Shown: positions 1-64,000 of the stretch, piece by piece | Layout of the letters: every line of letters begins with the position of its first letter | Numbering within the stretch: position 1 is the first letter of the stretch | DNA from: Proteobacteria bacterium UBA664 | Lineage (GTDB): Bacteria; Pseudomonadota; Gammaproteobacteria; UBA7966 | DNA length: 64,000 nucleotides | NCBI GenBank assembly: GCA_002299125.1 | Contig: DBNU01000061.1 | Coordinates: forward strand, 514-64,513 | Reading direction: 5' to 3' | Position numbers and translations under genes: made by a program | The notes under the pieces: model-generated | Told to the model about the DNA's origin: nothing | What the model saw: only the letters and a program-made list of their open reading frames with translations | Database searches by the model: none

Positions 1-768
1 GCCGGCTGCGATACCGTCATGCAACTGGCCGGCATCCTCAACGAGCACGGTGACGACGGCCGTGGCTTCCGCCGGGTGCACGTGGACCTGCCCCGGAAGG
101 TGGTCGCGACCTGCCGCCTCCTCGGCATCCGTCGCTACCTGCACATGAGCGCCCTGAACGCCCGGCCCGACGGCCCCAGCCACTACCTGCGAAGCAAGGG
201 CGAAGCGGAGGACTGGGTGCACGCAGAGGCCGGAGCGGACCTGCTGGTCACGAGCTTCCGACCCTCGGTCATCTTCGGGCCCGGAGATTCCTTCTACAAC
301 CGCTTTGCCGGACTGCTCGCGACCACCCCCTTCGTCTTTCCGCTGGCCTGTGCCGAGGCACGCTTCCAGCCGGTGTACGTGGGTGATGTGGCAGAGGCCT
401 TCCTGCGCGCCCTGGCCGATCCGGCCACTGCCGGGGCGCGCTACGAACTCTGCGGTCCGTCCGTCTACACACTCCGGGAGATCGTCGAGTACACCGCCCG
501 CACCCTCGGCCTCTGCCGCAAGGTGATCCCGCTTTCCGATCGGCTGTCGCGGCTGCAGGCGGAGGTGTTCGAGCGCATCCCGGGCAAGCCCTTCTCCCGC
601 GACAACTACCGCAGTGCGAGCGAAGACAGCGTGTGTCAGGGTGAGTGTGGCCTGTGCCGTCTCGGCATCACGCCGATGGCGGTCGAGGCCGTGGTCCCCG
701 GCTACCTCGCCGGCCACAGCGCGCGCGGTCGGCTGTCCGCCCTGCGGGCCTTTCCAGGGCAACGATGA
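1..768 (+). CDS. NAD(P)H-binding epimerase/dehydratase family protein (NDUFA9/NmrA-like Rossmann-fold); 5' end truncated by the window edge
   Basis: The frame is open from the window start (ORF 19..768). It shows C-terminal similarity to complex I 39 kDa/NDUFA9-like short-chain dehydrogenase family proteins. Its stop overlaps the cca start codon (ATGA). Confidence 0.55.
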   Translation, partial: AGCDTVMQLAGILNEHGDDGRGFRRVHVDLPRKVVATCRLLGIRRYLHMSALNARPDGPSHYLRSKGEAEDWVHAEAGADLLVTSFRPSVIFGPGDSFYNRFAGLLATTPFVFPLACAEARFQPVYVGDVAEAFLRALADPATAGARYELCGPSVYTLREIVEYTARTLGLCRKVIPLSDRLSRLQAEVFERIPGKPFSRDNYRSASEDSVCQGECGLCRLGITPMAVEAVVPGYLAGHSARGRLSALRAFPGQR

Positions 769-1946
769 AGGTCTACGCGGTCGGTGGGGCAGTGCGGGAT
801 CGCCTGCTCGGCCGGCCGGTCGGCGACCGTGACTGGGTGGTGGTGGGGAGTACCGCGGCGGCCATGGAGGCCATGGGCTTCCGGCGTGTCGGGCGGGATT
901 TCCCGGTCTTCCTGCATCCAGAGACCCACGAGGAATACGCCCTCGCCCGGCGCGAGCGCAAAATCGCCCCGGGCTACAGCGGCTTTGTCTTCGACGCGCA
1001 TCCGAATGTGACTCTGGAGGAAGACCTTAAGCGCCGCGACCTGACCATCAACGCCATGGCCGAGGCGGAGGATGGCCGGATCATCGATCCTTGGGGTGGT
1101 CAGGCCGATCTGGCGCTGCGCTGCCTGCGCCATGTGTCGCCCGCCTTCGCCGAAGATCCGGTGCGGATCCTGCGCACGGCGCGCTTCGCGGCCCGGTTCG
1201 ACTGGTCGGTCGCGCCGGCAACGCTGGCACTGATGCGCCAGATGGTCACTGCCGGGGAGGTGGATGCGCTGGTCCCCGAGCGGGTGTGGGCGGAATGGCA
1301 GCGCGCCCTGGAGGAGGCCCATCCGCAACGCTTCCTCGCGGTGCTCGAGGACTGCGGCGCGCTGCCACGCCTGTGGCCGGAACTGGCCACCCTGCTGGCG
1401 CCGGATAGCCCCGCGGGGTTGCAGGCACGCGCCTTTCTGGCCGCGGCGGTGGAACGCGGCGCCGATGCCTGCGTGCGCAACGCTGCCCTGCTGCACCCCA
1501 TGGCGGGCGCTGACGACAACAGCGCGACCGGCAGAGCAGATCCGCAACCGTTCACCAACCTCCTTACCCGTATGCGCGCCCCGCGGGAGTATCAGGAACT
1601 GGCCTTGCTGGCGGCGCAACACGCACCGGCGCTCGCGGACTGCCACGCACTCGACGCGGCATGCCTGTGGCAGGCCATGCAGGCCGGCGACGGCCTGCGG
1701 CGGCCCGAGCGTTTCCGGCAACTGGCCGAGGTGGTGGCAGCGCGGGTGCAGGCCGGCGCGGGCCGCCCGGTCGCAGACGCCGTGACCGAACGCCTGCTGG
1801 CTGCCCTGACGGTAGCGCGCCAGGTTAACTCCGCGGCCATGGCCCGGGCAGGCCTGTCCGGTCAGGCCCTGGGAGAGGCCCTGGCCACGGCGCGCTGCAC
1901 AGCGATCACGTGCTACCTGGCCGGGGAAAGATCGGAAGCGGAATAG
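765..1946 (+). CDS. cca: multifunctional CCA-adding tRNA nucleotidyltransferase
   Basis: MKVYAVGGAVRDRLLGRPVGDRDWVVVG...DLTINAMA is the hallmark poly(A) polymerase head domain of CCA enzymes (GGxVRD, RRD, DxTINA). An HD-like C-terminal region follows. The start was chosen at the internal ATG (residue 41 of ORF 645..1946) that aligns with CCA N-termini. Confidence 0.85.
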   Translation: MKVYAVGGAVRDRLLGRPVGDRDWVVVGSTAAAMEAMGFRRVGRDFPVFLHPETHEEYALARRERKIAPGYSGFVFDAHPNVTLEEDLKRRDLTINAMAEAEDGRIIDPWGGQADLALRCLRHVSPAFAEDPVRILRTARFAARFDWSVAPATLALMRQMVTAGEVDALVPERVWAEWQRALEEAHPQRFLAVLEDCGALPRLWPELATLLAPDSPAGLQARAFLAAAVERGADACVRNAALLHPMAGADDNSATGRADPQPFTNLLTRMRAPREYQELALLAAQHAPALADCHALDAACLWQAMQAGDGLRRPERFRQLAEVVAARVQAGAGRPVADAVTERLLAALTVARQVNSAAMARAGLSGQALGEALATARCTAITCYLAGERSEAE

Positions 1947-2192
1947 CGGGATGCGCGCCCCTTGGCACCCCTCGGGGCTGAAGCCTGGCTACGCGCGCAG
2001 CCGGAACAGGTGCCGACCGGCGTCGTAGCGGCTAGAGTGGAGGCCCGCCCTATCGAGGCCCGCACGCCGCATGGACAGTCCCAGTAGAACGCCGCCCCCG
2101 ACTCCTGACCCTGCCCTGAGCGAATCGCCGCAGGCAACGCATCCCCTCCCGGCAACGCGATCACGCGTGGCCACCTCCCCGGGTGAGCACCC

Positions 2193-3533
2193 GTGGAAGT
2201 TCTGATCCTGGTCGCACTCATCGTGCTCAACGGGCTCTTCGCCATGTCGGAGATCGCGCTCGTCACCGCACGCAAACCCCGACTGATGAAGCGGGTCGCC
2301 GATGGTGAAGGGTCTGCCTCCGTGGCCCTCAGTCTGGGCGAAGACCCGACCCGCTTCCTGTCCACGGTGCAGATCGGCATCACCTGTATCGGCATCCTGA
2401 GCGGCATCGTGGGCGAATCCGTACTCGCCGACCCCCTGTCGCTGGTCCTGCAGGAGCACGCTGGCCTGTCGGCCAAGGTGTCGGATCTGGGCTCGACCGC
2501 CCTCGTGGTGCTCCTCATCACCTACGTCTCCATCGTGGTGGGTGAGCTCGTGCCCAAGCGCATCGGGCAGGCCTACCCAGAGGCGATCGCCTGCCTCGTC
2601 GCCCGTCCGATGCAGCTACTGGCCCTGATGGTCCGGCCCTTCGTCGTGCTGCTTTCCGTTTCCACGCATACCGTGCTGCGCGCGGTGGGCGTAAGCAACG
2701 CGAACAACACCAGCGTGACCGAGGAGGAGATCCACGCCATGCTCAAGGAGGGCTCGGAATCCGGGCTCATCGAGCAGCACCAGCACACCATGGTACGAAA
2801 CGTATTCCGGCTGGACGACCGCCAGTTGGGCACCTTGATGGTGCCGCGCCCGGATATCATCTTCGTGGATCTCGAACTCCCCGCCGAGGAAAACCTCCGC
2901 ACACTCATCGAGTCCGGTCACTCGCGCTTCCCCGTCTGCCGTGGCGGGCTCGACGAACTGGTCGGCGTACTGCACGCGCGCCAGATCCTCGCCACCGTCG
3001 CCAGCGGTCGGCAGCCCGATTTCGAAAGCAACCTGCAGCCCTGCATGTTCGTCCCGGAGACACTCACCGGCATGGAACTGCTCGAACAGTTCCGCGCCCG
3101 CAACATGCCCATCGCCTTCGTCATCGACGAGTACGGCGAGGTGGAAGGCATCGTCACTCTGCGCGACATGCTGGAGGCCGTGACGGGCGAGTTCTCCCCA
3201 CGCAACGCTGATGACGTCTGGGCCACACAGCGCGAGGACGGCTCCTGGCTGCTCGACGGCCTCATCCCGATCCCGGAACTCAAGGACCGGCTCGAACTGG
3301 ATGAGCTGCCCGAGGAGGACCGCGACCGCTACAACACCCTGAGCGGCATGGTCATGCTGCTGCTGGGTCGGGTGCCCACCACCGGCGACCGGACGGACTG
3401 GGGCGGCTGGCGCTTCGAGGTCGTGGACATGGACGAGCAACGCATCGACAAGGTGCTCGCCACCACCCTGCGCAACATCGATGCCCCCGTCGAGCCTGCG
3501 GAGGAGCCGAGCGCCGGCACCGAGGCTCAGTAG
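2193..3533 (+). CDS. hemolysin/CNNM family protein (DUF21 transmembrane domain, CBS pair and CorC_HlyC transporter-associated domain)
   Basis: It has a hydrophobic N-terminal DUF21-like region, a central CBS-pair region and a C-terminal CorC/HlyC-like domain, as in TlyC/CorC magnesium/cobalt efflux proteins. The start codon is GTG. Confidence 0.75.
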   Translation: MEVLILVALIVLNGLFAMSEIALVTARKPRLMKRVADGEGSASVALSLGEDPTRFLSTVQIGITCIGILSGIVGESVLADPLSLVLQEHAGLSAKVSDLGSTALVVLLITYVSIVVGELVPKRIGQAYPEAIACLVARPMQLLALMVRPFVVLLSVSTHTVLRAVGVSNANNTSVTEEEIHAMLKEGSESGLIEQHQHTMVRNVFRLDDRQLGTLMVPRPDIIFVDLELPAEENLRTLIESGHSRFPVCRGGLDELVGVLHARQILATVASGRQPDFESNLQPCMFVPETLTGMELLEQFRARNMPIAFVIDEYGEVEGIVTLRDMLEAVTGEFSPRNADDVWATQREDGSWLLDGLIPIPELKDRLELDELPEEDRDRYNTLSGMVMLLLGRVPTTGDRTDWGGWRFEVVDMDEQRIDKVLATTLRNIDAPVEPAEEPSAGTEAQ

Positions 3534-3733
3534 CGGTTGCGGGAATCGGGCGGACAGTCGCGCCGAGAGGCGACCGGCGAGCCCGGGCCTCAGAGGGTGT
3601 GAATAAATCTGCTGCGGGTCCCGATAACTGCGTTGGGCAGTGCTCGCTCCTCGCCTATCTATCTGATATGTCTCGTCGCTGTGCGCCGCCCGCCTTGCTC
3701 TCGGGCCGCTCGCGACGATTTCTTCACACCCCC

Positions 3734-4903
3734 TCAGGCCGCCGCCGAACGGCCGCGGGCGAGGATCAGCACCTTGAAGCGGGTGCCCATCTCGCCGGGC
3801 AGGAGCAGGCGCTCTGCCTCCCGCACCAGTGCCAGGTGCGCGGCGGTCGAGGTCGAATCCTGCTGGGCCGCTGCCAGCGCCTCGAGCAGGCCATGCTGCA
3901 TCAGGAACTGCGTCTGGGTCGCGAAGGTGTGCACCGTGAGGCCGGCGGCGAGCGCCGCCTCGGCCACGGCGTCGAAGTCCACCCAGGCACTGATGTCCTC
4001 GGCACCGGGGGCATGGAAGGGGTCGTCGTGGGCGCGGTGGCGGCTGTGGCAGACGAGCGTCCCCTGACTGCGCTCGGGGTGGTAGTAATCGCGCCGCTCG
4101 TAGCCGTAGTCGGCGAAGAGGATTGCACCGTGTTCCAGCCGGGCCGCCACGGAACGCACGAAGGGGCCAAGCCAGGGCGACCACTCACTCGCATAGCCAG
4201 GCGGCAGTTTGCGACCGAGCGCCTCCTCGATCCCGGCCACCCGCCGCGCGAGGGTCGGTGGGGCGGGTATTTCGACCCAGCGGAAGCCCTCGGAGGCCGT
4301 ACCGGTGACGGCCCGCTGCCTGAGCCCCGCCTCGCGCACAACAAAGCAATCCACGGGCAGGGCATCGAGTACCTCGTTGGCCAGGACGACCCCGCGGAAT
4401 ACCTCCGGCAACTGGTTGAGCCAGCCGACCGCGGCCTCCTCGCTCAGGCATTCGCGCTGGTCGGCGGCCAGGGCCGCACTCGGTTCCAGGATGGCGTAAG
4501 CCGCCTGCGGACGACCAAAGCGGCGGCAGGCGGCCAGCAGATCGGCCGCCAGTGCCCCGCTGCCGGCACCCAGCTCGAGCACTTGCGCGGGCAGCTCGAA
4601 CTCGTCCTGCAGAGCACCCACGGCCCGGGCCAGCGCGGTGGCGAACAGGGCCCCGAGTTCCGGGGCCGTAGTGAAATCGCCGCGCGGCCCGATGGGCGTT
4701 TCCCGGCGATGGTAGTAACCGAGACCCGGCTCGTTCAGCACGAGCTGCATGTAGTCGGCGAAAGGTAGCGCCCCACCGGCGCTCGCGATGGCGGTCTCGA
4801 CGCGCGCGAGCAAGGCCGGATCGCTGGGCAAAGCGCTCACGGCTCGGCCGGCAACAAAAACGGATCCTGCACGAACCACCGCCCGCTGACCGGTTCGCGC
4901 CAC
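3734..4903 (-). CDS. SAM-dependent methyltransferase, MidA/NDUFAF7 (DUF185) family
   Basis: FADYMQLVLNEPGLGYY...GDFTTAPE...LELGAGSGALAADLL matches the MidA family N-terminus and its GxGxG SAM-binding loop. An alternative GTG start at about 4842 (VSALPSDPA...) would remove the 67 nt overlap with the upstream lipoprotein gene. Confidence 0.7.
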   Translation of the reverse strand: MARTGQRAVVRAGSVFVAGRAVSALPSDPALLARVETAIASAGGALPFADYMQLVLNEPGLGYYHRRETPIGPRGDFTTAPELGALFATALARAVGALQDEFELPAQVLELGAGSGALAADLLAACRRFGRPQAAYAILEPSAALAADQRECLSEEAAVGWLNQLPEVFRGVVLANEVLDALPVDCFVVREAGLRQRAVTGTASEGFRWVEIPAPPTLARRVAGIEEALGRKLPPGYASEWSPWLGPFVRSVAARLEHGAILFADYGYERRDYYHPERSQGTLVCHSRHRAHDDPFHAPGAEDISAWVDFDAVAEAALAAGLTVHTFATQTQFLMQHGLLEALAAAQQDSTSTAAHLALVREAERLLLPGEMGTRFKVLILARGRSAAA

Positions 4904-5481
4904 CAGCGCATGTTGTGCTCGGCCCGACGCACGATGTTGCTGCTGTCCGAGTAGTAGTTGATGATCACGGGAACGACATACTCCGTGGGCACCCCGGGCT
5001 GGGTCGGGTCGGCCGGCATGGCCACGCCGAACTCGAAACCCGAGACCCGCCAGTCGGTCGCTGGCGCTGCCTCGACGAGCGCGCGGGCGTCCGGTGGGGC
5101 ACGATGCAGGGCCGCGGCCTCGGCGTAACCACCCCAGCGCATCAGGCGCGCGTAGCGCAACAGCGTGAACTCGAGATCCTGGGCCTCGTCCTGTTGGCGC
5201 ATGCCCGCGCAGGCCGTGAGCCCGAGCGTCAGCACGAGCACAAGGCCGATGCAGCGGTGCCAGCGCCCAGCCGACGATCGACGTGACGGTGGCGCGGATG
5301 GGTCGGAGCCACGGCTGACCGTGGCCAAGGCGGCCAACGAGCGGTGCGGCAAGGTCTTCACCTCAGTCGGGATGCGGCGTGCGGGAGTGGCGGTCGGCCA
5401 CCAGCGGAGCGTAACCGCAAGTGCAGTGTTCCGGTGAGGTTGATGCAGGGTCGGAAGGGGGGTTACGCAGCCTCGGCCCAC
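4837..5481 (-). CDS. hypothetical lipoprotein (start codon unresolved)
   Basis: The reading frame contains a lipobox (LGLTAC) preceded by a hydrophobic stretch (IGLVLVLTL). The true start is probably internal (GTG/TTG) rather than at 5481. I recognise no conserved domain. Confidence 0.35.
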   Translation of the reverse strand: MGRGCVTPLPTLHQPHRNTALAVTLRWWPTATPARRIPTEVKTLPHRSLAALATVSRGSDPSAPPSRRSSAGRWHRCIGLVLVLTLGLTACAGMRQQDEAQDLEFTLLRYARLMRWGGYAEAAALHRAPPDARALVEAAPATDWRVSGFEFGVAMPADPTQPGVPTEYVVPVIINYYSDSSNIVRRAEHNMRWWREPVSGRWFVQDPFLLPAEP

Positions 5482-5577
5482 GCGCGTGCTCAGGGCCGAA
5501 GCACCCTTGCAACGAACGGGCGGTAGGGCGGCGAGGCGCAGCGTCTGGGTGCGGTGCCGACGCGCTCGCGCTCGCGC

Positions 5578-6222
5578 TCAGGCCACACTCGCGGCGGGCT
5601 GTGGCGCAAGCAAGCCTTCGCGTTCCAGCAGGGGGAGAAGCCCTGCCAGCACCAAGTTGGCGTAGTGATGGTTGCCGCGGGCGGAGAGGTGCAGCCCGTC
5701 AGGGCCGAGAAGCTCGGTTGCAGCCAAGCTGGCCCCGCGGGCCAGCGCCGGCAGGTCGATGGCGTCGGCTCCCAGTTCCGCGATCACGCTCCTGAGCACG
5801 TTCGCGTAGGGGGCATGGTTCTGCTCGAAACTGAGCCCATTGCCTTGCGCCCCCGACACCTGCCTCGGCTCATGATCGACGACGAAGATCGCCCGCCCCT
5901 GGCCTCGTAAAACCAACTGGTGGATGTGGCGCAGGTTACGCTGGTACTCGACCAGACCGACCCGGGGCTCGAGCGCCCAGTCGCGAACATTGCAATCATT
6001 GAAGCCGAATTGGATGAGCACCCAGGCCGGCAGCAGCGGCAGGACATCTTCGGCAAAGCGGTCCAATCCCTGGGCCGAGGTGTGGCCACCCACCCCTCGG
6101 TTGTAGACCTTGGCCGGAAGGCCGAGGGAATGGAGGTGATCTCGCAGGCGCAGTGGCCAGCGGTCGGGTTCAGGGAAATCACAGGCGCGAGTAATCGAGT
6201 CACCGAAACAGACCAGACGCAT
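5578..6222 (-). CDS. SGNH/GDSL hydrolase family protein
   Basis: The N-terminal block-I motif CFGDSIT is present, as is a block-III GxND (FGFNDC). Confidence 0.75.
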   Translation of the reverse strand: MRLVCFGDSITRACDFPEPDRWPLRLRDHLHSLGLPAKVYNRGVGGHTSAQGLDRFAEDVLPLLPAWVLIQFGFNDCNVRDWALEPRVGLVEYQRNLRHIHQLVLRGQGRAIFVVDHEPRQVSGAQGNGLSFEQNHAPYANVLRSVIAELGADAIDLPALARGASLAATELLGPDGLHLSARGNHHYANLVLAGLLPLLEREGLLAPQPAASVA

Positions 6223-6811
6223 CAGAGGACTCCGGGCGCGAGACGGGATCCGAAACGGAATCGGCAGAGATGACAGCGGGCATCGCAGATACGGCGGGAG
6301 CGGAAACGATATCGGGCACGGCAGGGGCGAACGTCACGGGTGCCAGCCCAGGGGTGCTGGCACGCGGGAAGTCCGCCCAGATCTCGCGAAAGGTTCGCCC
6401 ATCCACAGGGTGGCGCGACTCGCCATCGAGCTCGGCGAGCGGCCACAGCACATACGCGAACCGTGTCACATCTTCGCGCGGTATGCGGAACGATTCTGTG
6501 ACGGCCACCACATCTCCGTAGAGCAGCAGGTCGAGATCGAGGGTGCGCGGCGCGAGTTTGACGGCCTGCGCCGGCCGACCATGGGCGAACTCGATTTCGC
6601 GCAGCCTCAGGGCTACGGTCGCCGGTGGCAGGGTGGTCTCGAAGCTCACCACCAGGTTGTAGAACGGCTCACCCACGAAGCCCACGGCCACGCTTTCGAA
6701 GACCCGGGACACCCGGAGCGGGCCGAAGGTGGTCGCGAGGCTGACCAGTCCGGAACGTACGTTCCGCTCGCGATCGATGTTGCTGCCAACGCCCACGTGC
6801 ACGCGGGTCAT
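6200..6811 (-). CDS. folK: 2-amino-4-hydroxy-6-hydroxymethyldihydropteridine diphosphokinase (HPPK) with a roughly 40 aa Pro/Ala/Ser-rich C-terminal extension
   Basis: The N-terminus MTRVHVGVGSNIDRERN...LDLDLLLYGD is typical of FolK. The gene sits next to folB with a 4 nt overlap. Confidence 0.8.
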   Translation of the reverse strand: MTRVHVGVGSNIDRERNVRSGLVSLATTFGPLRVSRVFESVAVGFVGEPFYNLVVSFETTLPPATVALRLREIEFAHGRPAQAVKLAPRTLDLDLLLYGDVVAVTESFRIPREDVTRFAYVLWPLAELDGESRHPVDGRTFREIWADFPRASTPGLAPVTFAPAVPDIVSAPAVSAMPAVISADSVSDPVSRPESSDASGLFR

Positions 6812-7170
6812 CGGTGGGAGGCCAGCCTTTCCACTTGCACGGCGACACTGCCGGCTTCGGGAACCGCACCCGGTTTGGCCACCCGCACCCGCACCCGGGC
6901 GAGGGGGAAGTCTGCCAGCAGATGCTCGGCCACGCGTACGGCGAGGGTCTCGAGCAACTGGGCGCGCGCCGCGTGCACCAGTGCGGTGACGCCGGCGCAG
7001 ACGGCGACGTAGTCGATCGTGTCTGCAACCTGGTCGGTCAGGGCTGCGGCGGCCACGCAGTCACTGCCGAGTTCGAGATCGAACACCAGCCGCTGCTCGA
7101 TCTGTCGCTCCCAGGCATGCACACCGATGACCGCGTGGACCTCGAGTTCACGAATGAAGATGGTATCCAC
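6808..7170 (-). CDS. folB: dihydroneopterin aldolase
   Basis: MDTIFIRELEVHAVIGVHAWERQIEQRLVFDLEL is a classic FolB N-terminus. The folB-folK pair is divergent from plsY, as in many Gammaproteobacteria. Confidence 0.8.
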   Translation of the reverse strand: MDTIFIRELEVHAVIGVHAWERQIEQRLVFDLELGSDCVAAAALTDQVADTIDYVAVCAGVTALVHAARAQLLETLAVRVAEHLLADFPLARVRVRVAKPGAVPEAGSVAVQVERLASHR

Positions 7171-7289
7171 GCTACCTCGTCCCGAGCGGCTGCACGAAAG
7201 GAAAGCCCGCCGGACCGGCCGGCGACGCTCAGGGTTTAGCGCCTCGTCGACTTGACCGTCAAGCGGTGGCTGGTCGAGAGTGCCGTGCC

Positions 7290-7886
7290 ATGTGGATCCT
7301 GCTGACCTCCGTACTCGCCGCCTATCTGCTGGGCTCGCTCTGCGCCGCCATCCTGGTCTGTCGTGCCCTTGGACTCGCCGATCCGCGCTCCGGTGGCTCG
7401 GGCAACCCGGGTGCCACCAACGTGCTCCGCCTGCACGGCAAGGTCGCCGCCGCGCTGACCCTGGCCGGCGATCTGCTGAAGGGCCTCGTGCCCGTCGGCG
7501 CGGCGGCCCTGCTCGGCGCTACGCCCACGCTGCTGGCGGCCACCGCCGTTGCGGCTGTGCTCGGCCACCTCTACCCCGTGTTCTTCGGCTTTCGCGGCGG
7601 CAAGGGCGTGGCCACCTTCATCGGCGTGCTGTTCGGCCTGCATTGGGCGCTCGGCCTTGCGCACGTGGGCACCTGGCTCATCATTGCGCGGCTATTGGGC
7701 TACTCCTCGCTGGCGGCCCTGGTGGCGGCCCCCGCCCCCTTCGTCACCAGCCTTCTTCTGGCAGAGCCGCTCCCGATCCGCATCGCCTGCGGCCTGCTCG
7801 GCCTCATCGTGCTGGCGCGCCATCACGACAACATCCGGCGACTTCTGACCGGGACCGAGGGCCGGGTCGGGGACGCGCAGGGCTGA
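7290..7886 (+). CDS. plsY: glycerol-3-phosphate acyltransferase PlsY
   Basis: MWILLTSVLAAYLLGS...SGNPGATNVLR...FRGGKGVAT are PlsY family motifs. The internal ATG was chosen over the longer ORF start at 7266. Confidence 0.85.
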   Translation: MWILLTSVLAAYLLGSLCAAILVCRALGLADPRSGGSGNPGATNVLRLHGKVAAALTLAGDLLKGLVPVGAAALLGATPTLLAATAVAAVLGHLYPVFFGFRGGKGVATFIGVLFGLHWALGLAHVGTWLIIARLLGYSSLAALVAAPAPFVTSLLLAEPLPIRIACGLLGLIVLARHHDNIRRLLTGTEGRVGDAQG

Positions 7887-7961
7887 GCGACGCGGCGCGG
7901 CGCTCGCACGATTCCTGGGAGTCCGAGCCTGGGATGAGTTTCCGGAGGGCCTTGACCGAGG

Positions 7962-8306
7962 TCACGCCGGGCCTGCGAACAGGCGGGCAAGTGCGGCCTG
8001 CACCCGCTCGGCATCCGATGTCAGCAGGCGGCCGAGCGGGCCACGAACCAGACGGTGGTCAAGCGTGAAGAGCTTGAAGCGTACGACGGAGGGTGCCGGC
8101 AGGCCGGCGCTGGCAAGATCTTCGATGGGACAGTCGAGCGGCCAGGCGGAGTGGGCGGCGGAGGTAATCATCGCCAGCACCGAGTGGCCGGCCGGCCCGT
8201 TGAACACGGCCGCGCCCGACAGCACCAGCGCCGGTCGGTTTTTCGTGGACGCACGGTCGGTAAACGGGAAGGGCACCCTCAGTACCGTGTAGCGTTCATA
8301 ACCCAC
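7962..8306 (-). CDS. type II toxin-antitoxin system toxin, PemK/MazF family
   Basis: The product is about 110 aa with PemK/MazF-like sequence (YERYTVLRVPFPFTD...RPALVLS). It overlaps the upstream antitoxin gene by 11 nt. Confidence 0.7.
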   Translation of the reverse strand: MGYERYTVLRVPFPFTDRASTKNRPALVLSGAAVFNGPAGHSVLAMITSAAHSAWPLDCPIEDLASAGLPAPSVVRFKLFTLDHRLVRGPLGRLLTSDAERVQAALARLFAGPA

Positions 8307-8526
8307 GGTAGGCCTCCTCGTCAGAGGCGCTTGCCCACTCGGACAGCGTGCCTTCCACGGCCTTCAGATACTCGATGTCGAGCGACTGCACGCGCCGGAT
8401 ACGTGCGCTGCCGTCGTCCAGCACCTCCCACGCGATCAAGTCCCCTGGCCCGACCTGCAGTGCCGCCCGCACCGCCGCGGGTATCGTGGTCTGGCCCTTG
8501 GAAGTGACTTTCGCGATGGCCGTCAT
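8296..8526 (-). CDS. type II antitoxin, AbrB/MazE/SpoVT family
   Basis: The 76 aa product has a SpoVT/AbrB swapped-hairpin N-terminus (IAKVTSKGQTTIPAAVRAAL). It lies immediately upstream of, and overlaps, the PemK toxin. Confidence 0.7.
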   Translation of the reverse strand: MTAIAKVTSKGQTTIPAAVRAALQVGPGDLIAWEVLDDGSARIRRVQSLDIEYLKAVEGTLSEWASASDEEAYRGL

Positions 8527-8825
8527 GGCATGCCCCTTACAGTAAGGATGGCATTACCGTATGGCAATCCTTTCACCGCCGCAAGCCGAAGGTCAAGACC
8601 GAGTGGTCGCGGTGGGAACGGAGTGCTCCCCGCCCGCCTCGACAGAGAGGCGTACGAGCGGCTCTAGCGCCTATCGAGGCCGATCACCCCTCTTCGCTCC
8701 CGCCAGCCGAGTTGAGGATGGCTTCGTCCATCTGCTCGAGGGTCACCGTCTGGGTGACACGGCCGGCGAAACGCCCCTTGAGGGCGCGCACGTCCCGGTG
8801 CAGAGGCACCAACTTGAAGCCGCCC

Positions 8826-9899
8826 TCAGGCCCCGGCAACGATGGCCGGCGGGGCGAGGGTATCGAGCGGCCAGCGCGGGCGCACCGTGAATCCAGGCCC
8901 GGCGCGCTCCCCGGCAAGCAGGCGGTGATAGCCGGCCAGGGCCACCATGGCGCCGTTGTCGGTGCAGAAGGCGAGCCGGGGGAAGCTCACCTGCACCCCA
9001 TGGGAGTCGGTGAGCCCGGTCAGGCGGCTGCGCAGGCGGCGATTGGCGCTGACGCCGCCCGCCACCACCAGTCGCGCGCAGCCGGTCTCCTCCAGCGCGC
9101 GCCGGGTCTTGCCCAGCAGGGTCTCCACCACCGCCTCCTCGAAGGCGAGGGCGATGTCGTCGCAGCGAGCGGCCAGATCCGCCTCGGCCTGCACACAGGT
9201 GAGGACCGCGGTCTTCAGGCCACTGAAGGAGAAATCCAGTCCGGGCCGATCCAGCATGGGGCGCGGGAAGCGATAGCGACCCGTCGTGCCACGCTGGGCG
9301 GCCGCTTGGATCTGCGGGCCACCGGGATAGCCGAGGCCGAGCAGCTTGGCGGTCTTGTCGAAGGCCTCGCCGGCGGCGTCGTCCAGCGACTCGCCCAGGA
9401 TCTGGTACTGGCCGAGACCTTCCACCGCCACCAGTTGGGTGTGGCCACCACTCACCAAAAGCGCCAGGAAGGGGAAGTCGGGCGGGGCGTCCTCCAGCAG
9501 CGGGGCCAGCAGGTGCGCCTCCAGGTGGTGCACGGCCACCGCGGGCAGGCCCAGGGCCCAGGCCAGGGACTGGGCGAAACCGCAGCCGGTGAGGAGCGCG
9601 CCGGCCAGGCCCGGGCCGGCGGTATAGGCGATGGCGTCCACCTCGGCCAGGGTCAGGCCGGCCTGGCGCAGGCACTCCGCCGTGAGCGGGATGAGGCGAT
9701 AGAGGTGTTCGCGGGAGGCGAGCTCCGGGACCACCCCGCCCCACTGGGCGTGCATGGCGGTCTGGCTGTGCAGGGTGTGGGCGAGGAGGCCCCGCTCGCC
9801 GCAGTAGAGGGCGAGGCCGGTCTCGTCGCAGGAGGTTTCGACGCCGAGCACGCAAGGCCGGCGTGTCGCGGTTGTGGTAGTGCTTGTCGGAGTGCTCAT
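8826..9899 (-). CDS. tsaD: tRNA N6-adenosine threonylcarbamoyltransferase TsaD
   Basis: [15 protein letters not shown]...[10 protein letters not shown]...SGGHTQL are Kae1/TsaD motifs. The start was set at the internal ATG ([10 protein letters not shown]...); the upstream part of the ORF is a non-coding extension. Confidence 0.9.
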
Positions 9900-9977
9900 G
9901 GGCCGCCTAAGATACGCGCCCCTCGCGCTCTGCGCAGGCCCCCTCGCGTCGCGAGTCCACAACCCAGGTAAATCTGC

Positions 9978-10193
9978 ATGCCGAGTGTCAAGGTCCGGGA
10001 AAACGAACCCTTCGATGTCGCCCTGCGCCGCTTCAAGCGTGCTTGCGAAAAGGCCGGTGTGCTGGCCGAGGTCCACCGCCGCGAGTTCTACGAGAAGCCG
10101 ACGCAGGTGCGCAAGCGCAAGGCTGCCGCTGCGGTCAAGCGCTGGCAGAAGAAGCTCTCCCGCACCCAGGTACGGCGCACCCGCACCCACTGA
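9978..10193 (+). CDS. rpsU: 30S ribosomal protein S21
   Basis: [42 protein letters not shown] is a near-canonical S21 sequence. The gene is divergent from tsaD, as in E. coli. Confidence 0.95.
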
Positions 10194-10276
10194 TTGACAT
10201 CCCTTCCCGGCGGCCCCGTGCCCAAGCGCCCCGGCTGGGGTAACTGGCACCCCCCCGGCACCGATCAGGTCAGCGC

Positions 10277-10723
10277 ATGAGCCTCAAGACCCGCATCCAG
10301 GAGGACATCAAGTCCGCCATGAAGGCGCGCGAAGGCGATCGCCTGGGTGCGCTCCGGCTGATCGCTGCTGCCATCAAGCAGCGCGAGGTGGATGAACGCA
10401 TCGACATGCAGGATGCGGATGTCCTCACGGTGCTGGAAAAGATGGTGAAGCAGCGGCGCGAGTCCATCAGCCAGTTCGATGCCGCCGGCCGCCAGGACCT
10501 CGCCGACAAGGAGCGCTTCGAGCTCTCGGTCATCGGGGCCTACCTGCCGGAGCCGCTGGACGCGGCCAGCCTGGCGGCCGAGGTCACGGCCGCCATCGCC
10601 GAGGCTGGTGCCACTTCGGCCCGCGACATGGGTGCGGTGATGGCCCTGCTGCGGCCGCGGCTCCTGGGCCGCGCCGACATGGCGGTGGTGAGCCAGCAGG
10701 TCAAGGCCCTCCTCGCCGGCTGA
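10277..10723 (+). CDS. GatB/YqeY domain-containing protein
   Basis: The 148 aa product has a YqeY-like sequence ([25 protein letters not shown]...) and follows rpsU, as is commonly seen. Confidence 0.85.
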
Positions 10724-10752
10724 GTCAAGCAGGCCCGGGGGGGCTTTGAGCC

Positions 10753-11916
10753 TCAACTCCCGGGCCGGGGTGCTGCGGTGCGCCCACCCGCGAGCAGCAC
10801 GACCATCAGCGCAGCGATACTCGCCACGGCCGCCAGGTGGAAGGCCGCCGCCGGCTGCCACGCCTCCCACAACCAGCCACCGCTGACCGTACCCACCGCC
10901 CCGCCGAGTCCGAAGCTCAGGCTGCTGTAGAGCGCCTGCGCGAGCCCGGCGTGCCGGCGCGGCACCGAGTGATGCACCAGCACCACGGCGGTGGCGTGAT
11001 GCACGCCGAAGGTGGCCGCGTGCAGCAACTGCGCCAGGACCAGCAACACCGGCTCCGTCGGGAAACTCGCGATGAGCCACCAGCGCAGTACGCCGCCCCC
11101 GGCACCGATGGCGAGCAGGGTCTCCGGCGCGAGTCGCCGCGCCAGGCGCGGCAGGGCAAGAAACAGCGCCACCTCGGCCATCACGCCCACACTCCAGAGC
11201 GTCGCCACCAGCGGGCTCGGGTAACCGAGGTCCTTCAGGTACACGGTGAAGAAGCCGTAGTAGGGGCCGTGGGCGATCTGCATCAGCACCGAGACGGCCA
11301 GGACCATCAGGTAGCGGCGATTCAGCAGTCGGGGTGGCCGGTCGGTCGTCGCGGCCGCCGTGTGCGGCAGCGTCACCGGCACGCGCAGGAGCAGGGTCGA
11401 GAGGAACGCACCGGCGAGTGTCATGGCCAACAGCAACGGCACCTGCGCCACGTCCTGGATGGCACCGGTCGCCATCACCGCGGCGATGAAGCCGAAGGAG
11501 CCCCCGAGGCGGATGCGCGTGTAACGCTCCGGGCGATCCGCAAGCCCCGCCAGGGTGATCGACTCCACCAGCGGCAGCGAGACACTCCACAGGCAGCCGA
11601 AGATCGTGAGGATGATCGCCTCCCACAGCAGGCCCTCCCCGAGTGGCAGCAGGGTAAAGGCCACCAGCGCCAGGGCACTGGCCACGCGCACGACCAGTAG
11701 ATGCTGACCGCGCAGATCGGCGAGGCGGGCCGAGAGCACAGGGGCGACGATGCGGCCGATGGTGAGGCAGGCGATGAGCCAGCCGATGGTCTCGATGCCG
11801 CGCCCGCGCGCCGCGAGCCAGGCGGGCAGATAGGGTACGGCCACCCCCACCGAGGCGAAATAGCAGAAGTAGAAGGCCGTGAGCGAACCTGTCGGCAGCC
11901 GCTCCGGCGCACTCAT
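10753..11916 (-). CDS. MFS transporter
   Basis: The roughly 388 aa product has 12 predicted hydrophobic segments. The start was set at the internal ATG (MSAPERLPTGSL...) because the upstream part of ORF 10753..12396 overlaps aroC and has Arg/Pro-rich composition. Confidence 0.65.
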   Translation of the reverse strand: MSAPERLPTGSLTAFYFCYFASVGVAVPYLPAWLAARGRGIETIGWLIACLTIGRIVAPVLSARLADLRGQHLLVVRVASALALVAFTLLPLGEGLLWEAIILTIFGCLWSVSLPLVESITLAGLADRPERYTRIRLGGSFGFIAAVMATGAIQDVAQVPLLLAMTLAGAFLSTLLLRVPVTLPHTAAATTDRPPRLLNRRYLMVLAVSVLMQIAHGPYYGFFTVYLKDLGYPSPLVATLWSVGVMAEVALFLALPRLARRLAPETLLAIGAGGGVLRWWLIASFPTEPVLLVLAQLLHAATFGVHHATAVVLVHHSVPRRHAGLAQALYSSLSFGLGGAVGTVSGGWLWEAWQPAAAFHLAAVASIAALMVVLLAGGRTAAPRPGS

Positions 11917-11995
11917 CGCGGGCAGTCTCCAGCGTGGCGCGGACGCGCGCAGAGGATCGTTCGACCCGGGTCGAACAGCAGCCGGGCAGTGATCG

Positions 11996-13108
11996 TCAGC
12001 GCCCGTCGGGGCGGACGGAGGCCGGGATGCGCGGCGTCGGGGATTGGACCTCCCCGCACTGGCCACGATGCCGCAGCCAGTGGTCCAGCAGCACGAGGGC
12101 GAGCATGGCCTCGGCGATGGGCGTAGCGCGGATGCCGACGCAGGGGTCGTGGCGGCCGGTGGTGATGACCTCCGTGGCCGCACCCCGCACGTCGATGCTG
12201 CGACCGGGCAGGCGGATGCTCGAGGTAGGCTTGAGCGCGATCGACACGAGGATGTCCTGACCGGTGGAGATCCCACCCAGCACGCCTCCGGCGTGATTCG
12301 ACAGGAAGCCCTCGGGCGTGATCTCGTCGCGATGCTCAGTGCCATGTTGTGCGACGGCGTCGAAACCGGCGCCAATCGCCACCGCCTTGACCGCATTGAT
12401 GCCCATCATCGCGCTGGCAATCTCGGCGTCGAGCCGCCCGAAGACCGGCTCACCGAGCCCCACCGGCACCCCGCTCGCGACGACCGACACCCGCGCACCC
12501 ACGGACTCGCCGCTCTTGCGCAAGGCATCCATGAAGGCCTCGAGCTCTGGCACGCGGGCAGGTTCGGCGCAAAAAAAGGGATTCCCCGCCACCGCCGACC
12601 AGTCCTCGAGGGCCAGTACGTGCGGCCCGAGCTGGCTCAGGTAGCCGCGCACCTCGATGCCGAGACGCTCACGCAGGTATTTCTTTGCGATGCCGCCGGC
12701 TGCCACCCGCATGCAGGTCTCGCGGGCCGAGGCGCGGCCGCCACCGCGCGGATCGCGGATGCCGTACTTCTGCTGGTAGGTGTAGTCGGCATGACCGGGG
12801 CGGAAGGTCTCGCTGATCTTCGCGTAGTCCTTCGAACGCTGGTCGGTGTTCTCGATGAGGAGCCCGATGGGTGTGCCGGTGGTGAGCCCCTCGTACACGC
12901 CGGAGAGGATGCGCACGCGGTCCTCCTCCTGGCGCTGGGTGGTATGGCGCGAGGTGCCGGGCTTGCGCCGATCAAGGTCGTGTTGCAGATCCGCCTCGGT
13001 GAGCGGCAATCCCGGCGGGCAGCCATCCACGATCCCGACATAGGCCGGGCCGTGACTCTCGCCGGCCGTGGTCAGGGTGAAGGCGCGGCCGAAGGTGTTT
13101 CCAGACAT
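11996..13108 (-). CDS. aroC: chorismate synthase
   Basis: [36 protein letters not shown]...[14 protein letters not shown] match AroC motifs. The start was set at the internal ATG. Confidence 0.9.
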
Positions 13109-13286
13109 GGGGGCTTCCGGGGCATGGTGGGTGGAGCGGTGATGATCGATGGCGGTGGCGTCACGCCGACGGCCAGCGGTCGTGCCATCCGCGCGGGGCG
13201 AACCAGCCGGCAGGCCACGGATGCTACCCCGACTGGCAGACCCTGTGTGATCGAGCGACCACCCGCAGGCACACCCTGCCCGTGGC

Positions 13287-14207
13287 TCAGCCTGCTCCCA
13301 GACGGGCGAGGGCCGCGGCCTCCAGCACGAACACCCCGTCACCACCGTTCTCGAACTCCACCCAGGTGACCGGCAGCCGCGGATAGCGGGCCTCGAAGCG
13401 ATCCATGCCGTCGCCCACCTCGCAGACCAGCAGGCCGCCCGCGGCCAGGCGCGTACGGCACTGATGCAGCAGACTATCGACCAGCGTGAGCCCATCCGCG
13501 CCACCGCCGTCGAGAGCAAGCCGGGGCTCGTGCCGGTACTCGGCCGGCAGATCATCCAGCTCGGTCGCCGGCACATAAGGCAGGTTGGCGACGACCACGT
13601 CCAGCCGCAGGCCTTCCGGCAGGGGATTCAGCAGATCGCCCTGCAGCAGCGTCACCTGGTTGGCGACGCCATGGCGCGCCACATTGCGCGCCGCCACCAC
13701 CAGCGCCTCCGGGGAGACATCCGTAGCAAACACGCGCACATCGGGCATGGCCAGCGCCGTCGCGATGGCGATGCAGCCAGAGCCGGTGCCCACATCCGCC
13801 ACGCTCCGCACGCGCTCCGGGTCGATCCAGGGATGGAAGCCCGCCTCGATGAGTTCACTCACCGGCGAGCGCGGGATGAGCGTGTGTCCGTTCACCTCGA
13901 AGGGCAGACCGCAGAACCAGGCCTCGCCGAACAGATAGGCCACCGGCAGACGTTCGCGGATGCGCCGCTCGGCCATGGCCTCGATGGCCTGCCGCTCGGC
14001 GGGGGTCACGTCGTGTTCACGCCAATCGCGATCGAAGGGTAGCCCGAGCGTGGCGAGTGCCAGATACCAGGCCTCGTCCTCGGCGTTGTCCGTGCCGTGC
14101 CCGTAGTGGAGTGACGCGGCCCGGAAACGGGCCACGAGCCCAAGCACCAGCTCCTCGAGGCGCAGGTGCGCGGCACGCGGGGTCGAATCGCCGCCGGGAT
14201 CGCTCAT
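13287..14207 (-). CDS. prmB: 50S ribosomal protein L3 N5-glutamine methyltransferase
   Basis: [11 protein letters not shown]...NLPYV (NPPY-like motif) matches the HemK/PrmB family. It is adjacent to aroC, as the E. coli prmB-aroC operon is. Confidence 0.8.
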
Positions 14208-15841
14208 ACAAGGGCCGCGGGGCGGTTGCCGCCATAGCCCGGGATGCGCGACTCGTCCACCGCATCGATCTGCGCCGGATCGAGGAAACGCTCCGCATAG
14301 CGCAGGTAGACCTTCTGGCCGATGAAGACATCGAAGAGATCCGCATCCACGTGATTGGCGAGCCGCATGCCGCCCAGGATCTCGAGCGAACGCGATAGCG
14401 GCAGAGGCTGCTTGTAGGGGCGGTCGGGCGCGGTGAGGGCCTCGAAGATATCGGCGATGGCCATCATGCGCGCGGGAATGGACATCTGCTCACGGGTGAG
14501 CTGGTTCGGATAGCCGCTGCCATCCATGCGCTCGTGATGACCGCCAGCATATTCGGGCACTCGCCGCAGATGCCGAGGATAGGGCAGGGATTCCAGCATC
14601 TTGATGGTGACCACCACGTGATTGTTGATGATGCAACGCTCGGCATCGTTCAAGGTGCCGCGAGCGATGAGCAGATTGCCGAGTTCTTCTTCACTGAGCA
14701 GACCCTGGGTGCTGCCATCGGCGGCAGTCCATGCCAACGCCGCGAGTTCCCGCAAGCGCGTGGCATCCGCCGCGTCGAGGTGCTCACCACCCTGATTGAT
14801 CCGCTCGAGGAAGGCCCCCATCTCCGCAAGTCGGGCATCCTCCGCAGCCAAGGTGGCCCGATCAGCAGGCTCGCTCCCGGGGTCGATCGCCGCGAGACGT
14901 GCCTCGAGGAGCCTGATGTGGATGTCACGCCGCAGGATTTCGAGCCGGAGTCGAACCAGTTCCACCCGGTCGAAGATGGTTTGGAGCTTGGTCGCCTTGT
15001 CCACCACATACTCGGGCGTCGTGATCTTGCCGCAGTCGTGCAGCCAGGCCGCAACATTGAGCTCGTAGCGTTCGTCCTCGGTCATGCTGAAGTTGGCCAG
15101 CGGCCCATCCCGCACCTGGCAGGCGGCCTCGGCGAGCAGATCCGTGAGCACGGGTACTCGCCGGCAATGCCCGGCCGTGTAAGGAGATTTTTCGTCGACC
15201 GCATTGGCGATGAGCTGAATGAGCGCGTCGAAGAGCTTGCGCTGGGCATCGATGAGCTGCTTGTTGCTGAGCGCGACCGCAGCCAGCGAGGCCAGGGCCT
15301 CGATGAGCCGCGTGAGTGTCGCGTCGAAGGGCACGACCGCACCCGTCTCCCGATCGAGCGCATTCAGCAGTTGCAAAACACCGATTACCACGCCCTCATG
15401 GTTGGTCATCGGCACGGTCAGAAAGGAACGGGAGCGATAACCCGTGCGAGTATCGAAGCTGCGAGTGCCGGAGAAATCGAATTCCTCGTTGGCGTAGACA
15501 TCGGGCACGTTGATGGTCGCCCGCAGGTTGGCGGCTCGGGCCGCCACATGGTGCAGATTGGGCACTCCCGCCGCATCGCTGAGCCGCACATGCGGCAGAT
15601 CGATGGGCGCACCGTCCACTCCGCCAAGTCTTATTCCCAGCGAGTTGGTGTGCATGATCTCGAAGCGAAGCTGACCGGAGCCGTCCTCGAGATAGAGCGT
15701 GCCGGCATCCGCGCCTGCGAGTCGCTGCGCCTCGTCCAGGATGAGTTCGAGCAGACGGTCGTGATTGCGCTCGGCCGAGAGCGCAATCCCGATCCGCACC
15801 AGGTCCTCGATCAGGCGATAGGGGTCATTCGTTCCGGTCAT
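14204..15841 (-). CDS. GAF domain / HD-GYP domain cyclic-di-GMP phosphodiesterase
   Basis: An N-terminal GAF-like region is followed by HD (HDCGK) and GYP (HHERMDGSGYP) motifs. The start was set at MTGTNDPYRL. It overlaps prmB by 4 nt. Confidence 0.8.
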   Translation of the reverse strand: MTGTNDPYRLIEDLVRIGIALSAERNHDRLLELILDEAQRLAGADAGTLYLEDGSGQLRFEIMHTNSLGIRLGGVDGAPIDLPHVRLSDAAGVPNLHHVAARAANLRATINVPDVYANEEFDFSGTRSFDTRTGYRSRSFLTVPMTNHEGVVIGVLQLLNALDRETGAVVPFDATLTRLIEALASLAAVALSNKQLIDAQRKLFDALIQLIANAVDEKSPYTAGHCRRVPVLTDLLAEAACQVRDGPLANFSMTEDERYELNVAAWLHDCGKITTPEYVVDKATKLQTIFDRVELVRLRLEILRRDIHIRLLEARLAAIDPGSEPADRATLAAEDARLAEMGAFLERINQGGEHLDAADATRLRELAALAWTAADGSTQGLLSEEELGNLLIARGTLNDAERCIINNHVVVTIKMLESLPYPRHLRRVPEYAGGHHERMDGSGYPNQLTREQMSIPARMMAIADIFEALTAPDRPYKQPLPLSRSLEILGGMRLANHVDADLFDVFIGQKVYLRYAERFLDPAQIDAVDESRIPGYGGNRPAALV

Positions 15842-15999
15842 CCGTGACTCCTCAGGCCGCATGCTCTGCTTCCGTTGGCTGGCCCGTCAGTGCCACGAGT
15901 GAACGAGGCCTGGCAGGCTGGATCCTGCGCCAGCCAGCGGTCGATTCAAGCCCCATCGGAGGTCTTCCCCCCAACCTCGCTGGTCGCAAGCGCCTGCTC

Positions 16000-17937
16000 T
16001 CATCCGGGCCCGGACTCCAGCCGCACTCCCGCAGGCAGAGGGACCTCGCTGTGCGTAGTGGCACCGTTGGCCGCGGCCCGCAGGGCGACGCGGTTCAGCA
16101 CTTCCACGAAGCGCGCCGGCTCCGCCAGCCGACCGCTTTCGACCAGCTCGGCCTGGGCCAGCAGCAGCTCCGCACCATCGGCCAGCGGGGCGTCGGTGAG
16201 GGCGGCAAGTGCCACCAGCAACGGATGCGCGAGATTCACTTCGAGCACCCGGGGTTGCTTCGGCGGGGCCTCGCCAGAGGCGGCGAGCAGCCGCTGCATG
16301 CGCGCCGTGAGGGCACCATCCGCCGCCACCAGACAACTGGGGGAGTTCGTCAGACGGGCACTCGGACGTACCTCCACCACGCGCCCGCCGAGGGCCGCCT
16401 TGAGCCGCGCGCAGAGCGCTGCGTCCACGACCTCGGCCGCTGGATCGCCGCCCGGCGCATCGGCGGCCTGTGGCAAGGCCTGGACATCGAGGTCCTCGGC
16501 GGCCACCGACACCAGCGGCAGGTCGCGGAACTCGCGCAGATGCATGACCAGCCAGTCGTCGATGGGCTCGGCGAGCAGCAACACCTCGATGCCGCGGGCG
16601 GCGAAGATCTCGAGCTGCGGATTGGCCCGCGCCGCCGTGATGCCCTCGCCGGTGACGTAATAGATGGCCTTCTGACCCTCGGGCGCACGTTCCAGGTACG
16701 TGGCGAGACTCACCTGCCCCTCGGGCTCGCGGGTGGTACTGAAGCGCAGCAGCCCCGCCAGAGTTTCGCGCTCGCCGGCGTCCTCGATGATGCCTTCCTT
16801 CAACAGGGCACCGAAGGTCTTCCAGAAGGCCGGATAGCGATCATCGCCTGCCATCTCGCCGAGCAGCGTGAGCACACGCCGCGTCGCTGCCGTACGGATC
16901 TGGTCCAGCAGGCGATGGTTCTGCAGGGTCTCACGCGATACGTTGAGTGGCAGATCGTCGGTATCGATGATGCCGCGCACGAAGCGCAACCAGCGCGGCA
17001 GCAGCCGCTCGGCATCATCGGTGATGAACACGCGCTTCACGTAGAGCTTCACACCACCCCGCGTATCACGGTCCCACAGGCCGAAGGGTGCACGCTTCGG
17101 GATGTAGAGCAACAGACGGTACTCGAGTCGGCCCTCGACCTGGGCATGTACCCACGCCGCCGGTTCCTCCCAGTCGTGGGCGAGGTGCTGGTAGAAGTCG
17201 CGGTACTCCGCGTCCGTCACCTCGGTCTTGCGCCGCAACCAAAGCGCGTCCGCGCGGTTTACGCGCTCTGGCGGGCCATCGCCCTTCTCACCTGAGGGTA
17301 ACAACACGGGCAAGGGCAGATGATCAGAATGCTGCTGCACCATGTGGCGTAGCCGGGCAACCTCCAGATACTCGGATGCGTCCTCGCGCAGATGCAGGAT
17401 GATCTCGGTCCCGCGCCGCTTCACCCGCGCGCCTTCCACGGTGAACTCGCCGCGGCCGTCCGATTCCCAGCGCACGCCCTCGTCCTCGGCGAGTCCGGCC
17501 CGACGGCTGTAGACCACCACCCTCTCCGCCACCATGAAGGCCGCGTAGAAGCCCACGCCGAACTGACCGATGAGGGCGCTGTCACGCTGCCGTTCGCCGG
17601 AGAGTCGGTTGAGAAACTCGCGCGTGCCGGAGTGGGCGATCGTGCCCAGGCAGCGGGTCACCTCGTCGCGGGACATGCCGATGCCGTTGTCACGCACCGT
17701 GAGCGTGCGCTGGGCCGCAGAGATCTCGAGCTCCACCCGCAGTTCAGACTCCCCCTCCAGCAGCGCTTCGTCGCCGAGGGCGTCGAAACGCAGCTTGTCG
17801 CAGGCATCGGCCGCGTTGGAGAGCAGTTCCCGCAGGAACACCTCCCGGTCCTGGTAGAGCGAGTGCACGACCAGGTCGAGCACCTGTGAGACGTCGGATT
17901 CGAAGTGCTGGGTGGATCGGTTGAGTTCTACCGTCAT
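16000..17937 (-). CDS. htpG: molecular chaperone HtpG (Hsp90)
   Basis: LLSNAADACDKLRF...NGIGMSRDEV...GQFGVGFYAAFMVAERV are HATPase/Hsp90 motifs. The start is at the internal ATG (MTVELNRSTQ); the remaining 5' part of the 1110 aa ORF is antisense to mutS. Confidence 0.9.
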   Translation of the reverse strand: MTVELNRSTQHFESDVSQVLDLVVHSLYQDREVFLRELLSNAADACDKLRFDALGDEALLEGESELRVELEISAAQRTLTVRDNGIGMSRDEVTRCLGTIAHSGTREFLNRLSGERQRDSALIGQFGVGFYAAFMVAERVVVYSRRAGLAEDEGVRWESDGRGEFTVEGARVKRRGTEIILHLREDASEYLEVARLRHMVQQHSDHLPLPVLLPSGEKGDGPPERVNRADALWLRRKTEVTDAEYRDFYQHLAHDWEEPAAWVHAQVEGRLEYRLLLYIPKRAPFGLWDRDTRGGVKLYVKRVFITDDAERLLPRWLRFVRGIIDTDDLPLNVSRETLQNHRLLDQIRTAATRRVLTLLGEMAGDDRYPAFWKTFGALLKEGIIEDAGERETLAGLLRFSTTREPEGQVSLATYLERAPEGQKAIYYVTGEGITAARANPQLEIFAARGIEVLLLAEPIDDWLVMHLREFRDLPLVSVAAEDLDVQALPQAADAPGGDPAAEVVDAALCARLKAALGGRVVEVRPSARLTNSPSCLVAADGALTARMQRLLAASGEAPPKQPRVLEVNLAHPLLVALAALTDAPLADGAELLLAQAELVESGRLAEPARFVEVLNRVALRAAANGATTHSEVPLPAGVRLESGPG

Positions 17938-18117
17938 GGCGTGTCCTGCCTGAGTATCACGATTCAAATTGGAGTGGCCGCGTCCCGGCAGCCGATCGGC
18001 AACGCACGAATGGGCGCGGGCAGCGCCGAAGGATAGCGGAGTCGGCCGCTGCAGCAGGGGGAACGCGCAGCGCCACCCGCATGCGCCGGGTCCCGGCTGG
18101 GGGGTACCATCGCACAC

Positions 18118-20763
18118 ATGTCGCTTCACGCTCCGGACCCACCACCCGTCCACGACCCGGTTGGGAAGTCCGCCCACACGCCGATGATGCAGCAGTACCT
18201 GGCCATGAAGGCCGAATATCCGGACTGGCTGCTCTTCTACCGGATGGGCGACTTCTACGAACTGTTCTTCGAGGACGCGGCCCGGGCCGCGCGGCTGCTC
18301 GGCATCACCCTCACTACCCGCGGGGCCTCTGCCGGGGCGCCCATTCCGATGGCGGGGGTACCGGCCCATGCCGCCGATGGTTATCTCGCCCGACTCATCG
18401 AGTTGGGCGAGCCGGTGGTGGTCTGCGAGCAGGTGGGCGAGCCGGATGGGCGCGGCCCGGTCGAGCGGCGCATCACCCGGATCGTCACGCCCGGCACCCT
18501 CACCGATGACACCCTCCTCGATGCCCTGAGCGACCGCCCGTTGGCGGCACTCTGGCCCGTGGGGTCGCGCGCCGGTCTGGCGGTGCTCGATCTGGCGGCC
18601 GGGAGACTCAGCGCGCGCGAATGTGCCGACGGCGAGGCGCTGGAGACCGAGCTTGCACGGCTGCGGCCGGCCGAGATCCTGTTGCCGGAGAGTGCCCCCG
18701 ACGAAATGCTCTCGGCCTTGGCGCCTGGCGACGTGGCCCGGCGCCTGCGGCGGCGGGAATCCTTTGACGGCACCGACGCCCGGCGCGCCCTCGAACTGCA
18801 GTTCGGCACGGCCGAGGCCGCCCTGCTCGGCCTTGGCGACCGTCCGCTGGCGCTGGCGGCCGCCGCAGCGGCGCTCGCTTACGCGCAGGAGACCCAGCGC
18901 GGGCGCTTGCCCCACATCGAACATCTCGAGGCCGCGGCTGACGAGTCGCTGCTCGTCCTCGATGCCCAGGCGCGTCGCCAGCTCGAAGTGGATACGGCGC
19001 TCGTCGCAACGACCGGGCACTCGCTCTTCGCCGTACTCGACATCACCCGCACGGCGGCCGGTGCGCGCTGCCTGCGCCGCTGGCTGGCGCGGCCAACGCG
19101 CTCGCTGGAGGAACTCGCCCGCCGCCAGGACGCCATCGCCTGGCTGCTTGACACAGCGAATCTCGCCACGCTCACGGCCGAAGTGGCGGCGGTGGTGGAC
19201 CTCGAGCGCATCGTCACCCGGGTCTCCCTGCTGAGCGCTCGCCCGCGTGACCTCTACCGGCTGCGGACCGGCCTGCGTGCGCTCGCGCGCGTGGCCGCTG
19301 CTCTGCCCGTGCGTGGACTGCCCGGTGACCATCCCCTGGCAACACTCGCCGCCGCGCTGCCCCCGCCCGCGGCACTCAGCGAGCTGCTGGAACGTGCCAT
19401 TGGCGAGGGCCAGGTCGAACCATCATTCGAAACCGGTTTCTTCGCCACGGGCTTCGATGCCGAACTCGATCGCTTGCGCCTGCTTGCCTTCGACTCCGAC
19501 CAGGCCCTGCGGGCCCTGGAGGCCGCGGAGCGCGAACGCACCGGCATCGCCACGCTGCGGGTCGGCTACAACCGGGTGCACGGTTATTACATCGAACTGC
19601 CGCGCCGTCTGGCTGAGCGCGTGCCGGCACATTATCACCGCCGCCAGACGCTCAAACAGACCGAGCGCTACGCAACCCCCGAACTCGCAGAGTTCGAAAG
19701 TCGCGCACTCGCCGCCGGCGCCGGAGCACGGGCGCGCGAACGCACACTTTATCGCGGCCTGCTCGAAGCCGTCGACGCCGAACGTGCCGCCCTGCGCCGG
19801 GCGGCCGCGGCCAGCGCCGAACTCGACGTGCTGCTCGCCCTCACCGACCGCGCCCGTACCTTCGGCTGGACCCGGCCCACCTTCAGCGACCGGCCCGGGA
19901 TCCGCATCCGCGCGGGCCGTCATCCGGTGGTCGAGGCCGCCGGCGGTCACCCCTTCGTGCCCAACGATCTCGAGATCGGCTGCGAACAGCGGCTGCTGGT
20001 GCTGACCGGCCCGAACATGGGCGGCAAGTCCACCTACCTGCGCCAGGCGGGACTCATCGTGCTGCTCGCCCACATCGGCAGTTTCGTCCCCGCCACCGCC
20101 GCCACGATCGGTCCCGTGGACCGTATCTTCACCCGCATCGGCGCGGCCGACGACATCGCGGGTGGGCGCTCCACCTTCATGGTCGAGATGCACGAGAGCG
20201 CGCGGTTCCTGCGTCTCGCCGGTCCGGAGAGTCTGGTGCTGGTGGACGAGATCGGTCGCGGCACGAGCACCGCTGATGGCCTCGCGCTCGCGTGGGCGAT
20301 CGCCGAGCATCTGGCCCTGCACAACCGCGCCCTCGCCATCCTCTCCACGCACTATCTGGAGCTGACGGCGCTGGCCGACGCCCATCCGGCCATCTTGAAC
20401 CTGTGCACCGAGGTACTCGAGGATGGGGCGGAGGTGGTCTTCACCCATCGCGTGCTGCCCGGCGCTGCCGATCGCAGCCACGGTGTGCTGGTGGCGCGGC
20501 GCGCGGGCCTGCCGATGGCGGTCATCGAGCGCGCCTGCGACCGCCTCAGGCTGCACGAGGCGAGCACGGTGCCGTCACGGCCGGATGCGCCCGCACCAGG
20601 AACTGCGAAGGAGACTGAGGCGGCAACCACGGGATGGCTGGAAGCCGTGCATGCCCGGTTGCTCGCCATCGAGCCTGATCGCTGCGCCCCGCGCGATGCG
20701 CTGGCACTGCTCTACGATCTACACGCCATCATGCAGGGACGGGTACCGCCGTCAGAGGGCTGA
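18118..20763 (+). CDS. mutS: DNA mismatch repair protein MutS
   Basis: [35 protein letters not shown] matches the MutS N-terminus and is followed by the Walker [10 protein letters not shown]. It is divergent from htpG. Confidence 0.9.
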
Positions 20764-20981
20764 GCGGGTTCACCGCCCCGGCGGAACTCGTGTACCACAA
20801 CGCGCGCGAGGGCCGGATGACCCGGGGTTCCGGGGCGGGCGGCGAGGAGCGGGTCGTGAGTCTCCCTGGCACGCCCGTGCCAAGGCTGCGGCCATGACGT
20901 ATGATTACCAACCGGTGTTGGCGTGGGTCATCCACACACGCCGCCTTTCACGTTTTCCTGAACCAACGAGATTCCGCTGCC

Positions 20982-21305
20982 ATGGCGTTTGTGGTCACCG
21001 AGGCCTGTATCAAGTGCAAGTTCACCGACTGTGTCGAGGTGTGCCCGGTCGACTGCTTCCATGAAGGCCCCAACATGCTCGTCATCGACCCGGACGAGTG
21101 CATCGATTGCACCTTGTGTGAGCCCGAGTGCCCGGTCGAGGCCATCGTGTCCGAAGACGACGTCCCGAAGTCACAACAAGCCTTCATCGAACTGAACCGC
21201 GAACTCGCGAAGGCTTGGCCGGTGCTCAGCCACCGTAAGGAGCCCCTGCCCGAGGCCGAGGAATTCCGCAGTGTGAAAGACAAGTCGCATCTCATCGAGC
21301 GCTGA
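20982..21305 (+). CDS. fdxA: 7Fe ferredoxin (Azotobacter-type ferredoxin I)
   Basis: [51 protein letters not shown] gives the 3Fe-4S plus 4Fe-4S cysteine pattern of FdxA. It lies downstream of mutS, as in pseudomonads. Confidence 0.85.
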
Positions 21306-21442
21306 GGGCGGGCGGCGGCTCGGGTGGGTGCGGCCGACCACAGGCTGGCGGTAAGTGGAGCGTGGTGATTACGTAGACGGGGTGCCAATCCATTGGCCGG
21401 CGACCCGGCGGCGATACCGGTCAGGCGAGGGGGCTAGCGAAG

Positions 21443-23956
21443 GTGTCTCAAGGCATGAAGACCCCCTTCTGGAAATCCCAATGGTTTGCGACCGTCATTC
21501 TGGCTGTATTGCTGACGGCCTTCGCCCGGGACATCACCGACGCCCTCGACCGGGCTGCCTACGACCTCGGTGTACGTCACTCGGTACGTGAGCCCTCGCC
21601 CGACGTATCCGTCATCGCCATAGACGATCAGTCGATCGCCAACATCGGTCGCTGGCCATGGCCGCGCACCGTGCTGGCGGAGGTCATAGACCGGCTCGCC
21701 GAGGCGAAGGCAAAGGTGATTGCCCCGCTCATCTTCCTCTCCGAGCCGCAGGTCGATCCGGGCCTGCTTAAGCTGCGCGATCTGGCGCGCGAGTTCGCAC
21801 AGTTGGGGCTGCCCGGAGAGCCCGCTGCGGCCTTCGGTACGCGCCTGGGCGAGGCCGAGGCCGCACTGGACACCGACTCCCGCCTGGCTGCGGCGCTCAC
21901 CCGTGCACGGAACGTCATCCTGCCGATGCAGTTCGACAAGGGTGAGCCCCTCGGCAATCCGAGTGAGGCCCTCCCGGACACCGTTCTGGCAAACGCCCTC
22001 CCCACCGTGGTGGACGAGATCAGCGCACTCGAAACGCAGCAACTCCCCACCAGCACCATCCGCATCGAGCCCCCCATCCCGCTCCTGGCAGAAGCGGCGA
22101 CCGGACTCGGGGCCCTCATCTTCAATGTCGAACCCGACGGCGGTATCCGCAGTGACCCCTTGGTGGTCAGCTACTACGACCGCTACTTCCCCAGCCAGTC
22201 CCTGCTGGTGGCCGCGAGGAGTCTCAACCTGACATTGGCGGACATTCGCGTGCGGCTGGGCGAGGGCGTCCAGCTCGGGCGCCTGAACATCCCGACCGAC
22301 CCGGCACTGCAGATGCGCACCTTCTTCTACTCCCAACAGGGTGACCGCGCGCCCTTCAGCAAGGACAGCTTCTACGATGTCTACGCGGGCAAGGTGCCGC
22401 TCACGAAGTACGCCGGGAAGGTGGTCGTCATCGGGCCCACTGCCTTCGGCGTCGGGCAGGCCATCAAGACGCCGACCGACGAGGCCATGCAGCCGGTGGA
22501 GATCATGGCCCATCAGGTCTCGAGCATCCTGTCAGAGCATTTCTTCGTGGTTCCGGCCTGGGGCATGCCCGTCGAGATATTCGTGTGGCTTGCGGTTCTC
22601 GCCTATGTCGCATTCGCGCTGCCACGCCTGGGTGCCGGTCCCAGCGCCCTGCTGACCGCCATCCTCCTTATCGTATTGCTGGGCACGCAGCTCACGATGA
22701 TGACCACCCACGGCATGGCACTCCGTTTCATGGCCGCCATCGTGCTGCTCACAGCCGGCTATGTGATGGTCACGGTGCGCCGCTATCTGGTCACCGAGCG
22801 CGGCAAGCTACGCGCCGACAGCACGGCCGCCGAGGGCAATCGCATGCTGGCCATCCAGTTCCAGCAACAGGGTCAGCTCGATATGGCCTTTGACAAGCTG
22901 CGCGCCTGTCCGCTCGATGAAACACTGCTGGAGCCGCTCTACTCGCTGGCGCTCGATTTCGAGAACAAGCGCCACTGGGCCAAGGCGAACAGCGTCTACG
23001 AGTACATCGCACGGGCGGATCCAGGCTTTCGCGACATCAAGGATCGCAAGAAGCAGAACGAGGATCGTACCCAGTTCTTCGGTGCCTCCGGCGGCGGCGG
23101 CGCTACGGTGGCGCTCGGCCCGGGCTCGATGCTGGGGCGCTACCAGGTGGAGAAGGAACTCGGCAAGGGTGCCATGGGCGTCGTCTATCTGGGGCGGGAT
23201 CCCAAGATCAACCGCGTCGTCGCCATCAAGACGATGGCCCTGTCGCAGGAGTTCGAGGCGGATGAACTCGAAGAAGTGAAGTCGCGCTTCTTCCGCGAGG
23301 CCGAGACTGCCGGGCGCCTCACCCATCCCAACATCGTGACCATCTACGACGCCGGCGAGGAACACGACCTCGCCTACATCGCGATGGAGTTCCTGCAGGG
23401 GCACGACCTCACGCGCTACACCAAGGAGGGCGGCCTGCTTCCCGTCCCGGTGGTCATGGGCATCATCTACAAGGCGGCGCTTGCCCTGCACTACGCCCAC
23501 GGCAACAACGTCGTGCACCGCGATATCAAGCCCGCCAACATCATGTACGAACCGGAAGCCAAGAAGGTCAAGCTCACCGACTTCGGCATCGCCCGCATCA
23601 CGGACTCGAGCAGGACCAAGACCGGCATGGTGCTCGGCACACCGTCCTATATGTCGCCGGAGCAGCTCTCGGGCCGGAAGGTCGATGGTCGCTCGGACCT
23701 CTTCTCGCTGGGTGTGATGCTCTACCAGATGGTCACGGGCCGGCTGCCCTTCAAGGGCGAATCAATGGCCACGCTGATGTACAAGATCGCCAATGAGCCG
23801 CATGCAAGCGTTCTCGACGTCCGTCCGGAACTGCGCGAGCTCAAGCCCTGCCTGTCGGCGATCATCGACCGCGCCCTGAAGAAGGATGTCGATGCCCGCT
23901 ACCAGACGGGCGAGGACCTGGCGCGTGACCTGCAGGAATGCGCGCGCGCGCGCTGA
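21443..23956 (+). CDS. CHASE2 sensor domain-containing Hanks-type serine/threonine protein kinase
   Basis: The N-terminal roughly 400 aa are CHASE2-like (an N-terminal TM segment, a periplasmic region, then a cluster of TM helices). The C-terminal kinase carries GKGAMGVVY, VAIK, HRDIKPAN, DFG and SPEQ motifs. Confidence 0.8.
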   Translation: MSQGMKTPFWKSQWFATVILAVLLTAFARDITDALDRAAYDLGVRHSVREPSPDVSVIAIDDQSIANIGRWPWPRTVLAEVIDRLAEAKAKVIAPLIFLSEPQVDPGLLKLRDLAREFAQLGLPGEPAAAFGTRLGEAEAALDTDSRLAAALTRARNVILPMQFDKGEPLGNPSEALPDTVLANALPTVVDEISALETQQLPTSTIRIEPPIPLLAEAATGLGALIFNVEPDGGIRSDPLVVSYYDRYFPSQSLLVAARSLNLTLADIRVRLGEGVQLGRLNIPTDPALQMRTFFYSQQGDRAPFSKDSFYDVYAGKVPLTKYAGKVVVIGPTAFGVGQAIKTPTDEAMQPVEIMAHQVSSILSEHFFVVPAWGMPVEIFVWLAVLAYVAFALPRLGAGPSALLTAILLIVLLGTQLTMMTTHGMALRFMAAIVLLTAGYVMVTVRRYLVTERGKLRADSTAAEGNRMLAIQFQQQGQLDMAFDKLRACPLDETLLEPLYSLALDFENKRHWAKANSVYEYIARADPGFRDIKDRKKQNEDRTQFFGASGGGGATVALGPGSMLGRYQVEKELGKGAMGVVYLGRDPKINRVVAIKTMALSQEFEADELEEVKSRFFREAETAGRLTHPNIVTIYDAGEEHDLAYIAMEFLQGHDLTRYTKEGGLLPVPVVMGIIYKAALALHYAHGNNVVHRDIKPANIMYEPEAKKVKLTDFGIARITDSSRTKTGMVLGTPSYMSPEQLSGRKVDGRSDLFSLGVMLYQMVTGRLPFKGESMATLMYKIANEPHASVLDVRPELRELKPCLSAIIDRALKKDVDARYQTGEDLARDLQECARAR

Positions 23957-24005
23957 GGCTGGCTGCGGCCGGCGGGCGCAGACCCAACCCATGCGATCCG
24001 GCACG

Positions 24006-24815
24006 ATGAACACCACCCTCGAACTGGTCGGGCTGTCCGATACCGGCAGACGGCGCCCCCACAACGAAGACTCCACCGTCATCGACCCCGAGCTCGGATT
24101 GGCCGTGGTTGCGGATGGCATGGGTGGTTACAAGGCCGGCGAACTCGCGAGTGCCATCGCGGTGGTCACGATCTGGACCGAATTGCAGGCCGCCCTGCCA
24201 GGCCTGGCCCCCACCGACCGGAACAGCGAGAGCGGTCGGCTCAGCTTCGGCATCCTGCTGGAACGGGCCATCGACAAGGCCAACCGGCTCATCCATGAAA
24301 CCCAGGAGCGGGAGCAGGAGACCCGCGGCATGGGCACGACGGTGGCCTGCCTGCTCGCCCGTGGCGACCGCCTGGTCATCGCCCACGTGGGTGATTCGCG
24401 CGTCTACCGGCTGCGGGGCGAAGCCCTCGAACGGGTGACCAACGACCACTCGCTCATCCAGGAACTCATCGATCGAGGCTTCTACACCCCGGAAGAGGCA
24501 GCCGAGAACGCACCGAAGAACCTCGTTACGCGCGCACTCGGCATAGAATCCTCAGTGGAGGTGACGATGCGCGAGGAGGCCTGCGTCCCGGGGGAGATGT
24601 TTCTTCTGTGCTCGGACGGCCTCAATGATATGGTTTCCGATGAAGAAATCCGTCTAACCCTGTGTAAGGCTGGCGCTAATCTGCTTGATGCCGCGCGGGA
24701 TTTGGTTAGACTGGCAAACGAAGGTGGTGGGCGCGACAACGTCTCCGTGGTGCTCTGTCGAGTTGGCGGGCACACTGCTCGTCGCGACAGGCCCGATGGG
24801 GTAGTCGCTCGATGA
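24006..24815 (+). CDS. PP2C-family serine/threonine phosphatase (Stp1-like)
   Basis: VADGMGGYKAGELAS...CSDGLNDMV are PPM motifs. The start was set at MNTTLELVGLSD within ORF 23886..24815. Confidence 0.8.
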   Translation: MNTTLELVGLSDTGRRRPHNEDSTVIDPELGLAVVADGMGGYKAGELASAIAVVTIWTELQAALPGLAPTDRNSESGRLSFGILLERAIDKANRLIHETQEREQETRGMGTTVACLLARGDRLVIAHVGDSRVYRLRGEALERVTNDHSLIQELIDRGFYTPEEAAENAPKNLVTRALGIESSVEVTMREEACVPGEMFLLCSDGLNDMVSDEEIRLTLCKAGANLLDAARDLVRLANEGGGRDNVSVVLCRVGGHTARRDRPDGVVAR

Positions 24816-24863
24816 GGGCAGGTTCACCCGAAGGGTGGGGCTCTGCAGAGGTCAGGGGCAACG

Positions 24864-25601
24864 ATGGCTAAGCTAGTCCTCAGTCTCAACGGCACCGTCC
24901 AATCCGAGCACCTGCTCGGCAAGGAACGCATCACCATCGGTCGCAAGCCCGACAACGACGTCCAGATCGATAATCTGGCCGTCAGCGGCAAGCACGCACT
25001 GGTTATAACCATCCTCGACGACTCCTTTCTCGAGGATTTGGGCAGCACCAACGGCACCTACGTCAACGGCAAGCTGATCAAGAAGCACGCGCTGCGTAAC
25101 GGCGACGTCATCGGGATCGGCAAGCACGAACTCAAGTACATCAACGAAGCGGCGACCGCGACCGAGGACGACGACTTCGAGGCCACCATCGTCATTCCGC
25201 CGCGCAATGCCTCGGCGGCGCGCGAGGCAGCCCAGGCTGCGGCCCAACAAGGTGCCAGTGCTGCGGGTATCAGCTCTGCAGCGCGGAGTGCAGCCGGGAT
25301 CCCGCCCGTTGCAGCCGCTGCGGGTATGCCCCTCGGGCGCCTGCGGGTCCTGAATGGACCCATCGCCGGGCGCGAGCTCGAACTCACCAAGGCCCTCATC
25401 ACCCTCGGCAAACCGGGCGTGCAGGTGGCCGTGATTTCGCGGCGGCCGCAAGGCTATGTGCTGACACACATCGAGGGCGGCACACCCAACAATTTCCCGA
25501 TCGTGAACGGGCAGCCCATCGGGCCGAATGCCTACCCGCTCAAGGATTCGGACATCATCGAGCTGGCCGGCATCAAGATGGAGTTCTTCCTCTCGCGTTG
25601 A
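24864..25601 (+). CDS. FHA domain-containing protein (two FHA-like domains)
   Basis: The N-terminal FHA is ITIGRKPDNDVQID...GSTNGTYVNG. The C-terminal half is a second FHA-like fold (RVLNGPIAGRELEL...VNGQPIG). The two are separated by an Ala-rich linker. Confidence 0.75.
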   Translation: MAKLVLSLNGTVQSEHLLGKERITIGRKPDNDVQIDNLAVSGKHALVITILDDSFLEDLGSTNGTYVNGKLIKKHALRNGDVIGIGKHELKYINEAATATEDDDFEATIVIPPRNASAAREAAQAAAQQGASAAGISSAARSAAGIPPVAAAAGMPLGRLRVLNGPIAGRELELTKALITLGKPGVQVAVISRRPQGYVLTHIEGGTPNNFPIVNGQPIGPNAYPLKDSDIIELAGIKMEFFLSR

Positions 25602-25668
25602 GGTGTGGTTGCCTCGTCACAGCCGGCTGGATCACGGTCGACCTGCCTGATGGCCATCCCCGCGCCGA

Positions 25669-27930
25669 TCACTTCGTCTTGAAGGCGAAGACCCCGGTCC
25701 AGTCCTGACCAGGCGGATTTTGCCGCAACCATGCGCAACGCTCGGCGTACTTCCGGTAAAGCCCCGGATTCTTCGTCTGTTTGACGAGCGTCAGGAACTG
25801 CATCTCGGCCAGGTCCCAATTGCGGTTCCGGTAGTACTCGAGGCCCTGTCGATACACCTTGAGTTCATCCTTGAGCTCCTTCGTGAGTTCCCCCGTGCGG
25901 CAGAGCGGCTCATGAATGGTGACCGACTGCTCCTTGCCCTTCACCTTGACGAGATCGAGCTCCCGGTAAATGAATCCCGGTGCCGCCTTGCGGGTGCTCT
26001 CACTCACGATGATGGAAACGCCGTATTCCTTGGTTAGGCCTTCGAGCCGCGATCCCAGGTTGACCGCGTCACCGAGCACCGTGTAGGCCATGCGAAACTC
26101 GGAGCCCATGTTGCCAACGGACATCTGACCGGTATTGAGTCCGACGCCGATGGAGATCGCCGGCAGCCCCCTGGCGGTGAATTCCGCGGAAAGCTGCTCT
26201 GCACGCCGCACCATCTCCAGTGCCGTCTGCACCGCATGGGTCGCGTGGTCGGGGTCGTCGACCGGAGCACCCCAGAAGGCCATCACGGCATCGCCCATGT
26301 ATTTATCGATGGTGCCGCGATTGGCGTGGATGATGCGCGTCATGGGCGTCAGGAAATCATTGATGAGGCGCGCGAGCTTTGGTGGCGACAGCCCCTCCGA
26401 GATGGAAGTGAAACCGCGAACGTCGGAGAAGAGCACGGTCAGCTCGCGCGATTCCGCTTCCAGGGAGTAGTTCTCCGGGGCACGGGACATCTCATCCACC
26501 AGTTCGGGTGGCACGTACTGGCCGAAGAGGTTGGTGAGCTGGCGCTTGCCCCGGGTCTCCAGGAAGTAGCCATAGGACATCTGCAACACGAACTGCAACG
26601 TCATCATGGCGAGCGGTGATGCGAGCGGCAGCACGAGGCCGTTGCTCCACACCAGGAGGTTGGTGGCAGTGAGCAGCAGCGTGGCGCCGGCATAGGTGGC
26701 CGTCGCCTGTATCGGACTCACCAGGGGCAGGACCAGCGCCAGCAGCAGCCCGGCGAGGGCGAGCATCACCGCCTCGGCACCCAGTACGTAGGCGGGCCGG
26801 GCCTTGATGGCCCCGTCGAGGATGCCGGTGATGAGGTTCGCATGCACCTCGACCCCCGGATAGTTTTCCTGCACGGGCGTTGCCCGCAGGTCGAAAAGGC
26901 CCGGTGCCGTGGTGCCCACCAGCACGATGCGATCGCGCATGAGAGCGGGCGGAAGATCCGCCGCACCCCGCAGCACGTCCGTGGCCGAGACGTAAGTGAA
27001 GCCACCCTGCCGGCTGCGGTAGGGGATGAGGGCCTGGACGTTCTCGTCCACCGGAATGCGATGAGCACCGATCTCCAGCCACTCCAGGCCTGCGTAGGTC
27101 CGACTTGCCCCCCACGGGGCATCCTCGAAGTGCAGGCGGAGTTCCTCGACTCCGAGTGCCGCCTTGGCGATGGCGATGCTGAGGGACTCGTAGTAGTTGC
27201 CCGCGTACTCGTAGAGCATCGGTACCCGGCGTACGATGCCGTCGATGTCCAGTACCGGATTGAAGTGCCCTGCGCCCCGGGCAGCTTGCTGGAAGGCCTC
27301 GAGATTCGCCCCGAAGCCCTGGGCGCGAGCGACGTTCACCCGGCGGCCCTGAAAGCTGCCGGCCACCAGTGTGGGCCGGGGCAGCACGCCCGAGCGCGTG
27401 GCTTCCTCCCGCGCGACCTCCGCGTTGAAGTAGTAGCCGAGCACCACCGGGTAGCGGGCGATGGTGCTGGCGAACAGTCGATCGTGGTCGAGGCTGGGGC
27501 GCAGTAACTCGAGTTGCTCCTTGAATGCCGCATTCCCCGCCAGTTCGTTCCGGGCGAGGCGTTCGAGTTGCGGCAGACCTGAACTCGTATCGGGCTCGGC
27601 AAAGACGATATCGAAGCCGAGCACTGCCGCGCCGTGCACATCGAAGATCCGCTGCACAAGTTCGGCAAGGGTGTCCCGACTCCAGGGCCAGCGGCCTTCC
27701 CGGGCCAGGGAGCGCTCGTCGATGTCCACGATGACGACCCGCGGATCGGTGCCTGACTGCAGACCCGCGAGCACGCGCCAGTCGTAGGTGATGAGTTCCA
27801 GGCGGTCGATGAGGCCCACCTGGACGTAACCGGCCGCGCGCGCGATGGCGAACAGGACGATGACGAGTGACAGGGACACGGGCAGCCAGCGCTCGGCGAG
27901 ACGCTCGCACAGCCGCTCCATCAATCCCAT
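25669..27930 (-). CDS. CHASE2 domain-containing class III adenylate/guanylate cyclase
   Basis: The N-terminus is CHASE2-like (the similar GRWPWSR motif appears in the adjacent CHASE2 kinase). The C-terminal cyclase catalytic domain carries FSDVRGFT, KYMGDAVMAFWGAP and GLNTG. Confidence 0.8.
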   Translation of the reverse strand: MGLMERLCERLAERWLPVSLSLVIVLFAIARAAGYVQVGLIDRLELITYDWRVLAGLQSGTDPRVVIVDIDERSLAREGRWPWSRDTLAELVQRIFDVHGAAVLGFDIVFAEPDTSSGLPQLERLARNELAGNAAFKEQLELLRPSLDHDRLFASTIARYPVVLGYYFNAEVAREEATRSGVLPRPTLVAGSFQGRRVNVARAQGFGANLEAFQQAARGAGHFNPVLDIDGIVRRVPMLYEYAGNYYESLSIAIAKAALGVEELRLHFEDAPWGASRTYAGLEWLEIGAHRIPVDENVQALIPYRSRQGGFTYVSATDVLRGAADLPPALMRDRIVLVGTTAPGLFDLRATPVQENYPGVEVHANLITGILDGAIKARPAYVLGAEAVMLALAGLLLALVLPLVSPIQATATYAGATLLLTATNLLVWSNGLVLPLASPLAMMTLQFVLQMSYGYFLETRGKRQLTNLFGQYVPPELVDEMSRAPENYSLEAESRELTVLFSDVRGFTSISEGLSPPKLARLINDFLTPMTRIIHANRGTIDKYMGDAVMAFWGAPVDDPDHATHAVQTALEMVRRAEQLSAEFTARGLPAISIGVGLNTGQMSVGNMGSEFRMAYTVLGDAVNLGSRLEGLTKEYGVSIIVSESTRKAAPGFIYRELDLVKVKGKEQSVTIHEPLCRTGELTKELKDELKVYRQGLEYYRNRNWDLAEMQFLTLVKQTKNPGLYRKYAERCAWLRQNPPGQDWTGVFAFKTK

Positions 27931-28004
27931 CGCTCATACCTCACTATCTGAGCCGCGCCTGCGAGGCCAATCGCCCAGTGCGCCTTGCGGACCACGCGTC
28001 GCAC

Positions 28005-28637
28005 TCAGGGCAGCAGGTCCCCGGTGATGATGCCGGCCCGTAGCTCACGCGCCACATCGTTCCATACTTTATCGAACGAATCCGCGAAAGCTTGCACAAC
28101 CGCCTCCACCGAGGCCCCCACCACGACGGGCTGTAACACCTCGAAGCGATGCTGCAGGCGCGCTGCATCCTCCCCAGCCTGTCCCGCCTGAAGATCGATG
28201 GCGACGTGTACCCGGGGCTCGCCGGATCCCACCTCGTGCTCCATGCGCACGATGCGCCCCCGCAGCCAGATCCCGCTGCCGGCCGGGGTGTGATCGGCAG
28301 CAGTGACCTTCCCGGCGATGCCGTGGACGCGCAACCAGTCGGCGAGGTGCTGCTGGAGCAGGCGCGGCGGGGGGTCCACCCAGAAGTGATAGTGCGATTG
28401 CTGCAGGGTCAGATGCGGGGCCGCGGGCGAATAGACGATGGCGCGATCCTGGCGCAGATCATCCGCCTTGAAGGGCAGAACAACGATCTGCGCGATGATC
28501 GGTACGGCGGTCGCCCGGTCGGTTACCGGCAACGGGAGTTGATGGTACTGGGTCTCCGGTACGGGAGGGGCCGTGCCACACGCGCCGAGTGCAACCACAG
28601 TGACCAGAGCGACCGCCCGCCAGAAATGACGCCTCAT
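28005..28637 (-). CDS. ABC-type transport auxiliary lipoprotein (PqiC/YmbA-like, DUF330)
   Basis: It has a signal peptide with lipobox (VALGAC) and is about 210 aa. It sits immediately downstream of the MCE gene with a 4 nt overlap, as pqiC/ymbA-type genes do. Confidence 0.6.
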   Translation of the reverse strand: MRRHFWRAVALVTVVALGACGTAPPVPETQYHQLPLPVTDRATAVPIIAQIVVLPFKADDLRQDRAIVYSPAAPHLTLQQSHYHFWVDPPPRLLQQHLADWLRVHGIAGKVTAADHTPAGSGIWLRGRIVRMEHEVGSGEPRVHVAIDLQAGQAGEDAARLQHRFEVLQPVVVGASVEAVVQAFADSFDKVWNDVARELRAGIITGDLLP

Positions 28638-29653
28638 GGGACGGCACCCTCTGCCCCCCGGGCCGGCCGACTGAACAGTAGCCCGGGCCGCTCGCGCAAC
28701 TGCCTGGAGAACTCGTTCAGGTTGCGGGCCGAACCATCCAGGTTGTGCATGATGGTCCCCATCCGCTCGGCCAGGGTGCCCGATGCCCGCTCGAGCTGGC
28801 CACTTGCCCGGGCCAGACCCGACACCGAAACAGCCACTTCACCACGATTCTCGGCCAGCAGGCCGTGGACATCGCGCAGCACGTCATCCACACCCGCGCG
28901 CGTGGTCGAAAGCTCGGCCGTGAGCTGGTTGAGCCGACCCGAGGTCTGCTCCAGGTGGCTGAGGGCGCGCGTCACGCGCTGCACGTTGGCCGGGTCGAGC
29001 ACTTGCTCCAGCCCGTCGGCCGCCTCGTGCAGGCTCTGCAGCAGCGCCGTGGAGCCCGCGAGCATTTCGCCCAATTGATCGATGCGCGAGCGGCTGCCTG
29101 CGAGCAATGGCCGCAGCTCATCGCGGGACAGTGTCGTCAGTTCCTCGACCAGGGTGCTCAGTTGCTCACGCACGGTGTCCAGCGCCGGGCGGATGCCCTC
29201 GCGCGCGAGCGAGCGGAGCTCCGCGGCTGCCTCGTCGACCACCGCGAAGAGGTTCGCCCGCTCGCGGCCCGGGAGTTCGGCACCGGGGCGCGCGAGGCTC
29301 GTTGCGCTGCCCTCCTCGATCGCGACCGACAGCGCGGCGACGAGGCCGCTGGAGGCGAGGCGCGCGACACTGTCACTGGGTATGGGCCAGTCACTGCGCA
29401 CGGCCAGATGCACCCGGAAGGCCACGTCGCCGGGTGAGAACAGCGGTTCGATGTGACTCACCCGGCCGACCGGGAAACCCTCGAAACTCACCACGGCACC
29501 GTCGCCGAGGCCGCTGACGTCCTGGTAGACCACGCTGTAATGGGTAGTCGGCCCGCTCGCACCCGTCAGCCGATCAAGCACGTACAGCGCCGTTGCCAGC
29601 ATGGCGAGCACGAAGGAGCCGACCAGCAAGTAGTTGACGCGCTCGGATCTCAT
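28634..29653 (-). CDS. MlaD/MCE family protein (outer membrane lipid asymmetry maintenance-like substrate-binding subunit) with extended C-terminal helical region
   Basis: An N-terminal TM anchor and MCE domain (VNYLLVGSFVLAMLATALYVL...YQDVSGLGDGAVVSFEGFPVGRV) are followed by a long Leu/Ala/Arg-rich region. The start was set at MRSERVNYLL; the alternatives are 29671 and 29725. Confidence 0.75.
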   Translation of the reverse strand: MRSERVNYLLVGSFVLAMLATALYVLDRLTGASGPTTHYSVVYQDVSGLGDGAVVSFEGFPVGRVSHIEPLFSPGDVAFRVHLAVRSDWPIPSDSVARLASSGLVAALSVAIEEGSATSLARPGAELPGRERANLFAVVDEAAAELRSLAREGIRPALDTVREQLSTLVEELTTLSRDELRPLLAGSRSRIDQLGEMLAGSTALLQSLHEAADGLEQVLDPANVQRVTRALSHLEQTSGRLNQLTAELSTTRAGVDDVLRDVHGLLAENRGEVAVSVSGLARASGQLERASGTLAERMGTIMHNLDGSARNLNEFSRQLRERPGLLFSRPARGAEGAVP

Positions 29654-29769
29654 CGCCTGATGGTAGGCCATCCGCCCCAGCGGCTTAAGGGCAATTGGCA
29701 GCCACACGCCGATCGGACCGCGCACGGCAAGCCTGCGCTCGGCCCGGATGCAACACCGTCGAAGGACGC

Positions 29770-30600
29770 TCAGGCACGCGTCAGCCGGTCGAGGTAGGCC
29801 TCGGGATCGAAATCCGGAACGCTTGGCTGACGATTGAGCAAGGCCTGGACCCGCGGACTCTGGCTGGCACGCACCTCGGCCACCGTCCCCGTCGCCACGA
29901 TGCGGCCGCCGTCGAGCACGATGAGACGATCCGCGATCGTGAGGGCGCTCTCGATCTCGTGGGTCACGACCACGATGCTCATGTGCATGGCGTCGCGGAG
30001 CTGCAGGATCAGTCGATCGAGTTCGGCCGCGACCACCGGATCCAGGCCCGCACTCGGCTCATCGAAGAAGAGCAGTGGCGGGTCCATCACCACCGCCCGA
30101 GCAATGGCGGCCCGCTTGACCATGCCTCCGGAGAGCTCGGCCGGCAGCAGATCCTCACTACCGGCAAGGTTCACCACCTCGAGCTTGAGTCTGGCCATGA
30201 TGTGCATGGTCGCGGGCGCGAGGCGGGTGTGCTCCTGCAGGGGCAGGATCACGTTCTCCAGCACCGTGAGCGAACTGAACAGCGCCCCGCCCTGGAAGGC
30301 CACCCCCATGTGTCGGCGCAGGCGGTGCATGGCGCGTGCGCTGGCCGTGCGCAAGTCGGTGCCGAGTACTTCCACCCGGCCGGCGGTCGGCCGCGCAAGC
30401 CCCACGAGGTGGCGCAGCAAGGTGCTCTTGCCCGAGCCGCTGCCGCCCATGATGACGACGATTTCACCCGACCCCACCTGCAGGCTGATGTCATGCAGCA
30501 CCTGCCGCTCGCCCCAGTGCGCAGCAAGCCCTTCGACCGCGATCACCGTACTGCCCGGCACCAGCCGGTGCGCGTCGTCCCGGTCGAACAGTCCGCTCAT
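29770..30600 (-). CDS. ABC transporter ATP-binding protein (MlaF-like)
   Basis: It has Walker A (GGSGSGKST), the ABC signature (LSGGMVKRAA) and Walker B (LLFFDEP). The start is at the internal ATG (MSGLFDRDD). Confidence 0.85.
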   Translation of the reverse strand: MSGLFDRDDAHRLVPGSTVIAVEGLAAHWGERQVLHDISLQVGSGEIVVIMGGSGSGKSTLLRHLVGLARPTAGRVEVLGTDLRTASARAMHRLRRHMGVAFQGGALFSSLTVLENVILPLQEHTRLAPATMHIMARLKLEVVNLAGSEDLLPAELSGGMVKRAAIARAVVMDPPLLFFDEPSAGLDPVVAAELDRLILQLRDAMHMSIVVVTHEIESALTIADRLIVLDGGRIVATGTVAEVRASQSPRVQALLNRQPSVPDFDPEAYLDRLTRA

Positions 30601-31394
30601 CACCCCGGACGGCTCATGAGCCAGGTGAAGATCATGTCGGCCACCACGATGTAGGACAGGCTCTGCACCACGGCCCGGGTCGTGGCACGCCCGACCCCAT
30701 CGGCCCCGCCGGTCACGGCAAAGCCGTTGCTCACGCCCACCAGCGCGATGATGATGCCGAAGGTCAAGCCCTTGCCCAGCCCCTGCAGGACATCCGCCAC
30801 CTGCAGGATGGCGAAGGTCTGGGCGATGAAGGCCTCGAAGGACAACCCCAGCACCTGGTTGCAGTACACCGCCGAACCGGCCAGGGCAGCGACACTGGAC
30901 AGCACCGTCAGACACGGCACCATCACGATGGCCGCCACCAGTGGCGGTGCCACCAGATGCCGCACCGGACTGATGCCCATCACGGCCAGTGCGTCCACCT
31001 CCTGCGAGATCTGCATGGCACTGATGCGCGCGGCGAGAGCAGATCCGGAACGACCGGCCACCATGATGCCGCTGATGAGTGCACCGAATTCACGCGTGAT
31101 CGACAGCACCAGGGCCATGACCACCTGGGATTCGGCGCCGAAGGCCTTGAGCGAATACACGCCCTGGATGGCGAGCATCACGCCGACGGAGAAGGACAGC
31201 ACACTCAGGATCGGCACGGCGGCGAGGCCGATCGCCACCAGCTCGTTCAGGATGAGTCGCGCATGCACCGGCTGTCGCAGGAAGGGCCCGAAGAGGAGCC
31301 ACCACAGCGACTCGACCAACAGGCTCGCGCAATAGCCGATCTCCTCGACCAGCACCCGGGCGAGCGACGGCCGCGGGGCGCCGCTGCGTGACAT
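30600..31394 (-). CDS. ABC transporter permease (MlaE-like)
   Basis: About 264 aa with multiple TM segments. The length and the MlaE-like conserved core (…GALISGIMVAGRSGSALAARISAMQISQEVDAL…) match MlaE. The alternative start is 31424. Confidence 0.8.
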   Translation of the reverse strand: MSRSGAPRPSLARVLVEEIGYCASLLVESLWWLLFGPFLRQPVHARLILNELVAIGLAAVPILSVLSFSVGVMLAIQGVYSLKAFGAESQVVMALVLSITREFGALISGIMVAGRSGSALAARISAMQISQEVDALAVMGISPVRHLVAPPLVAAIVMVPCLTVLSSVAALAGSAVYCNQVLGLSFEAFIAQTFAILQVADVLQGLGKGLTFGIIIALVGVSNGFAVTGGADGVGRATTRAVVQSLSYIVVADMIFTWLMSRPG

Positions 31395-31407
31395 GAACGG
31401 ACGGGCT

Positions 31408-31731
31408 TCAACCCTTGCCATCACTGCCGGTTGCGATCGGAAATACCCGATCCAGGCGCGCCAGCCGGAGCACGCTCAAGGCCGCCTCGCTCACCTCCGT
31501 GAGTTGGAAGTCTAGGCCGAGCTTGCGGGCAAGCTGGTAGGCCTCCACGAGGCTTGCGACACCCGAGCTGTCAATGTAGCTGACGGCCGCCATGCGCACA
31601 CTGACCGCGTGTCCTGCCCGGAGCTGCGCGAGCAGCGCGCTGCGCACGGTCTGGGAGCAGGAGAGGTCGATGTCTCCCTCCAGCGCGACGGTGGCGTGAT
31701 CCTCGACCAGGGTGGTCTGCGGTGTCGTCAT
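31408..31731 (-). CDS. STAS domain protein (anti-sigma factor antagonist, RsbV/SpoIIAA-like)
   Basis: The 107 aa product has the STAS pattern (VALEGDIDLSCSQTVRSAL...VSYIDSSGVASLVEA) and a conserved phosphorylatable Ser region (DSSG). It overlaps the upstream kinase by 4 nt. Confidence 0.7.
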   Translation of the reverse strand: MTTPQTTLVEDHATVALEGDIDLSCSQTVRSALLAQLRAGHAVSVRMAAVSYIDSSGVASLVEAYQLARKLGLDFQLTEVSEAALSVLRLARLDRVFPIATGSDGKG

Positions 31732-32180
31732 CGAGCGTCCCCCACCGGTTGCGCCGCGCCGCGCAGCCGCTTCAGCATGCGCAGCCAATTGCCATTCCCG
31801 CCTGCGCTGTGGCCGTAGCAGGACTCGTCCATCAAGGTGCGGATGAAATGGGTGCCCAGCCCACCCGGGCGGAGGTCATCGAGGGCCCGCGGACAGATGC
31901 GACTGAAATCCACCGGCGGCGCGAAGTCCTCCAGCAGCACTTCGATGCAGCCCGCATTATTTCCGATGTGCAGAACGATTTCACCGTCGTCGCAACCGGC
32001 GTAGGCATGCTGGATGACGTTCATGCAGGCCTCGTTGACGGCCAGGACGATGTCGGCGGCCTCGTCCTCAGCACAACCCAGCCCCAGCGTCGCAGACCGC
32101 ACGTGGGCGCGGATGGTGCGGAGGTTCTCCGGGCAGGCCTTCATGCGCCAGCTCGACACGGTCGGGGTGGACAGGCTCAT
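31728..32180 (-). CDS. anti-sigma regulatory factor serine protein kinase (RsbW/SpoIIAB-like HATPase_c)
   Basis: About 150 aa with an N-box (EACMNVIQHA) and a G-box (PGGLGTHFIRTLMDE). It is flanked by a PP2C phosphatase and a STAS protein, each with a 4 nt overlap. Confidence 0.75.
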   Translation of the reverse strand: MSLSTPTVSSWRMKACPENLRTIRAHVRSATLGLGCAEDEAADIVLAVNEACMNVIQHAYAGCDDGEIVLHIGNNAGCIEVLLEDFAPPVDFSRICPRALDDLRPGGLGTHFIRTLMDESCYGHSAGGNGNWLRMLKRLRGAAQPVGDAR

Positions 32181-33445
32181 CGGGGTGCCTCGAGCACGAG
32201 CACCGTGAGGTCGTCGCTCCAGTACGCCCCATTGTTGCGCAGGCATTCCACCAGTCGCGGCAATCGCAATCCAAGTGGCTCGGCCGCGACCAGCTCGAGC
32301 CAATGCGAAAGCCCATCGAGCCCCAGCGGTCGCCCCTTCAACCGGGCTTCGAGCAGGCCGTCGCTGTAGAGGTAGAGCGCCCCATCCGCGAGCGCGAGCT
32401 GTCGGGTCGGACAAGCGAGATCCGGCTCGATGCCGAGCGGCGGCGCGTCGCATTCCAGCACCTCCCAGGCCCCCGAGCGACGGTGCAGCAGGGCCGGTGG
32501 ATGGCCGGCGTTCGCCAGCCTCACCTCGCCGCTCTGCAGATCGAGCAGGCCGACCACGACGGTCACGAACATGCCCCGCGTGGCCGTCTGGAAGATCTCG
32601 CGGTTGACCCGCGCGAGCAGTTCCGAGGGGTCATCGATGCTACGGGCGAGACAGCGCAGGAGCCCGCAGGTCTGGGCCATCAACAGCGCGGCGTTCATGC
32701 CCTTGCCAGAGACATCCCCGATGCTGAAATAGCAGTGGTGCGCGCCGACCGGCTGGAAATCGAAGAAGTCCCCGGAGACGCCATCGGCCGCGAGGTTGAG
32801 TCCGGCGACCGGCAGACCGGTATCCGGATCGGGCAGGAGCCGCTCCTGGATCTCGCGGGCCAGATGCAGCTCGCGCCGAATGCGGTCGCGCTCCACCAGC
32901 GCGACGGTGGTGCGCGCATTGCGCACCGCCATGGCCGCAGCCGAGGCGAACATGCTGAGGAGATATTGATCGCGACTGCCGAAGAGCCCATCCGCGCTGC
33001 GCTTGTTGATGCACTCGACCGCACCGAGACATTCGTCCGCCAGCAGCAGCGGGGCACAGAGCAGCGAGCGGGTCTCGAAGCCCGTGCCGGCATCCACGGA
33101 GGCGGCGAAATCGGGATGTGCGCGCACATCCCGCACCATGAGGCAGCTCTTCTCCCGGACCGCGCGCCCGACGATGCCGTACCGTGCATCGATGCGCAGC
33201 CCCCGGATATCGACCGGGCCGACACAATCGCGACAGCGCAGGATGCGATCATCATCCTCGAGGAAGAAGATCGACGCCGCCTCGGCATCCAGGTGCGCCG
33301 CAATCCGCAGCAGCGCCGTGCGCAGCGTGGCGTCGAGATTGAGCGTACGGGCGAAACCGTCGGCCAGCTCGGCGAACAGCGCCGCCTGCGCCTCCAGCTC
33401 GGTCGCCCGCGCCGCCACCGGCGGTGCTTCGATCTCGCCATCCAT
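32177..33445 (-). CDS. GAF domain-containing PP2C/SpoIIE-type serine phosphatase (RsbU-like)
   Basis: An N-terminal GAF-like region is followed by a C-terminal SpoIIE/PP2C domain (GDVSGKGMNAALLMAQ...LYSDGL). The start is at the internal ATG (MDGEIEAPP). Confidence 0.8.
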   Translation of the reverse strand: MDGEIEAPPVAARATELEAQAALFAELADGFARTLNLDATLRTALLRIAAHLDAEAASIFFLEDDDRILRCRDCVGPVDIRGLRIDARYGIVGRAVREKSCLMVRDVRAHPDFAASVDAGTGFETRSLLCAPLLLADECLGAVECINKRSADGLFGSRDQYLLSMFASAAAMAVRNARTTVALVERDRIRRELHLAREIQERLLPDPDTGLPVAGLNLAADGVSGDFFDFQPVGAHHCYFSIGDVSGKGMNAALLMAQTCGLLRCLARSIDDPSELLARVNREIFQTATRGMFVTVVVGLLDLQSGEVRLANAGHPPALLHRRSGAWEVLECDAPPLGIEPDLACPTRQLALADGALYLYSDGLLEARLKGRPLGLDGLSHWLELVAAEPLGLRLPRLVECLRNNGAYWSDDLTVLVLEAPR

Positions 33446-33553
33446 CCACAGTCCTCCGCGCGGGCCGGGCACCACCACATGCAGGCCCGGACGGCCCGCA
33501 GCCGTTGAAGTTGAGCGTAGCCCGGGCCGAGGGCACCCGCGCGGCATCCCCTC

Positions 33554-33970
33554 TCAGCCAAGCCCTCGCCACGCCGCGAGCAGTGCCTGCGGATCCGGTG
33601 CCCGGCCCGCGCGGGCAGCCGCAAGGAGCTCTTCGTGAAGGCCCTCCAGCAGGGCGTGCTCGGCGTCCATGGGCGCGACACCGCGTGCCAGCAGTTGCTC
33701 CAGCGCGCTCCGTGCGCCGGGCGGGTGGTCGGCCCCCACCGCCTCGCGCACGGCCACGTGCAGGGACAGGTGCAGGAAGATCGCACTGCAGCCGGCATCG
33801 TCGCGCACGAGGAGTTCCGGATCGGCCAGCAGGTCATGGCACTCCGGATGCGCCGCCACGACGTCTGCAACCAGCGCCTGCAGCGGCGTCAGCACGTGGC
33901 CTGCCCGCGCGGCCGCCCAGGCATCGCGGAAGAAGGCACGCACCTCCCCGGGGCTCGATGGGTTCAACAT
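33554..33970 (-). CDS. DUF1841 family protein
   Basis: The 138 aa product resembles the DUF1841 family, recalled from memory. It overlaps the nth stop by 7 nt. Confidence 0.45.
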   Translation of the reverse strand: MLNPSSPGEVRAFFRDAWAAARAGHVLTPLQALVADVVAAHPECHDLLADPELLVRDDAGCSAIFLHLSLHVAVREAVGADHPPGARSALEQLLARGVAPMDAEHALLEGLHEELLAAARAGRAPDPQALLAAWRGLG

Positions 33971-34611
33971 GCGACGGCCATGGAATGGCGCTGCGGATAG
34001 CGGCAGAGATCAAGGACGGGGCAATCCGCACAGGCTGGTCGTCGCGCCTTGCAGACATAGCGCCCGTGCAGGATGAGCCAGTGGTGCGCGTGCTGGAGAT
34101 AGCGGGCGGGCACGCGCCGCATGAGCGCATCCTCCACCGCGCGCACGGTGCGCCCCGGGGCGAGCCCGGTGCGATTGGCCACGCGGAAGATGTGGGTGTC
34201 CACCGCCATGACCGGCAGGCCGTAAAGCGTGTTGAGCAGCACGTTGGCCGTCTTGCGACCGACCCCGGGGAGGCGCTCGAGCAGTTCACGCTCGGCCGGC
34301 ACGCCGCCACCGTACTCGCGGGCCAGAATCGTCGCGGTCTGCCACAGGTGTCGCGCCTTCGCGTTGCAGAGACCGAGGGTACGGATGTGCCGCGCGATGC
34401 CCTCCACACCCAGGGCGTGCACGGCTGCGGCATCCGGGGCCGCGGCGAACAGTGTCTCGGTGCAGCGGTTGACGGCGCGATCGGTTGATTGCGCCGACAA
34501 CAGCACGGCGGCGAGCAACTGGAACGGGGTCGCATAGTGCAACTCCGTCTGCGGCTCGGGATTGCGGGCCGCCAGACGCTCGAAGAAGGCCGCGCGCGCC
34601 GTAGGCGCCAT
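33964..34611 (-). CDS. nth: endonuclease III
   Basis: LHYATPFQLLAAVLLSAQSTD...GVGRKTANV...CxxxxxxCxxC at the C-terminus (CKARRPACADCPVLDLC, the 4Fe-4S cluster loop). The start was set at MAPTARAAFFERLA. Confidence 0.9.
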   Translation of the reverse strand: MAPTARAAFFERLAARNPEPQTELHYATPFQLLAAVLLSAQSTDRAVNRCTETLFAAAPDAAAVHALGVEGIARHIRTLGLCNAKARHLWQTATILAREYGGGVPAERELLERLPGVGRKTANVLLNTLYGLPVMAVDTHIFRVANRTGLAPGRTVRAVEDALMRRVPARYLQHAHHWLILHGRYVCKARRPACADCPVLDLCRYPQRHSMAVAC

Positions 34612-34804
34612 GCCGCGGGCGGAGCGTGGGTCCTCGCGATCGGTGCTGGTTCCGGAGGATGCGGACGAAGGCCTTCTCGAATGGCTCATGTCGGGGTCGA
34701 TGCCTCTGGCTACCTGGGCCGCTCACCGCGATGTCCGCGTCGGGCACAAGTCAGCATGGAAGCTTGATTATACTGCCGGCCCCGCTCCGCCAACGGCACA
34801 CCTC

Positions 34805-35992
34805 ATGGAACTCACCCAAATCCGCTTGCGCAAGGACCAGGACCGCCGTCTGCGTGGAGGACACCTCTGGGTTTACAGCAACGAGATCGACACCGCGATC
34901 AGCCCCCTCAGCGCCTTCACTGCCGGTCAGTGCGTGCAGGTGGTGAACTACATGGGGCGCGCGATCGCGAACGGCTACATCAACCCCAACTCGCTCATCT
35001 GTGTGCGCCTGATGAGCGGCCCGGACACGCACCCCTTCGATGCGGATCACTTGCGTGAGCGAGTGCGGCAGGCGCTGTCGCTGCGCGAGCGCTGCTTTAC
35101 CGAGCCGTTCTACCGGCTGGTGTTCGGGGAGTCCGATCTCCTGCCCGGGCTGGTCGTGGACCGCTACGGCGAGGTTTTGACGGTTCAGCTCAACAGTGCC
35201 GGCATGGAGGCAGCGCGCGAGCCGGTGCTGGATGCGCTCCGTGACGTCCTCCAGCCAGCCTGCATCCTGCTGCGCAACGACAGCCCGGCACGCCTCGTCG
35301 AGGGGCTGCCGATAAGTGTCGAGGTGGCCTTCGGCGATTGTCCCGATACCGTGATGATCCGCGAGAACGACGCGCGCTTCGAGGTCGCCATGGAGGGGGG
35401 GCAAAAGACCGGCTGGTATTTCGATCATCGCGAGAATCGCCGCCGCCTCAAGCGCTGGGTGACCGGGGCACGAGTGCTGGATGTGTGCAGCTACCAGGGG
35501 GCCTGGGGCATCCAGGCTGCCCTCGCCGGGGCCCGCGAGGTGCGCTGCGTGGACGCCTCCGATCACGCGCTGACGCGCGTATTCCTCAACGCCCGCCTGA
35601 ACGGCGTCGGGGCCCGGGTCGACACCGAGGCCGGTGACGCCTTCCGTGTGCTCAAGCAGTACGCTCAGGCGGGCGAACGCTTCGATGTCGTCGTGCTCGA
35701 TCCGCCCGCCTTCGTGAAGCGGCGCAAGGACCTGAACGGCGGTCTCGAGGCCTACCAGCGGCTGAATGGCCTCGCACTCTCACTCATCCCGAGTGGGGGC
35801 ATGCTGGTGTCCGCCTCCTGCTCTTCGCATGTGGACCCCGCCAGCTTCCTCAACGTGATCAGGCAGGCTGGAGTCAACCGCAATCGCCGCCTGCAATTGA
35901 TCGAACGCGGCCATCAGGGCCCCGATCATCCCGTGCACCCGACCATCCCGGAGACCGACTACCTCAAGTGCTACTGGTTGCGGGTGCTTTAG
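34805..35992 (+). CDS. rlmI: class I SAM-dependent 23S rRNA (cytosine-C5) methyltransferase, RlmI/RlmK-like
   Basis: PUA-like N-terminus with LRGGHLWVYSNEI, then a Rossmann region with DPPAF. The start is at the internal ATG (MELTQIRL). Confidence 0.75.
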   Translation: MELTQIRLRKDQDRRLRGGHLWVYSNEIDTAISPLSAFTAGQCVQVVNYMGRAIANGYINPNSLICVRLMSGPDTHPFDADHLRERVRQALSLRERCFTEPFYRLVFGESDLLPGLVVDRYGEVLTVQLNSAGMEAAREPVLDALRDVLQPACILLRNDSPARLVEGLPISVEVAFGDCPDTVMIRENDARFEVAMEGGQKTGWYFDHRENRRRLKRWVTGARVLDVCSYQGAWGIQAALAGAREVRCVDASDHALTRVFLNARLNGVGARVDTEAGDAFRVLKQYAQAGERFDVVVLDPPAFVKRRKDLNGGLEAYQRLNGLALSLIPSGGMLVSASCSSHVDPASFLNVIRQAGVNRNRRLQLIERGHQGPDHPVHPTIPETDYLKCYWLRVL

Positions 35993-36328
35993 GGAATCGC
36001 TGAACGGTGCCTACCTTGAGCTGCAAGTGGGGGGCTTGGCGATTCTGAGGCAGAGGGCCGGAGCGGGCAAAGCCCGGCGCATCGAGCCCTTGGCACCATG
36101 TCTCGGTCGGTACGCTGGCCGGTTGGGCATGCTGACGCGTCGGCCATGTCGCCCTCAATCTCGCACCGGAGGCGGTCGGCTGCTTCGTGCTCGAGCCGCC
36201 CGGCATGCAACTGCACCGGTGGAGCGAAGAGGCGCTCGTCACCCACACCGCCTACATTGGCGACCGCGACAGTCTCTATCCGCTCCGCGCGGGCGGGCGC
36301 GCCAGGCTTGCCCGGGTGAGCCAGGTCT

Positions 36329-39079
36329 CTACCCTGTCCATGCCGTCGTCATCAACACCACGAAATCCCGGCGCGACAGCACGGCCGTGCAGTCGCGCCA
36401 GTCCTTGTCGGGCGGTGCCATCGTGGCGGTGTAGCGAAGGTCGAAGCCGGTCGCCTCGCGCTGGGCGTCGATGTACTCGTCCATCTTCAGGCCCAGTGCC
36501 TCGATGTCGGCTATCCACTCGTCCTTGATGGTGTCCGGGACGGAACCGAACAGGTCGTAGCGGTCGCGCATGCGGTCCGAGAGGCGGTCGTAGATCTTCT
36601 CGTCGACGGTCTGCTCGTTGACCAGGTTGAGCATATCCACGGTGTCGCGCTTCTGGCCGAAGCGCTTGATGCGACCGATGCGCTGTTCGAGCCGAGTCGG
36701 GTTCCAGGGGAGATCGACGTTCACCAGCGTGCCCAGGGTCTGCAGGTTCAGGCCCTCGCAGGCGGCGTCCGTGGCCACCATGATCCGGATCTGGTGCTCG
36801 GCCACCCTCTTCTTGAGCGTCTCGCGTTCGCAAGACACGCTGTCGCCGCGCTGGTAGAGCCGGCTGCGGCCGGCACCGGCGTACAGACCAATCGCTTCGT
36901 CCGGGTAGCGCCGGGCGAGCTGCTCCACCACCCAGCGCGCGGTGTCGTAGTACTGGCTGAAGATGATCACACCCAGATCCAGCCACTTCTCGCGGGCCAG
37001 GTAGTACAGCAGTGCCGCCAGCTTGGGGTCGGACTCGATCCGCTCCAGCCGGTTCAGCAGCCGTTCCAGGGCCTCGCGCTCTTCGCCCGTTTCAACGGCC
37101 AGTTCTGCGTCGCCCTCTTCTTCCTCGTCGCGCAGGGTCTGGCCCTGCAGCAGCGCTCGCACGGTGTTCAGCCCGGCGTGGATCGACGAGCAGATGCGCT
37201 GCTCGACCAGGTTCTTCATGAACCCGCCGCCGCCCCCGCGACCCTGGCCACGCGCGCTCAACGCCTTGCCGAAGGCGCGTGCCTCACGGTACGCCTCGCG
37301 AAAGTCGTCGCTGGTGCGCAGGGCCTTGGCCTCGAACAACGCATCGAAGCCCTGGGGCTCGCGGACGAGCTGCCGATCGGGATGCACGTCCACGCCCACC
37401 CGTGCCAGCAGGCCGGCGTCCTCCAGGCTGACACGCTTGCGCAGCACCACGTGGCGCACCAGGGGGTTCTCGCGCTGGAAGAAGGTGGCGCCGGACACCT
37501 GACGGTGCAGTTCGTCTTCCAGGATCTCGCGCGTGTCCTCGCTCAGGTCGGCCAGCGACCGGGCGGTCTGGGTCTCGTCGTTCACCAGTCCCAGATCCTG
37601 GCGGATCGCGCTGAACAGCCGTCTTGCGCGCGGTTCGCGTGTGGAGTCCACCAACGGCAGCGGGGACCGCAGCAGCTCCCACGCATGTTCGGCCGAGGTC
37701 ACCTCCTGCCGGCCCGACAGAATCTCCAGCACCTCGCCAGCCCGGTGCCAGGCTGCGAAGTCGTTGCCCAGCACGAAGTTGCCGCGCCCCTGGTGCAGGA
37801 TGCCGATCAGGTCCCACAGGTCCTGCGGTTGGGTCTGGATGGGCGTCGCCGTGCCCAGCAACACATGCTCGGATCGGGCCGCGATCTCGCGCATGAAGGC
37901 CAGCAGTTCGTTCGGCGTGCCCGCGTCGGTGCCGAAGCCCTGCCGCGTGCGGGCCTTGTGCGCCTCGTCCAGGATCACCAGGCCAAAGCGCAGGCCCAGC
38001 AGATGCTGCTTCTCGGCCGACTGACGCATCATCAGCCCGGTCGAGACGATGCCGATGCGCAGCGGGCAGCGCGCGATGTGCTCGCGGCCGGCAGGCGAGA
38101 TGGCCCGTTCCTGGTCATCGAGCCAGACCTTGCGCACGGTGTCCCAGCGCGCGCACGGGATGCCCAGCTTGTCCAGCATCTCGGTCTGCCACTGCTCGCA
38201 CAGCGTGGCCGGGGCGAAGATCACCACCGGCCGCCGGGCTTGCTGCTCACGGTCGGCCAGCAGGCACAGCGTCAGCGCCGCGGTGCCGAGCGACAGCGTC
38301 TTGCCCAGGCCTACCTCGTCGGCCAGCAGCAGGCGCACCACCCTGTGCATCTGGTGGTGGCGCAGGCACTCGGTCACGAAGCCTTGCTGCCACGGCTGCA
38401 GCGCCAGGCCCTCGCGGTACAGCGGCGACTCGATCAGCGCGGCCGGCGCCACGTCGTCAACGCCCTCGATCTCATCGAACACCACCTCGCGGCGGTAGCC
38501 ACGCCGGTGCACCTCACGGATCACGGCCTCGGGCAGCGGGCGCGCGACGTTCCACAGGAAGTCGAACTCGCTCTCGATCCAGGCCACACCTTCGGGCGAC
38601 TCGTCTTCCCACAGGATCTCGTAGTGGCGCTGCCAGCCGCTGCGGGTCTCGTTCATCGAGCCGATGAAGCCCAGCCTGCGCCCATCGGCCAGATCGATGA
38701 CGCCGGCCTTGCCGTGCACGAAGCCGCACACGCTGTCGGGCGCCACGCGCACCGCCTGGCCGTGCCGCTGCAGGAAGGCATCCAGCCGGCGGTAGCGGTC
38801 GCGGTTCAGCAGTGCCTCGGCCTCGATGGCACCCTCGTTCCAGCGGCCCAGCATGCGGGCCTCGCGCAGTTGAGCCACCTTCAGGTCGTCGGGGTGGATG
38901 TCGACGTTGCACACGATGCGGACGTGCGGAATGCCTTCCAGCAGCTCGTGCGCCACCTCGAACAGCGAGCTGGTGAAGTAGCCCGCGATGCGCCGGTAGC
39001 TGCGCGCGCCCTGCAGGTGCTCCAGCAGAAAGCTGGCGTCCAGCCGGTGCGTGCGTGACGAGAAGCGCCGAATCGACAC
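36329..39079 (-). CDS. SNF2-family helicase with N-terminal phospholipase D-like (HKD) nuclease domain
   Basis: The HKD motif is FVHGKAGVIDLADGRRLGFIGSMNET. SNF2 motif I is LLADEVGLGKTL, motif II is LDEAHKAR, and helicase C motif VI is QRIGRIKRFGQ. It is the last gene of the co-directional island. Confidence 0.85.
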   Translation of the reverse strand: MSIRRFSSRTHRLDASFLLEHLQGARSYRRIAGYFTSSLFEVAHELLEGIPHVRIVCNVDIHPDDLKVAQLREARMLGRWNEGAIEAEALLNRDRYRRLDAFLQRHGQAVRVAPDSVCGFVHGKAGVIDLADGRRLGFIGSMNETRSGWQRHYEILWEDESPEGVAWIESEFDFLWNVARPLPEAVIREVHRRGYRREVVFDEIEGVDDVAPAALIESPLYREGLALQPWQQGFVTECLRHHQMHRVVRLLLADEVGLGKTLSLGTAALTLCLLADREQQARRPVVIFAPATLCEQWQTEMLDKLGIPCARWDTVRKVWLDDQERAISPAGREHIARCPLRIGIVSTGLMMRQSAEKQHLLGLRFGLVILDEAHKARTRQGFGTDAGTPNELLAFMREIAARSEHVLLGTATPIQTQPQDLWDLIGILHQGRGNFVLGNDFAAWHRAGEVLEILSGRQEVTSAEHAWELLRSPLPLVDSTREPRARRLFSAIRQDLGLVNDETQTARSLADLSEDTREILEDELHRQVSGATFFQRENPLVRHVVLRKRVSLEDAGLLARVGVDVHPDRQLVREPQGFDALFEAKALRTSDDFREAYREARAFGKALSARGQGRGGGGGFMKNLVEQRICSSIHAGLNTVRALLQGQTLRDEEEEGDAELAVETGEEREALERLLNRLERIESDPKLAALLYYLAREKWLDLGVIIFSQYYDTARWVVEQLARRYPDEAIGLYAGAGRSRLYQRGDSVSCERETLKKRVAEHQIRIMVATDAACEGLNLQTLGTLVNVDLPWNPTRLEQRIGRIKRFGQKRDTVDMLNLVNEQTVDEKIYDRLSDRMRDRYDLFGSVPDTIKDEWIADIEALGLKMDEYIDAQREATGFDLRYTATMAPPDKDWRDCTAVLSRRDFVVLMTTAWTG

Positions 39080-39083
39080 CGGT

Positions 39084-40505
39084 TCAGTGCCCCGGCCTCA
39101 CGCCGCCCTTGCGTCCGAGGCCGAAGCCCACACGGTATAGATCAGGCATGTCGACGCAGCCATCCTTCTTCATCTCCATCAGCCCTAGGCGTTGCAGGTC
39201 CTCGCGAAGCCCATCCCATCCGCGAGCCTGCGCGGGGAGTCGATCTGAAGGAATGCTCTGAGGTCCATCGGGAAATCTTGCGGACCAACGCGCCACGACC
39301 GCTTCGAATTCACCAGGGACGTTCATCCCTTTGAGCTCTGACAGCACTTCAGGAATCCACTGATAGTCCTCAGCAATTTCCTGAACACGAATCTCCGAGG
39401 CCTTCTGGATACCCCGTTTGATGCTCTCGTAATGCAGCGCGAACACATGCTCTGCATGGCGTTCAGCGGAATCCTCGGCGCTCTTCCGAATTGCAGCAAG
39501 GAACGAGCGGGGGGAGGTACGGCCTTGACCGTCGGCCAAATGGCTGACGGACCACGTATACGGTACTCCCCGTCGCTTGTCGCGACCCATCCACGGGCCC
39601 GCCAGACGCTCGAAGGCCTTGCGCTGCGCTTCCGATTCGATCTTCATTTCATCAGCAACGCGCCAGGTTCCTTGCTGATCACTGTGAGCGCACAGGGCAC
39701 GCATACGCTCGCCATGTACGGCGGGTGCATTGATCAAGCGTTGCCAGAGCAGCCCGTGCAAATCGTGGCGAGCCCAAGTCAATTCGGCCTTGGTCGCAGT
39801 GAGCTTGGAGGCATCGGGAAAGTTGAACACCGTGCGTTCAGCTTGGTCCTCCCGAAGGAAGACCTTGCCGTAGAGCCCGGGGAAGGACTTCAGCCAAAGG
39901 ATGGCCCGCAATAATCCACGTACGATCTCGTCCATCCGTTGCCAGATGCTGCTGGTGCGGTCCAGCGCGTCAAAGACGACAAGGCAACGCGGGTGTCTGG
40001 GCAGTTGCATCAGCCGTGCGGCCCCCTCGGGGTCGGACTTGAGCCAGGCAACCGTCTCGCCCCAGTCCTGGCAGGGAACTCTCTGACCGGACATATCTGC
40101 CACCCATCGAAGGATCACTGCACGCCACAAGTCATATGGATCACCGTCATGGTCCAGGAATGTCGCGAACACGTCGGCATTTGGGTAATTTGCGATGTTC
40201 TCGGTATTGGCGAAACCGAGCCTGACGGCGGCACCGGTGAGTTCGGATGCTCCGCTCCCCAGGAGCAGCCGCAACGAATCCAACTGCAAAGCAGCCGTCC
40301 AGAAGGACTTTCCCACGCCGCGGCCGCCGACGACGACATGCGCATCAAGACGCAGCGCCTTCAGGTGCGACGGCGGGACGTAGAGCAGCCCTGGCTCCGG
40401 TGTCTCGCCGAAACTGCTGGTCTCGAGCGGTGCGGCAAGAATGGCTGCCCGCAAGGCTTGAGCTTCCGTCAGGTTCTCAGTCATGGAGTATCCCCCTGAC
40501 TCCAT
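39084..40505 (-). CDS. uncharacterised P-loop NTPase (Walker A GGRGVGKS; candidate Walker B LVVFDALD)
   Basis: 473 aa. I recognise no family. It is tightly coupled to its neighbours, 4 nt from the SNF2 start and overlapping the ParA-like stop. Confidence 0.45.
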   Translation of the reverse strand: MESGGYSMTENLTEAQALRAAILAAPLETSSFGETPEPGLLYVPPSHLKALRLDAHVVVGGRGVGKSFWTAALQLDSLRLLLGSGASELTGAAVRLGFANTENIANYPNADVFATFLDHDGDPYDLWRAVILRWVADMSGQRVPCQDWGETVAWLKSDPEGAARLMQLPRHPRCLVVFDALDRTSSIWQRMDEIVRGLLRAILWLKSFPGLYGKVFLREDQAERTVFNFPDASKLTATKAELTWARHDLHGLLWQRLINAPAVHGERMRALCAHSDQQGTWRVADEMKIESEAQRKAFERLAGPWMGRDKRRGVPYTWSVSHLADGQGRTSPRSFLAAIRKSAEDSAERHAEHVFALHYESIKRGIQKASEIRVQEIAEDYQWIPEVLSELKGMNVPGEFEAVVARWSARFPDGPQSIPSDRLPAQARGWDGLREDLQRLGLMEMKKDGCVDMPDLYRVGFGLGRKGGVRPGH

Positions 40506-41817
40506 CGATCAGAGGCCCGAAGATGCTGTTGACTTCTGCATCGTCGATGACAGCCAAGCGCCCCTGCAGAGATTGCAGTCCGGCGAAGCTCCGGTGCCAG
40601 TGCACGACCCACGGGTAATGCGGGGCACCTTCGTCGGCCTCGTCGAAATTCCATCCCTCCACTACTTCACCGACTCGCCAAACCGCGTGACCGCCCACCC
40701 TCTCGTAGGAGATAGTGCCAGGGTCCGGAGGTGGAATATCGTCGTACAGCGTATCGGAAAAGACGCGATAGGCCCGCTCACGCAGCCCTGCGAGATATGC
40801 GATCCGGTCCACTTCCGGAATCATGGCGGCAACATGCCTCAGGCGCTCTCGGATCTGGGGTGCCACACCGCCCTGCCGCCAGTGCTCAAACAGAATTCGA
40901 TAGCCAGTCCACGTCTGACTTCCCTCGAAGGCGAACAGCAGTACCAGATTGGCACCAAGATCGGTGACACACGCCGATGCGACCTCATCGATCCCGGCTC
41001 GCGAATCAATGAGCACGACATCGGGCTGCGTACGCACCTCGAGCATTTGCAAGAGCCTTTGCAAGCGAGCAGACCAGGTCTCGCGAGAGCCATCATCGCT
41101 GACCTTGGGCATCCAGATGCGACCAAGCTTGAGCACATACTCTCCCGGTTCTGCCCCATGGGCTGGCACCACGTAGATCTGCCCATCCCGCGACAGATCG
41201 CTAGTCGCAACCATGCCGTCGAGCACGCTGTCCGCGTTGTCGACCAAGTCTTCCACCAGCCAGTCGGTGATCCCATACATGGGCTGGCGCCCCGCGGGCA
41301 GCAGACTGGACGACAGCCCGGGGGATTCCAAGTCCAGATCGAGCACCAGCACCCGCTTACCCAGCTGGGCGAGCTTCCAGGCACAAGCTGCAAGCGCAGT
41401 GGAGCGTCCAACGCCCCCCTTGATGGAGAAGAACACGACGCGCGGCGCACCTACGGTTTCAGGGGCGATCTGCGTCCAGTTGCCCTCCGTCGCCAGCCGA
41501 TCAACGACCCACACATGATCGAATCCTTGTAGCAGGCGGCGGGCCCCACCGGCGCAAGCCGTCTCCAGATCCACATCGTAGAGAACGCTGACTTCTGCCT
41601 CATACGCGTGGGGACAGATTCGCCCGGCGAGCACCTGGTAAAGCGCCTGAAGCGATTCGCGCAATACGTCGTCGGTCTCGACATTCTCTGGCGCGATGAA
41701 TCGAACGCGGCCGTTGAGGTCGCGGTTGATCACCAGCCAGTCCAGTTGCGTGAGCTGGCGGCGCTGCGCCTCCAGCACCTCGGCGACCGCAGGCAGGATC
41801 TGATCGAAGATCGTCAT
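40477..41817 (-). CDS. ParA/MinD-like ATPase with about 150 aa N-terminal extension and atypical deviant Walker A (KGGVGRST)
   Basis: FSIKGGVGRSTALAACAWKLAQLGKRVLVLDLDLESPG has the ParA/MinD-type P-loop with the signature Lys, but with Arg at the canonical GK[ST] position. The start is at the internal ATG (MTIFDQILP). Confidence 0.55.
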   Translation of the reverse strand: MTIFDQILPAVAEVLEAQRRQLTQLDWLVINRDLNGRVRFIAPENVETDDVLRESLQALYQVLAGRICPHAYEAEVSVLYDVDLETACAGGARRLLQGFDHVWVVDRLATEGNWTQIAPETVGAPRVVFFSIKGGVGRSTALAACAWKLAQLGKRVLVLDLDLESPGLSSSLLPAGRQPMYGITDWLVEDLVDNADSVLDGMVATSDLSRDGQIYVVPAHGAEPGEYVLKLGRIWMPKVSDDGSRETWSARLQRLLQMLEVRTQPDVVLIDSRAGIDEVASACVTDLGANLVLLFAFEGSQTWTGYRILFEHWRQGGVAPQIRERLRHVAAMIPEVDRIAYLAGLRERAYRVFSDTLYDDIPPPDPGTISYERVGGHAVWRVGEVVEGWNFDEADEGAPHYPWVVHWHRSFAGLQSLQGRLAVIDDAEVNSIFGPLIDGVRGILHD

Positions 41818-42254
41818 ATCTTCAAACCTTCCTTGCGGGCGGTCTGCATGAGATTCGCAACAAGAGTCGCACCACGCCGATGCCTTTCCACACATAGCAG
41901 ATCGAAGCAGGACTCATGGGCGTATCGCTGCGATACGGACCAGTCCGAAAAAGGATTCGATGTCGGCACAGACAACCTGGTGGCCAGCGCATGGCCCACC
42001 AAGTGCGTCTGATAGCGCGACCAGGCAGTCGCCGGCTTCTTGTCTTCCATGATGTGGACGAAATCCTGCTTCGGTTCAAGGATGCCGCTTGGAACCAGCT
42101 TCTCGCTGAGCGCCTTCAGCCCACATTCGGCTGCCAGTCCGTACAGATGATCCGCATTCGCCAATCGGCCGGCCAGGAACAAGCGCTCTGCATCGTCCAT
42201 GTGCCGTTCATGTGCATTCAGGAAGTCCGCCTGCATCCTCTCACCTTCACACAC
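41814..42254 (-). CDS. hypothetical protein (about 140-146 aa), no recognised domain
   Basis: The ORF overlaps the MTase stop by 8 nt and the ParA-like start by 4 nt (translational coupling). An alternative start at 42236 is possible. Confidence 0.35.
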   Translation of the reverse strand: MCEGERMQADFLNAHERHMDDAERLFLAGRLANADHLYGLAAECGLKALSEKLVPSGILEPKQDFVHIMEDKKPATAWSRYQTHLVGHALATRLSVPTSNPFSDWSVSQRYAHESCFDLLCVERHRRGATLVANLMQTARKEGLKI

Positions 42255-45204
42255 CGAAGCGCTGGTTCTTCAGCCGGGCACCCAGCACCTCGGCCGCCGT
42301 GCGCACGTCGGCCGAGGGCGCCTTGCGCTCCACGAAGGCCAGCAGGTCCACCAGCAGCGGCCGGGCCTCCAGGAAGTCGGGCATCTCGGCCTGCAACTGG
42401 CTGATGATGGTCTGCGGCTCCAGCTCGGCGCGCATCTGCTGCAGCGCAATCACCAGCCGGCCCAGGCGCGTGGCGCCGAGCTCGGTGCTGTCGGTCAGGT
42501 CGCGCGAGGCGAACTCGCTCACCTGCTTCAACCGGGCCTCGTTGGGCGCCACGTTGGCCATCACGCGAGCGTAGTCCTGCACGCGGAAGGCCTTGGCGAA
42601 GTTCTGGTAGTTGTCCAGCTTGCGCGCCCCCGTGGTCTCCATGTCCATCATGCGCAGCACGAAGCGCTCGATGCCGGACAGCTTGCCCCAGGTGTCTGCC
42701 GCCAGGCCCTCGGGCACCAGCAGGTTGCTGGCCGCTTCCGCAGCCTGTTGCACGATCTCGTCCACCACCGTGACCTCGCCCTTCACGCGCGGGCGCAGCG
42801 CGAAGCTGGTGACGTCTTCGCCGCCGATGTGGGTGTAGCCGGTCAGCACCTTCAGCGCCGCGGCGTAGCCGGCCATCTGCAGGTCGGAGTCGTTGAACAC
42901 GGGTTCGCCGTGATGGGCCTTCACGGCGGTGTTCAGGTGCATCATGGTCCGGATCTGCCGGTCCACCTCCTGCCGCACGGCCGGCAGCAGGCGCTGCTTG
43001 AAGGCGGGCCGGTCCCCAGCCGGGCGCTTGCGCAGCATCAGCGTCACCGTGCCTTGCACGTAGCCGCCCTTCTTCAGTTCGGACGTGGTCTCGGTGGCGA
43101 TGTACCAGGCCGCCACCACCTGCAGCCCCGCGGCCCAGAAGATGCCGACGAGGTCGCTCCAGACACCGGTGTCCTGGTGCGTGAACATCACGCACTGCAT
43201 GCCGTTTTCGGGCATGTGCGTGGCCATCGTGGAGTAGGCCGCCACCATGTTGCGGCGGAAATCTTCGCCCGAGCCCTTAATGGCCAATGCTCGACGCGAG
43301 TCCCAGACCCATTCGTCGAAGGGCTTGGGTGGGTTCTTGCGCAGCCAGGCGATGAAGAATTCGGTAATCTCGTGGTAGTTGACGGCGTCGGCGTAAGGCG
43401 GGTCGGTGATCCAGAACTCGCATTCTTTATCGGTTTGCGCAGCGGATTCTGTGGATACTTCCGCAGCGCCAAAACCCCGAACGGTGTTAAGAGAGCGAAA
43501 TTCGCGAAACAGAAAAGCTCCGACAAATGAATCTGCGGTCCTCACTCCCCAGTTGTAGAGCGTGTTCAATGCCTGATTGACGAAGACGCGGAGCGGGATG
43601 TCCTGGGCGTGCGTACTACTCCATTGGCACAGTTTCGCTGATCGGTCGAGGGACTTCGCAAATGCAACCGTAAGTTCAGTCCTCAATGAACTTGCCGACA
43701 CCTGCTGATAGAGCAACGCCAAACACGTCAACTGCCGTGCATTGAACAAATGTTGCCAATGCGTCCAGCCGCGCGTGCGGATGGGTTCATCGGTCTTGTC
43801 ACCCGGCTCGATGGACATATCCGGCGCCAGGCCATCTTCCTGCCATCGGCCCAGGTTCTCGGCGACGAGGGCTTCGATGCACCGCTCACGTTCCAGGTCG
43901 GCCTCGGTGGCGGCGGCGAAAAAGGTTTCCTGCCGGGATTGGTTCAGGCTTTTCTGGGTGATCCACTGAATGCAATACAGGCGTTCCTGAAAGATGTCAT
44001 CGGGCCGGGGCTTGAAATCCGCCTTCTTCCAGCGGCGCAGGCGATTGCCCGTGGTGCCATCCGGCAACCGATAGTCGCCGCGCAGGGTCTTGATGGGGGT
44101 GCGCCAGGTCTTGCCGTCCAGTTCATAGACCAGACCGCCGTCCCGGACCGTGCCCTTTTCGGCGGCTTTCATCTCGGCGTCCGCCACGCCCGAGCGAATC
44201 TCTATGTCGAAGCGCCTTTTGGTGTGATCGGGTTTCAAACGCGCAATGACGCGCTTGTCTTGTGAGATGACCCAACTCGGTGACATGGGGATCGTCCAGC
44301 CGGTTTCCGGGCAGCGGGTTTCCAGGCAGTAGAGATACGCCTTGGCGCGGTTGCCCTGTTCGTCGTGTTCGATGCCGAGCGCGGTGATCTCGCGGTCCAC
44401 CGCCTCGGCGACTTCGCGTTGCGCCTTCTCGACCTCGGCACGACGCTCTGGGCTGGCGCCGATGATGTTGAGCGCGCCCCAGGTGAGCATGCACGCTATC
44501 GGGTTGAGGTCCGCGGCGTAGACATCGCAGCCCAGCCGCGCCGCTTCAAAGGGGATGGAGCCGCCGCCGCAGAAGGTGTCGCCCACGCGCGGGCGGTGGC
44601 CGTAGCGCAGGATGCCGAGCTGCTCGATGAGTTCCGGGAAGGAATGCGCCTCGATACCGAAGCGTGCATAGTGCCGGTTGACGACCGGCCACACCGGCGC
44701 ATAGAGCCAGTCCTGATCGACTTCTTCGGGACGCTTGCAAAGGCTCGCCTTCTCTTCGTAGCTTGCGAATGTGGCCAATGCCCTGCGGTACAGCACGAGC
44801 TTGTCTTCGTCGGTCACGCCTCGTCGCCAACCACGACCGCCAAAGTACCGTTCCGGATCGGGGATTGAGATGAGTTGCTGTAGCGCGGTGGCAGAGAATG
44901 CGGTGGCCGCCAGCGCACGGCGAGCGAGGCTCTCGTCGTCAAACGCCAACAGCGCTTCGAATATCGCGAGGCCGCTTTCTGCGTCGTCCGTGGGCGGCAA
45001 CAGGCTGCCCAGGACAATGGCGCGGACCAGGATCAGGGGCTTCCTGCCCTTCCAGTAGGAGCCCAGGCCCGTCAGGGTCTGTCCCAAGTTGGCCTTACGT
45101 TCCTTCTGCGCTTCGAAGGAAACCTTCTGGACAGGGAAGACCGATTCGATCAAGGCGGGCGCGTCGCGCAGCGCGCCAGCGTTGAGGGGTGGACGATGGG
45201 TCAT
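42247..45204 (-). CDS. DUF1156 domain-containing N6-adenine DNA methyltransferase (defence-island associated)
   Basis: 985 aa. It has a SAM-binding loop (FCGGGSIPFEAARLG) and the catalytic DPPY motif (FWITDPPYADAVNYHE). Its overall length and organisation match the large DUF1156 methylases found with DUF499 ATPases. Confidence 0.8.
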   Translation of the reverse strand: MTHRPPLNAGALRDAPALIESVFPVQKVSFEAQKERKANLGQTLTGLGSYWKGRKPLILVRAIVLGSLLPPTDDAESGLAIFEALLAFDDESLARRALAATAFSATALQQLISIPDPERYFGGRGWRRGVTDEDKLVLYRRALATFASYEEKASLCKRPEEVDQDWLYAPVWPVVNRHYARFGIEAHSFPELIEQLGILRYGHRPRVGDTFCGGGSIPFEAARLGCDVYAADLNPIACMLTWGALNIIGASPERRAEVEKAQREVAEAVDREITALGIEHDEQGNRAKAYLYCLETRCPETGWTIPMSPSWVISQDKRVIARLKPDHTKRRFDIEIRSGVADAEMKAAEKGTVRDGGLVYELDGKTWRTPIKTLRGDYRLPDGTTGNRLRRWKKADFKPRPDDIFQERLYCIQWITQKSLNQSRQETFFAAATEADLERERCIEALVAENLGRWQEDGLAPDMSIEPGDKTDEPIRTRGWTHWQHLFNARQLTCLALLYQQVSASSLRTELTVAFAKSLDRSAKLCQWSSTHAQDIPLRVFVNQALNTLYNWGVRTADSFVGAFLFREFRSLNTVRGFGAAEVSTESAAQTDKECEFWITDPPYADAVNYHEITEFFIAWLRKNPPKPFDEWVWDSRRALAIKGSGEDFRRNMVAAYSTMATHMPENGMQCVMFTHQDTGVWSDLVGIFWAAGLQVVAAWYIATETTSELKKGGYVQGTVTLMLRKRPAGDRPAFKQRLLPAVRQEVDRQIRTMMHLNTAVKAHHGEPVFNDSDLQMAGYAAALKVLTGYTHIGGEDVTSFALRPRVKGEVTVVDEIVQQAAEAASNLLVPEGLAADTWGKLSGIERFVLRMMDMETTGARKLDNYQNFAKAFRVQDYARVMANVAPNEARLKQVSEFASRDLTDSTELGATRLGRLVIALQQMRAELEPQTIISQLQAEMPDFLEARPLLVDLLAFVERKAPSADVRTAAEVLGARLKNQRFGV

Positions 45205-45213
45205 GTGGCGGCT

Positions 45214-45456
45214 TCAGGCGCGGCAGGCCTGGTCCGGATCATTGGGTTTGTCGGGCCGGGTCATGGCGACCCGGCCGGCGCGCAGCAGGGGGCGCAGGTC
45301 GTTCTGGCGCACGGTCTCGGCCTTGCGGCCCGGCAGCGCCGCGATCTCCGCCGCCCGCCAGGGGCGCAACTCGCAGAGCGCCACCACCAGGTCTTGCACC
45401 TCCTGGGGCGGGCGGCGCTGGCTGATGGCGCCGAGCCGCGCGGCCAGGGCGTCCAC
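45214..45456 (-). CDS. standalone winged-helix DNA-binding domain protein (Fic/ATPase C-terminal-like wHTH); possibly a gene remnant
   Basis: 80 aa. LRPLLRAGRVAMTRPDKPNDPDQ matches the conserved ...GLIEMTIPDKPNS..QKY C-terminal HTH tail seen in many Fic and AlbA_2/ATPase proteins. It lies 9 nt upstream of the MTase start. Confidence 0.4.
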   Translation of the reverse strand: MDALAARLGAISQRRPPQEVQDLVVALCELRPWRAAEIAALPGRKAETVRQNDLRPLLRAGRVAMTRPDKPNDPDQACRA

Positions 45457-45459
45457 GGC

Positions 45460-45882
45460 TCATGCCCCCCGAATCGAGCGCACGGCGATGCTCTGCACCC
45501 GGAACATCGGCTTGGTGGGCTTCTCGGCGCTGATGAGCTCTGCTACGCCCGCCTTCGCTGCGTGTGCCACATGGATCGCATCCATCGCAGCGACGCCATG
45601 GCTCTCGGCGATGACAAGCGCCTGTTGCAAGGCCGTGGGGTCCCACGCGATGTTCTCGGCTTGGCTGAAGACTTCCTCGTAGAACTGCACTTCTTCTTGC
45701 TGCTTGTGAAAGCGCGCCTTGGGCACGGCCTCCAGACGAACCGCATCGCTGACGACCAGAGAGCGCTCTGGATCGTCAAGCACACTCAGCGCCCTGCGTC
45801 CAAGTTCACCCTCCCCCTTGAAGGCAGCGATCAGCAGACAAGTGTCGATGTAGGTGCGCTTAGGCATCGCCCACTCCGCCAC
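45460..45882 (-). CDS. PIN domain nuclease (VapC-like toxin)
   Basis: YIDTCLLIAA (the first acidic residue of the PIN fold) and AMDAIHVAHA give the PIN signature. The real start may be MPKRTYIDT at 45867. Confidence 0.65.
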   Translation of the reverse strand: MAEWAMPKRTYIDTCLLIAAFKGEGELGRRALSVLDDPERSLVVSDAVRLEAVPKARFHKQQEEVQFYEEVFSQAENIAWDPTALQQALVIAESHGVAAMDAIHVAHAAKAGVAELISAEKPTKPMFRVQSIAVRSIRGA

Positions 45883-46192
45883 GGCGATGCCGCAACTCGT
45901 CGTCCAGCGCGGTCGCGGACATCAGCTTCCCACCGCTGGCGATATATGCCTGGCGCAGGGCCAAGAGCTTTTTGCCCAGTCCCGTTCTGGGCTGGAACCC
46001 GACAATCCAGTCTTCGGCCTGCAAGGACGCGCGCGAACCGGTCGTCAAAGCGGTGCCTGCTTCGTAGCGAATGGCCCAGTCGGCCACGCGTGCAGGTTGT
46101 TCTGGTCGATCTGTGGCTTCATGCCGATAGGCAAGGACCGGCGTGCTCCAGAGTGGCAGCGGTGGTACGTCCAATGCGAAGGCAAACATCAT
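45860..46192 (-). CDS. putative antitoxin partner of the PIN protein (family not recognised)
   Basis: A small ORF upstream of and overlapping the PIN gene, in the usual antitoxin-toxin order. Its start codon abuts the TIGR04255-like stop. The true start may be internal. Confidence 0.3.
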   Translation of the reverse strand: MMFAFALDVPPLPLWSTPVLAYRHEATDRPEQPARVADWAIRYEAGTALTTGSRASLQAEDWIVGFQPRTGLGKKLLALRQAYIASGGKLMSATALDDELRHRRGGVGDA

Positions 46193-46932
46193 CAGTACTC
46201 CGGGTCCAACCTGGCGACTGATTCTTCAGTCAGGATCTGGCGGAAGAACATGGCCTTCGAGCGGTCATGCAGCTCGTCGAGCTGCGCGCGAACTGAGCTC
46301 CAATCGCCTGTCGGGTTCTCTGGCAGGGTCTCCAGATCAACGATGGTGCCTTTCAGTTGCGACCCCGAAAGGTTGACCTGCGCTGCGGTAGCGATCTGGA
46401 CAACATGCAGGTAGTCGTCGTCAGGTATCTCAACCCGCAACTGCACGCGGTCGCTGATCGTGCGGTCGCCCACTGTCAAGGCCACTCTGAGCACTGAAAG
46501 ATCGTCCGCCAGCTCCTCACCAAGCAGGTCGATGTAGCGCAGCGAATGACGCTGAAGCTGAGGGATGAGGGTGCTGCCTTCGACAATCCTGGAGAGCGCC
46601 TCGACAGCATCCTTGAATCGAGCCCATCCTACGTAAGGCCTGCGGCAGTTGAGGGTGATCACGCGATCGCCTACTTGCCAGATGAAGCCCCCCCCCGGCT
46701 CCTCCATCAGCACCTTCGGTGTGAACCGCAGGTTGGGGTCGATCTGGGCGATCACCGCTGGAATGTCGGCCGACGGCAGTCGCCGCAGTTGCAGGGCAGG
46801 ATGGCTCTTCCTCAGCTCGGTAAAAAGAATCCCAGGCAAGACATCACCGATGCCCTGACCGCTGTCGAACTGGGCCTGCCAGATCGCTTCGATGATGGGC
46901 TCTTTCCTCAGCCGCTTCGGCAGTGCGTTCAT
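46192..46932 (-). CDS. hypothetical protein, TIGR04255-like (about 246 aa)
   Basis: The N-terminus LPKRLRKEPIIEAIWQAQFD resembles the conserved start of TIGR04255-family proteins, as far as I recall; this family assignment is unverified. Confidence 0.4.
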   Translation of the reverse strand: MNALPKRLRKEPIIEAIWQAQFDSGQGIGDVLPGILFTELRKSHPALQLRRLPSADIPAVIAQIDPNLRFTPKVLMEEPGGGFIWQVGDRVITLNCRRPYVGWARFKDAVEALSRIVEGSTLIPQLQRHSLRYIDLLGEELADDLSVLRVALTVGDRTISDRVQLRVEIPDDDYLHVVQIATAAQVNLSGSQLKGTIVDLETLPENPTGDWSSVRAQLDELHDRSKAMFFRQILTEESVARLDPEY

Positions 46933-46956
46933 CGGCTCACCTCTGCTTCCTCGTCT

Positions 46957-47661
46957 TCATATCGTTGTCCCGTCGCCGAATAGGTCCAAAGTGGGGCGAC
47001 CAACTTCTTGAGTGTGACCGCCGCGCCTGGCGCGGGGAGAGAGCAACTCGCTCTGCGCCACGTCGCCCAGCGCGTGGCGCAGGGCCAGCCGCCAGCCCTT
47101 GTCGCCATCACCGATGCCGCCCGTGCTCATCGCGGTCATGCCGAACAGCCACCAGCGCTCCTCGGGGCGCAGCGCCAACCAGTTGCGCACGGCGACGGGG
47201 ATCTTCTCCATCTCCATGTGCTCGACGGCCCAGACCAGCACGCAGAGCTCCTTGCCCAGCAGCCGATCGACCAGGTTGTCGCCGGCCTTCCAGGCGCTGG
47301 GCTTCAGGTTGTGCGTGCTGAGCCGGGCATTGAAGGCGCGTTGCACCTCGGCGCGGATGGCGGTCCAGCGCGCGCGGTTGAGCACGGCCCGGTCGATCAC
47401 GGAGTGCTCGTCGCTCAGGGCCTGCAGGCCGAGGTACTCGCTCACCTGCACGGGGGCGGTGTTGCTGCGCGGAACGATCACCTTGAAGTGGTGCGGATCC
47501 GACGTGGCAGGCACACCGAAGCCCAGGGTTGGGCGTGCGTCGGCCGCCGCAGCTCTGGCCGTGGCCGATGCGGGCGCTGCGGCGTTGGCGTTGAGTACCG
47601 CGGCCGCGCGGGTGGTCCTGGGCTTGGTCACGATCGGTGATGCCCGGCCGCCCGAAGCCAC
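46957..47661 (-). CDS. DUF3780-like protein
   Basis: About 200-234 aa, immediately downstream of the DUF499 gene, which is the usual position of DUF3780 in DUF1156/DUF499 loci. The assignment rests on context and general resemblance and is not motif-verified. The Ala-rich N-terminal 40 aa may be non-coding. Confidence 0.4.
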   Translation of the reverse strand: MASGGRASPIVTKPRTTRAAAVLNANAAAPASATARAAAADARPTLGFGVPATSDPHHFKVIVPRSNTAPVQVSEYLGLQALSDEHSVIDRAVLNRARWTAIRAEVQRAFNARLSTHNLKPSAWKAGDNLVDRLLGKELCVLVWAVEHMEMEKIPVAVRNWLALRPEERWWLFGMTAMSTGGIGDGDKGWRLALRHALGDVAQSELLSPRARRGGHTQEVGRPTLDLFGDGTTI

Positions 47662-47712
47662 AGAGCGCTCCCTCGGGGGGCAGCGAGCGAGAGCGAGCTT
47701 GGGGGTCTCATG

Positions 47713-50700
47713 TCATGCCTCCTGCACTACGTCGCCGGGCTTGAGCTCTAGGCCCACCAGCCTGGCGAAATCCTTGGCCGCAAAGCCGGTGTCGAAGTGG
47801 GCGCCGTCACTGATGTTCACGACCACCGGCGCCTGGTCTTCGGCCAGCAGCTGGCGCAGGCTGTTGATCACGCCCTCGATCACGCTGGCAGTGACCTCGC
47901 GCTCCTGGAAGCGTACGGTCACGGTCTTCTCGCCTTCACCGATCTCGATGCGCACGCCCTTGAACAGCGTGCCGGGTTGATCGCGGAAACGGTTGATGAC
48001 CCCGAACACGCGGTCGGTGGTGTCCAGGCCGATGCGCTTGGGCTGCAGCTTGACGGACTTGGTGTCATTGATCTGGACGGTCTTGTCGCCGCTGGCCGGG
48101 ATCTGGAAGTCCGCCGTCTTGTTGGCCTCGCCGGCGTGGGCGTAGACGAGCAGTCGGGCCGCGGCGGCACCGATCTCGAACGGGCCCTCGTAGGGCAGGC
48201 CATCGCGCGGGTTGGAGCCGTCGAGCGTGTAGGTGAGCGTGGCCTTGGGCGTGCACGCCAGCGTGACGCGGCGCTTGTCGGCGGCCGGCTCCACCTGGTG
48301 ACGGATCTTCAGTTCGGCGGTCCAGCGAACGGGCGTGCCGGTTTCGTAGTGGCCGGTGGTGTCGCGGGCCAGGAAGTACAGCGTGCCTTCCGTCGTGGTG
48401 AAGCTGTCGAGGTTGTCGATGGACTGGCCGTTGACCAGCCCCTCGGGGCGGGTGGCGTAGACCACCACCGGGCTCTCACCCGCGTGGCGCGGCGTGAGGC
48501 TCAGGATGGTGGCGCCGGTGTCCGGCTGGCTGCCGACGACCGAGACGTTGACCGTGGTCTTGTCCTTCGGGAACGGGCCCTTTTCGATGTACCCGTCCTC
48601 ACCCAGGCGCCAGCGGCCTTGCCTGAGGGCCTCGGCCTTCAGCGTGTCCATGCCGCCCGAGCCGGGCATCCAGGGCCAGTCGGGATTGCTCTTGGCGCGC
48701 GCCACCACATCCTTCCAGGGCGTGCGGCGGTTGTCCTTGCCCGAGGGCCACAGCACCTCTTCCGCCATGGCGAAGTACTCGCCGAAGCTGTCAGTCAGGT
48801 TGGCGGCCAGCTTGTAGTTGGCGCGCGGGCTGGCAAGCAGGGTTTCGATCTGCGCCTCGGCGGACTGCTCGCCCTTGCCGAGCTTGAGGCCGTTGTCGAT
48901 GGTGACGTTGGCCAGGAAGTGCCGACCGTCGATGGGTTCGGTGCTCGGGAAGTAGACGCGGTTGTAGGCCGCAGACAGAGCCTTCGCGAAACGGTCCTCG
49001 GCCTCCTCGAGCCGATCACGCGCCTCCTCGAAGAGGGTGTCGCCAGCCTTCAGACGCTTGTGGATCTGCTCGATGGCGTATAGCTCTCGCAGGCGGTCTT
49101 CCACGGCTTCGGCCAGGTGACTGTCCTGGCCGGTGAGCACGAGGAGGTTGTTCTTCTCCTGCTGGTAGTCGAAGAAGTTCTGCAGCTCGCTGGGCGGCAC
49201 CTTGCCGTCCGGCTTGATGACGATGAGGGTGCGCGGGCCGCTCAGGCGGATCTCGTCGAGGCGAGGCAGCACCTGCACGTCCTGGTACGCCCGGCGCCGA
49301 TCCGGCTGGAGGATGCCGGTGAGCCGGTTGATCAGCGCCTGGTCGATCTTGGGCTGCGGTACTTCCTTGGCGTTGCGCTCGATCTGGCGCGAGAGGTTCT
49401 CGGTCTCCTTGACGAACAGGCGCTGGTCTTCGCGGTGCAGGTACCAAGCTTGCTCGCGCAGACGCTGCAGCGCTTGCAGGAACTCGTCGGGCTTGCGACC
49501 GGGCGCGGCGAGGAACTCGATGACCTCGCTCTCTGACAGGCCGATGCGGCCACCCACCGCGCGTGACAGCGACGATGCCAGCAGCAGCGTCATCACCTGG
49601 CGGGATGCGTCGGTATCAAGTTCGAAGTCGATGATCTCGGCAATGGCGTTGCCTTTGTCGGCGATGTCCCGCGTGACAGCCGGCAGCAGCTTGGGGGCGA
49701 TGCGCTCGATCTCGTCACGCACCTGGTCATCGTTCAGAGCCAGGTGCTGGGTGCCGATGAGGTGGACGTCATCGTCCTCGCGCAGCGCCACGCTCTTGAG
49801 CAGCCGCGCCGTGAACTGCATCAAGCCGCGGGTCTGACGGAAGCCCTCGTTCTCCTTGAACAGGGCAACGAGGTGCTTGAACGACGGATGGAAGGGGTAG
49901 GTCTCCCGCACCTGTTCGGCGATCTGCTCAATGCTGGCTGCGACGATGTAGCCCGCGTCTTCGGCTTTTTTGATCTGCTGGGCATACTCCTCGGCCACGT
50001 CGGCGATGACGCGATCGTCGGGCATCATGTCTATGAGACGCGTCTTCAGGATCTCATAGATCTCGTTGCCTGCCAGTTGCACCGGCGTGATCGTCATCGC
50101 CTGGCGGCGGGTTTCCTGCTGCAGGTTCGAGATCGCGTCGGCCAGCGCCTTGGTCTGCGCCTGGTAGCTACCGGAGAGGTTGGCGACGACGATGCAGCAG
50201 TTAGGCAGTTCCAGCGCCGCGCTCATCAGCGTGGCCAGCGAGAACACCACCATGTTGGCCAGCGTTCCCTGTCCGAAGACTTGGGTGCTGGCGTTGTCTA
50301 GGTAGGGCGGGAGTTCGTCGAGGAGGATGAGGGTCGGCTTGTTGCCGATGATCTCTTTCCACTTCGCCTGGTCGACCGACTTCGGGCCGTTTACCCAGTA
50401 GGCCTTGATGGCTTCGGGCTCGCCGAGCTGCGTCGCGATATCGCCCCAGATGTAGTTGTCGGGGGTGATCCGGCCATTGAAGGCCGCTATTCGCGCCTGG
50501 CCGAAGTCGATGCGGTCCTTCAGGTCGGCAGGCAACACCTCCTGCCGCAAGTGCGGGTGGCGCGCCAGCAGGCCCAGCGCGATCATCATATGCGTCTTGC
50601 CGCCGCCCATCGCCTGGGTCAGTTCGAAGACCGCCTGGTCCGACTTGCCGGACAGGCGCAGCAGGCCCTCGCGGAACAACTGCGCCATGCCGTGGGTGAC

Positions 50701-50778
50701 GAAGTTGCGCGAGAAGAACTCGCGCCCGTCTCCAGCGTCGTGAATGACGTCGGCCAGGTTCTCGATGCCCTGGCTCAT
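47713..50778 (-). CDS. DUF499 domain-containing AAA/P-loop ATPase (defence-island associated)
   Basis: It has a Walker A (MGGGKTHMMIALGLL) near the N-terminus and is about 1021 aa, consistent with DUF499. The start was set at the internal ATG (MSQGIENLADVIHD); the frame stays open upstream to 51207. Confidence 0.75.
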   Translation of the reverse strand: MSQGIENLADVIHDAGDGREFFSRNFVTHGMAQLFREGLLRLSGKSDQAVFELTQAMGGGKTHMMIALGLLARHPHLRQEVLPADLKDRIDFGQARIAAFNGRITPDNYIWGDIATQLGEPEAIKAYWVNGPKSVDQAKWKEIIGNKPTLILLDELPPYLDNASTQVFGQGTLANMVVFSLATLMSAALELPNCCIVVANLSGSYQAQTKALADAISNLQQETRRQAMTITPVQLAGNEIYEILKTRLIDMMPDDRVIADVAEEYAQQIKKAEDAGYIVAASIEQIAEQVRETYPFHPSFKHLVALFKENEGFRQTRGLMQFTARLLKSVALREDDDVHLIGTQHLALNDDQVRDEIERIAPKLLPAVTRDIADKGNAIAEIIDFELDTDASRQVMTLLLASSLSRAVGGRIGLSESEVIEFLAAPGRKPDEFLQALQRLREQAWYLHREDQRLFVKETENLSRQIERNAKEVPQPKIDQALINRLTGILQPDRRRAYQDVQVLPRLDEIRLSGPRTLIVIKPDGKVPPSELQNFFDYQQEKNNLLVLTGQDSHLAEAVEDRLRELYAIEQIHKRLKAGDTLFEEARDRLEEAEDRFAKALSAAYNRVYFPSTEPIDGRHFLANVTIDNGLKLGKGEQSAEAQIETLLASPRANYKLAANLTDSFGEYFAMAEEVLWPSGKDNRRTPWKDVVARAKSNPDWPWMPGSGGMDTLKAEALRQGRWRLGEDGYIEKGPFPKDKTTVNVSVVGSQPDTGATILSLTPRHAGESPVVVYATRPEGLVNGQSIDNLDSFTTTEGTLYFLARDTTGHYETGTPVRWTAELKIRHQVEPAADKRRVTLACTPKATLTYTLDGSNPRDGLPYEGPFEIGAAAARLLVYAHAGEANKTADFQIPASGDKTVQINDTKSVKLQPKRIGLDTTDRVFGVINRFRDQPGTLFKGVRIEIGEGEKTVTVRFQEREVTASVIEGVINSLRQLLAEDQAPVVVNISDGAHFDTGFAAKDFARLVGLELKPGDVVQEA

Positions 50779-51304
50779 CCGGTAGTCGTGGATGGCCGCG
50801 TTGAAGCGGCAGGCCTGCTTGACGGTCTTGATCACGCAGTGGCTCCCTTGGCCGCGCGTTTTTTGTTGGCGCAGGCACCGGTGGCGGTGCCCTTGACCCG
50901 GTAGTGCTTGCGGATCGGCAGAGCGTGGTCTCGTCCGGGCGCGTCGTCCAGTAGTTCGAGCCCCGCAAAGCGGCGCATTGGCTTCTCCTCGCAGGGTGAT
51001 CTTCCAGCGCCGGACCCGACAGCGCGCGCCACTATTGCAGGAAGCAGATCGTGGCAGGGTCGCGAGCGGATCAGTGGACGAACCGCGCGACCCGCCGCCG
51101 GGTAGTGCGGCCCGACGACCGTCGGCAGCGTTGCCCAGGGCACCACGGACTCCCTCTCCGCCAAGAATAACTCCCGGCGCGCCTGCCTCGTCTGCCCTCC
51201 CAAGCAATGCTGGCAGAGGTCATCCACTTCATCTTCATTGCCTCCACCACATCTTGGGCCACAGCGCCGCATACATCCAGATCACCGAGTTATTCTGCGG
51301 TTCC

Positions 51305-51907
51305 TTAGCCCGTGGTCGAGTCACCGGCTCGCCGCGCGGCCCGTGCTCGCGTGATCGCTGCCTGCACGCGCTCCCGCCGCTCGGCGGCATCGGCCGGCAC
51401 CTCTTCGAGCAGTGGTCCGGTGGTCTCCTCACGCGCACGGCGTGCATGCTGTGCCGCGTGGCGCAGACGCCAGCGGAGCACGAGCGCGGACTCCGGTTCC
51501 GCCGCCGGCTCCGGATGGATGCAGTCCACCGGGCAGGGCGGCAGGCACAACCCGCAACCGTTGCACTCCGCCGCGAGGATGTCGTGCATCTGGCGTGCGG
51601 CCCCGACGATGGCGTCCACGGGGCAGACGGCGAGGCACTTCGTGCAGCCGATGCAGGCCGTGGGGTCGATGCGGAAGCGACGCGGCCCGGCCCAGGCGGG
51701 GCCCGTCACGACCGGCGGACGTGGCAGGCCGGTGAGCGCGGCGAGGGCATCGAGCAGCGCGTCGCCCCCGGGCGGGCAACGGTCGATGCCGGCCTCGCCC
51801 CGGCTGATCGCCTCCGCGTAGGGCAAACAACCGGCGTGGCCGCAGGCCCGGCACTGCAACTGGGGCAGCAGGGCATCGATGGCAACGGCGAGCGCCTCGG
51901 TGGACAT
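51305..51907 (-). CDS. RnfB-like 4Fe-4S ferredoxin-type protein (Rnf/Rsx subunit B homologue lacking the N-terminal membrane anchor)
   Basis: LPQLQCRACGHAGCLPYAEAISRGEAGIDRCPPGG (the RnfB Cys-rich domain) is followed by two CxxCxxCxxxCP ferredoxin motifs. Confidence 0.7.
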   Translation of the reverse strand: MSTEALAVAIDALLPQLQCRACGHAGCLPYAEAISRGEAGIDRCPPGGDALLDALAALTGLPRPPVVTGPAWAGPRRFRIDPTACIGCTKCLAVCPVDAIVGAARQMHDILAAECNGCGLCLPPCPVDCIHPEPAAEPESALVLRWRLRHAAQHARRAREETTGPLLEEVPADAAERRERVQAAITRARAARRAGDSTTG

Positions 51908-51920
51908 GACCGCGCCGCGC

Positions 51921-54116
51921 CTACTTCACCCGCATGCCGGGCCGCGCGCCGGCGTCGGGTGCCAGCAGCAGCGGGCCACCTTGTGCATCACTCGCGGCGA
52001 GCACCATGCCTTCGGAGACTCCGAAGCGCATCTTGCGCGGTTCGAGGTTGGCCACCACCAGCACCAGCCGACCGACGAGGGACTCGGGGGCGTAGGCCGA
52101 GCGGATCCCGGCGAAGACGTTGCGCTCACCCAGTTCGCCCACGTCGAGCCGGAGCCGGAGCAGGCGATCGGCCCCCTCGACGCACTCGGCCGCGAGGATG
52201 CGTGCGATGCGCAGATCGATGGCGGCGAACTGCTCGATGCCGACCTGCGCCCCGGCCGCCTGCCCCGCCCCTGCATTCGCTTGTTCGGCGACCGGCACGG
52301 ATGCGGATGCCGCCGGCGCGACAGCAGCGTCCGCCGCAACCACCGGCCCTGACTCGGTCGCCGTCAGGTGCTGACGGTTCGCCTCAACCAGCGCATCGAG
52401 CCGTGCACGCTCGAGCCGCTGCATGAGGTGCCGGTAGGGTTCGACGCGCCCGGGCACCAGAGCGGCATCCGCCCAGAGGAAGTCGCGATCCATGCCAAAG
52501 AGTTCGCGTGCGACGCGCCGGGCCAGCTGCGGCAGGATGGGTGCGAGACACACGGCGAGCAGATGGAAGCCGGCGAGTGCCACGCTGCAGACGTGCTGGA
52601 GTTCAGCGACGCGCCCCGTGTCCTTCGCCAGCAGCCAGGGCTTGCGGGCGTCGAAGTACTCGTTCACCTCGTCGGCCACGCGCATGATCTCGCGCACGGC
52701 CTGGGAGTATTCGCGGGCCTCGAACAGGACACCGATGCGGCGGGCGATCTCGCGGCGGGCTGCAACCTGGGCGAAGGGCGGCAGGGGCTCATCCGGATGC
52801 AGCACCAGCACCCCCGCACAGAGGCGGGTGACGAAGCCCGCGGCGCGCGAGGCGATGTTGACGAACTTGCCCACCAGATCGGCATTCACCCGTTGGGCGA
52901 AGTCATCGAGCGAGAGATCGATGTCCTCGGCCGTGGCGTTCAGCTTGGCGCAGTAGTAGTAACGCAACTGCTCCGGATCGAGGCCGCACTCCAGATAGGA
53001 GGCGGCGGTGATGAAGGTGCCGCGCGATTTGGACATCTTCGCGCCGTTCACGGTCAGGAACCCATGCACGTTGACGGCGCTGGGTGTGCGCAATCCGGCG
53101 TGTTGCAGCATGGCCGGCCAGAACAGCGCGTGAAAATACAGGATGTCCTTGCCGATGAAATGCACCATCTCCGTGACCGATGCCGCCGCTGGATCGCGGG
53201 CGCGCGCGGCGATCTGGGCCGCGACGGCCTCGGCATCCAGCCAGGCGTCGAGATCGATGTCGCCACGACGGGCCGCATGCGCCGCAAAGGAGCCGAGATA
53301 GCCGACCGGCGCATCCAGCCAGACGTAGAAGAACTTGCCCGGCGCATCCGGGATGCCGAAGCCGAAATAGGGCGCATCGCGCGAGATGTCCCAGTCCTGC
53401 AGGCCGCTGGTGAGCCACTCGGCGAGCTTGTTGCGGGACTCGTCCTGCAGGACCCCGGGCCGCGCCAGCCATTCACGCAGGAAGGCCTCACAGGCCGAAA
53501 GCCGGAAGAAGTGGTGCTCGGAGGCGCGCAGCTCCGGCCGCGCCCCCGAGACTACGGAACGTGGCTCCAGCAGATCGGTGGGGCGATAGGTAGCGCCACA
53601 CTTCTCGCAGGCATCACCGTACTGATCCGCTGCGCCGCAACGCGGGCAGTTTCCCTTGACGAAACGATCGGGCAGGAACATGCCCCGCTCGGGGTCGTAG
53701 AGCTGCTCGATGGTGCGCCTGGCGATCATCCCGGCCGCGACCAGCCGCTGGTGGATCGCGTGGACGTAGTGGCGCGTCTCCTCGCTGTGCGTGGAGTGAT
53801 AGTGGTCGAAGCCAATCATGAAGCCGGCCAGTTCGCCGGCCGCGAGTGCCGCCTGGCCGCCGAAGAAATCGCGCTCGTGCTCGAGACGCACCCGGGCGAT
53901 GAGCGCCTCGGGCGAGCAACCCTCGCGATCCGCCCGCAACATGATGGGCGTGCCATGGGCATCGTCCGCCCCCACGTAATGCACCTCGTGGCCGCACATG
54001 CGCAGATAGCGCACCCAGACATCCGTCTGGATGTACTCGAGGAGATGGCCGATGTGGATGGGCCCGTTGGCGTAGGGCAGTGCGCTGGTGACCAGCAGTC
54101 GTCGATGATCGCTCAT
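51921..54116 (-). CDS. metG: methionine--tRNA ligase (with C-terminal tRNA-binding/EMAP-like domain)
   Basis: [18 protein letters not shown] (HIGH motif) and KMSKS are present, and the C-terminal end has the ...[13 protein letters not shown] tRNA-binding domain. The start is at the internal ATG ([11 protein letters not shown]). Confidence 0.9.
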
Positions 54117-54343
54117 GCAGGGGGTCTCGATCCGGTGCCCGGGCGACTCACCAGCCGCGGCGCCACAGGCTAGCAGCACTGGCCCCAGCTTGCCGCAGGC
54201 GCGGGCCGCACCACGTCCCGGCAAGCGATCCGCCGCCCGACCCTGCTTCAGCTAAACTCCGCGGCCCATCGGCGGCACGCGGATTACTCCAGAAGGCGTC
54301 CCACCCCGCCGCCGGTGCCCCCTCAAGCCCATCAGGCAGGCCC

Positions 54344-55432
54344 ATGACCTTCAACGATTCTCCACTCGCGGCTGCCATCGCGGCCTGTCACGACCCCTGG
54401 CTCGACACCACGCTCGGCGCGGCGAAGGCCGTGCGCGAGGCGGCGCTGGTGGACGGCCTGGCGCGGGTGGTCGTCGAACTCGGCTTTCCCGCCGCCGGCT
54501 ATGCGTCCGAGCTGGCCGCCCGGCTCGAGGCCGTGGCGCGTGCCGTGCCCGGGGTCAGCCGGGTGCAGGTCGAGGTGCGCTGGCAGGTGCTGGCGCATGC
54601 CGTGCAGCAGGGTGTGAAGCCCCTGCCCGAGGTGAAGAACCTCATCGCCGTGGCCTCCGGCAAGGGCGGGGTGGGCAAGTCCACGGTGGCGGCGAATCTC
54701 GCCCTCGCCCTCGCCCACGAAGGCGCGAACGTGGGTGTGCTCGACGCCGACATCTACGGCCCGAGTCAGCCACGCATGCTCGGTTGCCCGGGCCGCCCCG
54801 AACTGGGTGCGGACAACAAGATCGAACCGCAGCGCGCACACGGGTTGCAGGTGATGTCCATCGGCAATCTGGTCGAGGAAGACAAGCCGATGATCTGGCG
54901 CGGCCCGATGGTCACCAGCGCCCTGCAGCAACTGCTCGGTGAGACGCGCTGGCAGGGCCTCGACTACCTCATCGTCGATCTGCCACCCGGCACCGGCGAC
55001 ATCCATCTCACGCTCGCCCAGAAGGTGCCGGTGGCCGGTGCCGTGATCGTCACCACACCGCAGGACATCGCGTTCCTCGATGCCCGCAAGGGCTTGCGGA
55101 TGTTCGAACAGGTGGGCGTGCCGGTGCTCGGTGTGGTCGAGAACATGTCCACCCATGTGTGCAGCCACTGCGGACACGAGGAGGCCGTGTTCGGCACCGG
55201 TGGCGGTGAGCGCCTGGCGCAGGAGACGGGCGTGCCGCTGCTCGGTCAGATCCCGCTCGAGGCCGCCATCCGCGACGACGCCGACAGCGGCCGCCCGAGT
55301 GTCGTGGCCGCACCCGACTCCGCAACCGCGCGCCGCTTCATCGAGATCGCCCGCCGCGCCAGCGCGCGTCTCGCCCTGCGCGGCCGCGACTACTCCAGCC
55401 GCTTCCCCAACATCGTGGTCCAGGGCACATGA
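54344..55432 (+). CDS. apbC: iron-sulfur cluster carrier ATPase ApbC/Mrp
   Basis: The deviant Walker A is [16 protein letters not shown], with a CxxC-type motif (CSHCGHE). It is divergent from metG, as in E. coli. Confidence 0.9.
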
Positions 55433-55995
55433 GCGTCAAATCCGATCGATGGATCCGTCGCATGGCGATGGAGCACGGCATGATCGAACCCTTCGTGGAT
55501 GGCCAGGTGCGCACGCACGCCGGCCAGCGGGTGATCTCCTACGGCACGTCGAGCTACGGCTACGACGTGCGCTGCGCGAATGAATTCAAGATCTTCACCA
55601 ACATCAACTCGGCGATCGTCGACCCGAAGGACTTCGACGCCAACAGCTTCGTGGACATCACGGCGGATGTCTGCATCATCCCGCCCAATTCCTTCGCCCT
55701 CGCCCGCACGGTGGAGTACCTGCGCATTCCGCGCCGGGTCCTGACCATCTGCCTCGGCAAATCCACTTACGCCCGCTGCGGGATCATCGTCAATGTCACG
55801 CCGCTCGAGCCCGAATGGGAAGGTCACGTGACCCTCGAGTTCTCGAACACCACACCGCTGCCGGCGCGCGTGTACGCGAACGAAGGCGTGGCGCAGATCG
55901 TGTTCCTGGAATCGGACGAGGACTGCCTCGTCTCCTACCGTGATCGCGGCGGCAAATATCAGCGCCAGACCGGTGTGACCCTGCCACGCGCCTGA
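55429..55995 (+). CDS. dcd: dCTP deaminase
   Basis: [13 protein letters not shown]...FEPFV... matches the Dcd family over 188 aa. It overlaps apbC by 4 nt. Confidence 0.9.
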
Positions 55996-56026
55996 GATGC
56001 GCCACGGCGACCCTGAACCCGCCGGC

Positions 56027-57442
56027 ATGAGCGCGGAAGGCCTGCACTACCTGCCCATCTTCCTGGCCGTGACCGGGCGACGCTGCGTGATCATCGGTGG
56101 CGGCGAGGTCGCCCTGCGCAAGGCGGAGCGTTGTCTGCGTTGCAACGCGCGGGTGGAGGTGATCGCGCCCGCGCTGTGCACGCCGCTGGCCCGGCTGGCG
56201 CAGGCGGGGCGAATCCAGCACTGGGCGCGACCTTACACACCGGGCGATCTGGCGGGTGCGGTCGTGGTCTACGCGGCCACCGACCAGCACGCGGTGAACG
56301 TGGCGGTCGCAGCGGAGGCCGCTGAGCGCGGCATCCCGGTCAACGTGGTCGACACGCCGGATCTCTGCAGCTTCATCTCGCCCTCGATCATCGAACGACC
56401 ACCGCTGCAGGTGGCCATCTCCAGCAGCGGCGCATCGCCGGTGCTGGCGCGCCTGCTGCGGGCGCGGCTGGAGAGCTTCATCCCCGCTGCCTACGGCGAG
56501 CTCGCCACCCTCATGCGCCGGGCACGCGCGGCCGTGGCCCAGCGCTTCCCCGACGGGCGCCTCAGGCGGCGCTTCTGGGAGCGGATCCTGCTCGGACCCG
56601 TGGCCGAGCTGATGTTCGGTGGCCGGGCGCGGGAGGCCGAGGCGCGACTACTGGCGGAGATCGACGCCGGGCTACCGTCGACAGCGGCTCAGGGCGAGGT
56701 CTGGCTGGTCGGTGCCGGACCGGGTGATCCGGATCTGCTCACCTTCCGCGCACTGCGTTTGATGCAACAGGCAGATGTCGTCGTTCACGACCGGCTGGTG
56801 GCCCCTGCCCTGCTCGACCTCGTGCGCCGGGACGCGGAACGCATCTACGTGGGCAAGGAGCGCGACCAGCACACCGTGCCGCAGGAGGACATCAACGCCC
56901 TGCTGGTCGCCCGGGCGCGGGCCGGCCAGCGCGTGCTAAGGCTCAAGGGCGGCGACCCCTTCATCTTCGGTCGCGGTGGCGAGGAGATCGCCACGCTCCG
57001 GGCCGAAGGGATCCCCTTCCAGGTGGTGCCCGGCATCACTGCGGCCAGTGGCTGCTCAGCCTACGCCGGCATTCCGCTCACCCATCGCGATCACGCCCAG
57101 GCCGTGGTGCTCGTGACCGGTCACATGAAGGACGGCCAGCTCGCGCTCGACTGGCGCGCGCTGGCGAGCTCGCGCACCACGCGCGTGTTCTACATGGGCG
57201 TGCAGGCGGTGCCGGTCATCAGCCGGGAACTCATCGCGGCCGGCCTCGCGGGCACCACCCCCGCCGCCATCGTGGAACAGGGTACCCAGGCGAGCCAGCG
57301 GGTCATCGTGAGCACCCTGGCGGGGCTGCCCGCAGCGGTGGCGGACGCCGGCATCCGCCCGCCCAGCCTGCTCATCGTGGGCGAGGTGGTCGCGCTGCAC
57401 GAGGCCCTGGCATGGTTCGAGCCTCGAACGGCGAGTGAGTGA
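56027..57442 (+). CDS. cysG: siroheme synthase (uroporphyrinogen-III C-methyltransferase / precorrin-2 dehydrogenase / sirohydrochlorin ferrochelatase)
   Basis: LPIFLAVTGRRCVIIGGGEVALRKA aligns with the CysG N-terminus, and VWLVGAGPGDPDLLT is the methyltransferase motif. The start was set at MSAEGLHYLP; the ORF begins at 55997. Confidence 0.85.
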   Translation: MSAEGLHYLPIFLAVTGRRCVIIGGGEVALRKAERCLRCNARVEVIAPALCTPLARLAQAGRIQHWARPYTPGDLAGAVVVYAATDQHAVNVAVAAEAAERGIPVNVVDTPDLCSFISPSIIERPPLQVAISSSGASPVLARLLRARLESFIPAAYGELATLMRRARAAVAQRFPDGRLRRRFWERILLGPVAELMFGGRAREAEARLLAEIDAGLPSTAAQGEVWLVGAGPGDPDLLTFRALRLMQQADVVVHDRLVAPALLDLVRRDAERIYVGKERDQHTVPQEDINALLVARARAGQRVLRLKGGDPFIFGRGGEEIATLRAEGIPFQVVPGITAASGCSAYAGIPLTHRDHAQAVVLVTGHMKDGQLALDWRALASSRTTRVFYMGVQAVPVISRELIAAGLAGTTPAAIVEQGTQASQRVIVSTLAGLPAAVADAGIRPPSLLIVGEVVALHEALAWFEPRTASE

Positions 57443-57490
57443 AAACAACTCCGCCGCACGGCCCCTGATGCATGCCACAGCGGGCGGACT

Positions 57491-57928
57491 TCAGCGGGTA
57501 GCGGGGCCATCCTTTGCGATGGCTGCAGCCGCCAACGATTTGCCCTTCACCGCGGCGAGGAAGTCGAGTGCGAGTGAATTGATGCAATAACGCAAACCCG
57601 TGGGCTGCGGCCCATCCGGAAACACATGCCCCAGATGGGCATCACAGGCGGCGCAGCGCACCTCGGTGCGCACCATCCCGTGCGAGGTGTCCCGGAGCTC
57701 GCGCAGACAACTATCCGCGAGTGCGCGCCAGAAGCTCGGCCAGCCGCAGCCGGAATCGAACTTGGCGGAGGAGTCGAACAGGGCCGCGCCACAACCCACA
57801 CAGGCGTAGACACCTTCCCCTTTCTGGTGCAACCAGCGCCCGGTGAAGGGCGGCTCCGTGCCCTGAAGTCGGCAGATGAAATCCTGCTCGGGTGTGAGAT
57901 CCTGACGCCCGCGATAGTCCGTTGCCAT
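57491..57928 (-). CDS. msrB: peptide-methionine (R)-S-oxide reductase
   Basis: It has the CxxC...CxxC zinc motif (CVGCGAALF...[12 protein letters not shown]) and the catalytic RYCINS. The start was set at [12 protein letters not shown]. Confidence 0.85.
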
Positions 57929-58207
57929 CGTTGTCCTCCCTTGCCGGTCCGGTCGGCGGTCGGTTCGCCGGATTCTTTTTGCCCGCTGCCATAGTGTCGT
58001 CGACCGACGCACACCGTGCATTGCCCCCGCCGCTCACGCCGACCTCTCCCACCGACGTGTCGCGGTGTGTTGGTCAAGCCCGGGGCTCTGGCGGCCGTTA
58101 CTTGCGTGGTCACGGTCTCATTCAGGGTCTAGGCTGGTACGTTGACCCCTACACTGGTCCTGGCGTGGAGCCGCCCTCGGCCCCCGCAGTCATGGAGTCT
58201 CGCCGCT

Positions 58208-58942
58208 GTGCGCATAGCCATCCTTGAAGACGACGCCGATCAGGCCAGGCTCGTGAGTGCCCTGCTCACGAATGCCGGCTACCACTGCTCGGTTTTTGAT
58301 TCCGGGCATAGCTGCATCCAGCACATCAAGCGTGACAGCTTCGATATCCTCATTCTCGACTGGCTGGTCGCGGACCTCTCCGGCCTCGAAGTCCTGCGCT
58401 GGACCCGTCAGCATCTGGACTGGCAGATCCCGGTGCTCTTTCTGACGGCCATGGAACACGAAGAGGACGTGGTCCGCGCCCTGCAGGATGGCGCAGACGA
58501 CTACCTCGTGAAACCAGCGCGCCCACGTGAACTGGTGGCACGGGTAAGTGCGCTGGCCCGGCGCGTCGCATCGCCCGAGTCCTCACGCGAGTTGATGAGC
58601 TTCCCGCCCTTCACGATTGATCGCGCCGTGCGTCAGGTGCGCCGCGAGGGCCAGACCATCGATCTCACGCAGAAGGAGTACGAACTCGTCCTGTTCCTTT
58701 TTCGTAACCACGGGCGGGTTCTTTCCCGGGGCCATATCCTCGAGAGCGTCTGGGGCCGCAGCCCCACCATCAACACCCGCACGGTCGATACCCACGTGAG
58801 CCGTCTGCGCACAAAGATGGGCCTCGAAGCCGCGAATGGCTGGCGTCTCACCTCGATCTACCAGCACGGCTACCGGCTTGAACGTGTCGAGGGGGGCATG
58901 GGAGCAGGTGAGGCGGCACCGGTGGCCCAGCTCGCCCACTGA
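58208..58942 (+). CDS. OmpR-family two-component response regulator (orphan)
   Basis: The receiver is VRIAILEDDADQ...ILDWLV with the phospho-acceptor Asp in ILILD. The C-terminal winged helix is RVLSRGHILESVWG...VDTHVSRLRTK. GTG start with GGAG 12 nt upstream. Confidence 0.75.
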   Translation: MRIAILEDDADQARLVSALLTNAGYHCSVFDSGHSCIQHIKRDSFDILILDWLVADLSGLEVLRWTRQHLDWQIPVLFLTAMEHEEDVVRALQDGADDYLVKPARPRELVARVSALARRVASPESSRELMSFPPFTIDRAVRQVRREGQTIDLTQKEYELVLFLFRNHGRVLSRGHILESVWGRSPTINTRTVDTHVSRLRTKMGLEAANGWRLTSIYQHGYRLERVEGGMGAGEAAPVAQLAH

Positions 58943-58991
58943 CAACGGCGATCCGCCCGATGGTCTCCGGTGCGGGTAGAATCACGGTCGC

Positions 58992-59912
58992 ATGGACAAG
59001 CTAAGCACCATTCGCACCTTCGTGCGCGTGACCCAGGTGGGCAGCCTCGCCGGTGCCGGCGAGGAACTCGGCCTGTCCCGCTCGGCGGTCACCAAGCAGA
59101 TCATGTGGCTCGAAGACCAACTCGGCGTGCGGCTGCTCAATCGCACGACCCGGTCCCTGAGCCTCACCGAAGCCGGTGTGATCTACCGCGACCGCTGCGT
59201 GCAGATCCTCGACGACCTCGAGGATGCCGAGGCTGAACTCGCCGAGGGCAGCACGGCAGTGAAGGGGACGCTGCAGATCCACGCGCCGCCTGCCTTCGGC
59301 ATGCTGCACATCGCGCCCATGCTCGCCCACTTCCTCGAGGCGCACCCGGGGCTCGTCGGGCGGCTGGCGCTCTCGGACCGCCAGCCCGATCTGGCCGAGG
59401 AAGGCATCGATGTCGCCATCCGGCTCGGCAACCTGCCCGATTCCTCGCTGGTCGCGCACCACATCGCCACCACGAGTCTCGTCATCTGCGCCGCACCGCG
59501 TTACCTCGATGCCCATGGCGCACCGGACCACCCCACCGCGCTCGCCGCCCACAACTGCCTGACCTGGCGCCACGGGCCCCTGGAGCGGCAAGCATGGACC
59601 TTCGACGCCGGCGGCTCAGAGCTCGAGATCACGGTACGCGGGACGCTGGAATCCAACATCGCCGATGTCCTGCGGATGGCGGCGCTGGAGGGGCTGGGAC
59701 TGGTCATCCTGCCGGTGTACATGGTCTTCGATGACCTCGCAGCCGGACGACTGCGCCCGGTGCTCGAGGCCTACCCGCCACCGGACATGCCCATCCACGC
59801 CGTGTACCTCAACCGGCGCCATCTGCCGGGCAAGGTGCGTCTGTTCGTGGAAGATCTCAAACGCCGCTTCAGCGGGCGCACGGACTGGTCGCGGCAGCAG
59901 GCGGATGCCTAG
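58992..59912 (+). CDS. LysR family transcriptional regulator
   Basis: The N-terminal HTH is LSTIRTFVRVTQVGSLAGAGEELGLSRSAVTKQIMWLEDQLGVRLL, followed by a LysR substrate-binding domain. Confidence 0.85.
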   Translation: MDKLSTIRTFVRVTQVGSLAGAGEELGLSRSAVTKQIMWLEDQLGVRLLNRTTRSLSLTEAGVIYRDRCVQILDDLEDAEAELAEGSTAVKGTLQIHAPPAFGMLHIAPMLAHFLEAHPGLVGRLALSDRQPDLAEEGIDVAIRLGNLPDSSLVAHHIATTSLVICAAPRYLDAHGAPDHPTALAAHNCLTWRHGPLERQAWTFDAGGSELEITVRGTLESNIADVLRMAALEGLGLVILPVYMVFDDLAAGRLRPVLEAYPPPDMPIHAVYLNRRHLPGKVRLFVEDLKRRFSGRTDWSRQQADA

Positions 59913-60877
59913 TCGCTGGCAGCGCCGATCCCGGCGGCGATGAGCGCCGCACCGATTGCCGGGCCCGCCGGGCCGAATCGCCCCACCTCGACGCGCGGCG
60001 CGCTGCGGCCACCGTAGCGAAATGCCGCCACCAGCGGTCCGAGGTCAGCGACCAGTTCCGGCACGCTCGCAAGGCCACCCCCGACGAAAATGCAGTCGGG
60101 GTCGAGGAGATCGGCCCACAGGGCGAAGGCCCGGGCCAGTCGATCACGGTAGTCCGCCCGGGCCGCGAGCGCCGCTGCGTGCCCGTGGCGGAGCGCCCCC
60201 ACTGCGGCCTCCGGCGAGTCCACGGCGAGCCCGCGTGCACGCGCTGCCCAGAGCCAACCCCGGCCGCCGAGGAGCGCATCGATGCAACCCGAGCGGCCAC
60301 AGCCACAGGGCACGCCGAGGGCATCGGGGTCGGCTTCGCGCGGCGGCGGCAAGTGACCCCATTCACCTGCCAGGCCGTGCGGGCCGGTACGCACCCGGCC
60401 AGCGAAGGCCAGCGCGCCACCCACGCCGGTGCCGAGCACAACCCCGACGGCACAGCCCGGGATGGGGCCGGAGGTGCCGTGCAGCTCGGCGTGCAGGAAG
60501 GCATTGCCGTCGTTCACGACCCGGACCGTGGCGCCAGCCGTGGCCTCGGTGAGCCAGCGGGCGAGCAGATCACCGGCCGGCGCACCGAGGTTGGGCGACG
60601 CCCCGACCCGGCCTGCGGGCGTGACGGCCGCCGCCACGGCGAGCCCGACGGCGGCGGGTGCACCGTGGGCGGCGCGCAGCGTCACAACGGCCTCGTCGAT
60701 ACAGGCGCGCAGATCATGCGGACTCCGCCCCGGGAGCGGCCACAGCCGCTGCGCCACCGGTTCGACGACATCCCGGAGCACGCCCGCACGGATCGGCAGC
60801 ACGACCGCAGCCAGCTTGCTGCCGCCGAGGTCGAAACCCCATGTGGTGTTCCCTGCCTTCTGCCGCCTCATCCCCAC
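59909..60877 (-). CDS. ROK family sugar kinase/regulator-like protein
   Basis: FDLGGSKLAAV and the zinc motif CGCGRSGCIDAL are ROK signatures. Confidence 0.65.
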   Translation of the reverse strand: MGMRRQKAGNTTWGFDLGGSKLAAVVLPIRAGVLRDVVEPVAQRLWPLPGRSPHDLRACIDEAVVTLRAAHGAPAAVGLAVAAAVTPAGRVGASPNLGAPAGDLLARWLTEATAGATVRVVNDGNAFLHAELHGTSGPIPGCAVGVVLGTGVGGALAFAGRVRTGPHGLAGEWGHLPPPREADPDALGVPCGCGRSGCIDALLGGRGWLWAARARGLAVDSPEAAVGALRHGHAAALAARADYRDRLARAFALWADLLDPDCIFVGGGLASVPELVADLGPLVAAFRYGGRSAPRVEVGRFGPAGPAIGAALIAAGIGAASD

Positions 60878-60941
60878 GCCCGCGAATCATCTCCCGCAAG
60901 GGTAGCGCGGGGCCTTCGTGGCGGCGTGGGTGCGGCAGCGG

Positions 60942-61313
60942 CTAGCGATCCTCGATCCGGTAACCCGGCCGGCTGAAGTCCCGGATGCCCGAACCAGGCA
61001 GCGTCGGGTGCACGAGGTCGCCATCGATCACATAACCCGGCCGACTGAAATCGCGGATGCTCGAACCCTGGAAGGTCGGGTGCATGCGGTCACCGTCGAT
61101 CACGTAACCGGGCCGCGTGAAATCCCGGACACTCGTTCCAGGCAGTGTCGGGTGCACGACATCACCATCGATCACATAACCCGGTCGACTGAAATCGCGG
61201 ATGCTCGAACCCTGAAAGGTTGGGTGGACTTGCGTCTCGTCCCAGCCACCGGCGGATGCCGTGGCGGACAAGGTTGCAGAGGTCAGCAGTGCCACAGTCT
61301 TCCTGGAAATCAT
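60942..61313 (-). CDS. small secreted protein made of four 25-aa tandem repeats
   Basis: A signal peptide (MISRKTVALLTSATLSATASA) is followed by four copies of HPT(F/L)(Q/P)G(S/T)(S/G)(I/V)RDF(S/T)RPGY(V/R)I(D/E)(G)D. The DNA shows the matching 75-bp tandem repeats. Confidence 0.5.
   Translation of the reverse strand: MISRKTVALLTSATLSATASAGGWDETQVHPTFQGSSIRDFSRPGYVIDGDVVHPTLPGTSVRDFTRPGYVIDGDRMHPTFQGSSIRDFSRPGYVIDGDLVHPTLPGSGIRDFSRPGYRIEDR
60945..61232. repeat. four tandem direct repeats of 75 bp each (coding, inside the small secreted protein gene)
   Basis: Near-identical units are visible directly, for example ...atcgatcacataacccggccgactgaaatcgcggatgctcgaaccctggaaggtcgggtgcat... recurs with few substitutions. 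Confidence 0.7.
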
Positions 61314-61596
61314 GCGCGTCACCTCTTGACGGAGGAGCGACCGAAAATCTGAGGGGATAGCACGTAGGTTGGGGTGAGCTTGCGAACCCCAACATCGGCA
61401 ATGTACTGACCGGACGTCGGGGTTCCTGACGTCATCCCAACCTGCCAGCCGAACCGGACAGCACGTAGAGTGACCATTCCGCGCGCAACAGGTTGCGCAG
61501 CGCCACCCCGCCAGCCGATCAACCACCGTCAGCCTGCCGCCGCCCGGGCTCACCCGATGAGCCTGGGCGCCAGTGCCCGGAGCGCCTGCCGGCGTT

Positions 61597-62235
61597 TCAG
61601 ACGCCAACCTTCGACCGCAGGATGCGGGCTGCGCGCAACATGCGCAGGGTCTCCTCGCGCTCCACGCCGTCGATGGCCCCAAGCAGGGTGAATACCAGCA
61701 CATCCTGGCCGAGTGCGGCCGCCCCCTGCACCAGCAGCGGATAGCCGTTCGGCCCCGGTGCCGCCTCCTCGTCCTTGAGTTCAAAGACGAAGGCCCCCGT
61801 GATCCCCCCGGGCCACGGACGCACCTGCAGCGCCTGTTCGGGCGCAAGCCGCAATGCCTCACGGCCGGCGCGCTCGACCATGGCATGCACGGTCTCGGGT
61901 GCCATCGGTAGCCCGCCGGGGGCCTCGTAGACCGAGATGATGAGTTCGAAGCCTCGACCCTCCAGTGGCGTGAGGTAGAGGCTGGGCGGCGAACCATCGT
62001 CAGCCCGCACGTAGACCACTTGCCAGGACAGTGGCACATCCAGCAGGAGCTGCCCACCGGAGGGGAGGTCGTAGCGCTCGCTGGCGACCGGCAACTGCGT
62101 GGGCAGCGGCGGGGCCGGTGGTGCGGCGATTGGCGCAACGGGGAACCATGCCAGCACGCAGCCCAGCAGCGCCGGCAGCAGACTCGCTGCCCGGCGGAAG
62201 ACGCTTTGCCGCTGCTCGGCGGGCTGGTTTACCAT
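61597..62235 (-). CDS. hypothetical secreted/membrane-anchored protein
   Basis: A hydrophobic N-terminus follows the candidate start [10 protein letters not shown]...[18 protein letters not shown] recognise no domain. The longer ORF reaches 62376 but would abut ispG. Confidence 0.3.
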
Positions 62236-62375
62236 CTCACGCACTCTCCTCGCGCGGACACCCCATAGTTGCGGTTCAAGTCTGCCCGTCACCGCAGCAC
62301 CCAGCGCGATCAGGGACCGCTCGCGCACCGCCATCGTTCCGCTCCCCACACCAGCACCCTCCCAGGTATCCCGCA

Positions 62376-63620
62376 TTGACCCAGTTGCTGCTCAAGCCCA
62401 GGCGCCACTCCGTGGCCGTGAAGGTCGACTCCGTCATGGTGGGCGGGGGCCATCCCGTGGTGGTGCAGTCCATGACCAACACCGATACCGCCGACATCGC
62501 CGCAAGCGTCAAGCAGGTGCAGTCGCTCGCCGCTGCCGGCTCCGAGGTAGTGCGGCTCACCGTCAATAACGAGGAGTCCGCAGCCGCCATCCCGCATATC
62601 CGCGATCGGCTGGCGGCCGTGGGCTGTCGTGTGCCGCTGGTCGGGGACTTCCACTACAACGGCCATACGCTGTTGACGAAACACCCGGCCTGCGCCGAGG
62701 CCCTGGCGAAGTACCGCATCAATCCCGGCAATGTAGGTTTCGGTCGTAAGAAGGACACCCAGTTTGCCACGCTCATCGAGCTCGCCCTCCAGTATGGCAA
62801 GCCGATCCGGATCGGCGTGAACTGGGGCAGTCTCGATGGTGAACTCGTGCTCAGAATGATGGATGAAAACGCCCGTCGCGATGAACCCTGGGATGCTGCG
62901 GCCGTCACCCGCGAGGCCCTCATCGTCTCCGCGCTGGACAGCGCCGCGCGCGCCGAGGAACTCGGCCTGCCGCGCAACCGCATCGTGCTGTCATGCAAGG
63001 TTTCGGGCGTGCAGGACCTCATCTCCATCTACACCAGCCTCGCGGCCCGCTGCGACTACGCCCTGCACCTCGGTCTGACCGAGGCCGGCATGGGCTCCAA
63101 GGGCATCGTCGCCTCCACCGCCGCGCTCGCCGTACTGCTACAGCAGGGCATCGGCGACACCATCCGCGTCTCGCTCACGCCGGAACCGGGTGGCGATCGC
63201 GCCAAGGAAGTCATCGTGGCGCAGGAGATCCTGCAGACCATGGGCCTGCGCTCCTTCACGCCGCTGGTCACTGCCTGCCCGGGCTGCGGCCGCACCACCA
63301 GCTCCTTCTTCCAGGAACTCGCCGAGCAGATCCAGGCGCATGTGCGCAGCCAGATGCCCATCTGGCGGGAGCAGTACGTGGGTGTGGAAGACATGACCCT
63401 CGCCGTGATGGGCTGCGTCGTGAACGGCCCGGGTGAGAGCAAGCACGCGAACATCGGCATCAGCCTGCCCGGCACGGGCGAGGCCCCGGTGGCACCGGTC
63501 TTCATCGATGGCGAGAAGGCCACGACGCTGCGCGGAGAGCACATCGCGGAGGAGTTCAAGGAGATGGTCGAGGACTACGTGCGCACCCATTACCCGCGCC
63601 GGGAGGCACTGGCCGGCTGA
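62376..63620 (+). CDS. ispG: 4-hydroxy-3-methylbut-2-enyl diphosphate synthase (flavodoxin)
   Basis: [19 protein letters not shown]...[12 protein letters not shown]...RINPGNVG and the C-terminal cluster ligands TACPGCGRT fit IspG. A TTG start fits alignment to the E. coli IspG N-terminus. Confidence 0.85.
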
Positions 63621-63662
63621 GGCCACCCGTCCTCTCTCGCGAGCCTGACCCGGGGTACCGTC

Positions 63663-64000
63663 TTGCATCTGCACATCCTCGGCATCTGCGGCACCTTCAT
63701 GGCGGGCCTCGCCCGGCTGGCGCTGGAACGCGGCCACCGCGTCACCGGTGCCGACCGCGCCGCCTGGCCGCCCATGAGCACGGAACTCGAACGGCTCGGG
63801 ATCCCCGTCGCCCCCTACCGCGTGGAAGACCTCGCCCCCGCACCCGATCTCGTCCTCATCGGCAATGCGCTCTCGCGTGGCAATCCGGTGGTCGAGGCGG
63901 TGCTGGACCGCGGCCTGCCCTACCTGTCCGGCCCCGAGTGGCTCGGCCGCGAGGTGCTGGCCGGGCGGCATGTGGTGGCGGTGGCCGGCACCCACGGCAA
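63663..64000 (+). CDS. mpl: UDP-N-acetylmuramate:L-alanyl-gamma-D-glutamyl-meso-diaminopimelate ligase; 3' end truncated at the window edge
   Basis: LHLHILGICGTFMAGLA...TGADRAAWPPMSTELERLGI...GNALSRGNPVVEAVLDRGLPYLSGPEWL aligns closely with the E. coli Mpl N-terminus. The start is probably TTG. Confidence 0.75.
   Translation, partial: MHLHILGICGTFMAGLARLALERGHRVTGADRAAWPPMSTELERLGIPVAPYRVEDLAPAPDLVLIGNALSRGNPVVEAVLDRGLPYLSGPEWLGREVLAGRHVVAVAGTHG

Follow-up and report, generated by a model that had tools for sequence, protein, structure and literature searches.

The closest described relative of the locus analysed here is PDC-M28, a phage-defence candidate in PADLOC that was found by "guilt-by-embedding" (Payne et al., bioRxiv 10.1101/2024.01.29.577857). 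The same source describes it as cassette CAS_00115, with the gene order FAM_01482>>FAM_02546>>FAM_01036, which we assume to correspond in that order to genes A, B, and C below, and its supplementary table gives beside CAS_00115 a count of 121, taken here as instances in RefSeq v209. PDC-M28 is one of 145 candidates without an assay in that study, in which defence was seen for seven of the nine Hma-embedded candidates tested; we found no mention of PDC-M28 in paper texts and no experiment on record. Other embedded modules, i.e. HEC-01 to -09, PARIS, Septu, and DarTG, are like the present cassette in being compact, nested in multi-gene RM-like systems, and also found alone, but they differ from it in protein content and none has a MinD/ParA-fold ATPase. 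The host in the present case is a Type-2 BREX-related (BR) system, which consists of a DUF499 ATPase, a standalone DUF3780 protein, an N6-methyltransferase (MTase), and a helicase carrying an HKD nuclease at its N-terminus; its published core does not include A, B, or C (PMC12839542), as the initial annotation had supposed.

In the window (the whole 64,000-nucleotide stretch that was analysed), all four of these components have strong Pfam or PADLOC matches, including the FnIII-like region of DUF499. The two ATPases and the small protein that had been noticed between the methylase and the SNF2-PLD helicase are indeed there, spanning 39084-42254 on the minus strand, and the order 5' to 3' on that strand is MTase, A, B, C, helicase. 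The features are:

36329-39079, minus strand: HKD(PLD)-SNF2 helicase-nuclease, downstream of the cassette (PADLOC PLD_Helicase, E 0; Pfam PLDc_2, SNF2-rel_dom, Helicase_C)
39084-40484, minus strand: gene C, 466 aa, ORC/Cdc6/STAND-like P-loop NTPase with helical C-terminal half, PDC-M28C (PADLOC, AF2, Foldseek)
39960-39980, minus strand: Walker B of C, VVFDALD, aa 169-175, hhhhDxxD like the NACHT-type DGLDE (sequence)
40305-40328, minus strand: Walker A of C, GGRGVGKS, aa 53-60, canonical Lys intact (sequence)
40477-41817, minus strand: gene B, 446 aa, KGGVGR-variant MinD/ParA-fold ATPase, PDC-M28B (PADLOC, NCBIfam)
40993-41019, minus strand: Walker B-like strand of B, VVLIDSRAG (sequence)
41317-41343, minus strand: switch-I-like LDLDLESPG of B (sequence)
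41398-41421, minus strand: deviant Walker A of B, KGGVGRST, aa 133-140 (sequence)
41814-42236, minus strand: gene A, 140 aa, small all-helical HEPN-like protein, PDC-M28A (PADLOC, AF2, Foldseek, Pfam)
42247-45204, minus strand: DUF1156 N6-adenine methyltransferase, upstream of the cassette (PADLOC DUF1156_MTase, E 0; Pfam DUF1156)
46957-47661, minus strand: DUF3780 protein, hallmark of the Type-2 BREX-related system (Pfam DUF3780, 7.7e-77; definition in PMC12839542)
47713-50835, minus strand: DUF499 AAA+ ATPase, 1040 aa by the JGI call (PADLOC DUF499, E 0; gene call in locus L023)

True starts of A, B, and C were set from homologues and from an independent JGI gene call on an identical contig, and they alter several details of the initial annotation. 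Gene A begins later than the longest ORF, at an ATG with AAGGTGAGAGG just upstream, and it is this small ORF, not the ParA-like gene, that directly follows the MTase. Started at the GTG, the 146-residue form would run 8 nt into the MTase, whereas the 140-residue protein leaves a 10-nt gap after the MTase stop, and of the overlaps claimed with both neighbours only that with B (4 nt, ATGA) stands. Gene C overlaps B by 8 nt and ends 4 nt before the GTG of the helicase, and although its length falls from 473 to 466 residues, its GGRGVGKS and VVFDALD motifs are as described. A longer TTG ORF for DUF499, extending to 51207, is an artefact, the PADLOC match beginning only at residue 126 of the long ORF.

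All three proteins match the PDC-M28 HMMs end to end: A with E 8.5e-40 (residues 7-144 of the long ORF against profile positions 1-137 of 138), B with 5.2e-178 (positions 1-432 of 438), and C with 1.1e-190 (positions 1-478 of 480). The genes are adjacent on one strand as A>>B>>C, which is the order of PDC-M28. Judged by these E-values and by the hundreds to thousands of homologues of each, the ORFs are far beyond chance, and on sequence grounds the cassette is a further member of this catalogued, uncharacterised candidate system. Its composition is identical to that of PDC-M28, itself a catalogue entry only, while the host differs, being a DUF499 Type-2 BREX-related system here and BREX, DISARM, or type I RM at discovery. 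The genes are accordingly not "unclassified", as they had been called, all three having PADLOC models and B belonging also to NCBIfam NF047398.

With gaps of no more than 10 and 4 nt to the host genes, the cassette must be co-transcribed with its host, and a functional link would fit as well. With no space for a promoter or terminator of its own, the cassette could be read as an accessory sensor or regulatory sub-module of the BREX-related host that has no function by itself and, for example, tunes the MTase or loads or licenses the HKD-SNF2 protein. The same MTase-helicase slot of a Type-2 BREX-related system is occupied in 9 of 21 species-level GTDB loci and likewise in Methylococcus, Stenotrophomonas, and metagenome loci, in a Streptomyces BREX-2 operon a distant homologous triad separates pglW from pglX, and the fold class of C is that of the BrxC/DUF499 ATPases, all in keeping with such a role. 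Against it, 10 of the 21 loci, several genomes, and plasmids have no BREX-related gene near the triad, a profile comparison of C with the DUF499 protein of this operon showed no similarity (hhalign probability 0.9%), and the published Type-2 core does without the three genes. In other loci the neighbouring slot holds unrelated modules, e.g. DarTG, and the BREX-related operon therefore tolerates cargo. Moreover, at three loci (L004, L007, and L013) the cassette is intact where just fragments of the host genes are left. We regard a role confined to the host system as unlikely.

At every one of the 21 loci A, B, and C occurred together and in one order, whether or not the DUF499/DUF1156 system was there. 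The stand-alone copies in 10 of these loci lie mostly among housekeeping genes, as do those in Allochromatium tepidum and at L029 and L034, the flanks being mostly metabolic genes and mostly not defence islands, and a neighbour-joining tree interleaves embedded and stand-alone copies. Homologous triads were also found on Burkholderia and Enterobacter conjugative plasmids, beside toxin-antitoxin (TA) genes. Identity across several proteobacterial classes, Verrucomicrobiota, and Acidobacteriota is 65-70% for B and 72-80% for C, and there are three natural, divergent B-C fusion proteins of 915, 935, and 929 aa. Transfer as a unit, stand-alone copies, and the plasmid and BREX-2 occurrences together indicate that the cassette is an autonomous embedded module, neither part of the DUF499/DUF1156 core nor a partition system. 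Of the two possibilities offered in the initial annotation, comparative genomics therefore backs an independent embedded candidate defence module, while an obligate sensor or regulatory sub-module is disfavoured by the stand-alone copies and by loci L007 and L013. Autonomy is also in line with GC content, which at 0.57-0.62 is lower in the cassette than in the host core (0.64-0.70) or the flanks (0.68).

Gene B is supported by models and weak profile matches as a MinD/ParA-fold ATPase in which the signature Lys and Asp are kept and Arg takes the place of the phosphate-binding Lys. Its match to NF047398 (AAA_KGGVGR, "KGGVGR-motif variant AAA ATPase") covers residues 125-314 and reaches 200 bits, where 90 is the cutoff. 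In its KGGVGRST, as had been seen at once, the signature Lys (K133) is retained and Arg (R138) stands at the Lys position of canonical GK[ST], and the variant turns out to be family-wide. Of 120 close homologues, 119 carry SIKGGVGRS; in 86 diverse sequences R138 never varies, and among 135 motif-bearing representatives of 50%-identity clusters the position is Arg in 132, Cys in three, and Lys in none. The Arg-for-Lys change defines the family of B, NF047398 being characterised by its KGGVGR motif. Residues D160, D162, E164, D271, and G275 vary little or not at all. The ATPase domain is flanked by an N-terminal region of ~125 aa (not ~150, once the start is corrected) and a C-terminal region of ~130 aa, and no domain assignment was found for either.

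Since Pfam and NCBIfam detect P-loop similarity of B to MinD, ParA, ArsA, and BcsQ, and homologues occur on plasmids, the genes might be a ParA-type plasmid or chromosome partition system, or another housekeeping positioning system, found here by chance. This is very unlikely. The PDB and Pfam similarity to ArsA, MinD, and Soj covers only ~40-60 residues around the P-loop, scores against full-length family models are far under the cutoffs (ParA_partition 24 bits against 180, minD_bact 30 against 213, BcsQ 31 against 158), and xKGGxxK[ST] with both Lys is absent from B, the canonical Lys being replaced family-wide. No ParB-like gene was annotated beside the cassette in the loci with gene tables examined, and a MinE or centromere-binding partner was likewise absent; the fixed partners of B are instead the HEPN-like A and the STAND-like C, and the cassette sits in defence operons.

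Proteins of the TadZ/CpaE and BcsQ type, with degenerate P-loops, serve as nucleotide-bound scaffolds, acting as ATP-bound dimers and not as motors. They share with B a MinD/ParA-like ATPase domain in which the canonical Walker A Lys is replaced, and in TadZ/CpaE (PDB 3fkq) the P-loop is ~130 residues from the N-terminus, the same distance as in B, which suggests a two-domain layout. They differ in having Thr or Ala where B has Arg, the signature Lys being retained in B, and in a wholly different functional context. Kaur et al. 2020 (PMC7159879) describe MinD/ParA-like domains, predicted to be inactive, that are coupled to STAND (AP-ATPase) and vWA-MoxR conflict systems; there the pairing or fusion of a MinD/ParA-like domain deemed impaired in catalysis with a STAND NTPase resembles B plus C and the B-C fusions. 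Those systems are, however, large multidomain proteins of multicellular bacteria with no HEPN partner described.

Structural models and weak profile matches suggest that the product of gene C is an ORC/Cdc6/STAND-like NTPase, and its Walker A and B are both intact. The AF2 model is of moderate quality (pLDDT 74), and its Foldseek matches in the PDB are to ORC1, Cdc6, archaeal ORC2, and BrxC (7jgr_A, 2.2e-4; 6wgg_A; 1w5s_B; BrxC 9zll_D, 3.5e-4), with E of 2e-4 to 6e-4 and prob 0.99-1.0 but TM of only ~0.3. G[GS]RG[VAM]GKS occurs in 120 of 120 homologues, and F171, D172, A173, L174, and D175 are invariant, with a model strand at 167-171, so that C has both the GxxxxGK[ST] Walker A and the hhhhD(D/E)-like Walker B of AAA+/STAND proteins. 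No curated-family match was obtained: Pfam gave NACHT weakly in 20 of 59 family members (best E 0.0015) and AAA_16 in 18 of 59 (best E 0.0027), neither reaching its gathering score, and a Sll1717-family model reached 54 bits against 75. C has its fold class, Walker A, and hhhhDxxD Walker B in common with BrxC, DUF499, and ORC/Cdc6 AAA+ proteins and with STAND sensors (Avs, bNACHT), but at 466 aa it is much smaller and is without a repeat-type sensor domain. One further possibility, which we hold to be quite improbable, is that the cassette serves BREX-like immunity as a guard or decoy, in which C, as a miniature BrxC/ORC-like ATPase, would mimic the host ATPase and be targeted by phage anti-BREX inhibitors or DNA mimics, B, impaired in hydrolysis, locking as an ATP dimer and thereby dimerising and activating A. 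If so, this would be a new use of the MinD/ParA-fold switch, licensing an RNase, and would explain recurrence inside BREX-2 and DUF499 operons as well as the ability to stand alone.

Gene A is probably the effector of the cassette. Its AF2 model (pLDDT 88.6) matched HEPN-domain or HEPN-T structures in nine of the ten top Foldseek matches in the PDB (1wol, 4nqf, 1o3u, 2q00/2jpu, sacsin 3o10, 2hsb), although these were weak (E 0.35-2.7, prob up to 0.97), and Pfam HEPN_AbiV matched weakly in 8 of 62 family members (best E 0.0068). Among distant homologues E37, C38, K41, H61, W99, R104, and Y105 are invariant, and the canonical Rx4-6H motif is absent in that R104 is followed by no conserved His, the residues after R104-Y105 being AH, AQ, AA, AP, AN, NA, YD, or TD. 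In the AbiV/AF0298-type HEPN variant the Arg of Rx4-6H is kept, its His is lost, an alternative His lies in an insert between helices 2 and 3, and helix 2 carries an acidic residue (Anantharaman et al. 2013, PMC3710099). The residues of A fit this pattern, and its modelled fold is likewise small and helical. The model places E37 in helix 25-47 and H61 between helices 25-47 and 71-79, and A may accordingly be an AbiV/HEPN-T-type domain with R104 kept, H61 as the alternative His, and E37 as the helix-2 acidic residue. AbiV differs in being a single-gene abortive-infection protein, whereas A has obligate NTPase partners, only marginal sequence similarity to AbiV, and the extra invariant C38, K41, W99, and Y105; RNase activity is putative for both.

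The reading that we lean towards, with modest conviction, is that A-B-C is an autonomous, translationally coupled candidate defence cassette, co-transcribed with its host operon but independent of it, in which the two NTPases most likely gate the HEPN RNase in abortive-infection-type defence. C may respond to an infection cue as a sensor or switch that depends on NTP. B, which would work physically with C, may form an ATP-sandwich dimer as MinD/ParA proteins do, with hydrolysis slow or nil owing to the Arg. HEPN RNases have to be dimeric, and the assembly of B and C would then bring A into this state; dimeric A would cleave RNA and abort the infection, and the cassette would back up the DNA-targeting host system as a second layer. 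Several observations count against this reading: for A the HEPN E-values are at least 0.35 in Foldseek and at least 0.0068 in Pfam and the Rx4-6H His is missing, the model of C is moderate and its TM-scores low, both terminal regions of B lack an assignment, conservation of B and C is unusually high for defence proteins, stand-alone copies are mostly outside defence islands, and only a few nucleotides separate the cassette from the host genes. Another reading is a selfish, TA-like addiction or stabilisation module, in which the NTPases would restrain a HEPN toxin and spread would be by post-segregational killing and not by a dedicated antiviral role. A small HEPN-like protein, conjugative plasmids with TA genes alongside, chromosomal sites scattered among housekeeping genes, and high cross-phylum conservation, which is consistent with recent horizontal spread, are what such a module might show. 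Three large genes including two NTPases are nevertheless far more elaborate than known HEPN TA pairs, and repeated embedding in BREX-like operons is a signature that has been used successfully to find defence systems. We therefore consider a purely selfish module improbable, bearing in mind that TA-like and defence roles of the cassette are not mutually exclusive.

PDC-M28 is one of many catalogued embedded defence candidates, and the present analysis supplies it with a testable anatomy, i.e. a predicted AbiV-type HEPN protein, a KGGVGR MinD/ParA-fold ATPase, and an ORC/STAND-like NTPase, in an autonomous, horizontally mobile unit that has landed repeatedly in BREX-like operons. Were a defence role to be demonstrated, PDC-M28 would be the first antiviral system with a MinD/ParA-fold switch at its core and would add to the evidence for RNA-targeting back-up layers in BREX-like systems. 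The annotation labels "ParA family protein" and "SAM-dependent methyltransferase" are misleading for genes of the cassette.

The three genes between the DUF1156 methyltransferase and the HKD-SNF2 helicase, here called A (a small HEPN-like protein), B (a KGGVGR ATPase of MinD/ParA fold) and C (an ORC/STAND-like NTPase), are an independent, horizontally mobile module that stands outside the core of the Type-2 BREX-related (BR) operon around it. Their starts were taken from homologues and from an independent JGI gene call on an identical metagenome contig.

Genes of the A-B-C cassette (window coordinates)
41814-42236, minus strand: A, 140 aa
40477-41817, minus strand: B, 446 aa
39084-40484, minus strand: C, 466 aa

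The three ORFs of the initial annotation are real with their starts corrected, since its longest-ORF starts proved too early by both the homologues and the JGI call, and its motifs were rightly sited (KGGVGRST at B aa 133-140, GGRGVGKS at C aa 53-60 and VVFDALD at C aa 169-175). Every gene of the region lies on the minus strand. A begins 10 nt past the methyltransferase stop with a purine-rich, Shine-Dalgarno-like stretch in front of it, the B/A overlap is ATGA, the C/B overlap is 8 nt, and the GTG of the helicase lies 4 nt downstream of C; such tight spacing leaves no space for a promoter or terminator of the cassette's own, so that it is co-transcribed with the genes of the host. The GC content of the cassette (0.57-0.62) is below that of the BR core genes (0.64-0.70), with chromosomal flanks at 0.68.

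The combination of DUF499, a standalone DUF3780, the methyltransferase and the HKD-helicase matches the Type-2 BR system of Rakesh & Krishnan, the published core of which has no further genes (PMC12839542).

BR genes of the host operon, in transcription order (window coordinates)
47713-50835, minus strand: DUF499 AAA+ ATPase, first
46957-47661, minus strand: DUF3780, second, followed by four small cargo genes
42247-45204, minus strand: DUF1156 N6-adenine methyltransferase, between the small cargo genes and A-B-C
36329-39079, minus strand: HKD(PLD)-SNF2 helicase, downstream of A-B-C

The longest DUF499 ORF has a TTG start about 125 codons upstream of the onset of homology (window 50836-51207); JGI placed the start at 50835 with a separate 48-aa gene just upstream, and in related loci that place is taken by a 65-aa RHH_5-like gene.

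The cassette belongs to a kind that is catalogued and functionally uncharacterised. A, B and C match the PADLOC HMMs for the A, B and C components of the phage-defence candidate PDC-M28 from end to end (E 8.5e-40, 5.2e-178 and 1.1e-190), B scores 200 bits over aa 125-314 with the curated NCBIfam model NF047398 (“KGGVGR-motif variant AAA ATPase”), well above its cutoff of 90, and C stays below threshold for the NCBIfam “P-loop ATPase, Sll1717 family” (54 bits against 75). The description of these genes as unclassified was thus wrong, because the cassette is PDC-M28 and B is in NF047398. The PDC systems come from Payne et al., in whose study PDC-M28 is cassette CAS_00115, with three protein families and a supplementary-table count of 121, taken as the number of instances (bioRxiv 10.1101/2024.01.29.577857). 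Literature searches for PDC-M28, KGGVGR and Sll1717 gave nothing relevant. A PADLOC user would spot the cassette at once; what is unusual is the part list worked out here.

A scan of GTDB with one genome per species found 21 loci with a relative of B, and in all 21 the genes A-B-C occur in unchanged order. BR genes surround the cassette in nine of these, in the same arrangement of methyltransferase, A-B-C and helicase; two of the nine (L004 and L007) have an intact A-B-C and no more than fragments of the BR genes. In one further locus (L013) the sole BR remnant is a helicase fragment of 68 residues, which follows C. The available flanks of ten others lack BR genes, and one contig was too short to classify. 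Stand-alone copies occur among housekeeping genes in Allochromatium tepidum and on metagenome contigs, and in a bulk scan the 102 flanking ORFs of stand-alone loci belonged mostly to metabolic families, with defence matches scattered and single. A neighbour-joining tree built on the concatenated proteins intermingles embedded with stand-alone copies, so that the embedded state must have been gained or lost more than once. A rival explanation, that the cassette is an accessory module dependent on its host, has the nine loci with BR genes in its favour and the ten whose flanks have none against it. The earlier proposal that these genes fall outside the DUF1156/DUF499 core is borne out by those ten loci and by the published core, and its suggestion of an independent embedded defence module finds support in the comparative evidence, the unit being constant in 21 of 21 loci with and without BR genes. 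Two embedded loci showed disruptions: in L002 (5351-9571) the methyltransferase match is split by about 1.3 kb, so that the host looks disrupted and A-B-C is intact, and in L017 (1411-15475) several frame breaks affect DUF499, methyltransferase and helicase as well as B and C, perhaps through errors in long reads.

More distant triads (30-45% identity) keep KGGVGR[ST], and their A is recognised by the family profile at E 1e-19 to 2e-26. Conjugative plasmids of Burkholderia glumae and Enterobacter asburiae carry such triads by themselves, and on a plasmid of Streptomyces sp. NBC_01334 (NZ_CP130719; L038, 4089-7503) another, with KGGVGRT and GGRGVGKT, lies between the BREX-2 genes pglW and pglX. 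A partition system was considered and rejected. None of 50,697 phage genomes was matched by C in tblastn, and within this set the cassette is therefore not carried by phages. Natural B-C fusions were found in three divergent representatives (P0368, P0392 and P0402; 915-935 aa), each joining a complete B-like part to a complete C-like part through a linker of some 12 residues; assembly or frameshift artefacts are possible, and the fusions argue for B and C acting together as a single machine.

The Walker A motif of B carries an arginine. SIKGGVGRS is present in 119 of 120 close homologues, and a scan of 1.84 billion cluster representatives gave 319 matches at E<=1e-30, where the motif-bearing members of the best 150 had Arg in 132 of 135, Cys in three and Lys in none. 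An alignment of 86 full-length representatives (31-61% identity) has R138 invariant, with little or no variation at the signature Lys K133, in the LDLDLESPG switch region or in the VVLIDSRAG Walker B. Judged from these alignments, Arg for Lys is a family trait and no local mutation. A Lys-to-Arg change in Walker A typically leaves binding intact and cripples hydrolysis; degenerate Walker A motifs occur naturally in TadZ and BcsQ. Likeness of B to ArsA, Soj, MinD and BcsQ is limited to some 40-60 residues around the P-loop, PDB sequence and profile searches returned P-loop matches only, and with the family models for ParA, MinD and BcsQ the scores of B fall far short of the cutoffs. The N-terminal (about 125 aa) and C-terminal (about 130 aa) regions had no Pfam or NCBIfam domain in any of the 86 diverse members. 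The P-loop offset, the same as in the TadZ-like structure 3fkq, gives the idea that the N-terminal region could be receiver-like, and the C-terminal region has a very strongly kept acidic/aromatic motif, EGWNFDEADEGAPHYPW (B aa 387-403, window 40609-40659), of which P399 and H400 are invariant in the 86.

C had no Pfam match at normal thresholds and nothing useful in PDB sequence or profile searches. Its model is moderate (pLDDT 74), and the best PDB matches were ORC1/Cdc6 (7jgr_A, 2.2e-4; 6wgg_A), archaeal ORC2 (1w5s_B) and the BREX ATPase BrxC (9zll_D, 3.5e-4), with prob 0.99-1.0 and a TM of only about 0.3. Weak NACHT and AAA_16 matches in a third of C members point in the same direction, and the Walker A and hhhhDxxD Walker B are invariant. 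Between C and the DUF499 protein of the same operon hhalign detected no sequence relationship (probability 0.9%), and C is no longer read as a recent paralogue of that ATPase. Two invariant stretches in low-confidence regions of the model, an Arg/Gly-rich GRDxRRGxPYxW (aa 300-321, window 39522-39587) and the closing tail MPDLYRVGFGLGRKGGV (aa 446-466, window 39087-39149), are possibly docking or nucleic-acid-binding segments.

A likewise had no Pfam match at normal thresholds, nothing useful in PDB sequence or profile searches and nothing meaningful in Foldseek against viral structures (BFVD). Its AlphaFold2 model is all-helical and confident (pLDDT 88.6, 62-sequence alignment), and nine of the ten best Foldseek PDB matches are HEPN-domain or HEPN-T structures (ST0689 1wol, 4nqf, TM0613 1o3u, 2q00/2jpu, sacsin 3o10 and AF0298 2hsb), all weak (E 0.35-2.7, prob up to 0.97, TM 0.44-0.59); the tenth, 1ufb, has no HEPN label in the table. 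Pfam HEPN_AbiV was weakly matched by eight of the 62 family members (best E 0.0068) and HEPN by one. The canonical Rx4-6H motif is absent, R104 being invariant and the His not conserved. Anantharaman et al. (PMC3710099) describe just such a variant for AbiV and AF0298, which retains the Arg without the His and has an alternative conserved His in the insert that separates helices 2 and 3, together with an acidic residue within helix 2. R104 fits this pattern, and so do two further invariant residues, H61 in the stretch that links model helices 25-47 and 71-79 and E37 within helix 25-47; A may have an active site of this type. Several homologues of 137-159 aa (e.g. P0255, P0258, P0272 and P0297) are named “SAM-dependent methyltransferase” in NCBI/UniRef. 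Given the confident model of a small, all-helical, HEPN-like domain, we rejected this name, which looks like a propagated mis-annotation.

The mechanism that we infer is an NTPase-gated HEPN module of abortive-infection type. C, with intact motifs, would be the switch or sensor. B appears to retain all requirements for ATP binding and a MinD/ParA-type sandwich dimer, signature Lys included, and is probably a long-lived ATP-dependent dimerisation scaffold because Arg replaces the Lys that normally drives hydrolysis. A would be the effector and would have to dimerise, as other HEPN RNases do. As precedents, a predicted-inactive MinD/ParA-like domain is paired with STAND ATPases in conflict systems (PMC7159879), and DUF499 and BREX systems are documented with fused or embedded HEPN RNases that serve as “back-up” effectors (PMC3710099; PMC12839542). 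Against a defence function are the weak HEPN scores of A, the conservation of B and C, unusually high for defence proteins, and the position of stand-alone copies outside defence islands, a position also noted for many embedded-derived candidates (Payne et al., bioRxiv 10.1101/2024.01.29.577857). A selfish, TA-like addiction module is a rival to the abortive-infection reading.

A further cargo slot of the host operon lies between the genes for DUF3780 and the methyltransferase (window 45214-46932, minus strand).

Genes of the second cargo slot (window coordinates)
46192-46932, minus strand: TIGR04255-family protein
45860-46192, minus strand: 110-aa ORF
45460-45867, minus strand: PIN-domain protein
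45214-45456, minus strand: 80-aa ORF, weak Fic-like_C match

Together the PIN protein and the 110-aa ORF resemble a pair of VapBC type, and PADLOC had no model for the two second-slot cargo proteins scanned. The same slot holds DarT (4844-5599) in place of the TIGR04255/PIN genes in L033, DarT with a Macro-domain gene, DarTG-like, in L031 (4432-5247) and L032 (3894-5614), and only a 75-aa gene in Methylococcus; all these operons also carry A-B-C. Such differing content among related Type-2 BR operons indicates that the DUF3780-methyltransferase slot is a variable cargo site, unlike the methyltransferase-helicase slot, which holds PDC-M28.
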